Assembly: GCA_013151965.1 (NCBI GenBank)
Contig: JAADHF010000089.1
Location: 1-44,206 of the forward strand
DNA length: 44,206 nucleotides
Origin: Spirochaetota bacterium
GTDB taxonomy: Bacteria > Spirochaetota > Spirochaetia > SZUA-6
Direction: 5' to 3'
The translations under genes and the position numbers were made by a program. Shown here piece by piece: positions 1-44,206 of this stretch (positions within the stretch are counted from its first letter, which is position 1; the number at the start of each line of letters is the position of its first letter). The notes under the pieces are model-generated. The model did no database searches. It was given only the letters and a program-made list of their open reading frames with translations, and was not told where the DNA came from.

Positions 1-2
1 AG

Positions 3-551
3 CCTGTTTCCGGTTTTTATATCACAGATAATTACGCATATTTTGCAACAAAATTGGGAGCCTTCCGCCTGTCAGCCGATATCATTACAACGTACAACGG
101 TACTAGTATGCCCGATTTAATGGATTATGCCGATTTCTTCTCCGTTACGGATTCGAAAGGAGAAATACCCATCGTCTCTCTTGCCGGATACACTTCAGGT
201 TCCGATGCATACCTTATAATCGGAACGGAACGGGGAGCCTATACGGTTAAACTTACAGAAAGCGACACCGAACAGGTCTTCGACACAAATAAAACACTTG
301 ACCCGGTAACCGGAACTGCAGGGTATAATATAACAAAGATAGCCGTTACAAGTGCAAACCACATAGCAATGCTTTCCGACAGAGACCTCTTTATCTCCGA
401 CGGTTCGACCGTTACGCACTATCCGTTTAATTCGGGACTGCCCGGAACATTAACGCCTTCGGGACTGCCCGGAAAACTTACAGACCTCACATGGAACGGC
501 ACGGAACTGCTGATTTCAGGAACAGAGGGGCTGGTCAGTATTACACCTTAA
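3..551 (+). CDS. 5'-truncated CDS (runs off the left edge); C-terminal 180 aa of a hypothetical secreted/surface protein rich in Thr/Gly/Ser
   Basis: The frame containing ORF 54..551 stays open back to nt 3 with no stop. The listed start at 54 is TTG. The tandem repeat SGLPGTLTPSGLPGKLT lies at about 430-478. Confidence 0.5.
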   Translation, partial: PVSGFYITDNYAYFATKLGAFRLSADIITTYNGTSMPDLMDYADFFSVTDSKGEIPIVSLAGYTSGSDAYLIIGTERGAYTVKLTESDTEQVFDTNKTLDPVTGTAGYNITKIAVTSANHIAMLSDRDLFISDGSTVTHYPFNSGLPGTLTPSGLPGKLTDLTWNGTELLISGTEGLVSITP

Positions 552-581
552 CTTCTGCCGGCAGAAACAAACCGGAAATTT

Positions 582-610
582 AAAAAGCCCCCGTGTATAC
601 GGGGGCTTTT
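582..610. terminator. Bidirectional rho-independent terminator between two convergent genes
   Basis: An 8-bp stem GCCCCCGT(587-594)/ACGGGGGC(599-606) with loop GTAT. It is flanked by AAAAA (582-586) and TTTT (607-610). Confidence 0.7.
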
Positions 611-628
611 CCTATCTAAAATTAGTAT

Positions 629-1654
629 TTAAAATTGGCCTCTGATCCCTGTCTCCACTCCAAGGGTAAAATCGGAAGGATCGAATACAGCCGATGCCGT
701 TAAAGCAAAACCCCCGAGTTTAATTTCGAGCCCCCCTGTAAGCAGCAGGGAGAGATTATGAAGCGAATACGAAGCTGCCGGGTCTGTTCCGCCCTGTCCG
801 GTATAACTGACCGTTGTGGAACCATTTACAATCGAAGCATCAAAATTATTCACCGAACCGGTAAAATCCGCCCACTGATACCATGCGGAAACTCTGAAAA
901 AGGGAATAAATACAAGGAGTTTTTTTGAAATATTAAGATCCACACCTGCAGAGTGAACCGCTGCCTCCATACTGAGATCACCCTTTAAATCGAGTGTAAA
1001 CCCCGATAAATCCTGGCTGAATCCCGTTAATGAATAACCCGCATTAAAATTGGTGTAGGAATATCCAGCACCCAGAGAAACACCCGGGAAGCCTCCGGCA
1101 TCGGAAAGGAGTACTTTCCTTACCCTTATTCCACCGTTAAAACTATTCAGTGTAACACCTTTAAGGCCTGCAAGACCTGCTGCAAAATCGGTTAGCCCCT
1201 GCGGAAACATGGAAATCGTAAGAATGGTTTCTACCCCATATACCGTACCGAATCCGACAGCAAACCTGTAATTCGGATAGGGGAAAAATCCCTTTGATGT
1301 TTTGTATAAATTTTGTACATCTGCACCTGCACCTGCAAGTGCCTGATCTATTAATCCGGATACATTTAAAAGTTTAAAAGCAGTATTTTCCGGATCGATA
1401 AACCTGCCGATTCCATGCGACAGTACGGCGCCTCCTGAGAATGCAAAAAACATATGGGGAAAATCTCCTGTCTCAGCCTCTCCCATGCCGGTACCGAGCA
1501 AAGACGATTGCGCCAGGTCCGGCAGCATTTCCCTGCCGAGACCGTCCAGAAGTGAAGAAAGATCATTCCCCAGAGGTTTTAAATCCTGTGCAGACAGAGG
1601 AAAATACAGAACAAACAATAATAAAAGAACTACCGGGAATAACTTTTTTTTCAT
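629..1654 (-). CDS. Hypothetical secreted protein, possibly an outer-membrane beta-barrel
   Basis: Signal peptide MKKKLFPVVLLLLFVLYFPLSAQ. The sequence is Gly/Ser/Thr/aromatic-rich and ends in ...GIRGQF (terminal Phe). Confidence 0.6.
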   Translation of the reverse strand: MKKKLFPVVLLLLFVLYFPLSAQDLKPLGNDLSSLLDGLGREMLPDLAQSSLLGTGMGEAETGDFPHMFFAFSGGAVLSHGIGRFIDPENTAFKLLNVSGLIDQALAGAGADVQNLYKTSKGFFPYPNYRFAVGFGTVYGVETILTISMFPQGLTDFAAGLAGLKGVTLNSFNGGIRVRKVLLSDAGGFPGVSLGAGYSYTNFNAGYSLTGFSQDLSGFTLDLKGDLSMEAAVHSAGVDLNISKKLLVFIPFFRVSAWYQWADFTGSVNNFDASIVNGSTTVSYTGQGGTDPAASYSLHNLSLLLTGGLEIKLGGFALTASAVFDPSDFTLGVETGIRGQF

Positions 1655-1871
1655 TTTAGCCCCCTTTTTGCTTCCGATCTTACCCGTCTAGTGATTATTG
1701 TATACCAAAAGGGCAAACTTATCTACAATAAGCGCAACAAATAAATAAGGTATTCTCAGCTGTTCTGCCGTCTGCACGTATTATCCCGTTAAAAACGGGT
1801 TAAGGTTAACAGGGACCACTTACGGCGCGCTTAATTAGCATGCCATAGGCCAGGCCGTTCAGCTTATATAA

Positions 1872-1900
1872 TTGACACATATCCTTAAAATATGTAGTAT
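1872..1900 (+). promoter_or_regulatory. Sigma70-like promoter upstream of the RND/MMPL gene
   Basis: TTGACA (1872-1877), a 17-nt spacer, then TAGTAT (1895-1900). The element lies about 150 nt upstream of the likely start at 2053. Confidence 0.35.
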
Positions 1901-2052
1901 TATTCTCCTGCACAGGAGTCTCATACAATACTTTGTGTATTTATGTTTCTCCTTTTTTGTGGATTTTATTTTTACTTAAGATCAGGCTATGGCAGAAAAA
2001 CTTAATGTTAAAGAATACTAACGGGAATTCATCTTATACAGACCGTTCTTTC

Positions 2053-4350
2053 ATGTTCAGAATGGTCGCATTTTCGGAAAAACACAGGTATATGATAATT
2101 GTCATTACAATACTCATAACCGTTTTCTTAGGATATTTTGCAACAAAAATCAAAATCGAATCTTCGGTGCGGGACCTTCTGCCCCGAAATTCGAAGATCG
2201 TAAAACTTACCGAAAAATACGGCGGAGCTTTAAATAACACCGATTTTCTCGTATTAGCATTCGAAGCCAGAGGAAAACTTACACTTAAAAAGACAAAAGT
2301 GCTTTATAAAACGATTAAGAGCATCGAATCCCTGCCGGATGTCCATGAAAGCATTAACCCGTTTAATATAGTTACATTCCGGAAAGACGGCATAAGGTTA
2401 AAATTTACCACCCTCGCAAAAGACAGTAAACCTCCGCAGAATGAAAAAGACTTTAAGATTTTTTTGAACCGTCTGGAAACGGATCAAATTGCAAAAAACC
2501 TTGTAATTTCCGGCGACAAAACCACCCTGGCGGTACTTTTTCCAGTTGATTCCGGGGTTGACTATGAACAGCTTCTGCAGTCTGTCAGAAAAATACTAAA
2601 GGGAATACAGATCTCATTCGGTACATATATAGCCGGACAATTCCCGCTGGATGAAACAACATCAAAATACCTGGCAAACGATGTCCCCAGATTCCTTATA
2701 CTTGCCATGATCGTTATACTTTTAGTTTACTACTTCGGCTTTAAAACAGTTCGTGCAGTAATTCTGCCGATAACAACCGTATCGCTCGGAACCCTGTGGA
2801 CAGCCGGAATAATGAGTCTTTTAGGATTCAAATTAACCGTTGTCAGTATGATGACACCGCCGCTGGTGCTTACCCTCGGAAGTTCGTACAGCATTCATGT
2901 TTTAAACCAGTACTATAGAGAAGCCACTCTTAAAAACAACAAGATTAAATGGATAGCCGAATCCGTTACTCACATTAATAAAACAATTATGATGGCTGCA
3001 CTTACAACGGTAATCGGTTTTTTCAGCCTCATTTCGGCTCACATAAGGCAGATCAGGGAATTCGGAATAGCCACAAGTATGGGCATTATCTTCTGCGCCC
3101 TGCTCTCTCTGTTCTTTTTTCCCGCAGTTCTTTCCCTGCTGCCTCCGCCTACCCTGAAGCAGAAAAAACGGGTAACAGAGGGTTCTGTTACAAGGCTGCT
3201 CGGCAGAATAGGCAAGAATATCATACATTGGAGAATATTTATTCTTATCGGTGTAGTGGTAATAATTGCACTTTTTTTTGTTTCCATTAAGCATGTCGAA
3301 TATCAGACGGATTTTACAAAGTACTACAAGAAAAAGGAAAAGGCAATAAATGATAATCTTTTTGTGGTGAGAAAATTCGGCGGTTACATTTACGGCTATA
3401 TAACCTTAAGCGGCCCGAAAGGTAAAAATAATTATTTCCTGGGCCCGAAGGTTCTAAAAAAGGTTTCCGCATTCGAATCGAGGCTGCGTAAAGATCATGA
3501 TATAGCATATATATCATCCTTTGTTACATACCTCGAGCTGATGAATAAAACAATGACAGGCAGATATGAAATACCGAAAAACAGAGGTATGATACTGCTT
3601 TTATCAAGGTATTTTAAGGCTTTGGCTGCAACGTCGCAGGGCAGTTCCGTTATAGGCACGGTTCTTCATAAAAATTTTAATAAACTCACAATTGCAATAA
3701 GAATTTATAACAGCGACACAAAGAGCTTTATGCTGGAACAGAGATTTAAAACATTCAGTGCACAATTAACACGCGATGAAAAAGACACACTGGGTCCTGA
3801 AATACGTACGGAACTCTGGGGCAACAATCTCTCCGCATTCTACCTGTCCGAGACACTTGCGCATGACCAGGTAACCTCGTTACTGGTTTCCGCCCTGCTT
3901 ATTTTTCTCATTACATCTTTGGCCTTCCGCTCCTTCCTGTTCGGTTTGTTCGCCCTTATACCGATGACTGTGGGTATAATGGTTAACTTTATATGTATGT
4001 ATATTTTAAAAATACCACTCGATGTCGTTACCATTACTTTTTCCAGTGTAGCCATCGGTGTCGGTGTCGATACATCGATTCATCTTATAATCCAGTTTAA
4101 CAAGCAGAGGAGGGCAAAGAACAGCGATCCGCATAAGATTCTTGTAAACACGCTGCAGATTGCAGGGAGACCGATTTTGCTTACAACATTATCACTGGTC
4201 TCCGGACTCCTTGTTTTAGCTTTCTCCAGTTTTACACCCATTATGTTTTTCGGGATACTTGTATCACTGGTTCTGTTTACAACCGCTATAGGAGCCATTA
4301 TTGTTCTGCCGGTTTTTTTATCATTTTTTATTAGAACGGGAAAGCCATGA
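2053..4350 (+). CDS. RND-superfamily (MMPL/HAE3-like) membrane exporter; the ORF track starts at 1933 but Met at 2053 is the more likely start
   Basis: Two blocks of about 6 TM helices are each preceded by a large extracytoplasmic loop. The N-terminus MFRMVAFSEKHRYMIIVITILITVFLGYFATKIKIES matches the typical HAE3 start followed by TM1. The upstream 40 codons (MCIYVSPFLWILF...) look like a spurious extension. Confidence 0.7.
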   Translation: MFRMVAFSEKHRYMIIVITILITVFLGYFATKIKIESSVRDLLPRNSKIVKLTEKYGGALNNTDFLVLAFEARGKLTLKKTKVLYKTIKSIESLPDVHESINPFNIVTFRKDGIRLKFTTLAKDSKPPQNEKDFKIFLNRLETDQIAKNLVISGDKTTLAVLFPVDSGVDYEQLLQSVRKILKGIQISFGTYIAGQFPLDETTSKYLANDVPRFLILAMIVILLVYYFGFKTVRAVILPITTVSLGTLWTAGIMSLLGFKLTVVSMMTPPLVLTLGSSYSIHVLNQYYREATLKNNKIKWIAESVTHINKTIMMAALTTVIGFFSLISAHIRQIREFGIATSMGIIFCALLSLFFFPAVLSLLPPPTLKQKKRVTEGSVTRLLGRIGKNIIHWRIFILIGVVVIIALFFVSIKHVEYQTDFTKYYKKKEKAINDNLFVVRKFGGYIYGYITLSGPKGKNNYFLGPKVLKKVSAFESRLRKDHDIAYISSFVTYLELMNKTMTGRYEIPKNRGMILLLSRYFKALAATSQGSSVIGTVLHKNFNKLTIAIRIYNSDTKSFMLEQRFKTFSAQLTRDEKDTLGPEIRTELWGNNLSAFYLSETLAHDQVTSLLVSALLIFLITSLAFRSFLFGLFALIPMTVGIMVNFICMYILKIPLDVVTITFSSVAIGVGVDTSIHLIIQFNKQRRAKNSDPHKILVNTLQIAGRPILLTTLSLVSGLLVLAFSSFTPIMFFGILVSLVLFTTAIGAIIVLPVFLSFFIRTGKP

Positions 4351-5471
4351 GCAGAGATTCGGATAGTATAAATACATCTTCTTTTTTAAAGAGCCTGGGA
4401 TTTCCGGAAGTGGCGATTCACAGATCCTTCGACCATTTCGATTTTAAGAAAGCCGGCAGAAGAATACTGGTGATAGGGCCGATGGGTTCCGGAAAAACCG
4501 AGTATTCATCCAGGGTATGGAGAGATTCTCTTGTAGCCAAAAAGAAATCCGATGCAATAGAGTCGCTGACAAAAACCGGGAATGCGGATAGGCGGAATGT
4601 ATTTTTTATACGGTCGATTCTGGATGAGGAACGTTTTCCGGACTACCCCTCCGATGCACTTGCATACCGCGGCGGTTACGAACGATGCGGGGCAAATATA
4701 GCGTCGATACGTGATTCTTTTGAACTTGAAAAGATCATCGGCGGTAATCCGCATATCGGTACATGGATAATCGACGAAGCTACTTTCTATGAGGAACGGG
4801 TTGCCTATATAGTTAAGAATGGGTCGGAAAAAAACAACTTAATTTTTATTTTCCCGTCACTTATACTTAATTTCAGAAAGGAGATTTTTAATCCTACGGC
4901 AAAACTTCTACTTGATATCACAACTGATATCTTTCCGCTTACCGCCTACTGCGAACATCCGGACTGCCTTAAGGATTCTTTTTATACGTACAGATATTAT
5001 ACAGTTGGTAACGAAGAATGTCCTGCACTTTACTTTGATCCGCTGATAATAATCGGAGGAGACAGGGACAAGGACAACCCCCTCGAGCCTGATTACTGCA
5101 CGCGGTGCGACAGGCATCATTATCTTCCAGGCAAAGAATATACCTTTCTGATACTGAAACCCCTTGGAGAAAAAGCCTCCGAAGGCGACTACGAACCGCT
5201 TAAAAAGGAACTTTCTTTAATCAGGAACAGCATGGAAAAATCCGCACTTTATATGCATTTTTACGAGAAGTACATCGAGATTTACGACCCCGAACCTGTT
5301 ATGATGAATGCACTTAAAGTCCCATGTATTGCAGAAAAAGCGCTGATCTATCTCTTTGCCGAACAGAATTTAATCCCGGCGGGTAAACTTAAAATACTTG
5401 CAGGGGAACTTGATTTAAATACCGAATATATGGAAAAGAGATTGACGGACAATCACAGGTCCTTTTTATGA
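4347..5471 (+). CDS. Divergent thymidine kinase (TK1-family) homolog with a long insertion and a C-terminal extension
   Basis: P-loop VIGPMGSGKTE matches TK1 ILGPMFSGKSTE. IDEATFY matches TK1 IDEGQFF. IIGGDRD...CTRCDRHHY matches the TK1 VIGGADKYHSVCRLCY zinc/lasso region. The ATGA at 4347-4350 overlaps the upstream gene's stop. Confidence 0.55.
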   Translation: MSRDSDSINTSSFLKSLGFPEVAIHRSFDHFDFKKAGRRILVIGPMGSGKTEYSSRVWRDSLVAKKKSDAIESLTKTGNADRRNVFFIRSILDEERFPDYPSDALAYRGGYERCGANIASIRDSFELEKIIGGNPHIGTWIIDEATFYEERVAYIVKNGSEKNNLIFIFPSLILNFRKEIFNPTAKLLLDITTDIFPLTAYCEHPDCLKDSFYTYRYYTVGNEECPALYFDPLIIIGGDRDKDNPLEPDYCTRCDRHHYLPGKEYTFLILKPLGEKASEGDYEPLKKELSLIRNSMEKSALYMHFYEKYIEIYDPEPVMMNALKVPCIAEKALIYLFAEQNLIPAGKLKILAGELDLNTEYMEKRLTDNHRSFL

Positions 5472-5505
5472 TCTTTATACAATTAGCGAGGCATTAGACA
5501 GAGTA

Positions 5506-6621
5506 ATGGGTTCGAAACTTGAAGAACTTGCAAATCCGGGCATACTTTCCATTAAACCTTATGTTCCCGGTAAATCAATACAGGAAGTTATAAAGGAAAA
5601 GGGGGTTAGAGATGTCATAAAGATGGCATCCAATGAGAATCCTCTCGGCATTTCGCCCCTTGCCTACAGGGCAGTTAAAGAAACACTTACAAATTCTTTT
5701 CAGTATCCCGAAGTAAGCAGCCTTAAACTGCGCGAGGCTTTGTCCGGGAAACTCGATATTCCTCCGGAGTATATCATGATAGGAAACGGCGCGGATGAAC
5801 TGATATATACTCTTGCCATGACGTTTTTAACGGACGGCGATGAAGTCATAATTCCCGAAATAACATTTTCCATGTATGAGATTGTGGCTCTGGCCATGAG
5901 GGGCAGAGTCGTAAAATCCCGTCTGGTCAATCTTAAAATAGACCTTAACGATATACTTTCCGGAATAACAGAAAAGACAAAGCTGATCTTTCTCTGCAAC
6001 CCCAATAATCCGACCGGCGACCTGCTGGATAAAGAAAATATTTACAGATTCATATCCTCCGTGCCGGATAATATTATTATTGTGCACGATGAATGTTATG
6101 CGGAATTTGCAGATGAAAATTACGTACCGAATCTAAGGCCTTTTATAAGAGACGGCAAAAAAAATATAATCCTGCTCCGCACATTTTCCAAAATATACGG
6201 CCTGGCGGGAATAAGAGTCGGGTACGGTATAGCAGACCCTGAAATGCTCGAATTAATGTACAGGATAAGACCTCCCTTCGGCGTTTCCGTGCCTGCGCAG
6301 GAAGCGGGTACTGCGGCATTGCAGGATGAATCTTTCTTTAAAGAAACGCTTAGTTTAACGGAGAGGGGTAAACACTATATATACGGGGAACTTAAGCGTC
6401 TCGGATTATTCTTTATAAATTCTCACACCAATTTTATTCTGATAGACACAAAAAGGGACTGCAGAGTCATTATGGATAAAATGATATCCAGGGGCATTAT
6501 CGTCCGTCCGATGAACGGGTATAACCTTCCCACATACATTCGCATTACCGTGGGAACAGAAGAACAGAACAGAAAATTTATAACTGCTCTGGAAAATGTT
6601 CTCAAGGAGGAAACCGGATAA
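5506..6621 (+). CDS. hisC: Histidinol-phosphate aminotransferase
   Basis: 371 aa of class-II aminotransferase fold with HisC-like motifs (NENPLG, the PLP-lysine region FSKIYGLAGIRVGY) and typical length. Confidence 0.85.
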   Translation: MGSKLEELANPGILSIKPYVPGKSIQEVIKEKGVRDVIKMASNENPLGISPLAYRAVKETLTNSFQYPEVSSLKLREALSGKLDIPPEYIMIGNGADELIYTLAMTFLTDGDEVIIPEITFSMYEIVALAMRGRVVKSRLVNLKIDLNDILSGITEKTKLIFLCNPNNPTGDLLDKENIYRFISSVPDNIIIVHDECYAEFADENYVPNLRPFIRDGKKNIILLRTFSKIYGLAGIRVGYGIADPEMLELMYRIRPPFGVSVPAQEAGTAALQDESFFKETLSLTERGKHYIYGELKRLGLFFINSHTNFILIDTKRDCRVIMDKMISRGIIVRPMNGYNLPTYIRITVGTEEQNRKFITALENVLKEETG

Positions 6622-7331
6622 AAGCCGCGGTTTTACTAATAGTATCCATTATTCTACTCTTTTCGGGATGTTCGGGCAAACCCCCTGAGATCCTGCAGGT
6701 TGACTGGCAGATGAATGCAGTGCGTAACCCGGACTCATTAGAGATATACCAGGCATTAAGCCTGTTTATCGATGTAACCGACCCGGATGGAATAAACGAT
6801 ATAGAAAGCATATACCTTATCAATGATGAGAATGAACTTTACTGGAAACTGACTGCAGAAGAGTGGGAAAAGAAAACAGCAGGAGGAGAAACCTGGCTCG
6901 GAAGCAACTCCTTACTGATGCCGGACGGATCGCGTTTTCCGGGAGGAGAGTACAGAATTCTCGTACAGGATACCGGAGGCGACTCCGACGAAAGAACACT
7001 GGCCATAACCGTTCCTCCCTTAAATATTTCGAAATTAAATTTCCCCGGAGTTATGGTAAAAACAGGAATTATTACGATCAAGGGGGTTAGAAAATCCTAC
7101 AGCTTATGGACTTACAGCACATCAGGCAAATACATTAACACCTTTACCCTTACTAATAAAACATTAAAAATAAACGAACTTACACAGGGCAAGCCCATCC
7201 TGTCAAAGGGATTTAACTGTTATATTTATACATACTCCTCACGCAGCAGGTACGGCCTTATATCCGGGCCTTACTACATAGAAGCTCTGGGATCCGGACG
7301 GAGAAATTCCGACAGCAGAGGCAGCAATTGA
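6618..7331 (+). CDS. Hypothetical lipoprotein; proposed start is ATA at 6618 (ORF track lists an internal ATG at 6711)
   Basis: The frame is open from 6618 and encodes (M)KAAVLLIVSIILLFSGCSGKPP, a classic lipoprotein signal peptide with lipobox LFSGC. A perfect SD AAGGAGG (6604-6610) lies 7 nt upstream. The ATA overlaps the hisC TAA stop (ATAA, analogous to ATGA coupling). Confidence 0.5.
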   Translation: MKAAVLLIVSIILLFSGCSGKPPEILQVDWQMNAVRNPDSLEIYQALSLFIDVTDPDGINDIESIYLINDENELYWKLTAEEWEKKTAGGETWLGSNSLLMPDGSRFPGGEYRILVQDTGGDSDERTLAITVPPLNISKLNFPGVMVKTGIITIKGVRKSYSLWTYSTSGKYINTFTLTNKTLKINELTQGKPILSKGFNCYIYTYSSRSRYGLISGPYYIEALGSGRRNSDSRGSN

Positions 7332-8812
7332 AACAGTATATACTTTCCCTCGATCAGGGAACGACCAGTTCCCGTGCAATTGTTTTTGACCACTCCGGAA
7401 GCATAATTGCAGGTTCTCAGAAAGAGTTTACCCAGTATTTTCCGAAGCCGGGATGGGTGGAACACAACCCGGTGGAAATATGGGAAACACAGCTTTTAAC
7501 TGCAGGGGAAGCCATACAAAAAGCCGGCATCAAAGGGGAACAGATAGCAGCAATCGGTATTACAAACCAGCGTGAAACTACCGTACTGTGGGAGAAAAAA
7601 ACAGGCAAACCTGTATATAATGCCATAGTCTGGCAATGCAGGCGTACAACGGACATCTGCAATGAATTAAAAAAGTCCGGATTGGAAGATACGATAAGGA
7701 AAAAAACAGGGCTCCTGCTCGATCCCTATTTTTCCGGAACAAAGATAAAGTGGATTCTGGATAATATCCCGGAAATAAGAAAGAGAGCGGAAAAGGGAGA
7801 AATTGCCTTCGGCACAGTCGATTCATGGCTTATCTATAACCTTACGGGCAGACATGTTACGGAACCTTCCAATGCTTCGAGAACACTTCTATACAATATT
7901 AATGACGGAAACTGGGATTCGGAGATTTTAAAGGAACTTAACATTCCGGGAGCTATGCTTCCTGTAATCTCAGCCTCCTCGGGATATTTCGGCAAAACAA
8001 AAAGAGAACTTTTCGGCGCAGAGATACCGGTAACAGGGGCTGCAGGAGACCAGCAGGCAGCGCTTTTCGGGCAGACCTGTTTTAAGAAGGGTGATGTAAA
8101 GATAACCTACGGCACGGGCTGCTTTTCCCTGATGAATACAGGAAACAGACCGGTTTTCTCGAAGAATAACCTGCTCACAACAGTTGCCTGGGACTTAGGC
8201 GGGGGGCTTCAGTACGCCATAGAGGGTTCTATTTTTATAGCCGGCGCTGTTGTTCAGTGGCTGAAAGATAAACTTCAAATTATAGACAGTTCGCCTGAAT
8301 CGGAAAAACTCGCACTATCCGTTAAGGATACCGGAGGTGTTTACTTTGTGCCGGCTTTTACCGGCCTGGGAGCGCCTTACTGGGATCCGGATGTACGGGG
8401 AACAATACTGGGAATAACCCGGGGAACAAACCGTGCTCATATCGTACGGGCAGCCCTGGAAAGTATAGCATTCCAGAGCAAAGACTTAATCGATGCCATG
8501 GAACAGGATGTTAAACTTAAGGTTAAGGAAATAAAGACCGACGGCGGAGCTTCGCTTAACAGCTTTCTTATGCAGTTTCAGGCTGACATTCTTAATAAAT
8601 CCATTATTCTGCCGCAGACAGCGGAAACTACCGCTCTGGGCGCTGCCTGCCTTGCCGGGCTCAGTACCGGCTACTGGGAAAATATAGATGAGATAAAGAA
8701 AAACTGGAAAATAAGAAAGGAGTATACCCCTGACACAAATGATGCCATCCGAAGAGAAAAGATCGAATCATGGAACCGTGCGGTTAAAGCAGCGGAAACA
8801 TTTAAAGCATAA
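7328..8812 (+). CDS. glpK: Glycerol kinase
   Basis: N-terminus MKQYILSLDQGTTSSRAIVFD matches the FGGY-kinase/GlpK signature. Length is 494 aa. The TTG start forms a TTGA overlap with the upstream stop. Confidence 0.9.
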   Translation: MKQYILSLDQGTTSSRAIVFDHSGSIIAGSQKEFTQYFPKPGWVEHNPVEIWETQLLTAGEAIQKAGIKGEQIAAIGITNQRETTVLWEKKTGKPVYNAIVWQCRRTTDICNELKKSGLEDTIRKKTGLLLDPYFSGTKIKWILDNIPEIRKRAEKGEIAFGTVDSWLIYNLTGRHVTEPSNASRTLLYNINDGNWDSEILKELNIPGAMLPVISASSGYFGKTKRELFGAEIPVTGAAGDQQAALFGQTCFKKGDVKITYGTGCFSLMNTGNRPVFSKNNLLTTVAWDLGGGLQYAIEGSIFIAGAVVQWLKDKLQIIDSSPESEKLALSVKDTGGVYFVPAFTGLGAPYWDPDVRGTILGITRGTNRAHIVRAALESIAFQSKDLIDAMEQDVKLKVKEIKTDGGASLNSFLMQFQADILNKSIILPQTAETTALGAACLAGLSTGYWENIDEIKKNWKIRKEYTPDTNDAIRREKIESWNRAVKAAETFKA

Positions 8813-8827
8813 TTTTAAAGCATAAAA

Positions 8828-8864
8828 AAGGCTTAATCTCCGTTAAAACCGTAGATTAAGCCTT
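8828..8864 (-). terminator. Rho-independent terminator immediately 3' of tRNA-Phe (read on the minus strand)
   Basis: A 12-bp stem AAGGCTTAATCT/AGATTAAGCCTT with a 13-nt loop, followed on the minus strand by TTTTTT (complement of 8824-8829). Confidence 0.55.
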
Positions 8865-8865
8865 G

Positions 8866-8938
<73 letters not shown>

Positions 8939-8950
8939 AATATGTAATGC

Positions 8951-8979
8951 AAATTAACAAGAACTTTTATACTTGTCAA
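8951..8979 (-). promoter_or_regulatory. Putative sigma70 promoter for tRNA-Phe
   Basis: On the minus strand: TTGACA (complement of 8974-8979), a 17-nt spacer, then TAATTT (complement of 8951-8956), about 12 nt before the tRNA 5' end. Confidence 0.3.
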
Positions 8980-9029
8980 TACCTTAACTCATTGAAATTT
9001 AACAATTACTCTGTTATCCTGTATATACT

Positions 9030-10118
9030 ATGCCTGCACATATAACCCATATTATTTTTGGAGAGGAAGCTCTTCGCCGTTCCATGGGAACCGAAGCGGA
9101 TAGAATTATTACCCGGCATGGAAATATTTTCCGTTTTGCATGTCAGGGACCCGACTTCTTCTACCACAATCAGCGCACAAAACCTTCCGGTTTAAAGTAC
9201 GGATCCCTTCTGCATCACGAACATTATGGGAGATTTACCGTAAACATGATCCGGGGTTGATCCGTCGAAGGTAATTCGGAAACCTCAGAACAAATAGCTG
9301 CTTTTATACTTGGTTTTACAACCCATGCCATTCTCGATAGAAAGGCTCATCCCTTTATTGCATTTTTTTCCGGATGGGTGGAAAAAGGTAACAAAAAAAC
9401 AGAAAAATATTTTCGATGTCATCCTTTTTTCGAGAGAATCATCGATCAGAAGATACTCAAAATCAAGAGAAACATTAATATAACAGAATTTGATACGGGA
9501 AAACTTATGTACTGCGGACCTTCTATGCCCGGCAGAATTGTAAAAACTTTCACAGATGCACTTAAAGTCACTTTTCCGGTATTCAGCAAATCCGACGACC
9601 TTAAAAGATTCGACAATGCCTACAGAGACACGCTGTTTCTCTATGAAATAACAAACCCCACAAAGCCTATATTTTATGAAATGGCCCTGATCAAGGATAT
9701 GGATGAGAATTACAGAAAAAGAAGAATAACACTCTTTTATACGGAAAAACTGCCCGAAGATATCGATTACCTTAACCTGAACCACTCAAAATGGTCTCAT
9801 CCCTGTGACAATAAAGATATAAGAAACAGTTCATTTCCCGAAATCTATGAAACTGCCCTTAAAGATTCGGAACCTGTACTTTCCCGGTTACTGGATATAT
9901 TAAAGACAATAACGGATACAAGAGAAGTATCAGAAGATGCATTTAAAGAAATGGAAAGGGAAATAGGGAATACCGATCTGGAATCCGACCGTACCGATTT
10001 AACCAGGTGTATTCCGCAGTACTCCAATCCATTGCCTCTTTACAAAATATTAGACACAATATACAAAAATGCAAAAAAACATTACAGTTCAATATCTTAC
10101 AGCAAAGATGAAGAGTAA
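9030..10118 (+). pseudogene. Zinc-dependent phospholipase C / S1-P1 nuclease-fold gene interrupted by one in-frame TGA (9258-9260)
   Basis: ORFs 9030..9260 and 9378..10118 are in the same frame, and the frame is open across 9261-9377. N-terminus PAHITHIIFGEEAL and HAILDRKAHP (H-x3-D-x3-H-P) resemble the Zn-ligand motifs of the Zn-PLC family. The minus-strand ORF 9285..9785 is a shadow. Confidence 0.5.
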
Positions 10119-10155
10119 ATATTTAAGCGGTATACAGGGAGAGGAGTAAGGCGGC

Positions 10156-11199
10156 ATGAAAAACAATGGAATATATGATAGAAACGGATTTGTAAAAGAG
10201 ACTGTCCGTGATACCGGATACCGCAAAGCCGCAGAATTCCTTATTCTGTTAGGCAGGGAAGATGCCGCCCGGGTTTTGAGTCATTTAACGGAAAAGGAAG
10301 TCAAGGGCATTACCGCGGAAATAGCTTCCATAAAAAATCTGGATGCGAAAGAGGCAAAAAAAGTCCTGGAAGAATTCGGATATCTTGCAACGACAAAGGA
10401 CCTTATAGCACGGGGAGGCCTTGAGAAAGCCAGGGAAATGCTTGTAAAAACATTCGGTGAAGAAAAAGGAAATGAGTTATACAAAAAAATAGAGATGAAA
10501 ACCGTTCCCCATCCCTTTGCTTTTCTTAATGATCTGGAAACGGACCAGATACTGATTCTTTTAAAGAATGAATCCGCACCTGTTATTTCGGTAATTCTTC
10601 CTCATGTAGATCCCTCACTCGCATCGAAGATACTGTCCGCACTGTCTGTAAAACTGCAGAAAGAAATTGTATCCAGAATATCCAGGATGGAAAAGATAAA
10701 TCCGGAAGTTCTAAGAAGAACGGAAGAAGCTTTAAAGAAAAAAATACTCACACAGGGAGAGCTGGTTACCTATGAAATCGACGGCAAAAGCTCTCTTGCT
10801 GAAATACTTAAACATATGAGCACAACAGACGAAAAAAAACTTCTCTCCGATATTCAGGATGAAAACCCGGAGCTTGCAAAAGAAATAGAAAAAAAGATAT
10901 TTACTATCGACGTATTAAAACACATGTATGATAAAGACCTTCAGAAGGTCCTGCGCGATTACTCCGATAAGGAACTTGCCCTCATTATAAAAGGTGTCGA
11001 TGATGCCATAAAAGAAAAAATCATACACAATATATCCGGAAGAAGACAGGAACTGATACAGGAGGAGAGTAAATATATGGGTCCTGTGCGAAAATCGGAA
11101 TTTAACAGGGCACTCAATGAATTTCTCGATTATCTGAAACTTCAGAATGCACGGGGTGCAGTACGGATAGCGGGAGAAGAGGATCAACTTGTACAATAA
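10156..11199 (+). CDS. fliG: Flagellar motor switch protein FliG (orphan paralog, FliG1-like)
   Basis: 347 aa. N-terminus GYRKAAEFLILLGREDAARVLSHLTEKEV and middle LILLKNESAPVISVILPHVDPSLASKILSAL match FliG N and M domain signatures. No other flagellar genes are adjacent. Confidence 0.75.
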   Translation: MKNNGIYDRNGFVKETVRDTGYRKAAEFLILLGREDAARVLSHLTEKEVKGITAEIASIKNLDAKEAKKVLEEFGYLATTKDLIARGGLEKAREMLVKTFGEEKGNELYKKIEMKTVPHPFAFLNDLETDQILILLKNESAPVISVILPHVDPSLASKILSALSVKLQKEIVSRISRMEKINPEVLRRTEEALKKKILTQGELVTYEIDGKSSLAEILKHMSTTDEKKLLSDIQDENPELAKEIEKKIFTIDVLKHMYDKDLQKVLRDYSDKELALIIKGVDDAIKEKIIHNISGRRQELIQEESKYMGPVRKSEFNRALNEFLDYLKLQNARGAVRIAGEEDQLVQ

Positions 11200-11217
11200 A
11201 AAGCACAGGAGATTTTA

Positions 11218-12516
11218 ATGGAATGGGTCTATATTAGTGATCTGCACAAATATACCGGGCAGAAAGTGGAAATACGCGGCTGGCTTTACAATATACGTTC
11301 AAAAGGTAAAATTGCCTTTCTCCAGTTAAGGGACGGAACAGGCAGGGTCCAGGGTGTCGCCGTTAAGGGTGAGTGCAATGATGATGCATTTTTAAAGATA
11401 GACGGTCTTAAGATGGAAGCGAGCATTTCCGTAACAGGAGATGTCCGGAAAGATTCGAGGGCGCCTTCGGGAGTCGAACTTACAATTAACGATATCACCG
11501 TTATTCAGAACCCGGAGGAGGATTACCCGATTTCAAAAAAAGAACACGGCATCGACTTCCTTCTTGAGCACAGACACCTATGGTTAAGATCTTCAAGAAC
11601 AGAGGCACTTTTAAAGATAAGAAACCAGGCGGTAATTTCTTTAAGAAATTTTTTTCATGAAAAAGGATTTATACTCATAGATACCCCGATACTTACAGGC
11701 TCCATAGGAGAAAGCTCAAGCACACTTTTTTCAGTAAAGTATTTTGACATGGGAAATGCATACCTCGCTCAGACCGGACAGCTCTACCTGGAAGCGGCAT
11801 GTATGGCATTCGGCAGGGTTTTTAACTTAGGCCCGACCTTTAGAGCGGAAAAATCCAAAACGAGGCGGCACCTGACCGAATTCTGGATGCTGGAAGCGGA
11901 AGTTTCATTTTTGGAGAATGAAGGCAGCATGGATTTACAGGAAGAGATGATATGCAGCCTCGTTGACAGTATTTTAAGCAAAAACGAAGCTGAACTTAAA
12001 GTGCTGGGAAGAAATACCGGACCGCTAAAAAAAATTACAGCCGGATTTCCCCGCATCGAGTATTCGGAGGCGGTAAAAATGCTTGATAAACTCGGAAAAC
12101 CGGTAAAATGGGGCAATGATCTCGGCGGAGATGAAGAAACGATATTAACAGAACAGTTCGAGAAACCCATATTCGTTACAAACTATCCGAAACATGCAAA
12201 GGCCTTTTATATGAAGGAAAACCCGGAAAACCCGGAAACCGTGCTATGTGCAGACCTTCTGGCTCCCGAAGGGTACGGCGAAATAATCGGAGGCTCACAG
12301 CGTGAGGATCGTTACGATGAGCTTATTTCAAGAATCAGGGAAGAACAGCTTCCTGAGTCCGCATACAGATGGTACCTTGATCTGCGCAAATTCGGTTCCG
12401 TGCCGCATTCCGGTTTCGGCCTCGGCCTGGAGAGGACTATAACCTGGATAACGGGCAATAAACACGTACGCGAGGCAATACCCTTTCCGAGAACTATTTC
12501 CAGGCTCTATCCGTAA
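11218..12516 (+). CDS. asnS: Asparaginyl-tRNA synthetase
   Basis: 432 aa class-IIb aaRS with an N-terminal OB fold. Motif 2 (FRAEKSKTRRHLTEFWMLEAE) and motif 3 (GFGLGLERT) are present. SD AGGAG lies upstream. Confidence 0.9.
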   Translation: MEWVYISDLHKYTGQKVEIRGWLYNIRSKGKIAFLQLRDGTGRVQGVAVKGECNDDAFLKIDGLKMEASISVTGDVRKDSRAPSGVELTINDITVIQNPEEDYPISKKEHGIDFLLEHRHLWLRSSRTEALLKIRNQAVISLRNFFHEKGFILIDTPILTGSIGESSSTLFSVKYFDMGNAYLAQTGQLYLEAACMAFGRVFNLGPTFRAEKSKTRRHLTEFWMLEAEVSFLENEGSMDLQEEMICSLVDSILSKNEAELKVLGRNTGPLKKITAGFPRIEYSEAVKMLDKLGKPVKWGNDLGGDEETILTEQFEKPIFVTNYPKHAKAFYMKENPENPETVLCADLLAPEGYGEIIGGSQREDRYDELISRIREEQLPESAYRWYLDLRKFGSVPHSGFGLGLERTITWITGNKHVREAIPFPRTISRLYP

Positions 12517-12538
12517 CCGGTTAAAATCCCGGAGTTTA

Positions 12539-13789
12539 CTAATCTTTTCCGCTTATCTTTTTAAAAAGCCTGAAGTAGTTTTTTACATGGATAGGCGTAA
12601 TAAATTTAGACAGAATATATCTGCGTCCTGCTCTGCCCATACTTAACCTCTTATCTTTATCTTTAAGAAGCTCGATAGTTCTCGATACGGCTTCCTCTAT
12701 GGAATTAATCACAAAACCTGTTTCTCCGTTTATAACCTGCTCAGGAAGCCCGCCTACATCCGTCACAATAACCGGTTTTTCCTTTATCGAAGCTTCCGAT
12801 ACGACAAGACCGAACCCTTCGCGGTTGGAAAGAGCATATACAATAGTGCCTGCCTGCTGCACTGCATTAAGCTTTATCACATCGAAGGGAATTGCCTGCA
12901 CAACGGCATCTTTATACCCGGTGACAAGACTCTTAACCTTTTTAAGATACGGCGCAAACTGCGGGTCGTCTTTGGCCCCTGCACCTGTAAGTAAAAGCTG
13001 AACACCGGAAACGGTTTCTTTAACCCTTTTAAAGACTTCACATACATCTTCGTATCCCTTTGCCGGATCGAATCTTCCCACCTGCAGCAGAACAGGGCGA
13101 TTAGAATCCAGGCCGAAGGAATTTATAATCTTTCTTATAGCATCTTCCGCTATAATGTTAATATCATTTTTGGGTTCAAAGGGATCCGTTGACGGAGGCA
13201 TTATAAAAGGATTCGGCGAATCCTTAAGTATATAACTCTTAAGATGATACACACTTGCATCATACCGCGCGATTACGGGATTAAAAAAATCTATGACATC
13301 CGGATTAGGATTCGTGGTATCGATATGACAGCGGTAAATCCACCTGTTATTATTCCCTTTTAAATGGTTTATTATACCTAAATACTGGCTGTCATGAACA
13401 ACCACAATATCGTATGTATCTATCTCCTTTTTAAGTTCCTCCGCACATCTGCTTTGAGTCTTAAAGTAAAGCTCCTTCTCCCTGTCTGTCAGTTTTTCCC
13501 ATGTCTGCCCCTGAAACATATTATGCTGTTTCTTTGTAACAACAAAAAAGGCATCGGAAGGTGATTCGGGAACATACCAGTGCGCGGTAATTCCCAGCTT
13601 TCCCATCATCGGAACGATTCTCGATAGAATGGAAGCGACTCCGCCGCCGTGAGAAACCGAATTAATGTGAAGAATACGTGCACCCTTAAGCGCCTTCGCT
13701 TCATTTCTTATATCATCTATACTGACATATTCTCTGTACTGTTCCAGATCGATATCACTGTATTGATACTTTAAAGTATTGTTTAACAT
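12539..13789 (-). CDS. treT: Trehalose glycosyltransferring synthase (GT4 family, TreT-like)
   Basis: Several blocks match remembered archaeal TreT: HINSVSHGGGVASIL, RCHIDTTNPN, IMPPSTDPFEPKN, VGRFDPAKG, SGVQLLLTG and REGFGLVVSEA...NGETGF. It is the last gene of the sugar-ABC/LacI operon. Confidence 0.7.
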   Translation of the reverse strand: MLNNTLKYQYSDIDLEQYREYVSIDDIRNEAKALKGARILHINSVSHGGGVASILSRIVPMMGKLGITAHWYVPESPSDAFFVVTKKQHNMFQGQTWEKLTDREKELYFKTQSRCAEELKKEIDTYDIVVVHDSQYLGIINHLKGNNNRWIYRCHIDTTNPNPDVIDFFNPVIARYDASVYHLKSYILKDSPNPFIMPPSTDPFEPKNDINIIAEDAIRKIINSFGLDSNRPVLLQVGRFDPAKGYEDVCEVFKRVKETVSGVQLLLTGAGAKDDPQFAPYLKKVKSLVTGYKDAVVQAIPFDVIKLNAVQQAGTIVYALSNREGFGLVVSEASIKEKPVIVTDVGGLPEQVINGETGFVINSIEEAVSRTIELLKDKDKRLSMGRAGRRYILSKFITPIHVKNYFRLFKKISGKD

Positions 13790-13804
13790 TATGCCTCCGT
13801 ATGA

Positions 13805-14827
13805 TTATCCGATATTTCTGCAGGATTTACGAATCGAAAAATATGTCGGAAGAAGTACCCGTTTCGGCTCCATCCTGTCTTCTCTTAAAATAATTCGAAT
13901 CAGGAGTTTTGCGGCCTGAGACCCTAAGCCGGAAGCCGGCAGTGTAATTGTCGTAAGGGGCGGATTTAAGTATCTCGAGAGGTAATCATCATCAAAGCCT
14001 ACAATGGAAATATCATCGGGAATACGCAGCCCTGAATCCTGTATCGCCTTAATTGCACCATAAGCTATTACATCATTCCCCGCAAACACGGCCGTCAGGC
14101 CGGGAATCCTAAGCAGCTCCGTCATGGCGTTATATCCGCTCTCCTCGGAAAAATCTCCCATCCTTATCCATTCTTCCCTGACCTCCACTCCCGCTTCGCT
14201 CATGGCTTCTCTGTATCCTTTTATCCTCGAATAAGAAGCATTATATACAACCGAAGCATGAGCTATCATCCCGATTTTCCTATGACCTAATTTAAGTAAA
14301 TATGCAACAGCCTCTTTTGCCGATTTCCTGTTATCTATATCCACCTGAATGGTATCTTTATTTTTTACCGTTCCAATAATAACAAAGGGAAAATCAGACT
14401 CCACGAGTTTTCTAAAATCACTGCGGTCGTCGTGAACATTAATGAATATAACCCCGTCGAGGTTATCGTTTTTTGCAATGCTTAAGAAATCGGATTGTTC
14501 CAGCTTAAGGGGCTGAAGCACAAGCTGAAATCTGAATTTATTTAAAGTCTGCGTTACACCTTCTATTACCTTGGGTATATAAGCATCCGAAAAAATGGAC
14601 TGCGAATGGCATACAAATACTCCTATCGAATTGTGCCTTGTCCCGGCAAGGCCCCTTGCATATTCATTCGGTTCATAACCCAGTTCTTCGGCAGCCTTAA
14701 GTACTTTCTGCCTCGTATCTTCGGAAATCATTTTGCCCGGCGAATTATTCAGAACAAACGAAACGGTTGTTCTGGAAACTCCTGCCTTCTTCGCAACATC
14801 GGCGGCAGATACTTTTTGAAGATTCAT
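13805..14827 (-). CDS. LacI-family transcriptional repressor; start trimmed to Met at 14827 (ORF track extends to 14971)
   Basis: N-terminal HTH MNLQKVSAADVAKKAGVSRTTVSFVLNN followed by a periplasmic-binding-protein-like sugar-binding core. SD GGAG lies 8 nt upstream of 14827. Confidence 0.85.
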   Translation of the reverse strand: MNLQKVSAADVAKKAGVSRTTVSFVLNNSPGKMISEDTRQKVLKAAEELGYEPNEYARGLAGTRHNSIGVFVCHSQSIFSDAYIPKVIEGVTQTLNKFRFQLVLQPLKLEQSDFLSIAKNDNLDGVIFINVHDDRSDFRKLVESDFPFVIIGTVKNKDTIQVDIDNRKSAKEAVAYLLKLGHRKIGMIAHASVVYNASYSRIKGYREAMSEAGVEVREEWIRMGDFSEESGYNAMTELLRIPGLTAVFAGNDVIAYGAIKAIQDSGLRIPDDISIVGFDDDYLSRYLNPPLTTITLPASGLGSQAAKLLIRIILREDRMEPKRVLLPTYFSIRKSCRNIG

Positions 14828-14856
14828 TTTATTTTCTCCGCTTTTACATGCATATA

Positions 14857-15726
14857 CTATCCCTTTACCGAACCAGCCAGGATTCCCCGGACAAAGTACT
14901 TCTGCAGGCTGAAGAATATAACAATAGGCAGTACCATCGAAATAAATGCAGCCGATGTAAGATACTCCCACCCTGCACCATAGGAATTAACCAGGTTGCT
15001 TATCGACAGGGGCATGGGCGAAACCGTAGGATTTCCTCCCAAGTATATTAATGCCACAAGCAGATCATTCCATACCCACATGAACTGAAAAATCGCAAGC
15101 GATGATAACGCGGGAATAGATGTCGGAAGTACCAGGTGTAAAAATATAGTATAATGCGAAGCTCCGTCAAGACGTGCCGATTCGAACATCTCCTCCGGGA
15201 GTTCACCTATAAAATTCCGTAAAAGATACACTGCAAACGGCAGCCCATAACCAGTGTGGGCTATCCATATCCCGAGGAAAGTCCCTGTAAGGCGCAGCTT
15301 GTTAAAAAGCGTTAAAACCGGTATAAGCGTCATCTGAATGGGCACGACAAGAAGCGCGACAACAAGTAAAAACAGAAAATCTCTCCCCGGAAACTTCATC
15401 CAGGCAAAAGCATAAGCTGCAAATGCTGCAATCAGAATCGGCATTACGGTAGCCGGAATCGTTATAATGAGACTGTTTATAAAACTTCTGCCCATACCTG
15501 CGGTTGTTAAAACCTTTTTATAATTCTCCAATGTAAAAGTAAAGGGAGTTTTAAATGCCCTCCACCAGCCGGTAGAAAGAATCAGGTGAGCCGGTCTGAA
15601 AGAACTCACAAAAAGGCCCAACGACGGTATAAGCCATGCGGCACAGATAAACAGGATTAATATATTCAGCGGGCCCTTTGATACTATTTTTACAAGTACA
15701 TTGTTTCGTGCACCTAAACTCTTCAT
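14857..15726 (-). CDS. Carbohydrate ABC transporter permease (MalG-like, CUT1)
   Basis: Six TM helices and the EAA-loop motif ESARLDGASHYTIF. Confidence 0.85.
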   Translation of the reverse strand: MKSLGARNNVLVKIVSKGPLNILILFICAAWLIPSLGLFVSSFRPAHLILSTGWWRAFKTPFTFTLENYKKVLTTAGMGRSFINSLIITIPATVMPILIAAFAAYAFAWMKFPGRDFLFLLVVALLVVPIQMTLIPVLTLFNKLRLTGTFLGIWIAHTGYGLPFAVYLLRNFIGELPEEMFESARLDGASHYTIFLHLVLPTSIPALSSLAIFQFMWVWNDLLVALIYLGGNPTVSPMPLSISNLVNSYGAGWEYLTSAAFISMVLPIVIFFSLQKYFVRGILAGSVKG

Positions 15727-15729
15727 CCG

Positions 15730-16707
15730 TTAACTCCTCTTCTGGCCGAATCTTTTTATGTTGACCAGCATAACCGGTATTATCGCAATCAGCAGAATAA
15801 CGGCAATAGCACTTGCCCTTCCGTAGTTCCGGAAATTAAACATCTCCTTATACATTCTGTTTGCAATCACCTCCGTGCCGAGAGTTCCGTTTGTCATGAC
15901 ATAAACGATATCAAATATTTTCAGCACATTGATCACCATTGTTGTGGCCACGACGATTATGGTGGAAGCCATCGTAGGAATAATTATTCTCCAGAATATT
16001 TTCCATTCGTTAGCGCCGTCTATCCTTGCCGCTTCCAGAAGAGAATCCGGTATTCCCTTTAGACCTGCGGAAAGAATAATCATACAGAAACCGGTCCACA
16101 TCCATATATAAACAATCATCAATGCGAAAGTGTTAATGGGCGGATTAAAAAGCCAGGCTTTAGGTTCGAAATTCGGTATTACCGCTGATAATACCGCATT
16201 AACGGTCCCTATCTGTTCCGTGCCTTTGGGTTTAAACTCATACATGAATTTCCATATAACACCTGCGGCGACAGCGGAAATAGCCATGGGCAGGAAAATA
16301 AATGCCTTTGCAACCGATTCATACTTTATTCTATCCGTTAATACGGCAATAAGAAGTCCCAGTGTAACCGTTACAAGGGTAACAAATACCAGCCATAAAA
16401 GGTTATTTTTAAGCGCAATAAGCGTAGCACGGCTGGTAAAAATAAAAATATAATTCTTTAGACCCACAAACCCCGTAGAATTGGCATTTTCAAAACTTAA
16501 GATAATGGTATTTATAACAGGATATATCAGAAATACAAAAAGCAGGATAAATGCAGGAGACAGCCAGAACCACGGCCTTATTTTTGCCTGCCGCTTTTTC
16601 CCTTTAAACTTTCCTATTAACCGCTCTCCGAACATTATGTAGGCCATAAGAATAACGGGCACCCCGATAACGGCACCTATAGCCAGAATTACTATTTTTA
16701 TATTCAT
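15730..16707 (-). CDS. Carbohydrate ABC transporter permease (MalF-like, CUT1)
   Basis: Six TM helices and EAA-loop EAARIDGANEWKIF. It sits 3 nt upstream of the next permease. Confidence 0.85.
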   Translation of the reverse strand: MNIKIVILAIGAVIGVPVILMAYIMFGERLIGKFKGKKRQAKIRPWFWLSPAFILLFVFLIYPVINTIILSFENANSTGFVGLKNYIFIFTSRATLIALKNNLLWLVFVTLVTVTLGLLIAVLTDRIKYESVAKAFIFLPMAISAVAAGVIWKFMYEFKPKGTEQIGTVNAVLSAVIPNFEPKAWLFNPPINTFALMIVYIWMWTGFCMIILSAGLKGIPDSLLEAARIDGANEWKIFWRIIIPTMASTIIVVATTMVINVLKIFDIVYVMTNGTLGTEVIANRMYKEMFNFRNYGRASAIAVILLIAIIPVMLVNIKRFGQKRS

Positions 16708-16795
16708 ACACAGATCCTTGATTTTAAAAAGGATAATAAAAGGATTAATTAAAGGCGGAGAAGATATAAATACTCTCCGCCTTATTTTTGTTTAC

Positions 16796-18091
16796 TTAAT
16801 AAGCTTCTTTTCTGATTTTTTCCAGCCCTGCAAGAATGCTGTCCAGTTTAGAAGGATCCTGAACATAACTCATTATAGCGGACCAGAATGCCTGGTTCAT
16901 GGCAGACGGCATCATATCGGATGCATCGAATGCAACAATATCCGCACCTGTCAGAATTTTAGCCGCATTCCTGGAAAGCTCATCCGGATAATCCGAAAGA
17001 GGCACGCTGCGGTTCGGAGATATTCCGCTGGAAGCTTTTACCCAATATTCCTGAGCTTCTGCAGTCGAAAGGTACTTAATAAATGCCCGGGCCTGCGGTG
17101 TATCGTTAAACATTCCGAAAAGATCTCCCGCTGCTTCGACCGCTTTACCATACTTCGGATCTATCTGCGGAAAACCGAAGAAATTAAAATCCTTGACAGG
17201 CTTGAGGTTAGGAAACTGCTTCATGATAAAACTCTGAATAAAGGTTGCCTGATGATGAAAGTAAGCTTTCGGGGGATTGCTGAATAAAGGTCCGACTGCC
17301 TGTCCGAAATTCGTGGACAGAACGTACTGCTTTCCGCCGTATACCATCTTGTTGTTTGCAACAATTTCTCCCCACATCTTCCACGCTTTCTTAACCTCGG
17401 GCGATGTCCATGCGAGTTTTCCCTTATACCACTCCACATACTTTTTGGGACCTGCTGTCCTGAGCATTATGTCTTCTATCCAGTCCGTTCCGGGCCATCC
17501 GCTCGCAGCACCGCTTTCCAGACCGATCGACCACGGAGTTTTGCCTTCGCTTACGAGTTTTTTCGATATTGTCATAAGTTCATCCCAGGTCTTCGGTATG
17601 GCAATACCTTCGGCTTTTAAAGCTTCCGGACTGTACCAGATAGGACCCTTAACTGCAGCTTTTAAAAATATGCCGACAAGTTTTCCGTTTACCGAACCAA
17701 GATCGATCCAGCTCTGCGCGTAATCTTTTTTCATCCTGTTCATATCAAAGAACTTACCGAGGTCAACCAGCTTGCCTTCCTTCGCAAACTGAATCATCTG
17801 CCCCGGACCCGGCAGCCCTGCAATGTCCGGCGGATTACCTGCTTTAAGCCGCGTTGTAAGAACAGCGGAGATATCCCGTGTTCCTTGATTCTCTACTTTT
17901 ATGCCTGTCCTTTCCTCAAAGGGCTTTATCATATTCTTAAATATTTCGAGCTCATTTCCACCCCAGACTGTAAGTACGGAAACTGTCCCGCCTATCTTAC
18001 CACTGCTTTTGGCAGTTTCCTGCTTTCCTGCTGCAAATAATGATGCAACGGTAAATAGTAGAATAAACAGTAGAACAAGAGTTTTTTTCAT
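16796..18091 (-). CDS. Extracellular sugar-binding protein of the ABC transporter; start trimmed to MKKTLV at 18091 (ORF track extends to 18157)
   Basis: Signal/lipoprotein-like N-terminus MKKTLVLLFILLFTVASLFAAGKQE. A strong SD AGGAGG lies 8 nt upstream of 18091. The length and composition are typical of a family-1 solute-binding protein. Confidence 0.85.
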   Translation of the reverse strand: MKKTLVLLFILLFTVASLFAAGKQETAKSSGKIGGTVSVLTVWGGNELEIFKNMIKPFEERTGIKVENQGTRDISAVLTTRLKAGNPPDIAGLPGPGQMIQFAKEGKLVDLGKFFDMNRMKKDYAQSWIDLGSVNGKLVGIFLKAAVKGPIWYSPEALKAEGIAIPKTWDELMTISKKLVSEGKTPWSIGLESGAASGWPGTDWIEDIMLRTAGPKKYVEWYKGKLAWTSPEVKKAWKMWGEIVANNKMVYGGKQYVLSTNFGQAVGPLFSNPPKAYFHHQATFIQSFIMKQFPNLKPVKDFNFFGFPQIDPKYGKAVEAAGDLFGMFNDTPQARAFIKYLSTAEAQEYWVKASSGISPNRSVPLSDYPDELSRNAAKILTGADIVAFDASDMMPSAMNQAFWSAIMSYVQDPSKLDSILAGLEKIRKEAY

Positions 18092-18129
18092 TTCTCCCTC
18101 CTTAATAGTGATTAATTTATACGCACTAT

Positions 18130-18141
18130 TAATGCGCATTA
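18130..18141. promoter_or_regulatory. Perfect 12-bp palindrome TAATGCGCATTA; candidate LacI-family operator
   Basis: A central CG dyad as in LacI-family operators. It lies 39 bp upstream of the binding-protein start codon and about 8-10 bp downstream of the predicted -10. A second 8-bp inverted repeat TAATAGTG(18103-18110)/CACTATTA(18124-18131) overlaps it. Confidence 0.35.
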
Positions 18142-18148
18142 CTAATTT

Positions 18149-18176
18149 ATTATGCATTTATAATTATGTTTGTCAA
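18149..18176 (-). promoter_or_regulatory. Sigma70-like promoter of the sugar ABC/LacI/treT operon
   Basis: On the minus strand: TTGACA (complement of 18171-18176), a 16-nt spacer, then CATAAT (complement of 18149-18154). Confidence 0.4.
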
Positions 18177-18340
18177 GAAAAAATATTTTCTTTTAAAAAA
18201 CAACATGTTCCGGACTGCATCATCCGTCCCGAATTATTCTCAGGGACGGGTAAATCCTGCAAAAAACCTGTTCGAAATTATAATTTTATGGTATGTTTAT
18301 ATAAGGAATCGAGTAAACAAATTCTTTATAAGGAGATGAT

Positions 18341-18847
18341 TTGTATTCCACGGGCATAGCGTACTTTTTATGGTTAATTTCGGGTTTCGGAGCTTTGGGG
18401 TTCCACAGGTTCTATCTTGGCAGATTCGGGACAGGACTGCTCTATCTTTTCACAGGAGGTCTTTTCGGCCTGGGAGGCTTTTTTGACCTCTTCTATATAC
18501 CGGTAATGGTCCGCGAGGCCAACCTGCAGACAGGCTACCGTAATGCCATGTTCGGAAGTTTCGGAAATTATAAAGCCGGGATCGATACGGGCGGTTTTTT
18601 CCGGGACAGGACAAAGGAATCGGCGGAGCGGATCATCTTAAAAGCGGCAAAGAGGAATGAAGGTGTGGTTTCACCGGGAGAAATTGCACTGCAGGCCGAC
18701 ATCACAATAGACAAAGCCAAATCTCTTCTGGAAAAACTTGTAGAGGAAGGCTATGCGGATTTACGGGTTAAAAAGACAGGCATGCTTGTATATGTTTTTC
18801 CGGAATTCCTGTCGGAAGAAAAAAGCAACGAGCTCGAAGACTTTTAA
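18341..18847 (+). CDS. TM2-domain membrane protein with a C-terminal soluble (winged-helix-like) domain
   Basis: N-terminus GIAYFLWLISGFGALGFHRFYLGRFGTGLLYLF is a TM2-domain signature. The TTG start has SD AAGGAG 6 nt upstream. Confidence 0.65.
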   Translation: MYSTGIAYFLWLISGFGALGFHRFYLGRFGTGLLYLFTGGLFGLGGFFDLFYIPVMVREANLQTGYRNAMFGSFGNYKAGIDTGGFFRDRTKESAERIILKAAKRNEGVVSPGEIALQADITIDKAKSLLEKLVEEGYADLRVKKTGMLVYVFPEFLSEEKSNELEDF

Positions 18848-18859
18848 TAATGTAATTCC

Positions 18860-18893
18860 CATCCATGTTGATATAACATCCATGTTGACATAA
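18860..18893 (+). repeat. Tandem 17-bp direct repeat (CATCCATGTTGATATAA / CATCCATGTTGACATAA) immediately upstream of alaS
   Basis: 16 of 17 nt are identical and the two copies abut head to tail. Each copy contains a -35-like TTGAYA. Confidence 0.6.
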
Positions 18894-18921
18894 TCCCCCT
18901 CTGCACATACTATGCTTATCC

Positions 18922-20718
18922 ATGACAGCTGATGAATTGAGAAAAAAATATATCGAGTTTTTCACCTCCCGCGGTCATGCGGAGATTTCCGGCATGTCCT
19001 TAATTCCGGAAAATGACCCGACCGTACTCTTTACAACAGCGGGAATGCATCCCCTTGTTCCCTACATTTTAGGAGAGCCCCACCCGGCAGGCAGGAGACT
19101 CGTTAATTATCAGAAGTGCATAAGGACTGTGGATATTAATTCCGTAGGAGACACATCGCACCTCACATTCTTTGAGATGCTGGGAAACTGGTCCCTTGGG
19201 GACTACTTTAAGAAAGAAGCGGTCGAGTATAGTTTCGAGTTCCTTACATCGGAGAAGTGGCTCGGGTTCTCCCCGGAAAAACTGTATATAACGGTATTTA
19301 AGGGAGATTCGGAAGTTCCGCAGGATGAAGAAACCGCTTTAATATGGAAATCGCTCGGAATACCCGATGAGAGGATCTACTTTATGCCGAGAGAGGACAA
19401 CTGGTGGGGACCTGCGGGAACAACCGGTCCGTGCGGTCCGGATTCCGAGATGTTTATCGACACGGGGAAACCTCCCTGTTCAAAAACATGCAGACCCGGC
19501 TGTTCCTGCGGCAGGTACTTCGAAATCTGGAACGATGTATTCATGCAGTACAACAAAACGGAAAACGGCGGCTATCTTCCCCTGGAACAGAAAACCGTCG
19601 ACACCGGAATGGGGCTGGAAAGAACCGCTGCCATGCTTCAGGGCAAACACTCCGTTTACGAAACGGAGCTTTTCGCGCCGGTAATCTCAATTATCGAAGA
19701 TATCACAGGGAAATCTTACGGAAAAGATCCGGAAGCAGATCATTCCATTAGAATTATCGCAGATCATATCCGGGCTTCCGTTTTTATTTTAGGAGATGAA
19801 AGAGGCGTTAAACCCTCTAACTTAGGCCAGGGGTATATCCTGAGACGGCTTATAAGAAGGGCAATAAGGCACGGCAGAAAACTTGCCCCTGATAGAAATA
19901 TCTTAAAAGAACCGGTGTTAAAGGTAATAGACATTTATAAGGATACATATCCGGTACTTTTAGAAAAACAAAATTTTATTACGGATGAAGTGGAAACAGA
20001 GTCCGGCAGATTTCTTTATGCACTTAAAAAAGGCGAACACGAATTCGAAAAGATGCTTCCCAATCTTTTAAAGAATCCTGAAAAAATTATTCCGGGAAGG
20101 CTTGCATTTAAACTCTACGATACATACGGATTTCCAGTGGAAATAACGGAAGAGATCGCAGGGGAGCACGGATTGAGCGTCGACAGGGCAGAATTCGAAG
20201 GGGCATTTAAAAAACACCAGGAATTGTCCAAAAAGGGTGCGGAAAAGACATTTAAAGGCGGTCTTGCAGACAATACGGAGATAGTAACCAGGCTTCATAC
20301 AGCTACTCACCTGCTTCATAAAGCACTAAGAGTTGTTTTAGGAGACCATGTTGCACAGCAGGGAAGCAACATAACCGGCGAACGGTTAAGATTCGATTTT
20401 TCGCATCCGGAGAAGATGACTCCGGAACAGATAAAGGAAGTAGAAGATATTGTAAATGAACAGATTAAACGTGACCTTCCGGTCACATTCGAGATGATGA
20501 GCATCGAAGAAGCAAAGAAATCGGGCGCTGTTGCCCTCTTTTCGGAAAAGTACGGAGAAAACGTAAAAGTTTATTCCATCGGTGATTTCTCTAAAGAAGT
20601 ATGCGGAGGACCGCATGTACAGCATACGGGAGAACTCGGGAGATTTAAAATAGTTAAAGAACAATCTTCCTCCGCAGGCGTCAGAAGAATAAGAGCTATT
20701 TTAGAGCAGGATCTATAA
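18922..20718 (+). CDS. alaS: Alanyl-tRNA synthetase, short form (catalytic, tRNA-recognition and editing domains; no C-terminal oligomerisation/C-Ala domain)
   Basis: N-terminus FFTSRGHAEISGMSLIPENDPTVLFTTAGMHP matches the class-II AlaRS catalytic core. The editing-domain motif HTATHLLHKALRVVLG is present. At 598 aa its length is comparable to the short spirochaete AlaRS. Confidence 0.85.
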   Translation: MTADELRKKYIEFFTSRGHAEISGMSLIPENDPTVLFTTAGMHPLVPYILGEPHPAGRRLVNYQKCIRTVDINSVGDTSHLTFFEMLGNWSLGDYFKKEAVEYSFEFLTSEKWLGFSPEKLYITVFKGDSEVPQDEETALIWKSLGIPDERIYFMPREDNWWGPAGTTGPCGPDSEMFIDTGKPPCSKTCRPGCSCGRYFEIWNDVFMQYNKTENGGYLPLEQKTVDTGMGLERTAAMLQGKHSVYETELFAPVISIIEDITGKSYGKDPEADHSIRIIADHIRASVFILGDERGVKPSNLGQGYILRRLIRRAIRHGRKLAPDRNILKEPVLKVIDIYKDTYPVLLEKQNFITDEVETESGRFLYALKKGEHEFEKMLPNLLKNPEKIIPGRLAFKLYDTYGFPVEITEEIAGEHGLSVDRAEFEGAFKKHQELSKKGAEKTFKGGLADNTEIVTRLHTATHLLHKALRVVLGDHVAQQGSNITGERLRFDFSHPEKMTPEQIKEVEDIVNEQIKRDLPVTFEMMSIEEAKKSGAVALFSEKYGENVKVYSIGDFSKEVCGGPHVQHTGELGRFKIVKEQSSSAGVRRIRAILEQDL

Positions 20719-21715
20719 CACAGAGCTGTCCGCAGGCCCCGTTTATTCCCCTGCCCCTTCTGTAGCGTTCCGTAACAGCCACACCCGCTTTAACAAGCCT
20801 GTTCTTAAACCTCAGCACTTCAGAAGGAGAAGGTTCTTTAAAATGGATATCTTCAGCCGGGTTCCACGGTATTATATTTACTACAACCTTTAAAGGCGGA
20901 ATAAATTTAAGCAGACTTTCCATATCCTCTGCCCTGTCATTTACTCCCTTTAAAAGTACGATTTCCAGAGTGATTCTCTTTCCGGTTTTTTTTTGATAAT
21001 AAAGCAGGGCATCTTTTGTCTCTTTTAAGGGATATCTCCTGTTTGCCGGCACAAGCATACTGCGGAGTACAGGATCAGCAGTAATCAGGGAAAGTGCAAT
21101 TCTAGTATGAGGGCCGTTTTCCGCCATATCGTACATCTTCGGCACAATTCCGCACGTCGAAACGGTAATCTTTCGGAAACTGATCCCGCAGCCGCCGGGA
21201 TGATGAAAGATTTCGACGGCCCTACGAAGATTCTCAAGATTTTCAAGGGGTTCTCCCATTCCCATAAAAACTATATTTGTAATTCTGCCGTACCCTGATA
21301 CCAGTAAGAGCATCTGTTCCACGATTTCATAACTTTTAAGGTTCCGTTTAAGGCCCATCTTTCCCGTTCTGCAGAAGGCGCATCCCATGCCGCATCCGGC
21401 CTGGACGGAAAGACAGGCTGTTTTTCTTCCGTTTCTGTCGGTTAAAAGGACTGCCTCTATAAAAGAAGCGTCTTCTAATTTTATCTTTAATTTTACAGTC
21501 CCATCGGAACCGGTAAGTGTATTCTCTAACCCGGAAGAAATATAGAGCTTCTCATAAAGTGTTCTGCGTAATTCCTTTGAAAGATTGGTCATATTCTGAA
21601 ATTCCAGTGTTCCGCTCTGTACCCACTTAAAGATTTGAGTACCCTGATATTTATGCCGGAGACTTAAGGAACCGGAAATCTCATCGGGAAGCAATGAGGC
21701 AACGGGAATCTTCAT
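20696..21715 (-). CDS. rlmN: 23S rRNA m2A2503 / tRNA m2A37 methyltransferase, radical SAM
   Basis: Radical-SAM cluster motif CGMGCAFCRTG, RlmN-like length (339 aa) and a second Cys region. It converges on alaS with a 23-nt 3' overlap. Confidence 0.85.
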   Translation of the reverse strand: MKIPVASLLPDEISGSLSLRHKYQGTQIFKWVQSGTLEFQNMTNLSKELRRTLYEKLYISSGLENTLTGSDGTVKLKIKLEDASFIEAVLLTDRNGRKTACLSVQAGCGMGCAFCRTGKMGLKRNLKSYEIVEQMLLLVSGYGRITNIVFMGMGEPLENLENLRRAVEIFHHPGGCGISFRKITVSTCGIVPKMYDMAENGPHTRIALSLITADPVLRSMLVPANRRYPLKETKDALLYYQKKTGKRITLEIVLLKGVNDRAEDMESLLKFIPPLKVVVNIIPWNPAEDIHFKEPSPSEVLRFKNRLVKAGVAVTERYRRGRGINGACGQLCVIDPALK

Positions 21716-21734
21716 TTCTTAAGACCGAATTCTC

Positions 21735-22841
21735 TTAAAATCTTAATCCTTCAAGTTTATTCTTAATGGCCGTATTCTTATAACCCATCCTTAAGAATCT
21801 TGTAAGAATCTCTTTGGCTTTATCCTTATGATCGAGCTCTATATAACAGCCGGCTATTTCCAGATACAACCTCGCATTTCGCGGATCATTTACAAGCAGC
21901 CCGGATAAAGACTCTATGGCCTTAAGATAGTCCCCTCTTTCCTTGCTGATTAATGCAAGCCCCAAAACCGCATAGGTATCGAATTCTATATTAAGGGCCT
22001 TCTGATAGTACTCTTCCGCTTTATCAAAATCTTTCAGATTTCTATATGCATCACCTACCCGTGTCAGAATGACCTTATTATTCGAATCATACTCGAGTAT
22101 TTTCTTCCAGTACTGCATCGATTTTTCCTGCTCATTTAATCCTCTGTAGCAGTCTGCCATTCCAAAAAGAGCATAAAAATTATCCGGTTGAATCTCCAGA
22201 GCTTTTCTGAAGTATATAAGTCCCTGGTCGAATGTTTTAAGCTTCCTGTGGCAGTTACCCAGGGAGGTAAGTACCTTTATATTAGCAGGATCTCTTCTGT
22301 GCATTCTTTCCCAGTACTGCAAGGCCGTATGGTAGTCCTTTTTATCAAAATGGAGATATCCGAGTCCGGTCAGCGCATAGGGGTTGTCGTCTTCAATTGC
22401 AAGGACCTTTAAATATATTTCTTTGGACCGGTCAAATTCCTTAATCTTACGAAATGCATCCGCTACCCTTGTCAGAACAGTTATATCGGTTTCTCCCTGA
22501 GAAAGATACTTTTCCCAGATTTCTATTGCCTTCCTGTACTGCCGAAGAGCCCTGTAACAATCAGCCAGGCCGATAAGAGCATATTTATTGCCATTGTGAA
22601 ATCCAAGACACCTCTGATAAAAACGGATAGCTTTATCGTAATTCCCCTTCTTTCTCTCGATATCACCAAGCCCCACCAGGGCGTAGTTATTCTCATCATC
22701 AAGCTCCAGAATCTCATTGAATTTGGCTTCCGCCTCATCGAACCTTCTATCTTTAATCAGTATATAACCTACCCTGGAAAGTTCCGCCAGTTTTTCATGA
22801 ATTCCGGTATCCTGTTCTCTGTTATTTTCTTCATTCATCAT
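21735..22841 (-). CDS. Tetratricopeptide-repeat protein
   Basis: About nine 34-aa repeats with the W-LG-Y-A-F-A-P pattern (for example YALVGLGDIERKKGNYDKAIRFYQRCL). Confidence 0.8.
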   Translation of the reverse strand: MMNEENNREQDTGIHEKLAELSRVGYILIKDRRFDEAEAKFNEILELDDENNYALVGLGDIERKKGNYDKAIRFYQRCLGFHNGNKYALIGLADCYRALRQYRKAIEIWEKYLSQGETDITVLTRVADAFRKIKEFDRSKEIYLKVLAIEDDNPYALTGLGYLHFDKKDYHTALQYWERMHRRDPANIKVLTSLGNCHRKLKTFDQGLIYFRKALEIQPDNFYALFGMADCYRGLNEQEKSMQYWKKILEYDSNNKVILTRVGDAYRNLKDFDKAEEYYQKALNIEFDTYAVLGLALISKERGDYLKAIESLSGLLVNDPRNARLYLEIAGCYIELDHKDKAKEILTRFLRMGYKNTAIKNKLEGLRF

Positions 22842-23181
22842 TTTCCCTCAACCATTTTCGTATTATTTCCCCCATTTTCTCCGTCATGACCTGCACTTTT
22901 TTAGTGTCGGGAGCCATCCAGTACATTTTAAAAGCTTCCAGAGGCAGTTCCTGCTTAAGGTAATGGTCACCGATTCTTATAAGACCGTCAGAATAACCGG
23001 CCGTAATAAAAATCCTTTTTGCAAGATCGATTTTCCCCCGGTTAAATAATTCGTTGCCCTTTCTTATCAGTGCAACTTTGTCCCTGGAATTCAGACTTAC
23101 AGATCTATCTACGGTTACCTTCAGGAACCCTTCCCCGGGAAGGCTATTCAGTATTTTCTTTACCTTTTCCTTTTTACTCAT
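22831..23181 (-). CDS. Small hypothetical protein (one TPR-like helix pair)
   Basis: 116-aa ORF overlapping the TPR gene start by 11 nt. No recognisable catalytic motif. Confidence 0.45.
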   Translation of the reverse strand: MSKKEKVKKILNSLPGEGFLKVTVDRSVSLNSRDKVALIRKGNELFNRGKIDLAKRIFITAGYSDGLIRIGDHYLKQELPLEAFKMYWMAPDTKKVQVMTEKMGEIIRKWLRENDE

Positions 23182-23198
23182 ATAAAATTCTCTATATA

Positions 23199-23801
23199 CT
23201 ACAGCATCCCTTTTGTCGACATATCACTCTGAGTATCTTCCGACGGAGTGTATGCAATATGCAGGGCTTTCCCCAGGGCTTTGAACATTGATTCTATCAT
23301 ATGATGGCTGTTTAAGCCATAGCGAATTGATACATGGAGATTGATTTTAGCCCTTACGGTAAGTGCATAGAGATATTCATGAATCAAAGCCGCATCAAAA
23401 TCTCCGATTCTTCTTTGAGGAAAATCAGCCGTGTACCTGAGATACGGCCTTCCGCAGACATCAACTGCGACTTCCGATAGCGCATCATCCATCGGTATTA
23501 CCGCATAACCATACCGCCTTAAATTTCCATATTCTTTAAGTACATCCGCAAGAATATCTCCTGTTACCAGTCCGACATCCTCCACTAAATGATGCGGATC
23601 GACATCTATATCGCCCTCTGCCGTAATTTCCATGCCGAAAAAACCGTGAAATGCCATGGCATGCAGCATATGATTAAAAAACGGTATCCCCGTATCTATA
23701 TTAATTATCTCACGGGATGCAAAATCGATAGAGATCTGTATATTCGTTTCTTTCGTCTTTCTCTTACCGGTAAATTTATCAGTCACAAGATTATCCCCCA
23801 C
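23199..23801 (-). CDS. hisB: Imidazoleglycerol-phosphate dehydratase (monofunctional)
   Basis: HisB metal-binding motifs NHMLHAMAFHG and DPHHLVEDVG. Length 200 aa. Confidence 0.9.
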   Translation of the reverse strand: MGDNLVTDKFTGKRKTKETNIQISIDFASREIINIDTGIPFFNHMLHAMAFHGFFGMEITAEGDIDVDPHHLVEDVGLVTGDILADVLKEYGNLRRYGYAVIPMDDALSEVAVDVCGRPYLRYTADFPQRRIGDFDAALIHEYLYALTVRAKINLHVSIRYGLNSHHMIESMFKALGKALHIAYTPSEDTQSDMSTKGML

Positions 23802-23831
23802 ATTTATTTCTGCTGATCACGGAGAATTCCG

Positions 23832-24470
23832 TTAATGCCTGCCCTCTTTAAGCCTTCTAACAAAATCATCGACCCTTTTATAGTTTAATTTATAGTACGC
23901 AGGATTAGAAATGAGATAAACTTTAACCCATGACAATACCTCGACAATCTCCAGATTATTTTCTTTTAAGGTATTCCCTGTTTCGACAAGATCCACTATA
24001 TAGTGTGTTAATCCTAAGATCGGGGCCAATTCTATGGAGCCTGAAAGTTTTATAATCTCCACCGGTACTCCCATAGAGTGGAAATACCGTTCTGCAAACA
24101 CCGGAAACTTTGTTGCCACCTTAAGCTTAATCTGTCTGTCCGGGGAGACCTTATCTCCTTTTCTACATGCCAGACACATTCTCGTACTGCCGAAGGAAAA
24201 TTCAAAAAGCTTATAAAACTCATATCCTGTTTCGGCAATTACATCTTCTCCGCAAATACCTAAGCCCGCTATCCCATGCTTAACATATATAGGCAGATCC
24301 GCATTTTTTACAAGAAGAAACTTAAGGCGGTTTTCACTGTCTATCGTTACGAGTTCCCGCCCCGTAAAAGAAAAATTACAGCCGCACAGTGAAAGATAAT
24401 TTCCTATACTATCAATAAGCCTGCCCTTGGGCAGGGCAATTGTAACGAAATCTTCCGATACACCGCTCAT
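23832..24470 (-). CDS. hisG: ATP phosphoribosyltransferase, short form
   Basis: 212 aa. N-terminus TIALPKGRL and overall HisG(S) length. An ATGA overlap links it to the upstream hisZ. Confidence 0.9.
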   Translation of the reverse strand: MSGVSEDFVTIALPKGRLIDSIGNYLSLCGCNFSFTGRELVTIDSENRLKFLLVKNADLPIYVKHGIAGLGICGEDVIAETGYEFYKLFEFSFGSTRMCLACRKGDKVSPDRQIKLKVATKFPVFAERYFHSMGVPVEIIKLSGSIELAPILGLTHYIVDLVETGNTLKENNLEIVEVLSWVKVYLISNPAYYKLNYKRVDDFVRRLKEGRH

Positions 24471-25603
24471 AAGCAGACAATCCTTCCCGAAGCTCTCATA
24501 GTATCAGCTTTTCTGCAGCGCACAAGAAAATCCTCATCCTTTAGAAATGTTATACTTCCGGCAGGTTTAAAACGCTTTACAGTTTCCGCAATCTGTTCCA
24601 CCTTCCTCAGCATGATGGAAAAACCTGCAGCAGGTGCACTGTATCCGAAGGAACTGAAAAGATTATTGTATCTTCCTCCCGAAGCTATCGATGTATCTAC
24701 CCCTTTCAGATAAACCTGAAATGATAAACCGGTATAGTAATCCTGGCCGCCGATTTCGGAGAGATCTATTTTTACCTGCTCTGCAGTATCTAATTTTTCC
24801 AGATATGCGTAGATTTTTATAAGATATTCTATCTCTTCTTTTGTTTCTTTTTTTAAATTCGAATTCATCCCATCCAGCAAATCCTGTAATTCGGAACCCG
24901 TGCCGATAAACGAAAACAGATCGATCAGATTTCTGCAGAACAGCTCCGGCTTGTACTTTTCGAGAAGATATTTTAATTCTACCCAATCCCTTACTCTTAT
25001 TGCCTGTAATGCTTCCTTTCTTACCGAATCATTTTCCTCACCGGCAAATCCGCTGAAACAGAATCCGAATAGATTCCTCGATCCTATATGAATCTGTGAT
25101 TCGGATATCCCCAACAGCTTTAGCGAAGAAACAAGCAGGAGGATAATCTCAAGGTCGGCTTCTATACCATTCTTTCCTATTAACTCCGCCCCGACCTGAA
25201 AAAATTCATTATGGGAAATATCCTCATTGCTCTGATACCTTAAGATCGTATCCGCATAGCAGACCCTTAACGGAAGAATGTCATCACTGAGTATCAGCCC
25301 GATTTGTTTTGCCATAAACAATGTTATATCCGAACGCAGCATTAGAAGGTCGCCGTTTCTGTCTATAAGCCTGTATACCTTCTCACGCGTTCCGGTATTC
25401 ATCATTCTGCTGTAAATATCATAGAAATCAAAAACCGGTGTTTCTATCGGCAGATATCCCCAGAGATTAAAAAGTTCAAGCAACGAATTTTCAATTTTTC
25501 TGTGTAAATAAGCCTCTTCCAGCTGAAAACTCTCCGTTCCTTTGGGTATCTGAAGTAATTTTCTCCTATCCATATATGCCTCTGTACATCCTTTATTCAA
25601 CAA
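24467..25603 (-). CDS. hisZ: ATP phosphoribosyltransferase regulatory subunit (HisRS paralog)
   Basis: Class-II aaRS-like core without an anticodon-binding domain. Its pairing with a short-form hisG implies HisZ. The true start may be the internal MDRRKLLQIPKGTES (25573). Confidence 0.75.
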   Translation of the reverse strand: MLNKGCTEAYMDRRKLLQIPKGTESFQLEEAYLHRKIENSLLELFNLWGYLPIETPVFDFYDIYSRMMNTGTREKVYRLIDRNGDLLMLRSDITLFMAKQIGLILSDDILPLRVCYADTILRYQSNEDISHNEFFQVGAELIGKNGIEADLEIILLLVSSLKLLGISESQIHIGSRNLFGFCFSGFAGEENDSVRKEALQAIRVRDWVELKYLLEKYKPELFCRNLIDLFSFIGTGSELQDLLDGMNSNLKKETKEEIEYLIKIYAYLEKLDTAEQVKIDLSEIGGQDYYTGLSFQVYLKGVDTSIASGGRYNNLFSSFGYSAPAAGFSIMLRKVEQIAETVKRFKPAGSITFLKDEDFLVRCRKADTMRASGRIVCL

Positions 25604-25670
25604 AGACTTTATCCCGCTTTATTCCGGTACAACTTGATAATTCTTTAGTTCCGGGATACAATAAGATACA

Positions 25671-27197
25671 ATGAAAGAAGAATTTAAGAAAGAGATTTTT
25701 CACTCGAGCATATCCTCCGTTACGGTTTTTAACGGCCTTGCACTGATACGAAGAACTGCGGAAATCAAAATCGACAGCGGGAAATGGGATGTGATTCTTA
25801 ATCCGATCCCGTCAAAAGCCAAACCGGAAACACTGCGTGCCCGGATAGTTTCTGATAAGGGCTCTGCAAAGATGATCGGACTTAATTACTCCGAAGAATA
25901 CAAAAGCCATAAGGACATCGAAGAGAAAAGACTTCTGGAAAAGGAAATCGATTATCTAAAGAGCCAGTTATATGAATTACAGGCCAGGATTCAACTCTGT
26001 GATGAAAAGAGGAATTTCTTACAATCGATAAAAACCCGGTCTATAAACGAAGCCCAGTTTCAGATGACTGCAGACAAACCGACCCCTGAGGATTGGCAGA
26101 ATTCTTTTGATTATATCTTCAGTACAGAAGAAAAAATTCTGAAAGAAGAAAGAGCGCTGCGTGATAAACTGGCAGAGATGACCGGCAGAGTGGAAGAGAA
26201 AAGCAAAGAGCTGGAAAAGAAACAGACACCGTCTATCCAGGCTTACTACTTTGCACATATCTACATCGATGTGCTTAAATCAGGAACATTTACAGTATCG
26301 GTAGATTATATTGTCGATGATGCAACGTGGTTTTCCGATTACGAATTAAGGGTAAATAAAGGCCGGGAACAGTCATTTCTTACTTTCTGCGCCATTGTAC
26401 ACCAGAATACCGGCGAAGATTGGACGGATGCCAGGCTTTTTTTATCTACGGCGATTCCCACAAGAGAACTTAAAATACCGGAGGTCCAGCCATGGATTAT
26501 CAGGGGAATACAGGTTGACAGGGAGGAAGAAGAAGATACGGAACCGGCAGTTCTGGATACGGATGTTTCAGAGGAGGGAGCGGCGGGAATAACACTGGCA
26601 GTGGATCAGTCTGTACTTATTCCGGCAACCGGCGAACCCGTTAAGGTAGTTATTTACAGCGAGAAGGAAATTCCATGCAGGCTCATGCGCAAGTGTCTGC
26701 CGCAGCAGTCATCCAATGTTTATCTATACTCAGAGACGAATAATCCATTCGATTTCCCCATCCTGCCGGGCAAGGTAACAATCTTCCATGACAACAACTT
26801 TAACGGGGAGACGAGGTTTTCAAGTATAGCGCCGGGAGAAGACTTTATACTGAAAGCCGGAATCGACGAAGATGCCGATACAAGCTGGAAATTAAGCAAA
26901 AAAAAGAAAAGAATCAAAGAGGGCAGAGTGATACATACACTGGCCTACAGGGGAATCTTAAAAAACAGGAATTCCTCGGATATAAATGCGGAGATAGATA
27001 TTTCGATGCCTGTTTCACAGGAAGACACGGTTAAGATAACCGAAATAACAATAAACCCGAAGAATGTAACCAAATTGAACGAATCAACCGTGAGAATAAC
27101 TAAAACCCTGGAAAGTAATTCCGTTTTTGAATACGAACTATCGTTTAACCTTGAATACCCCGAAAATATCCAGATTCACGGAATAAAATTCTTTTAA
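25671..27197 (+). CDS. Hypothetical protein with a central coiled coil (possibly a DUF4139/MuiA-like family member)
   Basis: 508 aa with a beta-rich N-terminal region, a long heptad-repeat/charged segment (EEKRLLEKEIDYLKSQLYELQARIQ...) and a beta-rich C-terminal half. The family call is from memory of the architecture only. Confidence 0.55.
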   Translation: MKEEFKKEIFHSSISSVTVFNGLALIRRTAEIKIDSGKWDVILNPIPSKAKPETLRARIVSDKGSAKMIGLNYSEEYKSHKDIEEKRLLEKEIDYLKSQLYELQARIQLCDEKRNFLQSIKTRSINEAQFQMTADKPTPEDWQNSFDYIFSTEEKILKEERALRDKLAEMTGRVEEKSKELEKKQTPSIQAYYFAHIYIDVLKSGTFTVSVDYIVDDATWFSDYELRVNKGREQSFLTFCAIVHQNTGEDWTDARLFLSTAIPTRELKIPEVQPWIIRGIQVDREEEEDTEPAVLDTDVSEEGAAGITLAVDQSVLIPATGEPVKVVIYSEKEIPCRLMRKCLPQQSSNVYLYSETNNPFDFPILPGKVTIFHDNNFNGETRFSSIAPGEDFILKAGIDEDADTSWKLSKKKKRIKEGRVIHTLAYRGILKNRNSSDINAEIDISMPVSQEDTVKITEITINPKNVTKLNESTVRITKTLESNSVFEYELSFNLEYPENIQIHGIKFF

Positions 27198-27231
27198 GCC
27201 CTCTGCCTTCTTAAATTCGTATTGCGTCTTA

Positions 27232-28983
27232 TTACGAATGTTCACCCAAAAGTACTTTAAGCTGCTGAATGTCCGAAACAAGCTTTCCTCTGTCTAAATT
27301 TCTAAACCGTTTCGGAACCATCTCCCTGCTGGTGCATTCCAGAACGGCAACCAGGTTCTGAAGATCTATTTCATGAGGATAAGCCGGAGGCACAAAGTCA
27401 TGCATGGTTTCCATGAGGTCTTTTTTAGTTATGAATACATGATTATTCATCGCAGAGAGAAATTTTGCCCGTATCAGAACCGACTCCAGATCGGCGCCTG
27501 AAAAATCATACCTGTACTTTCTGAAAAGCTCCGTTATATTAATATTCTGTATCCTTAGCCTGAGCTTTTTTACCAGGGTTTTAAAGAGATCTATTTTTTC
27601 ATCTAAATTTTCAGGGTAAAAAAGTGCAAGATGCTCTTCTGCCCTGCCCTGCCGCTTTAAATCTATGGGTATCAGATCCGGGCGGCACGTAATAAGAAAC
27701 CAGATAATTTTACCGCGGTATTCCGTATTCCCCATAAACGAAGCAATCGATGCAAAGATTCTATTGCTTGTTCCGGAATCACCATCCTGATTCCTGTCGC
27801 CTAAAAATGCATCAGCTTCATCTATCATTACACCGACCGGAGCCATTGCCATTAAAATATTAAGAATCTTTTCCAGATTGGATTCCGTTACCCCCTGCCA
27901 TTTGGACCGAAAATTACGGAATTTCACGATAGGAATTCCGATCTCTCCTGCAAAAGCGGTTACCATAAAAGACTTTCCCGTGCCTACGGGGCCCGCTATA
28001 AGATAACCCATCGGCAGCACATCGAGCCTTCCCTGCCGGATAGCTCTTGCCGCACTCCGGAAACGTTTTTTTACAAAATCATGGCCGGAAATCATGGAGA
28101 GATCATGCTCCGATTCTATAAATTCGAGTAATCCGGCTGCTTCGGATTCGATTATCTCTTTTTTTTTCCTCCGCAGGTATGAAAGATCGATTCTTTTGTC
28201 TTCCTGAAATGACTCTGCAGCGAGCTGATTGATATCGACAAGGTTAAGCCCGCTCGTAATCTTTCCTATCTCCTGAATAGACATTTCCTTATCCAGCAGA
28301 AGCTTATCCTCATGAGAAAGGTAGCGCAAAAATTTCTCACGCACATCCTCGTCGGGTATCGGAATATTGAGCTTTATTGTGCTGGGAGAACGTACCAGCC
28401 TCCGGCTTATATCGGAAAGATTCTCCGTTAAAAGTATTACGGAAACATCACCATGGGTAAATATAGGATCATTTGCCCATCTGTTAAGTGTTACAAGACA
28501 GTACCTGTCTTCATCTGTATAACGGGAAATATCCGTGTTCGGCACAATTGTTTCCGAATAGTCGATAATCAGAACAATTCTGCGGTTAAAAGGAATATTA
28601 TAGTAGAAATATTTTTCCAGATAATGAAAAGCCTTCACAGGATCTTTGGACAACAGGTCCGAAGCTGAAACCCCCTTTACCTGCTCCTTCATAATTCTTA
28701 AATAGCTATCCTCCATGTCTCCTTTACAGAAGGAAACACCGGAAGAACGGTCATAGAAAACAATTATATCCCTGTTTCCGAAAAGAACCTCGGAGATGTA
28801 ATCCTGTATCTTTACAAATGTAAATTGATCTTCCTCCATCTTGTGAGGGAGAAAATCCCGTATATTCCCATGTACAATATAGAGGTTGGCGGTTTTAGAA
28901 CAGTACTTGTAGGAGAGTTCCTGAGCCCAGGAAGGAAGTATTTTGATAAAGGGAAGATTTTTTAATATTAGCTGTTCCGCCAC
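27232..28983 (-). CDS. AAA+ ATPase with a 320-aa N-terminal domain of unknown function
   Basis: Walker A GPVGTGKS, Walker B VMIDEADAF, and the second region of homology ITCRPDLIPIDLKRQGRAEE in the C-terminal half. Confidence 0.75.
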   Translation of the reverse strand: MAEQLILKNLPFIKILPSWAQELSYKYCSKTANLYIVHGNIRDFLPHKMEEDQFTFVKIQDYISEVLFGNRDIIVFYDRSSGVSFCKGDMEDSYLRIMKEQVKGVSASDLLSKDPVKAFHYLEKYFYYNIPFNRRIVLIIDYSETIVPNTDISRYTDEDRYCLVTLNRWANDPIFTHGDVSVILLTENLSDISRRLVRSPSTIKLNIPIPDEDVREKFLRYLSHEDKLLLDKEMSIQEIGKITSGLNLVDINQLAAESFQEDKRIDLSYLRRKKKEIIESEAAGLLEFIESEHDLSMISGHDFVKKRFRSAARAIRQGRLDVLPMGYLIAGPVGTGKSFMVTAFAGEIGIPIVKFRNFRSKWQGVTESNLEKILNILMAMAPVGVMIDEADAFLGDRNQDGDSGTSNRIFASIASFMGNTEYRGKIIWFLITCRPDLIPIDLKRQGRAEEHLALFYPENLDEKIDLFKTLVKKLRLRIQNINITELFRKYRYDFSGADLESVLIRAKFLSAMNNHVFITKKDLMETMHDFVPPAYPHEIDLQNLVAVLECTSREMVPKRFRNLDRGKLVSDIQQLKVLLGEHS

Positions 28984-29082
28984 TTTCCCCTCCCGGAAAT
29001 TGCATATATTAATTATGAATCAAATAGTCCGTTCCGTCAATTGTATTGTAAATTGTTATAGAACTATTCTATAATCACCGTA

Positions 29083-31293
29083 ATGAAAGATTCACCATTA
29101 ACTCCGTCGGAATTTTTAAACGGGAGAAAACATTTTTATATATTCACATTTTTCAATGTACTTTCTTTTCTTCTCATAAGCAGCAATATCATTATTCTCT
29201 ACGCTTTAAAACTCGGCGCGGGCAGCTTCATCATAGGCCTTCTGTCGTCTTTTATTCAGATTGCATACCTCTTTATGCTGCCCGGGCGTGCTTTAATCAC
29301 TAAAGCAGGTGCCGTAAAACTCATGGGGCGTTTCTGGGCTTTGCGCTATTTAATGATGCTTCCCGTGCTGGTTACTCCGTTACTGTACTACAATGGACTC
29401 CATAAAGCCGCTCTTTACATACTGATTTTAAGTGTTTTAGGTTTTAATATTTCAAGAGGGATTGCAATTACCAGTTACAATCCCATAATCGGTCAGCTTG
29501 CCGGCACAAAGGACAGGGGAGTTTTTCTGTCACGAATCCAGATAATTACTCACACAATTGTAATATCCCTGGGGATTATTATGGCAATATCCCTGGGAAA
29601 CAGAGCCCCGCTGTTCAGATATGCCCTTTTTATAGCCGCAGGAATTACAGCGGGTCTTATCGGATGTTATTTTATCTTTAAACTGCCCGAACTAAAGGGA
29701 TCCGCCTCTGTACTTACCGAACCGCTTTCCCGGAGTTTTATCTTAAGTATTAAAGATAAAGGTTTTAGAAAATTCATAACGGTACTATTGTTGAGCTCTC
29801 TTGCAATGTCGATGCTTGCACCATTCATAATTGTCTATTTTAAAAAGATATATCAAAATACAGACAGTCAGATTATTTTCTTTACAGTATTCGGCGGTCT
29901 TGGTGCACTCTCCATGGCTGTAATAAACGGTTTTATGATAGACCGCATAGGTTCGAAACCGCTTATTTTAATATACTCCTTTATAACATCGGCAATTATA
30001 ATTCCCCTGATCATTTCTCCCGTTTTTAAAACTGCTGTTTCGGAATATATATTTGCAGGACTGATATTCTTTCTCTCGTACATGGGAACAAACGGCATAT
30101 TGAACACATCACAGAACTATTTCCTGGCCTCCATTAAACCCCAGGAAAGGCTGAACCTCGGTATAATATACTTTCTTACAATGGGTGTTTCGGGAGCGAT
30201 CGGTTCACTTGCCGGAGGAACGGTACTGCAGGCCCTGCAGAATATCCTTAACAGTTCGAATGTGGATGTTTTCAGACTTTATTTCGGAAGTATTTTATTC
30301 CTGTTCATAATAATCAATATATTTATATTACGGTTAAATGATATAAGCGCCTACTCTGTACGGGATGCGTTTGCCATTATTTTCTCCCCGCGCGATCTGC
30401 GGGCAATAAGCCTTCTTAACAGGCTTAAAAAGACCAGGACAATTACGGAAGAGAGGGATGTTATACAAGCACTGGGTTCATCGGGCTCTTCGATTACAAG
30501 AAACGAGCTGCTTCAAAAACTACACTCACCAAGTTTTTTAATCCGGGCGGAAGCCCTGTCTGCACTCAATCATATTCCGATAGACAGCCATATAGAAACC
30601 GTCCTTATCTCGGAAGTAAAAAACCACAAATTCACTACGGCTTACATGGCTGCGGAGATAATCGGACAAAAAAAAGTAGTGTCGGGAGAAAAAGTCCTTC
30701 AGCAGGCTCTTAATTCGAAGGACTATTTTCTTGTGGGGAAAGCTATGGTCGCACTGGCAAAGCTTAAGAGCAGCCGGAGTGTTCCCGAAATTTTAAGGTT
30801 AATCGAAGAGTCTCAAAATCCGAGAGTAGTTATTCACGGTGCACACGCCATGGAAATATTTAAAGACAAAAGGGCAATTGGTGTACTGATTAAAAAAATG
30901 GAGAAAAAAACATCACCCTATGTAAGGGATGAGATTATTCTTGCAATTGCCGGGATCCTCGATATGCTGAACTGGTTCTACACGCGGTATACAATATTTC
31001 TGGAAAGTGCACAATCAGGAACTTTAGCCCTGCTCGATGATTTAAAAACTCAAGGGAAAACGCTGAAATACAGAAAAGAACTGATGGATACCGTGGAGAA
31101 CGTAACAAGGAATCAGCAGCTGTTTAAAAAACTCAGTCTGAAATTTTTCGAAACAGAAATGCCGGATTATCAACAGAATGTCAAAGATAATGTTTACCGG
31201 TACTTTAAAAATGCACTTAATAATGATCAGATACTTAAACTTGACAGATTCCGCTTTTTAACAGCAGCCTTACTGACATACTTTTCCCTTTAG
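29083..31293 (+). CDS. MFS-type transporter fused to a C-terminal HEAT/ARM-repeat domain
   Basis: About 12 TM helices in residues 20-420. Residues 450-736 contain repeated helix pairs typical of PBS-lyase/HEAT repeats (LIRAEALSALNHIP, LVGKAMVALAKLKSS, VRDEIILAIAGIL). Confidence 0.65.
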   Translation: MKDSPLTPSEFLNGRKHFYIFTFFNVLSFLLISSNIIILYALKLGAGSFIIGLLSSFIQIAYLFMLPGRALITKAGAVKLMGRFWALRYLMMLPVLVTPLLYYNGLHKAALYILILSVLGFNISRGIAITSYNPIIGQLAGTKDRGVFLSRIQIITHTIVISLGIIMAISLGNRAPLFRYALFIAAGITAGLIGCYFIFKLPELKGSASVLTEPLSRSFILSIKDKGFRKFITVLLLSSLAMSMLAPFIIVYFKKIYQNTDSQIIFFTVFGGLGALSMAVINGFMIDRIGSKPLILIYSFITSAIIIPLIISPVFKTAVSEYIFAGLIFFLSYMGTNGILNTSQNYFLASIKPQERLNLGIIYFLTMGVSGAIGSLAGGTVLQALQNILNSSNVDVFRLYFGSILFLFIIINIFILRLNDISAYSVRDAFAIIFSPRDLRAISLLNRLKKTRTITEERDVIQALGSSGSSITRNELLQKLHSPSFLIRAEALSALNHIPIDSHIETVLISEVKNHKFTTAYMAAEIIGQKKVVSGEKVLQQALNSKDYFLVGKAMVALAKLKSSRSVPEILRLIEESQNPRVVIHGAHAMEIFKDKRAIGVLIKKMEKKTSPYVRDEIILAIAGILDMLNWFYTRYTIFLESAQSGTLALLDDLKTQGKTLKYRKELMDTVENVTRNQQLFKKLSLKFFETEMPDYQQNVKDNVYRYFKNALNNDQILKLDRFRFLTAALLTYFSL

Positions 31294-34200
31294 ATGAGCT
31301 TATTATCCCGGGCGCTTTTTAAGATTCTTTTGTTCCAGTAATTACTCTCCATAAATTTTCTCTTTATCTCCGGAGAACTTATCCTGTTTGCCCTTTCCTG
31401 AAGTGTATTCCATGCTCTGTTCAGCATGGTAAATCTGTTTTCTCCAAGGCACTCGGAGTAGAGAAAGTAATAATAGTGCATGTACGGATCAAAATCCGGT
31501 ATTTTACCATGAAGAATATCCTGAAATCCGTTAATTGATTTTTCACTGTTTCCGGACAGATAGTACATATACGATAAAAACGAAACGGAAATCCTCTTCA
31601 GCATGGAATCCGAAAGGTCGAGGCACCTTCCTTCTACCGAATAAAATCCGTCGAGCCAGAAAATCCTGTCTCCTGGCAGAAAATCGTATCCGGATATCTT
31701 AATCCCGCCGTCCTCCATAAAACCCGATGCTTTTTCATATTCATTCGTCATATAGCACCCTTCTGCTGTAAACAGGAGATTCAGCTGAGACTTTTCCATA
31801 TGATCCAATATTTCAAGGCCGGTTCGTACACTGCCCCCGTAGATAAACGCACGGGCGAGCCATGCATAGACAACCTTCTCCGCTTTTTCTATTTTGTACA
31901 GAGAGAGGTAGGAGAGAGTTTTTTCCAGTACTGCAATACATCCGTCGTACAGCCCGATCTCGAATAGAAACCTTGCCTTTAAAAAATAGATAAAAACTTC
32001 CCATTCCCTGGAGAACGTTCCCGGTGTAATTTTTAATGCTTCGTCACAGTATAAAAGAGCATCACTGAGATCTCCCTGTATAAAACGGGTTATGGCGGAC
32101 AATACTACGATACTGATGGAATCAAGCGCCGATTCTGTACCGGAAATTCTGCCCGCAAGAAGAAAATACTCGAGTGCATCATCGAGCTTGCCGCGTGCAA
32201 GCATTGTACGCCCGAGTTTTATGTAGGAAGCGCGCATTCCGTCTGAATTATTCAGACTCTGAAATTTAAGCAGAGCATGTTTAGACAGAGACAGGGATTC
32301 CTCCACATTTTTTAAGGCGATATTAAGCCCTGCGATTGTTATATCCGAATCCGGAAACACGGTTAAATCCATTCTATTATCAATTTGATCTCTATTCTCC
32401 ATGTACAGGCTGTATGCTTCTTTAAAACGTCCGCTTAAACCCAGCTGATCTATCCTGTAAAGCAGCATGGCGGTTTCCAGGCCTGCACTATTCCTCTCGC
32501 TGCCTCCGGAAAGCAGCTGTTTCCATCGTGATTCTTTTAAAAAATTATCAATTCCCGTTAAATCTCTCTCATTCAGTTTTCTTTGAATAATGGCATGATA
32601 AACCTTTCCTGCAAGTTTAAACTTCTCCAGTTTAAGAAAGAAGTAGAATAGAAGTACATAGTTTGTATATTCAAATGCTTCCCATTTTTTTGTAAGATAT
32701 TCTACAAATTTTTCTATAACCTCGTTGTAAACATTCGGAACATTTTTTAAGCCGCTCATGTCGGGAAGGATATACTCTTTGCCTTCCACGAATCCGAAGT
32801 TCCGAAGACTATTGACAATTGCCGTACCATCCCGCTCCGAATACCCAAGTGAAACGATAAAATGAAGCTGATCGGTATACTTTAAAATACCTCTCGAAAT
32901 GTAGAGAGAGTGCAATACCTTTTTCTGGTCAGGGTCTAACATATTCGATAAATAGCGGCTGCAGGTTTCCGAATCCGGAAGATTATCATTTTCCGAAAAT
33001 TCAAGATAAAGAAGGCAGTGCAGTACAGGAGAATACAGCCCTTTTGTAATCCGTCTTATTTTTCGCAGCAATTTTTCGGAAAGTATAAGCTTTTCATCCA
33101 CCTTTAGTGCAAGTTCTTTGATCATATACCTGCTTAATGGTGCTATATATACCTTCCGTAATTCCATGCTCTCCAGATCTTTAAGGATTACCTTATCCGA
33201 TGAAACAAATAACGGAACAAATACTTCATATTCGGAAAAATCATGCATCATCGATAATAAGAAACGCCGGCTTTCGGAATTGTATAAATCCACATCGTCA
33301 CAAACAAAAACAGCAGGCAGATTCTTTTCCTCCATCATCCTGATAAATGCAAGAACGTAGAGATGATAAGCAAGGAAAAAATCCTCCACTATATGGTCCG
33401 GAATAATCGTATTCATTCTTTTTTTACGGGACAGGGTAAATTCTCTAAAAAGAGGCATTATTTCATCGAACACCTTCCTTTCATGGGGCAAAAGATATTC
33501 ACTTATATATTCGAAAACATCGCTTCTGATGCTGTTTAAAAAGGGATGAATCGGAGAACTGCTCTTAAAAATACTAAACAGCCGAATCCATGGATTTGTT
33601 TCATCCCTGCCTAAAATCTTCTTTACCGCTTCATACACTATTTCTGTTTTACCGACTCCTCTGTAGCCAAATACATATGGCACTGTTTTTTTATCCATAC
33701 CGTTTAAACGCGGGGTAAGTGCATCTAAAACTCTTTCTACTCCATCCTCCCTGACCCAGTTATAATCCTTAATATATTTAAGCCTGTTTTCCCTATGATT
33801 TTGTTCCCCGGTTAAATCGATACCGGTTACTTTCCATAATGTTGTAAGGGAGGAGGATTTAACTTTATCCAGGGTCGTAAATTCCTCTGCGATACTAAGC
33901 AGAGAACTGTCTATCCAGAGGGAATTCTCTTCCTCGATCCTGATAATTGTATTTTTCATATATTCGTATACTTCGGCGGAAGATAAATCCCTGTTTTCCG
34001 AGATCAAAAGATTATACCCAAATAATTCCGCATCTCTTTCGGAAAGAAAATCAACAATAGAAAGTCCTGCTTTAATAACCTGTTTAAGCAGGATTTTTTT
34101 ATCTCTGCCTTCATATTCATAAAAACCAAGACAGTCATTACTTTCCATATCTTTAATTCGGAGAGCAGTTCCTGTCTGTGTCTGCTTTTCCGTATACTCT

Positions 34201-34367
34201 TCGATAGCCGATACAAGACTGTTATTAATCTTTGCTAACTGCTTTCTGCCATTTATTCTTATTAATAGGTATATCATATTTATAATTAAACAACAAAAAT
34301 AGAGTATTTTCAAATCCATTTTTCGTATCAAATGAGATAAATCGATTAATTCATCGATCATTGACAT
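31290..34367 (-). CDS. STAND-type P-loop NTPase with a 230-aa N-terminal region (one predicted TM helix) and a C-terminal TPR-like helical array
   Basis: Walker A GYRGVGKTE and Walker B AVFVCDDVDLY. The hydrophobic N-terminal segment is LKILYFCCLIINMIYLLIRI. The C-terminal 500 aa are helical repeats. Confidence 0.65.
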   Translation of the reverse strand: MSMIDELIDLSHLIRKMDLKILYFCCLIINMIYLLIRINGRKQLAKINNSLVSAIEEYTEKQTQTGTALRIKDMESNDCLGFYEYEGRDKKILLKQVIKAGLSIVDFLSERDAELFGYNLLISENRDLSSAEVYEYMKNTIIRIEEENSLWIDSSLLSIAEEFTTLDKVKSSSLTTLWKVTGIDLTGEQNHRENRLKYIKDYNWVREDGVERVLDALTPRLNGMDKKTVPYVFGYRGVGKTEIVYEAVKKILGRDETNPWIRLFSIFKSSSPIHPFLNSIRSDVFEYISEYLLPHERKVFDEIMPLFREFTLSRKKRMNTIIPDHIVEDFFLAYHLYVLAFIRMMEEKNLPAVFVCDDVDLYNSESRRFLLSMMHDFSEYEVFVPLFVSSDKVILKDLESMELRKVYIAPLSRYMIKELALKVDEKLILSEKLLRKIRRITKGLYSPVLHCLLYLEFSENDNLPDSETCSRYLSNMLDPDQKKVLHSLYISRGILKYTDQLHFIVSLGYSERDGTAIVNSLRNFGFVEGKEYILPDMSGLKNVPNVYNEVIEKFVEYLTKKWEAFEYTNYVLLFYFFLKLEKFKLAGKVYHAIIQRKLNERDLTGIDNFLKESRWKQLLSGGSERNSAGLETAMLLYRIDQLGLSGRFKEAYSLYMENRDQIDNRMDLTVFPDSDITIAGLNIALKNVEESLSLSKHALLKFQSLNNSDGMRASYIKLGRTMLARGKLDDALEYFLLAGRISGTESALDSISIVVLSAITRFIQGDLSDALLYCDEALKITPGTFSREWEVFIYFLKARFLFEIGLYDGCIAVLEKTLSYLSLYKIEKAEKVVYAWLARAFIYGGSVRTGLEILDHMEKSQLNLLFTAEGCYMTNEYEKASGFMEDGGIKISGYDFLPGDRIFWLDGFYSVEGRCLDLSDSMLKRISVSFLSYMYYLSGNSEKSINGFQDILHGKIPDFDPYMHYYYFLYSECLGENRFTMLNRAWNTLQERANRISSPEIKRKFMESNYWNKRILKSARDNKLI

Positions 34368-34395
34368 TGGTTATATTTTACCATACCATAAAGGG

Positions 34396-35952
34396 GTGAG
34401 TTCTAAACCGGTGAAACCAGAAAAACAGCAGGAGAACGGCAAAGAAAGCTTTTTTCAGAAATTATTCTCCATATTGATGGGTAGTTCCGACCCGGAAAAG
34501 GAAAAGAAAAGATTACTAAAACAGATAGAAAAAAATCTGAAAAAGCAGAGGGTGAAATTTTATAACTCAAGAAACAATACCGTTCTTCCGCGTCTTGCCC
34601 GGTACTTTTATGAGTTTTACAAAGTTCTCGCACCTGCACAAAATCTTATCAGAAGAGGGGAAACATCCAAATCGCTGCAGATGCTCATAATCGAAACATC
34701 CCTGACGGAAGACCAGTTCCTGGTAAAAGAAAAACTCTCCGAAGAATCGATCCGCAGCAGATTACAGGGAGCTGCCGATCAGGATATTATTTTCGAGGAA
34801 GTAAGAAACGACATAAAAAATTTCTTCCTGGAATTTGATATTAACCGTGTGGGTGAAATAGATGCAAAATATAATAATGCCGTATTACTTTTGGACCTTA
34901 TACATTTCGACTACTATTTTCTTTTAAAAAAATTCGATTCCGGTTTGCCGGAAAATGATTTTCTATACAAACCTCATTTTGAAGAAATAGATGCAGAGTA
35001 CGTTGCAGACGATATCAAAGATTTTCTCGAGATAATTCCCGCAATAAATACATCTGTTAACTGGTCTGATATTATCGATATGCTTAACCAGTTCCGGGGA
35101 GTGGAAATTATTCCGGAAGCGGGGTGGAAAAAAATACTGCACCTGACGCGGCAAATTCAAAAAACAGAAATTTTTACAATGCTTGTGCAGCTTATTACAA
35201 AGGATCCCTTCTATAAGCCCTCGCCGAGAGTATATAAAGCAAAAATAGTGGAGAACTACCTCGGAAAACTTAAAACACAAACGGAAATTACAATTCAGCG
35301 TTTCCTGCAGGAGAAACATTCATCAAAGATCGGTGAATTGGCAAAATACCTGTTCGGCACCACATCCATAGTACGTCTTAAAAATTACTCTGATAAAGCA
35401 AATATTTTATTTACAAAACTGCTTCTCGGAGGTTTTTCACATATTGCTTCGCTAAACTATCTAAAGGCATTCTTACTGGATTATTTAAAAAAAGACATAC
35501 GGGAATTTATAGACCTGCTGCTTATTAAAGGAAAATGGACTTCCAATCTGGTTTCTCAACAGCTTTCGGAAACATACCATAAGCTTTTAAAACTATCCGA
35601 TGAAATCAGTGAATTCGACAGTTCTCTCGATGAAGAGCAAATACTCGGAAAGAAACTAAAGGCACTGCTTATAAAAAGCAAAAGGGATAAAAAAGCTGTA
35701 AGCCAGCTTCGCCTGCTTCTTAAAGAGATAAACGATATGGCAAAGGGAATGCTCGCCAGAGCAGCTTCCGACCTGATAATACTGGGTAAAACTTTAAAGA
35801 GTACACTCGATGATTATCAGAAACCGCATCCTGAATTGATTATTAACTGGAAAGAGATAAAAAATTACACGGAGAAAGATGTTAAAATATTTATCGTGGA
35901 TATATACAGAAAAATCTATAATTTTCTGCAGCTTTTAAAATTGACCAAATAA
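34396..35952 (+). CDS. Hypothetical Lys/Glu-rich alpha-helical protein
   Basis: 518-aa ORF with a GTG start, diverging from the STAND gene across a 28-bp gap. No recognisable motifs. Confidence 0.5.
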   Translation: MSSKPVKPEKQQENGKESFFQKLFSILMGSSDPEKEKKRLLKQIEKNLKKQRVKFYNSRNNTVLPRLARYFYEFYKVLAPAQNLIRRGETSKSLQMLIIETSLTEDQFLVKEKLSEESIRSRLQGAADQDIIFEEVRNDIKNFFLEFDINRVGEIDAKYNNAVLLLDLIHFDYYFLLKKFDSGLPENDFLYKPHFEEIDAEYVADDIKDFLEIIPAINTSVNWSDIIDMLNQFRGVEIIPEAGWKKILHLTRQIQKTEIFTMLVQLITKDPFYKPSPRVYKAKIVENYLGKLKTQTEITIQRFLQEKHSSKIGELAKYLFGTTSIVRLKNYSDKANILFTKLLLGGFSHIASLNYLKAFLLDYLKKDIREFIDLLLIKGKWTSNLVSQQLSETYHKLLKLSDEISEFDSSLDEEQILGKKLKALLIKSKRDKKAVSQLRLLLKEINDMAKGMLARAASDLIILGKTLKSTLDDYQKPHPELIINWKEIKNYTEKDVKIFIVDIYRKIYNFLQLLKLTK

Positions 35953-35973
35953 CAACAGGAGGCAGGGCAGATT

Positions 35974-37050
35974 ATGAGTATCAGTTCAACCGTATATTTT
36001 ATACCACTGCAGAAGAACAGTGTAATGGAGGAGAGAATAGAAGCCACCGATACACTTATTAAAAGTATAGGTTTCGATGAGATCTTTGATAAAAATGATA
36101 AAATAGGAATAAAACTCCACATAGGCGAGCGTAATAACGACACTCATATTGCTCCGGAGATAATACACTCCATTGTAGCGGAAGTTAAAAAAACCGGAAG
36201 CCGTCCTTTTCTTACCGAGACGTCGACTCTGTACAGAGGATCCCGTTCCGATGCCGTCAGCCATTTGACTCATGCATTCGAACACGGGTTTACGATAGAA
36301 AAAACAGGAGCTCCCTTCATTATGGCGGACGGACTTGTGGGAAATGCCGAAACAGAAGTACCGATACATGGTATACTCTTTCAAAGTGTTAACATTGCAC
36401 GTGAAATCACGCTTGCGGAGGGCCTGATAGCTGTGTCTCACGCCACAGGCCATATTCAGGCGGGTTTGGGGGGTTGTCTTAAAAATCTGGGAATGGGCCT
36501 TGCAAGCCGTATCGGAAAAATGCGGCAGCATTCATCGGTAAAACCCTACATCGGAGAAAGTCTCTGCACATTCTGCGGGCTATGTATAAAATGGTGCCCG
36601 GTCGATACCATAATAGAAAAAAACGGCAAAGCTTTTATAGTTCAGGACAAGTGTATCGGCTGCGGTGAATGCCTTGCTGTCTGTTCCTTCGATGCGGTTA
36701 AATATAACTGGGGAGTAGAGTCCTCCCGCCTGCAGAAAAGCGTTGCAGAACACGCACTTGGTGTCATTATCGATAAGAGGAACAAAGTGCTCTTCTTAAA
36801 TTACATGACGGATATGACAAAGGATTGTGACTGTCTCGGTTCAAAGCAGAAAAGAATAATTTCTGATATCGGAATACTTGCATCACGTGACCCTGTAGCT
36901 GTAGATCAGGCAACTCTCGATTTAACGAAACAGGCATCCGGGGCAAATTTAGCCTCCATAAGCTGGCCGAGAATCGACCCGCAGATACAGCTCGAACACG
37001 GCGAAAAAATAGGTCTGGGTTCCAGAAATTACAAACTTATCAAACTTTGA
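35974..37050 (+). CDS. DUF362-family protein with an embedded 2x[4Fe-4S] ferredoxin domain
   Basis: Cys clusters CTFCGLCIKWCP and CIGCGECLAVCS. SD AGGAGG lies upstream. It sits 21 nt after the preceding gene. Confidence 0.7.
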   Translation: MSISSTVYFIPLQKNSVMEERIEATDTLIKSIGFDEIFDKNDKIGIKLHIGERNNDTHIAPEIIHSIVAEVKKTGSRPFLTETSTLYRGSRSDAVSHLTHAFEHGFTIEKTGAPFIMADGLVGNAETEVPIHGILFQSVNIAREITLAEGLIAVSHATGHIQAGLGGCLKNLGMGLASRIGKMRQHSSVKPYIGESLCTFCGLCIKWCPVDTIIEKNGKAFIVQDKCIGCGECLAVCSFDAVKYNWGVESSRLQKSVAEHALGVIIDKRNKVLFLNYMTDMTKDCDCLGSKQKRIISDIGILASRDPVAVDQATLDLTKQASGANLASISWPRIDPQIQLEHGEKIGLGSRNYKLIKL

Positions 37051-37162
37051 TTATCCTTTAGTTTTACTTCATCTTTACAGAACTTTAACAATTTTCGCCG
37101 GAGTATGTGTAAAATTACCGATAGATACCCCATGGGCAAGTCCGCGGAACTCTGCTCTCCCA

Positions 37163-37672
37163 TTAGATATTTACACCTTCGATTGACAGAAGGTATCTCT
37201 TGCGTTCCACGCCTCCGCCGTAGCTGCCGATTTTACCGGATGCTTTAATAACCCTGTGGCATGGTATAATGATAGAAACACGGTTGCTACCCACAGCGGT
37301 ACCTGCGGCCCTGCAGGCACGGGGATGCCCGATTCTATGTGCAATACTGCCGTAACTTTCTACCCTGCCGCAGGGGATTTCCTTAAGCGCATTCCATACC
37401 GCCATCTGAAAATCAGTTCCCGCGACCGAAACCGGTATACTGAAACTCTTTCTTCTTCCGGCAAAATATTCATCAAGCTCTTTTTTTAGTAAATCCGCTT
37501 TCCCGTTTTCACCGGCAGGTAATATTTTTATATTTCGAAACAGCCGGTTCCAATCACCGGCACAGTCCTTAAAACCAAGATAAACAACACTTCCCTGTTC
37601 CGTCAGAATAAAATCGATAATACCCGCCGGTGATTTATACGTTCCGCTATAATAATTTATATCTTTACACAT
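37163..37672 (-). CDS. ogt: Methylated-DNA-protein-cysteine methyltransferase; start trimmed to Met at 37672 (ORF track extends to 37708)
   Basis: Active-site motif IPCHRVI and a helix-turn-helix region. Length 169 aa. Confidence 0.8.
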   Translation of the reverse strand: MCKDINYYSGTYKSPAGIIDFILTEQGSVVYLGFKDCAGDWNRLFRNIKILPAGENGKADLLKKELDEYFAGRRKSFSIPVSVAGTDFQMAVWNALKEIPCGRVESYGSIAHRIGHPRACRAAGTAVGSNRVSIIIPCHRVIKASGKIGSYGGGVERKRYLLSIEGVNI

Positions 37673-37677
37673 ATCTC

Positions 37678-38811
37678 TTAATAACGGTAGCGGAAACCTG
37701 CACTGCACGATATCCCGCCGTTTCTATTCCACCCCCATATACCGCCCGATTCTCCGAACTGCAGTCCGGCCTGAACCATTATATCCAATCCCTGGTATAC
37801 ATTCCAGCCTGTTCCCGCAAAAACAATTCCCGACAGATCGATCAACGAAATGAGCGACCGTACACTGAAATTCAGAGCCGTATCCGGAGCATAGCTGAGC
37901 TCCGGGTAGAGAAAAATACCGTAACCGGGATCAGATCCCGCAGAGGCAGTTTCTGTCTGCGTCCAGAGCCCGTAAGGCATAACTCTGGTTTCCATTCTTA
38001 CCGTTACAATACCCCCGGCCTGTACACTTATCTGTCTCATGAAGCCGGCCGTAATTGTAAGACTATCCTTCACTGCATCAACTATAGCAGTAACGGCTCC
38101 TTCCGGTAGAATTACCGAACAGTCCGAATAGATATCTGCAAAAAGGTGCCCCTGAAAACTGATATAGGGTGTTACGGTATTTTTTGTATAGAGACCTCCG
38201 GCCTCTAACTTTATTCCGGCAAGCTGTGTAACAATCCTGCCGCCGTAGCGCGCATTATTCCAATGCACAACAGTGAAAGATGAAGAAGGCGCTGCGGAAC
38301 CGGCGGGAAAAGGCAGTACAATCCCCTCTGCAAAGGAGAAAAGCCCCAGGGGAATATAGATATCTGCAAGCCAGTCCGTTTCCGTCCGAAGCACATCGTA
38401 GGATAAACTCCGCAATAAACCGGCACCTTCAAAGATGATATCCCCTGCATTAAACAGAAAGCCCTCCCCCCAGCTTACCCTGTTTTTACCTGCGGTAATT
38501 CTGAATCCGGGAAAACGTGCCTTTATATATAACCTGGGAATATCAAATTTAACAGTATCCGTGACATACGCAGCAAGCTCCAGGTATCCGCGGACATTCT
38601 TATTACCCGATGATTTTACAATAAGGCTGCTCTGAACGATTCCGGAAATACCGATATCATCATCAATTTTAGTCACACCGGCCATGGCCGTAATCTTCAC
38701 GGTGGTAATTGTCTTTGCATGTACAGAAGGAATAAAATAAATCATGAGAATTAAGAACGTAAACAAAACAGAGAACCTTTTACTTCGTAAAACTTTTAAT
38801 TCCATCACCAT
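37678..38811 (-). CDS. Predicted outer-membrane beta-barrel protein
   Basis: N-terminal signal peptide (FTFLILMIYFIPSVHA). The sequence is rich in alternating hydrophobic/Gly/Thr/Ser residues and ends in the aromatic terminus ...GFRYRY. A 7-nt overlap joins it to the upstream LolA-like gene. Confidence 0.55.
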   Translation of the reverse strand: MVMELKVLRSKRFSVLFTFLILMIYFIPSVHAKTITTVKITAMAGVTKIDDDIGISGIVQSSLIVKSSGNKNVRGYLELAAYVTDTVKFDIPRLYIKARFPGFRITAGKNRVSWGEGFLFNAGDIIFEGAGLLRSLSYDVLRTETDWLADIYIPLGLFSFAEGIVLPFPAGSAAPSSSFTVVHWNNARYGGRIVTQLAGIKLEAGGLYTKNTVTPYISFQGHLFADIYSDCSVILPEGAVTAIVDAVKDSLTITAGFMRQISVQAGGIVTVRMETRVMPYGLWTQTETASAGSDPGYGIFLYPELSYAPDTALNFSVRSLISLIDLSGIVFAGTGWNVYQGLDIMVQAGLQFGESGGIWGWNRNGGISCSAGFRYRY

Positions 38812-39560
38812 GAAAGTTCCTCGAGAGAGAAAATACCGGGGTCAACGGGGACGTCGATCTGAATATTATTAATTATAAATGTCGTTCTGGAATCCTTTTT
38901 CATCCTGTCTTCCATCACAAACCATACGGGAATATTTTTACCCTTGACCTTAATAACCTTCCGTATTTCCATTTCCTTTATAAGCCTCCCGGAAAGTGCA
39001 TAGTAATAGGCCTTTCTCAGTACAAAGAGTTCCGAATCCACCCATAACTTCTCACCCGGATATACGGCCTTTCTATTTTTTGCAGTAAGCTTCAGTGTAT
39101 AACACTCTCTTCCGTTTACGGTTTCCATACCTTCCGCTTCGACATCGTATATATCGAGCAGACCCTTTTCTCCCGTTAAATCTTCATACGAGAAATCCGA
39201 CCCCAGAACAGAATCCCGGAGAGCGCTCCCTTTTAAATGAATGACATCTTCCGCCTCCGGAAAGTAAAGGTAGATTTCATCACCTGCTCTTAATATCTTC
39301 TGTCCGGCTTCTTCGGGATTGGTAAATTCAAGAAGGGTTCTGTCGGTTCCTAGCGAAACCAGTTTAAATGTCTTTTTTCTCTCTCCGAACTTATCGGTTA
39401 TAATAAAGACTCCTTCCAGTCTTGCACTTTTCTGAACCTGGTTGGCTTCCATCTTTTTTATTATTTCTTCTCCCGTAAGATTCCGTGCAAACACGTGCTG
39501 CACCGGTATCAGCGGCAAAAACAGTAATAACAGCACATTCCTGATAACATATTTATTCAT
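38805..39560 (-). CDS. Periplasmic LolA-fold protein (outer-membrane lipoprotein-sorting protein-like)
   Basis: Signal peptide MNKYVIRNVLLLLFLPLIPVQHVFA. At 251 aa with an N-terminal helix followed by a beta-rich body, it resembles the LolA-like family that accompanies FtsX/MacB ABC systems. The family call is from memory of the pattern. Confidence 0.55.
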   Translation of the reverse strand: MNKYVIRNVLLLLFLPLIPVQHVFARNLTGEEIIKKMEANQVQKSARLEGVFIITDKFGERKKTFKLVSLGTDRTLLEFTNPEEAGQKILRAGDEIYLYFPEAEDVIHLKGSALRDSVLGSDFSYEDLTGEKGLLDIYDVEAEGMETVNGRECYTLKLTAKNRKAVYPGEKLWVDSELFVLRKAYYYALSGRLIKEMEIRKVIKVKGKNIPVWFVMEDRMKKDSRTTFIINNIQIDVPVDPGIFSLEELSW

Positions 39561-39606
39561 CTTAAAAACCTCCGTACTTTTAAAAATAAGATATTTTAAG
39601 CCATAA

Positions 39607-39637
39607 GCCCTGCCCGGCCGGCGCGCAGGCCGTCTGC
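39607..39637. promoter_or_regulatory. GC-rich palindromic island in the 100-bp intra-operon gap
   Basis: CCCTGCCCGGCCGGCGCGCAGGCCGTCTGCC contains CCGGCCGG and GCGCGC palindromes. It is embedded in AT-rich spacer between the FtsX permease stop and the LolA-like start. Confidence 0.3.
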
Positions 39638-39660
39638 CTAACCAGGCTATAATTAACAGA

Positions 39661-40890
39661 CTATAAAGCCCTTAATGCTTCCACAGGTTCTATCCGGGCA
39701 GCCCTCCTGGACGGAATAAATGAAGCGAATGACGACACGGCGACTGCGTAGAAGAATACAAGTACAGTCGAACGCATGTCCAATTGCGGATGCAGAACCG
39801 TGGAAATATCAAAATTTATACCCTGCATATACGCACTTAAATCGAGACCGGTTACAGTAAGAGGCAGTATAATTCCAACACCGAGTATCACCCCGGTAAG
39901 TGCGGATATTAGGCTGATAAAAAATGATTCCAGAAAAAACAGACCTACAATTTCGGAGCCTGTCATACCCATTGCAGACATTGTGCCTATCTCACGCATT
40001 CTTTCATAGATTACCATCATTGTTGTATTTATTATCACCGTAGAACCCAGGATAAAAAAGATAAGTGCGATAATTTGATACATTACATCCGCCATCCTGA
40101 TGATGGAGTACCATGTTCCTATGGAGGTCCATGGCACTACCTCGAGAGGCTGTCCGCTGTCTGCAAGTAATTTTTTTATACCGGATACTGTTTCTTTTAA
40201 TCTCGATACGTCTTTTAGCAACAGCAGTATTTCCGTTGCGGAATTATCCATTTTTAAAAACCTCTGGGCAGTATCGATAGGCATATAGAAAAAACTCTTA
40301 TTAAAACTTTCTACCTTAAAACGGACGATACCTGTAATTTTAAATGTCATCCCTGACATCCCCATATACATATTCCTGGAAAGCATTGTAATTTTATCTC
40401 CTGTCCCGACACCCATTTCTTTCGCCAGCCCGGAGGAAAGAATAATTTCACGTTTCCCCGGTGCCGGCAGCCTTCCCTTTACAAGATTCTCTCCGAAATT
40501 CTGAAAATCTTTTTCGAGATTAAAATCGAGCCCGAGTCCGATTCCCCTGTAATCCTTATCATTTCTGTAAATGCTGGTATAAAAGCGTATCCTCGGAGAT
40601 ACGGCAAGGACATTACTATACGCTCTGCATTTCTCTATTACAGACCGGTAATTTTTTATCCTGAGATTTAACGGGTTTAAGCTTTCGTACTCTGTGTAAG
40701 CACTGTTGCGGATTCGAATATTCCCTGTTATATAGTGAAAGATATTGTTTCTCATATCCTGCATCATTCCGCCTTCCAGAGAAAACATGAATACGATAGT
40801 AAACGCTGCAATTACTATCGCTGTTCCGGAAAGTATGCTCCGTCTTTTATTCCTCTTTATATTTCTTAAAGCAATTCTGTATAGTTTCAC
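39661..40890 (-). CDS. ABC transporter permease, FtsX/MacB/LolE-like
   Basis: N-terminus MKLYRIALRNIKRNKRRS. TM1, a roughly 220-aa periplasmic domain, then three C-terminal TM helices. Confidence 0.8.
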   Translation of the reverse strand: MKLYRIALRNIKRNKRRSILSGTAIVIAAFTIVFMFSLEGGMMQDMRNNIFHYITGNIRIRNSAYTEYESLNPLNLRIKNYRSVIEKCRAYSNVLAVSPRIRFYTSIYRNDKDYRGIGLGLDFNLEKDFQNFGENLVKGRLPAPGKREIILSSGLAKEMGVGTGDKITMLSRNMYMGMSGMTFKITGIVRFKVESFNKSFFYMPIDTAQRFLKMDNSATEILLLLKDVSRLKETVSGIKKLLADSGQPLEVVPWTSIGTWYSIIRMADVMYQIIALIFFILGSTVIINTTMMVIYERMREIGTMSAMGMTGSEIVGLFFLESFFISLISALTGVILGVGIILPLTVTGLDLSAYMQGINFDISTVLHPQLDMRSTVLVFFYAVAVSSFASFIPSRRAARIEPVEALRAL

Positions 40891-40912
40891 TTTTTCTTCT
40901 CCTGTTTGATAC

Positions 40913-42148
40913 TTATTGATACTTAAGACAATCCGTAATTTCCATCTTCAGGGCACGGCCTGCAGGAACAAGAGCCGCTAACATCGAGACAATTACACCG
41001 AAAAAGAATGCGTAAACCATTGCTTTTAAATCCCATGCCGCCCTAAAAACACCGGATATCCTGTATCCGATATCCATCTCACCAAGATACGAAGAATAAT
41101 CAAGACCATACTTTACCATAAAGAATGTAAGCAGTGCTCCCAATGCAATACCGGCAGACGAACCGATAAATCCTATGCCGCCTGCTTCGAGGAGAAAGGC
41201 AATCCGTATCGACGAATCTTTCATCCCCATGGCACGCATCATTCCGATTTCACGGACCCTTTCGTACACAGCCATAAGCATCGTATTCGATATACCGACC
41301 ATAGCTATAATAAAGATAAGGAAGAGAAAAACACTTGTTCCTCCCCTTTTCCCTTCGGAGACCGAAACGAAATCTTTTGCAAGTTCTCTCCAACTTTCCA
41401 CCACCAGGCCGGGAAAAGATTTCTCGATTTTGCCGGTTAAAAGAACAAGCTTTTTATCAGGAGACGCCCATTCCGGCATACCCAATGCCACCTCGGTTAC
41501 TCTTCCGCCCATCTCCATTGCTCTGTCCGCCAGAGAAAGAGGAATAAAAGCGGTACCCTTGTTTATCATAGGATTCGGTGAATTAATAATTCCCTTTACC
41601 TCCAGGTCGATAACCTGATAAGCTCCCAATCTTGTCCTGGTCCTGATTGTTACAATATCCCCCAATTTTATATTTAAGTCTCTTGCAAGCCATGCACCTA
41701 CAAGAACTCCGTATTCACCGGGCTTTAAATATTTACCTTTTGTGAGTGTCTCTTTTAACTTAAACACATTTTCATCTGTTTTAGTGTCTATTCCGTACAC
41801 TTTTACAGGCAGCGAACCGGTTTCGTCGAACATCTCGGCAGTAAAGGCTATGCGTTTTGTCCACGAGAAACCGGAATCTTTTATTGTATTCACCAGTGCG
41901 GGTGAAGGTTTAAAACTGTCCTTTAAAGGGAGATAATCGATATTTTTCCAGTAATCCCTGTCCATAATTTTTGCAGCTCCGGTTTCGTACCAGATTAAGT
42001 TCCTCTCCGAATCCTTTTCCGCACCGAGCAGAAAACCATCCACCAGGATGTATAAAGATATGCCTATGGCAATTACAATAACGGTAATTATAGTTCTGCG
42101 CTTATACCTGGAAAGATTCTTCCATGCCAGGGAAACTAAAAATCTCAT
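40913..42148 (-). CDS. ABC transporter permease, FtsX/MacB/LolC-like; start trimmed to MRFLVSLAWKNL at 42148 (ORF track extends to 42253)
   Basis: Same 1+3 TM architecture. The Met at 42148 lies 1 nt after the ATPase stop and has a G-rich SD. The longer ORF would overlap the ATPase by 104 nt. Confidence 0.8.
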   Translation of the reverse strand: MRFLVSLAWKNLSRYKRRTIITVIVIAIGISLYILVDGFLLGAEKDSERNLIWYETGAAKIMDRDYWKNIDYLPLKDSFKPSPALVNTIKDSGFSWTKRIAFTAEMFDETGSLPVKVYGIDTKTDENVFKLKETLTKGKYLKPGEYGVLVGAWLARDLNIKLGDIVTIRTRTRLGAYQVIDLEVKGIINSPNPMINKGTAFIPLSLADRAMEMGGRVTEVALGMPEWASPDKKLVLLTGKIEKSFPGLVVESWRELAKDFVSVSEGKRGGTSVFLFLIFIIAMVGISNTMLMAVYERVREIGMMRAMGMKDSSIRIAFLLEAGGIGFIGSSAGIALGALLTFFMVKYGLDYSSYLGEMDIGYRISGVFRAAWDLKAMVYAFFFGVIVSMLAALVPAGRALKMEITDCLKYQ

Positions 42149-42149
42149 T

Positions 42150-42836
42150 TTAAGTCCCCCCTTTCTTTTTTTCATCCACAATTCTGCCGTCGTGAAGCAT
42201 AACAAGTCTGCGTGCAAAATCCATGACCATCGGATCATGAGTGGAAAATACAAAGATCGTTTTATATTTTCCGTTAAGATTTTCCATAAGTTTCAGAATG
42301 TCTTTTCCGGTCGCGGAATCGAGATTTGCCGTCGGCTCATCGGCCAGAACAAGGGCGGGCTCCTTGATCAGGGCACGTGCGATGGCTACCCTCTGCTGCT
42401 GCCCGCCGGATAGTTCTGCGGGAAATCTCTTTTCCATTCCGCCAAGTCCGACTTCGTAAAGTATCGCGAGTGTCCGCTCCTTAAGCTCTTTCTCTCCGGT
42501 CCCAAGAAGTGACAGAGGAAAGGAGACATTTTCGAAGGCGGTGAGAACAGGGATAAGATTAAAAGACTGAAAAACAAAACCTATCTTTTTCCTGCGCAGC
42601 AGAGCAAGCTGTTTTTTACTTTTGGCGGAAACAGGCTCATTATCGATGTATATCTCTCCCGAACTGCACTTATCCAGACACCCTATAAGATTAAGAAGTG
42701 TTGTTTTCCCTGACCCCGAAGGCCCTGCTATGGAGAGAAATTCCCCTGCCTCTATTCCCATAGTAATGCCCCGAAGTGCATTAACAACCGTTTTTCCTGC
42801 CGAATAATCTTTTGTTATATTGGAAACTTTTACCAT
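42150..42836 (-). CDS. ABC transporter ATP-binding protein (MacB/LolD-type)
   Basis: Walker [11 protein letters not shown]-loop, signature [15 protein letters not shown], Walker B LVLADEPT and H-loop STHD. Length 228 aa. Confidence 0.9.
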
Positions 42837-42839
42837 ACA

Positions 42840-43934
42840 CTATTCTCCTTTCCCGCTATTATCTATAGATTTTTTTTCCGCATTCTTAACTAATGCTGCG
42901 GAACCAAGTATGGTGCCCAAAGACATGGATTCTATTGCAGAGGAGGGAAGCAGAATAATAGAACCCTGCTTTTTTAGACCCTCGAATATCATGTTCATTG
43001 CACGCAGGTGCAGGGCTGTGGGATTATTTTTGTATTTTTCGGAAGCTTCCTCGAATTTCTCCGCCACTTCCACCTCTGCCGTTCCAAGAATTACCCGGGA
43101 CATTCGTTCCCGCTCTGCCTGGGCCTGTTTGGACATCGAATCTTCCAGTTCCTTAGGAATAATTATGTCGCTGATTTCGATGGATAGAACCGTTATTCCC
43201 CAGGAATTGGTCTTTGCATCGAGCGCTTTTTGTATCTCCCTGCCAAGGCGTTCTCTTTCCGAAAGCAATTCCGACAGATCATGCCTGCCGATCGCATCAC
43301 GCAACACAGCCTGGGAAGAGAGAATTACAGCCTCCATGAAATCTTCCACTTCGATGACTGCTTTTTTAGCATCCCAGACCATCCAGAAAGCTATTGCATT
43401 TACATTTGTCGGCACCGTATCTTTTGTCAGTGTTGTTTCCGCCCTGAAGTCGGTTGCCCTGATCCTTGTATCCACATACCGTATTACCGAATCCATCATC
43501 GGCAGTATCAGAAACACTCCCGGTCCGTTAAGCGACTTGAACTTCCCAAGACGCAGTACAACAGCTTTTTCCCATTCCCTTGCTATCTGGACAGCAGGCG
43601 CCGCAACAAACCCCAGGGAAAGAAAGATAAAAACAGGATAATAACTTACGGGCAGTCCTATAAACATAGCGATCCAGCTTACTATAATAAGCTTGACAAT
43701 AACATTCCATGCCGGCATGGCTGCTATAACAGCCCCGGCTACAAGCATTCCCAGCACTATATAGACAATGTACAGTGGTTCCACACCGCCGCTTAAGAAA
43801 CTCTGAACAATAATACCGGCTGCAAGAAGCATCGCGAGAATAAAAAAACTCAAGACATTAAAGTGGAAATCCTTCCATAAAATACTTTTGACCTTATTTT
43901 TTATAAGGCTGCTCTGTTTTAATTGTAATTTCAT
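42840..43934 (-). CDS. SPFH/band-7 (stomatin-like) protein with an unusually long, roughly 110-aa N-terminal region of about 4 TM helices
   Basis: SPFH core AVVLRLGKF...PGVFLILPMMD...VVHWN-type segment and a C-terminal coiled coil. There is a 3-nt gap to the ATPase gene. Confidence 0.75.
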   Translation of the reverse strand: MKLQLKQSSLIKNKVKSILWKDFHFNVLSFFILAMLLAAGIIVQSFLSGGVEPLYIVYIVLGMLVAGAVIAAMPAWNVIVKLIIVSWIAMFIGLPVSYYPVFIFLSLGFVAAPAVQIAREWEKAVVLRLGKFKSLNGPGVFLILPMMDSVIRYVDTRIRATDFRAETTLTKDTVPTNVNAIAFWMVWDAKKAVIEVEDFMEAVILSSQAVLRDAIGRHDLSELLSERERLGREIQKALDAKTNSWGITVLSIEISDIIIPKELEDSMSKQAQAERERMSRVILGTAEVEVAEKFEEASEKYKNNPTALHLRAMNMIFEGLKKQGSIILLPSSAIESMSLGTILGSAALVKNAEKKSIDNSGKGE

Positions 43935-44206
43935 GTATTAAACTCCTTTAAATACTCGATTACCTCGTTTAAAGAAAATCCGTACGAGGCTGTTTTTGTA
44001 ATAAATGATTTTGCCAGTTCACTTAAGATCTTCTCCCTTTCCACATCTGTCAGGGTTATCCGCTTGTCACTGACAAAGGTGCCTGTGCCCTGCTGGCTTG
44101 TCGCGATGCCCCGGATTTCAAGTTCATTATACGCTTTTGCAACGGTATTCGGGTTTACCTGCAAAGATACGGCAAGGCTTCGTACGGTGGGGAGCTGATC
44201 CCCGGT
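43931..44206 (-). CDS. GntR-family (YtrA-like) transcriptional regulator, 5'-truncated by the window edge
   Basis: Translating to the edge gives TGDQLPTVRSLAVSLQVNPNTVAKAYNELEIRGIATSQQGTGTFV, the canonical GntR winged-HTH. The listed TTG at 44164 is internal. The short C-terminal tail is typical of the YtrA subfamily. A 4-nt overlap joins it to the SPFH gene. Confidence 0.75.
   Translation of the reverse strand, partial: TGDQLPTVRSLAVSLQVNPNTVAKAYNELEIRGIATSQQGTGTFVSDKRITLTDVEREKILSELAKSFITKTASYGFSLNEVIEYLKEFNT

Follow-up and report, generated by a model that had tools for sequence, protein, structure and literature searches.

Translation of a gene for a putative lipoprotein situated between hisC and glpK probably starts at an ATA codon at positions 6618 to 6620, a reading that is given a probability of about 0.8 on the basis of sequence comparison. 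The window, that is, the complete 44,206-bp MAG contig analyzed here, was labelled "Spirochaetes bacterium." The deposited protein (NCBI NOY09008.1, GXP33_09215, 206 aa) was derived from the ORF at 6711 to 7331, and its annotated start lies 31 codons 3' of the ATA. What would be expected of a genuine AUA start was found at this site: no alternative canonical start was present, a Shine-Dalgarno (SD) sequence was located at a functional spacing, and the odd codon was conserved. ATA is listed as a start codon in genetic code table 11. The features of the region are as follows.

5506 to 6621, + strand: hisC, histidinol-phosphate transaminase (ORF list; Pfam Aminotran_1_2, 3.5e-58; NCBIfam equivalog TIGR01141)
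6604 to 6610, + strand: SD sequence AAGGAGG, 7 nt 5' of the ATA (motif count and equivalents in relatives)
6618 to 6620, + strand: putative ATA (AUA) initiation codon of the lipoprotein gene (sole conserved start candidate, identical in five haplotypes)
6618 to 6668, + strand: predicted lipoprotein signal peptide (M)KAAVLLIVSIILLFSG (translation; pattern and hydropathy; homologue alignment; AF2 helix 2-15)
6669 to 6671, + strand: lipobox cysteine Cys18, predicted to be lipidated and to form the mature N-terminus; it opens the conserved CSGKPPEI motif
6618 to 7331, + strand: corrected lipoprotein ORF, 237 codons plus stop (translation, homologues, AF2)
6711 to 6713, + strand: ATG of the database annotation, an internal Met32 (column L or I in most homologues; no SD upstream)
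7328 to 8812, + strand: glpK, glycerol kinase, downstream neighbor (Pfam FGGY_N and FGGY_C)

Start region and coding status of the N-terminal extension

The hisC product scored 332.7 bits against the TIGR01141 equivalog, with a cutoff of 276.6. Its TAA stop at 6619 to 6621 overlaps the ATA by 2 nt as ATAA, and the SD of the lipoprotein gene sits within the last hisC codons. The 7-nt spacer between AAGGAGG and ATA reads AAACCGG, and the codon following the ATA is AAA (Lys). At the distal end, the TTG start of glpK overlaps the TGA stop of the lipoprotein gene (TTGA). The order of a thymidine-kinase-like gene, hisC, the lipoprotein gene, and glpK was kept in the clade (L001, L004, L054, and L055; see below for these loci). 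A search of the window with Rfam yielded tRNA only.

The frame of the lipoprotein gene is open from 6525, downstream of a stop at 6522 to 6524, and the first ATG, GTG, or TTG in this frame is the one at 6711. The original prediction had described this open frame without an in-frame canonical start, the SD 7 nt before the ATA, and the overlap with the hisC TAA, and each of these statements was correct. Translation from the ATA would give (M/I)KAAVLLIVSIILLFSGCSGKPPEILQVDWQM..., with the cysteine boundary at (M)KAAVLLIVSIILLFSG/CSGKPPEILQVDWQM..., and the peptide contains the parts of a lipoprotein signal peptide, a Lys in the n-region, a hydrophobic core, and the lipobox L-F-S-G followed by Cys. 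The peptide PPEILQVDWQMNAVR spans position 6711, the annotated Met, where the annotated product begins with MNAVRNPD...

The occurrence of this arrangement by chance was evaluated within the window. AAGGAGG is present in 2 copies in the 44-kb window compared to 7.7 ± 2.9 copies expected from shuffled sequences, a depletion typical of an SD-using organism, and many canonical starts in the window have AGGAG, AAGGAG, or GGAGG located 5 to 9 nt upstream. Position 6618 is the only site in the window at which a strong SD and a near-cognate codon open a long, 62-codon extension of a canonical ORF. Other ATA, ATT, ATC, or CTG starts with an SD were sought across the window, but none of substance was found; two other matches, 35971 ATT and 24476 CTG, were dismissed as being 1 to 2 codons from an ATG with the same SD. 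The arrangement of SD, ATA, and signal peptide at 6618 is more than chance.

A regular expression of the PROSITE-type lipobox rule and a hydropathy analysis were applied to five haplotypes, which are introduced below, asking for a positive n-region, a hydrophobic h-region, a [LIVMF..]-x-[AGS]-C lipobox, and a Cys within residues 15 to 35. The peptides of all five haplotypes, read from ATA, satisfied the lipobox pattern; their Cys is residue 18 or 23, the n-region contains K/R, and the core is hydrophobic. The mean Kyte-Doolittle hydropathy of the core was 2.8 for the window peptide read from ATA versus 0.3 for the N-terminus of the annotated form.

A collection of 5.8 billion proteins contained 46 matches, mostly 220 to 250 aa in length, which were encoded on contigs labelled as Spirochaetota or on unlabelled metagenomic contigs; the family was seen here only in Spirochaetota. 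Nearly all full-length members in an alignment of 45 sequences possessed a hydrophobic leader ending in a lipobox Cys, and the best-conserved N-terminal motif of the family was C-(S/T/A)-G-(K/E)-P-P-E-I, counted from this Cys on. The column of Met32 is L or I in most homologues (WQLN or WQIN), and Met32 is clade specific and absent in L004. Because the signal peptide and the CSGKPPEI-type motif are conserved and Met32 is not, the N-terminal extension is real coding sequence. The signal peptide with its LFSGC lipobox had been predicted to be no accident, and this claim stood, since the peptide is conserved in the family and passes the lipobox pattern.

AF2, run on the 45-sequence alignment, returned a model with a mean pLDDT of 87.5, an N-terminal helix at residues 2 to 15 representing the signal peptide, and two beta-sandwich domains, so that the mature part is predicted to consist of two Ig-like beta-sandwich domains. 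Foldseek against the PDB found only generic tandem Ig/FN3 matches with a TM below 0.45, and no function was assignable due to the generic character of these matches. No family for the lipoprotein was found in Pfam and NCBIfam.

The ATG at 6711 may be nevertheless the true start, which would mean that the upstream leader is a decaying relic left after the loss of a start and that the protein is now cytoplasmic. This ATG is the first canonical start in the frame, and it was chosen by gene callers in the window, in L001, and in L054. A start at this position would remove the export and lipidation signal plus 13 conserved mature residues, deleting the CSGKPPEI motif and the first beta-strand of the AF2 model. 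There is no SD in front of 6711. The 31 codons upstream stayed open, hydrophobic, and lipobox compliant across a near-saturating divergence; between the window and L001, nine of these codons differ, four by synonymous changes and five by conservative replacements in the leader, with no disruption of the frame and no stop. The orthologues neither start at the downstream ATG nor lose the signal peptide. A start at 6711 is therefore very improbable. In the deposited 206-aa protein, the signal peptide, the lipobox cysteine, and 13 residues of the mature part are missing; predictions of localization or surface exposure made from this form would therefore be wrong.

Conservation of the SD-ATA module and alternative starts

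The ATA clade was represented by 14 contigs carrying five haplotypes; the contigs came from several samples and assemblers, although some of them may be from related samples. Beside the window, these are L054 with 91% protein identity, L001/L002/L003 with 83% identity, and two alleles of a more distant sister lineage, L004/L055-L059 with 57% identity and L053/L060/L061. The SD, a spacer of 7 to 8 nt, and ATA-AAR were kept in all five haplotypes at protein identities of 57 to 91%.

The start region is TAAGGAGaaagtcggATAAAA in L054 (in a fuller version, cttAAGGAGaaagtcggATAAaaacc) and TAAGGAGaaaaccggATAAAA in L001/L002/L003 (fuller, cttAAGGAGaaaaccggATAAaaact). L001 and L054 possess the SD TAAGGAG 8 nt before the ATA and an in-frame TAA, within "cTTAAGG," four codons 5' of the ATA. 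Due to this stop codon, nothing other than the ATA can start the ORF in L054 and L001/L002/L003. The window, L054, and L001 share the overlap of the start with the hisC stop as ATAA.

In L004 and L055-L059, the start region is AAGGAGaaacaaaATAAAG (fuller, aaAAGGAGaaacaaaATAAAGagagtt), encoding MKRVKPLAAALMTILFTFLFLSC/SSKPPEI. The ATA is located here in intergenic DNA 58 nt downstream of the hisC stop with no overlap. L004 and L053 have the SD AAGGAG 7 nt before the ATA, and the second codon of the SD-ATA module in the sister lineage is AAG. A near-consensus sigma-70 promoter, TTGACA-16 nt-TGcTAAAAT with 11/12 matches, was predicted in the spacer of L004; a random 58-mer with the same dinucleotide composition would contain an 11/12 match with a probability of about 6e-4. 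In the window lineage, the 150 nt 5' of the ATA contained no promoter-like site with more than 8/12 matches.

An in-frame TTG and an in-frame GTG are present upstream of the ATA in L004, and gene callers chose the TTG, resulting in a 248-aa product (J7K04_13215, NCBI). This TTG coincides with the -35 hexamer of the predicted promoter, and the TG inside the GTG is the TG of its extended -10 element. The L053/L060/L061 allele, which also differs from L004 by several linked SNPs, contains one extra A in an A-run just 3' of the -10 element and 5' of the SD, near the expected transcription start. Because of the extra A, the TTG and GTG are no longer in frame, and an in-frame TAA arises nine codons 5' of the ATA; for this allele, gene callers used an ATG inside the hydrophobic core, giving 219- or 200-aa products. 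Because the TTG and GTG coincide with promoter elements and the allele with the 1-nt indel breaks the frame, the region 5' of the SD in the distant lineage behaves as non-coding. The use of ATA in the 6-A allele of this lineage is not forced, since the in-frame GTG would also yield a plausible K/R-rich n-region. Judged from this comparison, ATA is the only start candidate common to all five haplotypes.

Alternatively, another codon may be the start, in the window ATT 6576, ATA 6534 or 6639, or ATT 6648 or 6651, all of which are within the frame open from 6525, and in the distant lineage the upstream GTG or TTG, from which the 248-aa product was called, or the ATG in the hydrophobic core. None of these alternative codons has an SD. 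The in-frame TAA of L001 and L054 removes all but the last 4 codons before the ATA, and the triplets downstream of 6618 are not conserved (ATA 6639 corresponds to ACA in L001), and starts there would shorten the signal peptide. The TTG and GTG are out of frame in L053/L060/L061 and coincide with the promoter elements described above, and a start at the h-region ATG would leave an 11-residue uncharged leader. Such a start is improbable. Among close relatives, the N-terminus of this gene's product was called in five different ways (206, 212, 248, 219, and 200 aa), and one of these picks uses a predicted promoter -35 hexamer as the start codon.

The A at position 6620 may also be an artifact of sequencing or assembly, or the result of a very recent G-to-A change, with ATGA being the true start. 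One transition suffices to turn ATG into ATA, and the contig belongs to a MAG, which would agree with an error. The same ATA is present in L054, L001/L002/L003, L004/L055-L059, and L053/L060/L061, from different samples and assemblers, at 57 to 91% identity and surrounded by many substitutions. The original prediction had left the choice between a genuine ATA start and a substitution or sequencing error at 6620; with the same A on 14 contigs, a sequencing error was rejected, and an error or very recent change is extremely improbable. The genuine use of ATA as a start is strongly supported by comparison, namely by the signal peptide and lipobox Cys conserved in the family and by the SD and ATA kept in five haplotypes, in most of which no other start is possible.

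Finally, ribosomes may undergo a programmed -1 frameshift, or read through, at the hisC terminus and thereby generate a HisC-lipoprotein fusion that would need no independent start. The frame of the lipoprotein gene is indeed -1 with respect to that of hisC, and in the window it overlaps the last hisC codons. A signal peptide located 371 residues into a cytoplasmic enzyme would not be expected to function, reading of CC-GGA-TAA revealed no evident slippery heptamer, and no unusual RNA structure was found (z about 0). In the sister lineage, hisC is set apart by its stop, 58 nt, and the predicted promoter. The probability of a fusion is close to nil.

Origin of the ATA and a model for initiation

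The identity at four-fold sites between the window and L004 was 0.33 to 0.40 for hisC, glpK, and the lipoprotein gene, which is near saturation, and that between the window and L001 was 0.74 to 0.83. The ATA remained unchanged across this near-saturated synonymous divergence, though one A-to-G transition would give ATG. A canonical start 12 to 50 codons 5' of the lipobox Cys was present in 45 of 48 more distant orthologues from species-representative genomes; the exceptions were L021 at a contig edge, L046 with an apparent frameshift and no lipobox cysteine, and L038 with no start available. Because 45 of these 48 orthologues have a canonical start, the ATA state is a derived, clade-specific character that was acquired once and retained. 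The pattern comes from a single clade with one ancestral event behind it. A scan of genome contigs yielded no further member of the ATA clade, only orthologues with 45% identity or less plus one frameshifted match with 53%, and a scan of metagenome contigs with a clade-specific alignment added one locus only, L053.

A historical change from ATG to ATA is plausible. If it happened, this change is old and retained and not a recent lesion. The "ancestral ATGA overlap" of the original prediction did not hold, as an overlap with the hisC stop occurs only in the lineage of the window, and the lineage with 57% identity has its ATA 58 nt downstream. For the same reason, the presence of a 58-nt spacer and an own predicted promoter in the sister lineage, coupling to the hisC stop is lineage specific and is not what sustains the ATA. 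Part of the conservation of SD and ATA in the window lineage could reflect constraint on hisC, since both lie in or over hisC codons (K-E-E-T-G-stop).

A model for initiation at the ATA can be drawn as follows. The SD AAGGAGG, the A-rich unstructured 7-nt spacer, and AAA as second codon would place the 30S subunit on the AUA, which is presumably read as fMet by the initiator tRNA, leading to a 237-residue precursor. Ribosomes finishing hisC may re-initiate at the AUAA overlap in the window lineage, and in the sister lineage, the same module of SD, AUA, and AAG would operate behind a predicted promoter of its own. Being a weak start codon, the AUA probably leads to a low output that is sensitive to the IF3 level and the nutrient state. 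The product would be exported, lipid-modified on Cys18, and cleaved to become a two-domain Ig-like surface or periplasmic lipoprotein. RNA folding around the start in three lineages revealed no structure beyond that of shuffled sequences (z 0.0 to 0.7), and a riboswitch- or thermometer-like control is thus not suggested. An SD of 6 to 7 nt spaced by 7 to 8 nt, an A-rich spacer, AAR as second codon, and the lack of competing RNA structure would together make up an optimized initiation region, able to position the initiator tRNA on AUA.

The output from the AUA may be very low because AUA reached 1 to 2% of AUG in Escherichia coli reporters (10.1101/063800). In E. coli extracts, AUA within an optimized initiation region was about equal to AUG and strongly sensitive to nutrient limitation and ppGpp (PMC5499595). 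The AUA may even be an actively selected regulatory device, a throttle on an envelope lipoprotein that is sensitive to IF3, ppGpp, or the growth state, instead of a tolerated lesion. This would agree with an AUA kept across near-saturating divergence while its context was rewired, a hisC-coupled overlap in one lineage versus an autonomous promoter in the other; such a throttle is rather unlikely and is proposed tentatively. Moreover, there is the possibility that the spirochaete clade carries more SD-driven ATA or ATT starts, which would be truncated systematically by standard gene callers.

Comparison with known systems

A literature search for ATA starts in spirochaetes found no report, and a search for the ATA start codon in combination with lipoproteins found only irrelevant irisin papers. 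The predicted product resembles bacterial, including spirochaetal, lipoprotein precursors processed by Lgt and LspA in its short, Lys-containing n-region, its hydrophobic core, its lipobox (L-F-S-G-C or F-L-S-C), and the location of the Cys at residue 18 to 23. In contrast to the classical lipobox, position -3 in the window is Phe instead of L, V, or I; the PROSITE-type pattern accepts Phe.

The start regions of the window, L001, and L054 resemble ATGA or TAATG overlaps in that the start overlaps the stop by 2 nt and the SD is inside the upstream gene. They differ by using ATA instead of ATG, and the overlap is absent in the sister lineage (L004, L053), so that it is not a conserved overlap. 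With 58 nt and a predicted promoter between the two genes in the sister lineage, coupling is dispensable for the ATA start.

The AUU start of infC is the classic case of IF3 regulation (PMC5499595; PMC9723500), and IF3 discriminates against non-canonical AUN start codons (PMC9723500). Like infC of E. coli with its AUU or AUC start, the gene in the window has a phylogenetically conserved non-canonical AUN start, and due to the discrimination by IF3, its output would depend on the IF3 level. Unlike infC, its product is not IF3 but an Ig-like lipoprotein, hence no autoregulatory loop would exist and the gene does not belong to the infC type.

Closest to the situation in the window are infC, ccpN (conserved in Bacillus subtilis), and citZ of Staphylococcus aureus, in which AUA behind extended SDs yields about 10 to 30% of the AUG output (PMC13009471, Nat Commun 2026). 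In these genes as in the gene in the window, the AUA has no canonical competitor, a strong or extended SD is optimally spaced, and both codon and SD are conserved among relatives; the presumed effect would be in both cases an attenuated, condition-sensitive initiation. For the S. aureus starts, Ribo-Ret mapping and reporter quantification are available (PMC13009471), whereas the start in the window was deduced from comparison. Moreover, the gene in the window should encode an exported lipoprotein of an uncultured member of the Spirochaetota and not a regulator, a metabolic enzyme, or IF3. As these examples document, conserved AUA starts with extended SDs are known, and there is no new mechanism here. 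The locus would be a clean natural example, in the Spirochaetota, of a conserved AUA start with a strong SD, following a rule recently demonstrated experimentally in Staphylococcus, and could be used to examine start-codon stringency in this phylum.

Predicted promoter and A-run in the hisC-lipoprotein spacer

In the lineage whose lipoprotein is 57% identical to that of the window, the spacer between hisC and the lipoprotein gene contains a near-consensus predicted sigma-70 promoter with an extended −10 element (TTGACA-16 nt-TGcTAAAAT, 11 of 12 matches).

L004 2016-2043; L053 about 335-362; equivalents in L055-L061: predicted sigma-70 promoter

Both the NCBI annotation and the gene callers let a 248-aa product start at the TTG of this promoter's −35 element. 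Just 3' of the predicted −10 element, and close to the expected transcription start, is a homopolymer of 6 A (L004 2045-2050) or, in the second allele, of 7 A (L053 about 378-384). This polymorphism is linked with other SNPs, and the difference between 6 A and 7 A alters the set of in-frame codons upstream of the lipoprotein gene.

The lipoprotein orthologue is disrupted at its N-terminus in L038 and L046, two high-GC relatives that carry the label MFD. No start codon is available 5' of the lipobox in L038, and an apparent frameshift is present in L046, in which the lipobox cysteine is missing. These disruptions look like assembly indels, not non-canonical starts.

AAGGAGG across the window

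The Shine-Dalgarno sequence AAGGAGG is strongly depleted in the window as a whole, with 2 copies observed versus 7.7 ± 2.9 expected. The first precedes the lipoprotein gene.

18097-18103, minus strand: second AAGGAGG copy, within the listed ORF 16796..18157 (−)

Because this copy is located inside the ORF, 54 nt 3' of the ORF's first ATG, the first-ATG start may be too early.

Genes flanking hisC and the lipoprotein gene

The gene directly 5' of hisC in all clade members encodes a protein for which the match to thymidine kinase is only weak and partial, at 28 bits with Pfam TK and, with NCBIfam, at 34 bits, far under the cutoff of 183.

4347-5471: TK-like protein, 374 aa

In the high-GC relative L020, the TK-like homologue adjoins the lipoprotein gene on its upstream side. 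The TK-like gene overlaps the 805-aa ORF 1933..4350 by 4 nt (4347-4350), and from this layout an ATGA-type stop-start overlap is expected; its gap to hisC, in contrast, is 34 nt.

8865-8938, minus strand: tRNA-Phe (GAA), Rfam/ARAGORN

This tRNA gene, shortly 3' of glpK, is the sole Rfam or ARAGORN match within the window. In the window, the lipoprotein C-terminus has 14 additional residues, a low-confidence tail (LGSGRRNSDSRGSN), past the usual family end ...GPYY(V/I)xP. At 7328-7331, the TTG start of glpK overlaps the TGA stop of the lipoprotein gene in TTGA, unlike in L001 and L004, where about 90-110 nt separate this stop from the glpK start.

Follow-up and report, generated by a model that had tools for sequence, protein, structure and literature searches.

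A STAND-TPR protein with an N-terminal cyclase-homology fold from a Spirochaetota bacterium: a probable soluble signaling switch or scaffold

The locus and its domain organization

The window analyzed here is the whole 44,206-nt stretch of contig JAADHF010000089.1 from a Spirochaetota bacterium. An uninterrupted open reading frame is located at 31290..34367 on the minus strand, with 1025 codons counted from the first ATG. This 1025-aa frame had been reported in a preliminary description of the DNA and was borne out by the open frame and by homology, as a search at E ≤ 1e-30 retrieved 372 or more homologous clusters (50% identity), nearly all of them ~960–1070 aa in length. The surrounding genes of the window are housekeeping in character (his genes, alaS, rlmN, LolA, MacB), and the immediate neighbors, in the clade to which the window belongs, are a DUF5312 gene and an MFS-HEAT gene. 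The following features were assigned, with residues numbered from the first ATG:

34278..34367, minus strand: in-frame upstream extension (codons 1–30), the source of an apparent TM helix; assessed by frameshift, codon-position and pLDDT data
31290..34277, minus strand: gene as most likely translated, 995 aa; ATG (M31) at 34277-34275, stop codon at 31290-31292
33813..34277, minus strand: N-terminal cyclase-homology domain, residues 31-185; topology beta-alpha-alpha-beta-beta-alpha-beta-alpha-beta, catalytically degenerate
33108..33752, minus strand: STAND-type P-loop NTPase (NOD) domain, residues 206-420
33645..33668, minus strand: Walker A, G234-Y-R-G-V-G-K240-T241, canonical in the window protein
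33294..33314, minus strand: Walker B, A352-VFVC-D357-D358 (hhhhDD), by motif reading
32688..33107, minus strand: helical and winged-helix-like arm of the STAND module, residues 421-560, from AlphaFold2 secondary structure; the PH0952/MalT alignment reaches past the P-loop domain
31704..32687, minus strand: TPR superhelix, residues 561-888, with nearly invariant K696, Q703, Y734, R799, Y807, W836, R839 and E869
31293..31703, minus strand: conserved C-terminal cap, residues 889-1025, with W904, G907, E912, D960, P961, Q990, W1011 and N1012

The domain order is therefore a cyclase-homology domain, a STAND NTPase with its helical arm, a TPR superhelix and a conserved C-terminal cap. The Walker A (GYRGVGKT) and hhhhDD Walker B motifs noted earlier were confirmed at residues 234-241 and 352-358, and the window protein thus carries both sequence marks of a STAND NTPase (GxxxxGK[ST] and hhhhDD/DE). 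Its NTPase domain and helical/winged-helix arm could be superposed on solved STAND proteins and are followed by a repeat sensor. In Pfam searches AAA_16 matched residues 206-376 slightly under its cut-off (E 4.9e-7, 30.8 bits against 32.6), and precomputed AAA_16 matches exist for two relatives, P0002 and P0050. Among 161 family representatives, Walker A is retained in 11 and degenerate in 118, and the Walker A lysine is missing from most family members. The Walker B consensus of the family is hhhCED, with DD in 9 of the 161. Within the family the P-loop is lost in clear natural steps: Walker A is canonical in some members, partial in others and fully degenerate in the rest, and this series could reveal how STAND switches turn into nucleotide-independent scaffolds.

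The helical, TPR-like nature of the C-terminal part, also read in the preliminary description, was upheld by Pfam TPR_12 and TPR_2 matches at residues 678-738 above their cut-offs (TPR_MalT was weak) and by the AlphaFold2 model (pLDDT 82.4, pTM 0.73), which consists of all-helical repeats from about residue 560 onward. Conservation peaks in the TPR and C-terminal region, where polar residues are nearly invariant. Within the family no region is better conserved than the C-terminal cap (mean top-residue frequency 0.46, versus 0.27–0.30 in the cyclase-like and NTPase domains), which was modeled at pLDDT 85–97. The TPR superhelix is likely a sensor or partner-binding groove. No HTH output domain (LuxR or SARP) was matched by Pfam in the protein, in agreement with the earlier reading, and the model stays TPR to the C-terminus.

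The source lineage was Spirochaetota for all 17 genome loci examined and for all named members, e.g., Spirochaeta cellobiosiphila WP_028973757.1, and the family appears to be Spirochaetota-specific. An NCBIfam search of the protein returned no family, and literature searches turned up no paper on this STAND-TPR family.

Gene neighborhood

Synteny is full between the window locus and a 51%-identical ortholog. Across the homologous loci (denoted L), a gene for HATPase_c_2, with or without PilZ, lies divergent from the homolog in 15 cases. A GAF-SpoIIE/STAS/HATPase_c_2 module adjoins the homolog, arranged in three different ways, in L021, L025, L026 and L028, and a DUF1577-PilZ gene lies immediately upstream in L003, L015 and L023. 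DUF1577 has been described as the c-di-GMP-binding YcgR-GAZ domain (PMC11800159), and the same work leaves the function of YcgR-GAZ receptors open. These associations suggest that the family probably belongs to a spirochaete cytoplasmic signaling network composed of partner switching (RsbW-like HATPase_c_2 kinase, STAS, GAF-PP2C) and c-di-GMP receptors (PilZ, YcgR-GAZ). No partner-switching or PilZ genes were found within the 44 kb of the window, so for the window protein the link to this network is carried over from relatives that are only 20–30% identical.

In 15 loci the homolog is followed immediately downstream, on the same strand, by a gene for a 583-aa AAA+ ATPase, which is VAT/Cdc48 D2-like (phmmer against PDB, E 3e-33). 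In the window the AAA+ gene is also on the same strand, parted from the STAND gene only by the inserted MFS-HEAT gene. TPR proteins are commonly co-factors of AAA+ or chaperone machines, and the protein could accordingly be a substrate adaptor or regulator of this Cdc48-like unfoldase, with the TPR groove recruiting clients or docking on the AAA+ ring. The pairing is, however, absent from the distant members L003, L015, L021, L023, L025, L026, L027 and L028, and conservation is much stronger in the AAA+ gene than in the STAND gene; the adjacency may therefore be synteny inherited within one clade. Part of the neighborhood conservation, that of the AAA+ gene especially, could in the same way reflect the inherited synteny of related genomes and not functional coupling. 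An adaptor role is judged unlikely; it is compatible with the signaling interpretation, as one possible output.

The N-terminal domain and the translation start

Sequence searches with the N-terminal domain gave nothing: Pfam analysis of the N-terminal domains of 20 members produced no Guanylate_cyc (PF00211) match even at E ≤ 5, a domain profile searched against PDB sequences returned nothing relevant, and hhalign against the Rv1625c catalytic domain gave a probability of 0.6%, i.e., no sequence similarity. Only fold comparison of the predicted structure succeeded, and a class III cyclase fold was found, with the beta-alpha-alpha-beta-beta-alpha-beta palm of the cyclase-homology fold present in the N-terminal domain of the model. 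The earlier statement that no cyclase domain is evident therefore holds at the sequence level and fails at the level of fold.

Because the hhalign comparison with Rv1625c offers no sequence similarity, the catalytic positions were placed by secondary structure and not by residue-level superposition. Mapped in this way, the cyclase catalytic set (two metal-binding Asp, transition-state Asn and Arg, and the substrate-specifying pair) was not found: the window protein has R37 at the beta-1 acidic position, and the helix corresponding to alpha 4 is without a conserved Asn or Arg. Beta 4 and alpha 4 are joined in the model by only ~5 residues, at the place where canonical cyclases have the hairpin with the substrate-specifying residue. 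Across 26 members, the cyclase-like domain has no position that is invariably D, E, N, R or K. The predicted structure and its mapped positions thus give a strong indication that the domain is a pseudo-cyclase without the catalytic constellation. An active nucleotidyl cyclase under STAND-TPR control, as in Rv0386, would have ligand on the TPR and ATP on the NTPase dimerize the N-terminal domains for cNMP synthesis; given the Arg at beta 1, the lack of any invariant D, E, N, R or K, the short beta 4-alpha 4 segment, the missing conserved Asn or Arg in alpha 4 and the failure of Guanylate_cyc to match any of the 20 members, such an enzyme is very improbable here.

The preliminary description had also placed a strongly hydrophobic TM helix in the N-terminal region, as a possible anchor or membrane-disrupting effector. 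A membrane-anchored STAND protein would start at M1 or M17, with residues ~19-39 as a signal-anchor or TM helix tethering it to, or disrupting, the inner membrane. The mean Kyte-Doolittle value across residues 21-39 is indeed 1.99, the frame continues without a stop ahead of M31 in the window, L001, L004 and L005, with ATG or TTG at the M17 position, and codons 17-30 share 10 of 14 identical residues with the 51%-identical ortholog. The hydrophobic stretch exists, however, only if translation is assumed upstream of M31. Several observations place the start elsewhere. NCBI's own protein call is 995 aa and begins at M31. The start falls exactly at the M31 column in 132 of 161 family representatives, and the extension is confined to the clade of the window. 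The frame is closed by stops 4, 10 and 8 codons ahead of the start in L002, L003 and L028, respectively, and in the 90%-identical ortholog L004 an 8-nt indel shifts the first ATG out of frame. In the AlphaFold2 model residues 1-28 have pLDDT <50, and residues 31-38, half of the putative helix, are modeled as the first beta strand of the conserved N-terminal fold. Translation most likely starts at M31 (window position 34277).

Identity to the 51%-identical ortholog at codon positions 1/2/3 is 0.79/0.79/0.93 in codons 17-30, versus 0.66/0.75/0.44 in the gene body; the stronger conservation of third positions in codons 17-30 points to constraint on nucleotides and not on a peptide. The region contains a conserved TTTTTGTTGTTTAATTATAA element, which cannot be translated in L028, and an invariant promoter-like TTGACA-17-TA(A/C)CAT on the plus strand at 34361-34389, which overlaps the first ATG and faces the divergent DUF5312 gene. 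In L027 a "hydrophobic" peptide likewise arises from T-rich intergenic DNA read in frame. No RNA family was matched when the conserved 5' region was searched against Rfam. Positions 34278..34367 are most likely a non-coding 5'/promoter region common to the gene and the divergent DUF5312 gene. A sigma-70 promoter of the gene's own (TTGAAA-17-TTTAAT, picked by eye for a leaderless M31 transcript) was not reported by the promoter scan, which requires at position 2 of the -10 element an A that TTTAAT lacks, and was not retained.

No translated, conserved TM helix was therefore found, no segment outside residues 21-39 exceeds a Kyte-Doolittle value of 1.34, and neither an N-terminal anchor nor a membrane-disrupting effector was borne out. 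As all four closest orthologs keep the frame open ahead of M31, a short hydrophobic extension beginning at M17 retains a small probability. A membrane-anchored form is considered quite improbable, and the protein is probably cytoplasmic and soluble, without a membrane anchor. As a caution for annotation, AT-rich 5' DNA read in frame yields false TM helices.

Proposed function and comparison with known systems

The preliminary description had left the choice between signaling and defense. An anti-phage STAND of the Avs/AVAST kind, in which the TPR senses a phage protein, the NTPase oligomerizes and the N-terminal domain is a toxic effector, would share the tripartite layout common to Avs proteins (N-terminal non-NTPase domain, STAND, C-terminal TPR), would fit a STAND protein that evolves much faster than its neighbors (27% identity, versus 77% for the adjacent AAA+ ATPase), and could draw on the IS110 and HicAB genes near the distant homolog L003; it is nonetheless exceedingly unlikely, as PADLOC gave 0 matches for the window protein, 11 of 26 relatives matched only the generic PADLOC TPR model and 0 of 26 matched Avs or STAND defense models, tblastn found no match among 50,697 phage or 72,556 plasmid records, orthologs keep the same housekeeping locus across genomes, the neighbors in the window are housekeeping genes, the N-terminal domain is a degenerate cyclase and not a nuclease, protease, Sir2, TIR or TM effector, and conservation is highest in the sensor half of the protein, the opposite of what is expected of arms-race sensors. 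A defense-island or mobile context for the window protein was accordingly not found among the window genes, the orthologous loci or the phage and plasmid collections. The earlier defense reading is not borne out, in view of the missing PADLOC STAND/Avs matches and the conserved housekeeping synteny. A known N-terminal domain together with syntenic conservation, which the preliminary description had itself named as telling against defense, were largely found, within Spirochaetota. "STAND + TPR" by itself is no evidence for phage defense. The signaling half of the earlier description fits the evidence.

The gene probably encodes a soluble, cytoplasmic, 995-residue signaling switch or scaffold of the STAND class, and not a defense protein. 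Whereas the gene, its start site, the domain folds, the motif states, the family distribution and the synteny come from the analysis itself, the binding partner, the switch and the physiological output are inferred, and the mechanism proposed is modeled on STAND proteins such as MalT and Apaf-1. Briefly, the TPR/C-terminal groove would bind a conserved partner or ligand. The clade of the window has intact Walker A and B motifs, and there such binding would be coupled to ATP binding or exchange on the NTPase and to self-association. The pseudo-cyclase domains, whose fold normally works as a dimer, would then meet to provide an output through nucleotide binding or protein docking, with no cNMP synthesis. 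Most other members have an eroded P-loop and would therefore probably act as static scaffolds.

A more speculative extension, to which we would give only tentative credence, is that both enzymatic modules are now pseudo-enzymes (the cyclase always, the NTPase in most lineages) beside an almost invariant TPR/C-terminal groove, and that the protein is a non-sigma-factor partner or scaffold of partner-switching kinases (HATPase_c_2/STAS/PP2C), integrating PilZ and YcgR-GAZ and, in one clade, feeding the Cdc48-like AAA+ unfoldase. If true, this would be a signaling hub without a characterized counterpart. To our knowledge, spirochaete partner-switching and c-di-GMP networks are poorly understood, and a conserved 1000-residue STAND scaffold found repeatedly beside partner-switching and c-di-GMP modules offers a specific candidate for a component still missing from them.

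Among known systems, the Avs/AVAST proteins have the logic of an N-terminal module, a STAND NTPase and a C-terminal TPR sensor in common with the spirochaete protein, which differs in its lack of PADLOC matches, of a mobile or defense-island context and of a toxic effector, and in a sensor that is conserved and not hypervariable. MalT (8bob, 1hz4) has a DNA-binding output domain, which is absent from the spirochaete protein, whereas the extra domain of the latter is N-terminal and cyclase-like; without a DNA-binding output domain, the protein is not a MalT-type transcription factor. AfsR gave only a weak sequence match. The class III adenylyl-cyclase-like ATP-binding domain of a Pseudomonas aeruginosa transcriptional regulator (6yii) is structurally less similar to the spirochaete domain than active cyclases are. 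The top Foldseek match of the model was PH0952 of Pyrococcus horikoshii (6mfv, E 9.6e-13), a STAND NTPase with a TPR sensor, which matched the NTPase-TPR part over 568 of its 641 residues at 14–15% identity and left the cyclase-like domain uncovered. The order of cyclase-homology domain, P-loop STAND NTPase and helical/repeat region occurs in Mycobacterium tuberculosis Rv0386, Rv1358 and Rv2488c (bioRxiv 10.1101/2024.03.06.583649), which have the same N-to-C order as the spirochaete protein. Compared with the Rv0386 type, the spirochaete protein has a cyclase domain unrecognizable by sequence and without conserved catalytic residues, no LuxR HTH, a P-loop eroded in most of the family, and an apparently Spirochaetota-specific distribution. 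The cyclase-homology/STAND/TPR order is already known, and the protein is probably a fairly ordinary lineage-specific regulator.

Reading frame and translation start

The minus-strand ORF at 31290..34367 was intact, with no interruption across the 1025 codons counted from the first ATG. The core of the preliminary description, in which helical repeats follow a STAND-like P-loop NTPase, was borne out by the Walker motifs listed below and by Pfam matches to AAA_16 (residues 206-376, E 4.9e-7, 30.8 bits, slightly below the 32.6-bit cut-off), to TPR_12 and TPR_2 (residues 678-738, both above cut-off) and, weakly, to TPR_MalT. Searches of NCBIfam and PADLOC returned zero matches.

Residues 234-241: Walker A, GYRGVGKT
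Residues 352-358: Walker B, AVFVCDD

The N-terminal transmembrane helix of that description was not sustained. The stretch in question, hydrophobic over residues 21-39 (Kyte-Doolittle 1.99), is present only if translation starts 5' of M31 (window 34277). The NCBI entry for the same protein is 995 aa long and therefore starts at M31, and the M31 column was the exact start in 132 of 161 aligned family representatives, among which a hydrophobic N-terminal extension was seen only in the window's own clade. In-frame stops precede the corresponding Met by 4, 10 and 8 codons in the homologous loci L002, L003 and L028, respectively, and an 8-nt indel in the 90%-identical ortholog (L004) throws the first ATG out of frame. 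In a full-length AlphaFold2 model built from 26 homologs (pLDDT 82.4, pTM 0.73), residues 1-28 had pLDDT below 50 and residues 31-38 formed the first beta strand of the folded domain. Compared with a 51%-identical ortholog, identity at codon positions 1/2/3 followed the usual coding pattern in the gene body (0.66/0.75/0.44), and was 0.79/0.79/0.93 in codons 17-30 and 0.47/0.40/0.40 in codons 1-16, which indicates that constraint upstream of M31 acts on the nucleotide sequence and not on a peptide. T-rich intergenic DNA of locus L027, read in frame, yielded a comparable "hydrophobic" peptide. The transmembrane segment is thus most likely artefactual, a product of in-frame reading of the 5' region, with M31 as the start; a small chance is kept for a short extension initiated at M17, because the frame remains open in all four close orthologs.

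A start at M31 leaves the following features 5' of the gene.

34361-34389, plus strand (opposite to the STAND gene): promoter-like site TTGACA-17-TA(A/C)CAT, 7 bp upstream of the DUF5312 gene
34396-35952, plus strand: DUF5312 gene, divergent from the STAND gene

DUF5312 was the constant divergent partner in six loci (the window, L001, L004, L005, L027 and L028). The promoter-like site was invariant across five loci, and the first ATG falls within it. Because no more than 7 bp separate the -10 hexamer from the GTG annotated as the DUF5312 start, the gene may in fact begin further downstream. The ~40 nt upstream of M31 (window about 34280-34320, minus strand) were 88% identical to the ortholog with only 51% protein identity, and the conserved core TTTTTGTTGTTTAATTATAA, just 5' of M31, was also present in L028, where it is untranslatable. 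The element is probably a promoter or 5' leader of the STAND gene, or an operator. It had no match in Rfam, and no obvious Shine-Dalgarno sequence preceded M31.

Domain erosion and family conservation

The N-terminal domain matched class III cyclases by fold at 6-13% identity, a relationship undetected by every sequence method used. Only M31, Q43, L51, L115 and G117 were invariant within residues 31-233 across 26 family members, with no D, E, N, R or K among them. The equivalent of the first metal-binding Asp, placed at beta-1 by secondary structure, was E or D in 90 of 161 relatives and Arg in the window; the canonical catalytic set therefore appears lost, and the model predicts a cyclase-homology domain without it.

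A word-indexed search found only four relatives; an exhaustive profile search recovered 372 clusters (50% identity) at E<=1e-30, nearly all full length (about 960-1070 aa). All 17 genome loci and every member with a source name were from Spirochaetota, among them one from a cultured species, Spirochaeta cellobiosiphila (WP_028973757.1; annotation "hypothetical protein"). Of 161 representatives, 11 had a canonical Walker A, 32 a partial one and 118 a degenerate one: the window's clade kept GxxGVGKT, as did its closest outgroups (proteins P0049 and P0057), and the large clade around P0003 carried GPVxxDRR. A signature of the family, R-L-x-x-[LI]-F-K-x-x-S-x-x-H-P-F-L-N-S, stands between the two Walker motifs (residues 262-279; window 33531-33584, minus strand); S271, H274, P275 and N278 were invariant among 26 members, and none was among the positions reaching 85% in a wider set of 130.

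In the set of 130, with members below 60% identity, conservation was weakest in the NTPase and cyclase-like domains and strongest in the TPR (residues 690-888) and the cap at the C-terminus (889-1025), with nearly invariant polar residues K696, Q703, Y734, R799, Y807, W836, R839, E869, E912, D960, Q990, W1011 and N1012. Selection therefore acts mainly on a putative binding surface.

Gene neighbourhood and the defence reading

The window carries ordinary chromosomal genes (hisG, hisB, hisZ-like, alaS, rlmN, an asnS/aspS-type tRNA synthetase, glycerol kinase, FliG, LolA-like, MacB-type ABC transporter and MGMT). The FliG homolog (FliG_N, FliG_M, FliG_C; 10156-11199, plus strand) lies among non-flagellar genes; an unassigned ORF of 246 aa precedes it, and a class II (D/K/N-type) tRNA synthetase follows. 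The 51%-identical ortholog shared the window's order MGMT, DUF362/Fer4, DUF5312, STAND gene, MFS-HEAT, AAA+, DUF4139. The two genes next downstream of the STAND gene are as follows.

27232-28983, minus strand: AAA+ ATPase, 583 aa, one Walker A (GPVGTGKS at residue 331)
29083-31293, plus strand: MFS transporter fused to a ~300-aa C-terminal HEAT-repeat region, convergent with the STAND gene, ends overlapping by 4 nt

By phmmer the ATPase is similar to the VAT/Cdc48 D2 domain (E 3e-33); its N-terminal region, about 300 aa long, has no P-loop. The MFS-HEAT gene, between the STAND and AAA+ genes, was confined to the window's clade (L001, L004). In 15 loci with relatives 27-31% identical, a divergent HATPase_c_2 gene lay upstream, often with a small PilZ gene, and a 583-aa Cdc48/VAT-like AAA+ ATPase directly downstream on the same strand, 75-77% identical to the window copy whereas the neighbouring STAND protein was only 27% identical; rlmN and hisB were close by in four. 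A full partner-switching set (GAF-SpoIIE, STAS, HATPase_c_2) accompanied more distant members in L021 and L025 (divergent), L026 (doubled) and L028 (downstream, same strand, after a dCache-HAMP gene); L028 also shared with the window the synteny of DUF5312, DUF362, MGMT, LolA and MacB. A DUF1577-PilZ gene was immediately upstream in L003, L015 and L023; DUF1577 is the spirochaete YcgR-GAZ family, which binds c-di-GMP (PMC11800159). HD/HD_assoc_2 phosphohydrolase and ComFB-domain genes within a few kb in L021, L023, L025 and L026, alongside partner-switching and YcgR-GAZ genes, suggest a larger conserved spirochaete signalling neighbourhood. At the window locus partner-switching and PilZ genes were absent, the constant partner there being DUF5312. 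Linkage kept despite changed gene orders suggests functional coupling of the family with partner-switching and c-di-GMP signalling.

An anti-phage role of Avs/AVAST type, also put forward earlier, is very improbable: only the rapid overall divergence (27% identity beside a 77% neighbour) counts for it, against a conserved locus in housekeeping context, a sensor half that is the best conserved part of the protein, the lack of a toxic effector domain, and searches with the STAND protein that matched neither PADLOC STAND or Avs models nor phage or plasmid sequences. Mobile or defence-like neighbours were confined to L003, where the distant homolog P0004 lay beside a transposase of the IS110 family and a HicA/HicB toxin-antitoxin pair (L003 9982-14156).

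Proposed mechanism and known systems

We propose that the protein is a cytoplasmic STAND switch or scaffold whose conserved TPR/C-terminal groove would bind a conserved partner; from this step onward the mechanism is our inference. In the window's clade, with its intact P-loop, partner binding may be coupled to ATP binding and self-association, which would juxtapose the pseudo-cyclase domains, their output being docking or the binding of a nucleotide. Most other lineages would have a vestigial NTPase, with the protein serving as a scaffold. The partner could be the RsbW-like kinase and STAS module, a PilZ protein or the AAA+ unfoldase.

The cyclase/STAND ATPase/repeat layout is already known, for example in mycobacterial proteins of the Rv0386 and Rv2488c type (bioRxiv 10.1101/2024.03.06.583649), with which the window protein shares it, and PDB 6yii is a precedent for a cyclase-fold domain called an ATP-binding protein by its depositors. 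What is new is the family itself, deeply diverged and restricted to Spirochaetota, together with an apparently dead cyclase, a P-loop in progressive erosion and a repeated association with partner-switching and PilZ genes.

What the first reader, a model, noticed from the sequence alone, without database searches (positions are those of the whole stretch)
37678..44206. YtrA-type GntR + multi-TM SPFH + MacB/Lol-like ABC + LolA-fold protein + outer-membrane barrel: candidate envelope-spanning export module
Seven minus-strand genes are joined by overlaps or very short gaps (43931/43934, 42840/42836, 42150/42148, 38811/38805, 37678/37672). This indicates one transcription unit, with ogt possibly riding along. 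Read from the sequence: a MacB/LolD-type ATPase; two FtsX permeases with the 1+3 TM topology and a large periplasmic domain that makes these ABC systems mechanotransmission exporters; a signal-peptide protein with LolA-like features; a signal-peptide protein ending in the aromatic C-terminus GFRYRY, typical of beta-barrel OMPs; and an SPFH scaffold protein with an atypical 4-TM N-terminus. Together they suggest an IM-periplasm-OM route for a hydrophobic cargo (lipoprotein, lipid or peptide), gated by a YtrA-type repressor. I do not recognise this exact gene combination (SPFH + two FtsX + LolA-like + barrel) as a described system.
Basis: partly seen in the sequence, partly recalled or inferred. 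Interest (0 to 1): 0.7.

Follow-up and report, generated by a model that had tools for sequence, protein, structure and literature searches.

The report
Spirochaete Lol-like ABC, carrier and barrel operon
A conserved spirochaete operon pairs a Lol/MacB-type ABC transporter with its own LolA-like periplasmic protein and an unnamed 18-stranded outer-membrane barrel, which most likely moves a greasy molecule from the inner to the outer membrane and gives the unexplained "LolA3-type" proteins a testable job.

Summary
Eight tightly packed minus-strand genes encode:
- a YtrA-type GntR fragment, cut by the contig end;
- a stomatin-type slipin with four N-terminal hydrophobic segments;
- a LolD/MacB-like ATPase;
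- two FtsX/MacB_PCD permeases;
- a PF17131 LolA-like protein;
- a 377-aa protein with no Pfam match;
- ogt.

Among species-level genomes the barrel was found only in Spirochaetota. It always follows the LolA-like gene (73/73 loci) and the ABC genes (62/62). GntR plus slipin precede the cluster in 44/58 loci; other loci have TetR. ogt follows in only 7/73.

A 22-bp palindrome lies upstream of gntR in 42/44 relatives.

My best reading is an inducible envelope-spanning exporter for a hydrophobic cargo. It would be an ABC-driven counterpart of the DUF1302/DUF1329/RND (AmeABCD) systems, and distinct from canonical LolCDE-LolA, MacAB-TolC and Borrelia BBJ23-29. Cargo and direction are unproven. I rate it a new variant of a known, poorly characterised kind.

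The parts
43931..44206 (-). C-terminal 91 codons of a short GntR-family (YtrA-type) repressor. The N-terminus, promoter and operator lie beyond the contig end.
   Evidence: Pfam GntR 1.1e-12. The best NCBIfam hits are the YtrA-like Rv1152 and PmtR families, both below cutoff. Full-length orthologues are 133-151 aa and carry only PF00392. A palindrome TTGTAYTA-N6-TARTACAA lies upstream in 42/44 related loci.
42840..43934 (-). Stomatin-type slipin (SPFH/Band 7) with four N-terminal hydrophobic segments. The SPFH domain is predicted to be cytoplasmic.
   Evidence: Band_7 1e-33. Matches human stomatin structures at 4e-37, PH stomatin at 1e-36 and QmcA at 2e-26. Hydrophobic segments at 27-43, 56-72, 78-94 and 101-117; there are 6 K/R before the first and 5 K/R after the last. 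Start overlaps the GntR stop.
42150..42836 (-). ABC ATPase of the LolD/MacB/DevA/FtsE group.
   Evidence: ABC_tran 4.8e-34. LolD TIGR02211 scores 213.8 bits, below the 307.75 cutoff. Walker A GPSGSGKT, signature LSGGQQQR and Walker B LVLADEP can be read in the translation.
40913..42148 (-). Type VII ABC permease 1 (FtsX fold, 1+3 TM, MacB-like periplasmic domain).
   Evidence: FtsX 1.7e-18 and MacB_PCD 4.3e-8. TM segments at 23-41, 273-291, 322-340 and 376-394. Nearest solved sequences are LolE 1.8e-14, LolF 5e-13 and YtrF 3e-9. lolCE TIGR02212 scores 103.6 against a cutoff of 362.45.
39661..40890 (-). Type VII ABC permease 2, a paralogue of permease 1. The two presumably form a heterodimer.
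   Evidence: FtsX 2.5e-19 and MacB_PCD 2e-17. TM segments at 18-36, 263-281, 324-342 and 374-392. Nearest solved sequences are LolF 5e-17, LolE 8e-15 and LolC 2e-11. TIGR02212 scores 149.4 against 362.45.
39561..39660 (-). 100-nt intergenic spacer between permease 2 and the LolA-like gene. It has no recognisable signal.
   Evidence: No terminator-like site here. The fold is no better than shuffles (z 0.36). The spacer is 23-126 nt in relatives.
38805..39560 (-). Periplasmic LolA-superfamily protein of the PF17131 / LolA3 type. It has a signal peptide and no lipobox cysteine.
   Evidence: PF17131 1.3e-48. 3BUU 5e-14 by sequence. AF2 pLDDT 84.9. Foldseek: LolA3 9TP6 E 1e-20 with TM 0.80/0.83, 4Z48 TM 0.82/0.85; canonical LolA scores only TM 0.41-0.49 normalised to the query (0.53-0.62 to the target).
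37678..38811 (-). Outer-membrane 18-stranded beta-barrel of an unnamed family with no Pfam model. Its start overlaps the LolA-like stop.
37163..37672 (-). ogt (O6-alkylguanine-DNA alkyltransferase). Probably co-transcribed, but not a conserved member of the module.
   Evidence: DNA_binding_1 1.4e-32 and TIGR00589 1.1e-32. Starts 5 nt after the barrel stop. Present downstream in 7/73 loci and in L091.

Best explanation
The locus encodes an inducible transport module that spans the cell envelope and handles a hydrophobic or amphiphilic cargo.

**Proposed mechanism.**
1. A heterodimer of two FtsX/MacB-type (type VII ABC) permeases is powered by a LolD-like ATPase dimer. It extracts the cargo from the periplasmic face of the inner membrane by mechanotransmission, as LolCDE and MacB do.
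2. The cargo passes to the dedicated soluble LolA3-type (PF17131) protein.
3. That protein delivers it to, or sits docked on, the co-translated 18-stranded barrel. The barrel inserts the cargo into the outer membrane or releases it through it.
4. A YtrA-type GntR represses the operon at a 22-bp palindrome that overlaps its own promoter. The operon is derepressed by a ligand or stress signal.
5. The stomatin-type slipin, whose SPFH domain is predicted to face the cytoplasm, forms an oligomeric ring that corrals or regulates the ABC complex.

**Shown here:** gene content, the protein folds, co-conservation, and the operator-like motif.

**Inferred:** physical hand-over between the parts, outward direction, the nature of the cargo, and the role of the slipin.

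The interchangeable local repressors (GntR or TetR), the patchy distribution and the occasional second copy all point to an accessory efflux or envelope-lipid export function rather than housekeeping lipoprotein sorting.
For: - **Domains and folds:**
- **Tight coupling of genes in the window:**
- **Synteny in species-level genomes:** LolA-like directly upstream of the barrel in 73/73 loci; ATPase and permeases in 62/62; GntR plus slipin in 44/58.
- **Translational coupling in relatives:** the LolA-like and barrel genes overlap by 4-7 nt in L001, L002, L003 and L085, and are 8-11 nt apart in L087, L088 and L091.
- **Searches from other genes lead back to the same module:** from the slipin and from the LolA-like protein.
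- **TetR replaces GntR plus slipin** in S. thermophila and other loci.
- **A palindrome lies upstream of gntR** in 42/44 loci and nowhere in the window.
- **Analogous architectures in other phyla:**
  - Prevotella: MMPL - PF17131 - DUF1302.
  - Ralstonia: PF17131 - ABC - fused FtsX - 381-aa weak DUF1302.
  - Persicobacter: TetR - 378-aa signal-peptide protein - ABC - FtsX - FtsX - PF17131.
- **Literature:**
  - Deleting AmeABCD (a DUF1302 barrel, a DUF1329 LolA-like protein, a propeller protein and an HAE3 RND pump) lowers monoterpene tolerance and raises Nile Red accumulation (PMC6394551).
  - DUF1302, DUF1329, BNR and RND genes show cofitness (10.1101/072470).
  - DUF1302 is an 18-stranded barrel whose best structural matches are OccAB and AlgE, and AlphaFold-Multimer predicts a complex with DUF1329 at ipTM 0.84 (PMC13499233).
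Against: - There is no experimental evidence for this module in any organism.
- No cargo-synthesis gene is linked to it.
- The direction is inferred only from the known behaviour of type VII ABC transporters.
- P. putida DUF1302/DUF1329 mutants are impaired on fatty esters as carbon sources. That could mean uptake or processing rather than export.
- F. johnsoniae lolA3 deletion showed no phenotype in the assays used.
- Contact between the barrel and the LolA-like protein was not modelled, because no multimer tool was available.
- Homology of the barrel to DUF1302/Wzi is only sub-threshold.
- The slipin and GntR are absent from about a quarter of loci, so they are not needed for the core function.
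Confidence: 0.55

Rival explanations
1. It is a lipoprotein-trafficking route, either the organism's Lol pathway or a second specialised one. The ABC complex would release lipoproteins to the LolA-like carrier. The barrel would stand in for the LolB that spirochaetes lack, inserting lipoproteins into the outer membrane or flipping them to the surface.
For: - The nearest solved relatives of both permeases are LolF, LolE and LolC.
- The best NCBIfam hit of the ATPase is LolD.
- The carrier has a LolA-superfamily fold.
- In Borrelia, LolA depletion did not affect surface-exposed lipoproteins (as cited).
Against: - All Lol equivalog scores fall far below cutoff: 213.8 against 307.75 for LolD, and 103.6 and 149.4 against 362.45 for LolCE.
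- The carrier is of the LolA3 type. It scores TM 0.8 to LolA3, but only 0.41-0.49 (normalised to the query) to canonical LolA, including B. burgdorferi LolA.
- P. gingivalis LolA3 does not pair with LolB and lacks the LolA arginine and the LolB leucine.
- Control by a local repressor, GntR/TetR swapping, patchy distribution and two copies in one genome are unlike a housekeeping pathway.
Confidence: 0.15
2. It is an acquisition system for hydrophobic nutrients such as fatty esters, lipids or hydrocarbons. The barrel would be the uptake channel, and the LolA-like protein would ferry the substrate inward to the inner membrane.
For: - The barrel's best structural matches are uptake channels of the OccD/OprD family and ChiP.
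- P. putida DUF1302/DUF1329 mutants lose fitness on Tween 20 and butyl stearate.
- DUF1329 and DUF1302 genes sit in aromatic, steroid and terpene catabolic islands.
Against: - From established knowledge of MacB, LolCDE and FtsEX, type VII ABC transporters (the FtsX/MacB fold) have no transmembrane substrate path. No importer of this fold is known.
- No catabolic genes are linked to the module in any locus inspected.
- Deleting AmeABCD reduced tolerance to monoterpenes, consistent with efflux.
Confidence: 0.12
3. The ABC part is a sensing or protection module for envelope stress or antimicrobial peptides, in the manner of B. subtilis YtrABCDEF or the Bce-type systems. On this reading the LolA-like and barrel genes are merely neighbours that form an independent porin pair, and nothing passes between them and the ABC part.
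For: - The regulator is YtrA-type.
- YtrF is among the solved sequences that match both permeases (3e-9 and 5e-8).
- A 100-nt gap separates the ABC genes from the LolA-like gene in the window.
Against: - The LolA-like and barrel genes never occur without the ABC genes in this family (62/62).
- The spacer shrinks to about 23 nt in relatives.
- The same three-part logic recurs with other pumps in other phyla.
- No palindrome or above-chance promoter signal lies in the gap.
Confidence: 0.08

Closest known systems
AmeABCD of Castellaniella defragrans and the wider DUF1302 / DUF1329 / BNR / HAE3-RND clusters (PMC6394551; Price et al., 10.1101/072470; PMC13499233)
   Same: - A periplasmic LolA-superfamily protein is encoded next to an 18-stranded outer-membrane barrel and an inner-membrane pump.
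- The solved structures that best match the carrier here are the ones cited for AmeB (4Z48, 3BUU, 3BK5).
- The PDB neighbours of the barrel here (Occ channels, AlgE) are the ones reported for DUF1302.
- A hydrophobic substrate is implied.
- Prevotella has MMPL - PF17131 - DUF1302 in a row.
   Different: - The engine here is a type VII ABC transporter (ATPase plus two FtsX permeases), not an HAE3 RND pump.
- There is no BNR/COG4447 propeller protein.
- The carrier is the short PF17131 form (251 aa), not the roughly 450-aa DUF1329.
- The barrel is 377 aa rather than about 600 aa, and it does not reach the DUF1302 Pfam threshold. The window protein gives no hit even at E<=10, and 4/42 family members give weak hits.
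- A GntR plus a slipin are added.
LolCDE-LolA(-LolB) lipoprotein sorting
   Same: - An ATPase plus a heterodimer of 4-TM FtsX-fold permeases with large periplasmic domains.
- A soluble carrier with an unclosed beta-barrel fold.
- LolF, LolE and LolC are the nearest solved sequences.
   Different: - The scores are below all Lol equivalog cutoffs.
- The carrier is LolA3-type rather than PF03548 LolA.
- The outer-membrane partner is an integral 18-stranded barrel, not a LolB lipoprotein.
- The operon is repressor-controlled and accessory.
Borrelia BBJ23-BBJ29 cluster (PMC13078400, 2026; computational proposal)
   Same: - It is a spirochaete cluster.
- It combines a MacB-like ABC transporter, a LolA-like protein and an outer-membrane barrel.
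[quoted passage not shown]
   Different: - The Borrelia cluster has one permease (a homodimer) and two TPR proteins, and no slipin or GntR.
- A tblastn search of the LolA-like protein against PLSDB plasmids (E-value limit 1e-3) returned no Borrelia record.
- The authors found their seven-gene cluster only in Borrelia.
MacAB-TolC tripartite efflux pump
   Same: - The permease fold and the MacB periplasmic core domain (PF12704).
- ATP-driven mechanotransmission.
- An export function regulated by a local repressor.
   Different: - There is no membrane-fusion (HlyD-type) adaptor and no TolC-type duct.
- The ATPase is a separate polypeptide.
- A LolA-like protein and a monomeric 18-stranded barrel take the adaptor and duct positions.
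Bacteroidota LolA3 (P. gingivalis PGN0947, PDB 9TP6; F. johnsoniae Fjoh_0605)
   Same: - It is the best structural match of the carrier (E 1e-20, TM 0.80-0.84).
- It belongs to the same PF17131-type branch.
- It is a soluble protein with a type I signal peptide.
   Different: - Sequence identity is only 21-22%.
- The LolA3 papers consulted describe no partner transporter or barrel. They report only that LolA3 does not pair with LolB and that its function is separate and unknown.
B. subtilis YtrA regulon (ytrABCDEF) and stomatin/slipin (QmcA, PH1511) systems
   Same: - A short YtrA-type GntR encoded at the head of an ABC operon with an FtsX-fold permease.
- The slipin SPFH domain is close to stomatin, PH stomatin and QmcA.
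   Different: - This is a diderm context with periplasmic and outer-membrane partners.
- The slipin has three extra TM segments.
- There is no NfeD partner gene.

Membership tests
LolCDE-LolA lipoprotein-sorting system | ATPase scores as a LolD equivalog (TIGR02211, cutoff 307.75 bits) | tested here: not met
   213.8 bits.
LolCDE-LolA lipoprotein-sorting system | Permeases score as LolC/LolE equivalogs (TIGR02212, cutoff 362.45 bits) | tested here: not met
   103.6 and 149.4 bits. LolF, LolE and LolC are nevertheless the nearest solved sequences.
LolCDE-LolA lipoprotein-sorting system | Carrier belongs to the canonical LolA family and fold | tested here: not met
   Pfam gives PF17131, not the LolA family. 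Foldseek query-normalised TM is 0.41-0.49 to canonical LolA proteins against 0.73-0.82 to the LolA3/NE2245/4Z48 group.
LolCDE-LolA lipoprotein-sorting system | Substrate is triacylated lipoprotein; LolA docks on the LolC hook | not testable with these tools
   Needs binding assays or multimer modelling.
MacAB-TolC tripartite efflux | Permease with the FtsX fold plus the MacB periplasmic core domain | tested here: met
   PF02687 and PF12704 in both permeases.
MacAB-TolC tripartite efflux | Membrane-fusion (HlyD-type) adaptor and TolC-type outer-membrane factor | tested here: not met
   None of the eight gene products matches such families. The barrel is an 18-stranded monomeric channel type.
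DUF1302/DUF1329 (AmeABCD-type) envelope systems | Periplasmic LolA-superfamily protein encoded next to the barrel | tested here: met
   PF17131 lies directly upstream in 73/73 loci. It matches 4Z48 (deposited as a DUF1329 family protein), 3BUU and 3BK5.
DUF1302/DUF1329 (AmeABCD-type) envelope systems | Barrel is a member of Pfam DUF1302 (PF06980) | tested here: inconclusive
   The window protein gives no hit even at E<=10. Of 42 family members, 4 give weak DUF1302 hits (best 0.05) and 18 give weak Wzi hits (best 0.0014). hhalign against three PF17131-linked barrels gives probability 21%, E 0.0011, around a shared G-[KR]-x-R-x-x-WG motif. Strand number and PDB neighbours match those reported for DUF1302.
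DUF1302/DUF1329 (AmeABCD-type) envelope systems | HAE3 RND pump and BNR/COG4447 propeller as partners | tested here: not met
   The partners are an ABC ATPase and two FtsX permeases. No RND or BNR gene is present in the cluster.
Borrelia BBJ23-29 cluster | Omp85-type barrel (BBJ25) and two TPR proteins | tested here: not met
   [not shown]
YtrA subfamily of GntR regulators | About 120-150 aa: a winged HTH plus a very short C-terminal part, encoded with an ABC transporter | tested here: met
   The window holds only the last 91 codons (GntR HTH 1e-12). Orthologues are 133-151 aa with PF00392 only. The nearest NCBIfam models are Rv1152 and PmtR, both below cutoff.
Stomatin/slipin SPFH proteins | SPFH domain of the stomatin type | tested here: met
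   Band_7 1e-33. Stomatin 4e-37, PH stomatin 1e-36. NCBI names close homologues 'slipin family protein'.
Stomatin/slipin SPFH proteins | NfeD partner gene in the operon (usual for prokaryotic stomatins, from general knowledge) | tested here: not met
   There is no NfeD-like gene in the window cluster or in the relatives inspected.

The most novel reading that the evidence does not exclude
The module is a LolB-independent pathway of spirochaetes. A LolA3-type carrier, loaded by a dedicated Lol-like ABC extractor, docks on an 18-stranded barrel that inserts or flips lipoproteins (or a glycolipid) into the outer leaflet of the outer membrane. A stomatin-type cage around the ABC complex gates loading. 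On this reading it is a previously unrecognised outer-membrane lipid or lipoprotein translocon, and it gives the first physiological role to both LolA3-type proteins and the DUF1302-like barrels.
Probability: 0.12. Interest if true: 0.85.

Novelty: new variant of a known kind. Interest (0 to 1): 0.55.

Why it matters
**An open question about LolA3-type proteins.** PF17131/LolA3-type proteins are widespread and several have solved structures, but papers from 2025-2026 state that their function is separate from Lol sorting and unknown. DUF1302-type barrels have no solved structure and no established function.

**What this locus offers.** It is a compact and very consistently organised example in which such a carrier and a related barrel are wired to a Lol/MacB-type ABC engine. 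That turns a vague association into a concrete three-step hypothesis: extraction, carrier, barrel.

**Why it is testable.**
- A cultivable carrier exists, Spirochaeta thermophila DSM 6578.
- A defined candidate operator is available for finding the inducer.

**Other points of interest.**
- The strict linkage of a multi-TM slipin to an ABC transporter offers a candidate bacterial client for stomatin-type cages.
- For spirochaetes, whose outer-membrane biogenesis lacks LolB, any new route from the inner to the outer membrane is of interest.

Tried and rejected
- **Barrel versus solved structures by sequence:** nothing meaningful.
- **Barrel versus Pfam and NCBIfam:** no hit. Only recurrent sub-threshold Wzi and DUF1302 hits appear across the family.
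- **hhalign of the barrel family against PF17131-linked barrels from other phyla:** no convincing homology. Persicobacter E 0.38, Prevotella 0.064, Ralstonia 0.011; the three together give probability 21%.
- **LolA-like protein against plasmids, to find Borrelia BBJ28:** no Borrelia hit at the E-value limit of 1e-3.
- **Internal terminator or structured RNA in the 100-nt gap:** none.
- **Operator palindrome inside the window:** none, because the promoter lies beyond the contig end.
- **afdb50 fold search:** library unavailable.
- **Literature searches:** TP0789 and PF17131 gave only incidental mentions. A search combining slipin/stomatin, 'ABC transporter' and FtsX returned four papers, none on such a module judging by their titles and abstracts.
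- **ogt as a module member:** rejected on synteny (7/73), although the adjacency recurs.
- **Canonical Lol system:** rejected on NCBIfam cutoffs and carrier type.

Full report
**1. What is in the window**

The window is the entire 44,206-bp contig of a 'Spirochaetes bacterium' MAG. The barrel gene carries locus tag GXP33_09350. Its nearest relative comes from a Guaymas MAG (L005).

On the minus strand between 44206 and 37163 lie eight genes:
- a GntR fragment, 43931..44206, which runs off the contig;
- an SPFH protein, 42840..43934;
- an ABC ATPase, 42150..42836;
- two FtsX permeases, 40913..42148 and 39661..40890;
- a LolA-like protein, 38805..39560;
- a 377-aa protein, 37678..38811;
- ogt, 37163..37672.

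They are an ATGA overlap, gaps of 3 nt and 1 nt, an ATGGTGA overlap and a 5-nt gap. Two junctions were not mentioned: a 22-nt gap between the permeases, and a 100-nt gap before the LolA-like gene.

That 100-nt gap holds no terminator-like site. It also has no structure beyond shuffled controls (z 0.36).

**2. The parts**

Pfam confirms GntR, Band_7, ABC_tran, FtsX plus MacB_PCD (twice), LolA_like PF17131 (1.3e-48) and ogt. The 377-aa protein matches nothing in Pfam or NCBIfam.

*Permeases and ATPase.*
- Hydropathy gives the 1+3 TM layout for both permeases.
- The ATPase and permeases are Lol-like but fall well below NCBIfam's Lol equivalog cutoffs: 213.8 against 307.75 for LolD, and 103.6 and 149.4 against 362.45 for LolCE.
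- By sequence, the nearest solved permeases are LolF, LolE and LolC, followed by MacB and B. subtilis YtrF.

*Slipin.*
- It is of the stomatin type: human stomatin 4e-37, PH stomatin 1e-36, QmcA 2e-26.
- NCBI names close homologues 'slipin family protein'.
- It has four hydrophobic segments before the SPFH domain.
- There are 6 K/R before the first segment and 5 K/R after the last. The SPFH domain is therefore predicted to be cytoplasmic.
- A multi-segment N-terminus is conserved in the 117 homologues of at least 340 aa. A crude hydropathy count gives 2-4 segments.

**3.

*Barrel.*
- With a 42-sequence alignment, AF2 gives pLDDT 90 and pTM 0.81.
- The model has an N-terminal signal helix and 18 strands.
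- The most conserved stretch of the family lies in a non-strand segment after strand 5, so it is a candidate functional loop. Its consensus is K-T-R-V-S-W-G-E-G-F-x-F-N-A-G-D. Residues W114, G115, G117 and N121 are invariant.

*LolA-like protein.*
- The model has pLDDT 84.9.
- Foldseek puts P. gingivalis LolA3 (9TP6) first (E 1e-20, TM 0.80-0.84).
- Next come NE2245 (3BUU), 4Z48 (deposited as a DUF1329 family protein) and 3BK5.
- Canonical LolA, LolB and RseB follow at E of about 1e-9 and lower TM.

**4. Conservation**

The barrel family is small:
- 42 clusters at 90% identity, none with a Pfam domain;
- 437 representatives at E<=1e-3 among 1.84 billion.

In one genome per species it was found 113 times. 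The best 80 hits are all Spirochaetota, including Marispirochaeta, Oceanispirochaeta, Sphaerochaeta, Thalassospirochaeta and Spirochaeta.

I ran tblastn with the window's proteins over 81 non-duplicate loci. Counting only loci with enough flanking DNA:

| Neighbour of the barrel gene | Loci |
|---|---|
| LolA-like gene directly upstream | 73/73 |
| ATPase, with the permeases between it and the LolA-like gene in every locus inspected in detail | 62/62 |
| Slipin | 44/58 |
| GntR | 44/58 |
| ogt downstream | 7/73 |

The slipin and GntR always occur together. The flanks differ between loci.

Searches that start from other genes of the cluster lead back to the same module:
- from the slipin;
- from the LolA-like protein.

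Loci without GntR and slipin often carry a TetR gene in front of the ATPase. One such locus is in the cultured Spirochaeta thermophila DSM 6578. Its 388-aa downstream protein is a clear family member (hhalign E 1.7e-57).

Further variation:
- Ca. Marispirochaeta associata has two copies of the module, one of each type.
- Some loci carry a third permease.

The core is therefore five genes, with interchangeable regulatory front ends.

**5. Regulation**

The window lacks the promoter. In 42 of the 44 relatives with GntR plus slipin, a 22-bp palindrome, TTGTAYTA-N6-TARTACAA, lies just downstream of a TTGACA-N17-TAnnnT site in front of gntR. It is absent from the whole window at up to 3 mismatches.

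This fits a single autoregulated promoter for the operon. That much is inference.

**6. The same logic elsewhere**

PF17131 genes in other phyla sit in comparable arrangements:
- Prevotella nigrescens: MMPL/RND - PF17131 - DUF1302.
- Ralstonia pickettii: PF17131 - ABC ATPase - fused double FtsX - a 381-aa protein with a weak DUF1302 hit.
- Persicobacter: TetR - a 378-aa signal-peptide protein - ABC - FtsX - FtsX - PF17131.

Sequence links between these barrels and the spirochaete family are only suggestive:
- 18/42 members give sub-threshold Wzi hits and 4/42 give DUF1302 hits.
- hhalign gives probability 21% around a shared G-[KR]-x-R-x-x-WG motif.

**7. Literature**
- Deleting AmeABCD of C. 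defragrans lowers monoterpene tolerance and increases Nile Red accumulation. AmeABCD comprises a DUF1302 barrel, a DUF1329 LolA-like protein, a propeller protein and an HAE3 RND pump (PMC6394551).
- Price et al. found cofitness of DUF1302, DUF1329, BNR and RND genes and proposed export of an envelope component.
- Thompson et al. saw fitness defects on fatty esters.
- A 2026 paper models DUF1302 as an 18-stranded barrel whose nearest structures are OccAB and AlgE. It also predicts a DUF1302-DUF1329 complex at ipTM 0.84 (PMC13499233).
- P. gingivalis LolA3 does not pair with LolB, and its function is called separate and unknown (PMC13103446).
- F. johnsoniae lolA3 deletion had no phenotype in gliding or T9SS assays.
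- A 2026 computational paper proposes a Borrelia cluster, BBJ23-29. [quoted passage not shown]
- In the searched library I found no paper describing the combination seen here.

**8. Interpretation**

The best-supported reading (confidence about 0.55) is an inducible route from the inner membrane through the periplasm to the outer membrane for a hydrophobic cargo. The steps are extraction by the type VII ABC transporter, carriage by the LolA3-type protein, and passage through the 18-stranded barrel.

The points in favour are:
- the folds of the proteins;
- the invariant synteny;
- the translational coupling of the carrier and barrel genes;
- the AmeABCD precedent;
- the efflux-pump style of regulation, with GntR/TetR swapping, patchy distribution and paralogous copies.

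Hand-over between the parts, direction, cargo and the role of the slipin are all inferred.

The rivals are:
- a specialised lipoprotein route (0.15);
- uptake of hydrophobic nutrients (0.12);
- a stress or antimicrobial-peptide module with an unrelated porin pair (0.08).

**9. Verdict**

Three corrections apply:
- The core has five genes.
- GntR plus slipin are accessory.
- ogt is a passenger.

The kind of system has partial precedents, so I rate it a new variant of a known but poorly characterised kind. Interest is moderate to high, because it offers a tractable hypothesis for LolA3-type proteins, for DUF1302-like barrels and for a slipin client.

Noticed in passing
Related loci, e.g. L003 about 4440-4470, L031, L049 (upstream of gntR); not in the window: A 22-bp palindrome, TTGTAYTA-N6-TARTACAA, sits just downstream of a TTGACA-N17-TAnnnT promoter-like site in 42 of the 44 loci that have GntR plus slipin. 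A half-site often lies between the -35 and -10 elements. It is a candidate YtrA-type operator. There is no copy in the 44-kb window.
   Followed up: yes
window 37163..37672; L002, L005, L006, L008, L010, L019, L035, L091: ogt follows the barrel gene within a few nucleotides in the window, in 7/73 species loci and in a divergent TetR-type locus. The adjacency recurs but has no evident functional link.
   Followed up: partly
window 34396..35952 (+); L085 10938-12512; L091 9659-11227: A DUF5312 gene lies next to the module in the window, in Spirochaeta thermophila and in L091. This suggests a conserved chromosomal neighbourhood. The window also has a DUF362/4Fe-4S gene at 35974..37050.
   Followed up: partly
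L015 and L032 (both Ca. Marispirochaeta associata JC231, JWTM01): One genome carries two copies of the ABC, LolA-like and barrel module. One copy has GntR plus slipin and the other has neither.
   Followed up: partly
L037, L053, L073, L087, L092: Some relatives carry a third FtsX permease in the module. Its position varies: before the ATPase, or between the LolA-like and barrel genes.
   Followed up: no
L089 (Prevotella nigrescens NZ_CP082843.1), L090 (Ralstonia pickettii NZ_CP104383.1), L084 (Persicobacter pPP1): PF17131 genes in Bacteroidota and Betaproteobacteria also sit beside an inner-membrane pump (MMPL/RND or FtsX-type ABC). A DUF1302 or DUF1302-like protein of about 380-435 aa with a signal peptide is also present.
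   Followed up: partly
window 40913..42253 (-): The mechanical ORF for permease 1 starts at TTG 42253 and would overlap the ATPase gene by 104 nt. The ATG at 42148, 1 nt after the ATPase stop and preceded by GGGGG, is the likely start.
   Followed up: yes
window 31290..34367 (-): A 1025-aa protein with an AAA_16 NTPase domain and TPR/MalT-like repeats (STAND-type regulator architecture) lies upstream of the DUF5312 gene. It is not linked to the module in other loci.
   Followed up: no
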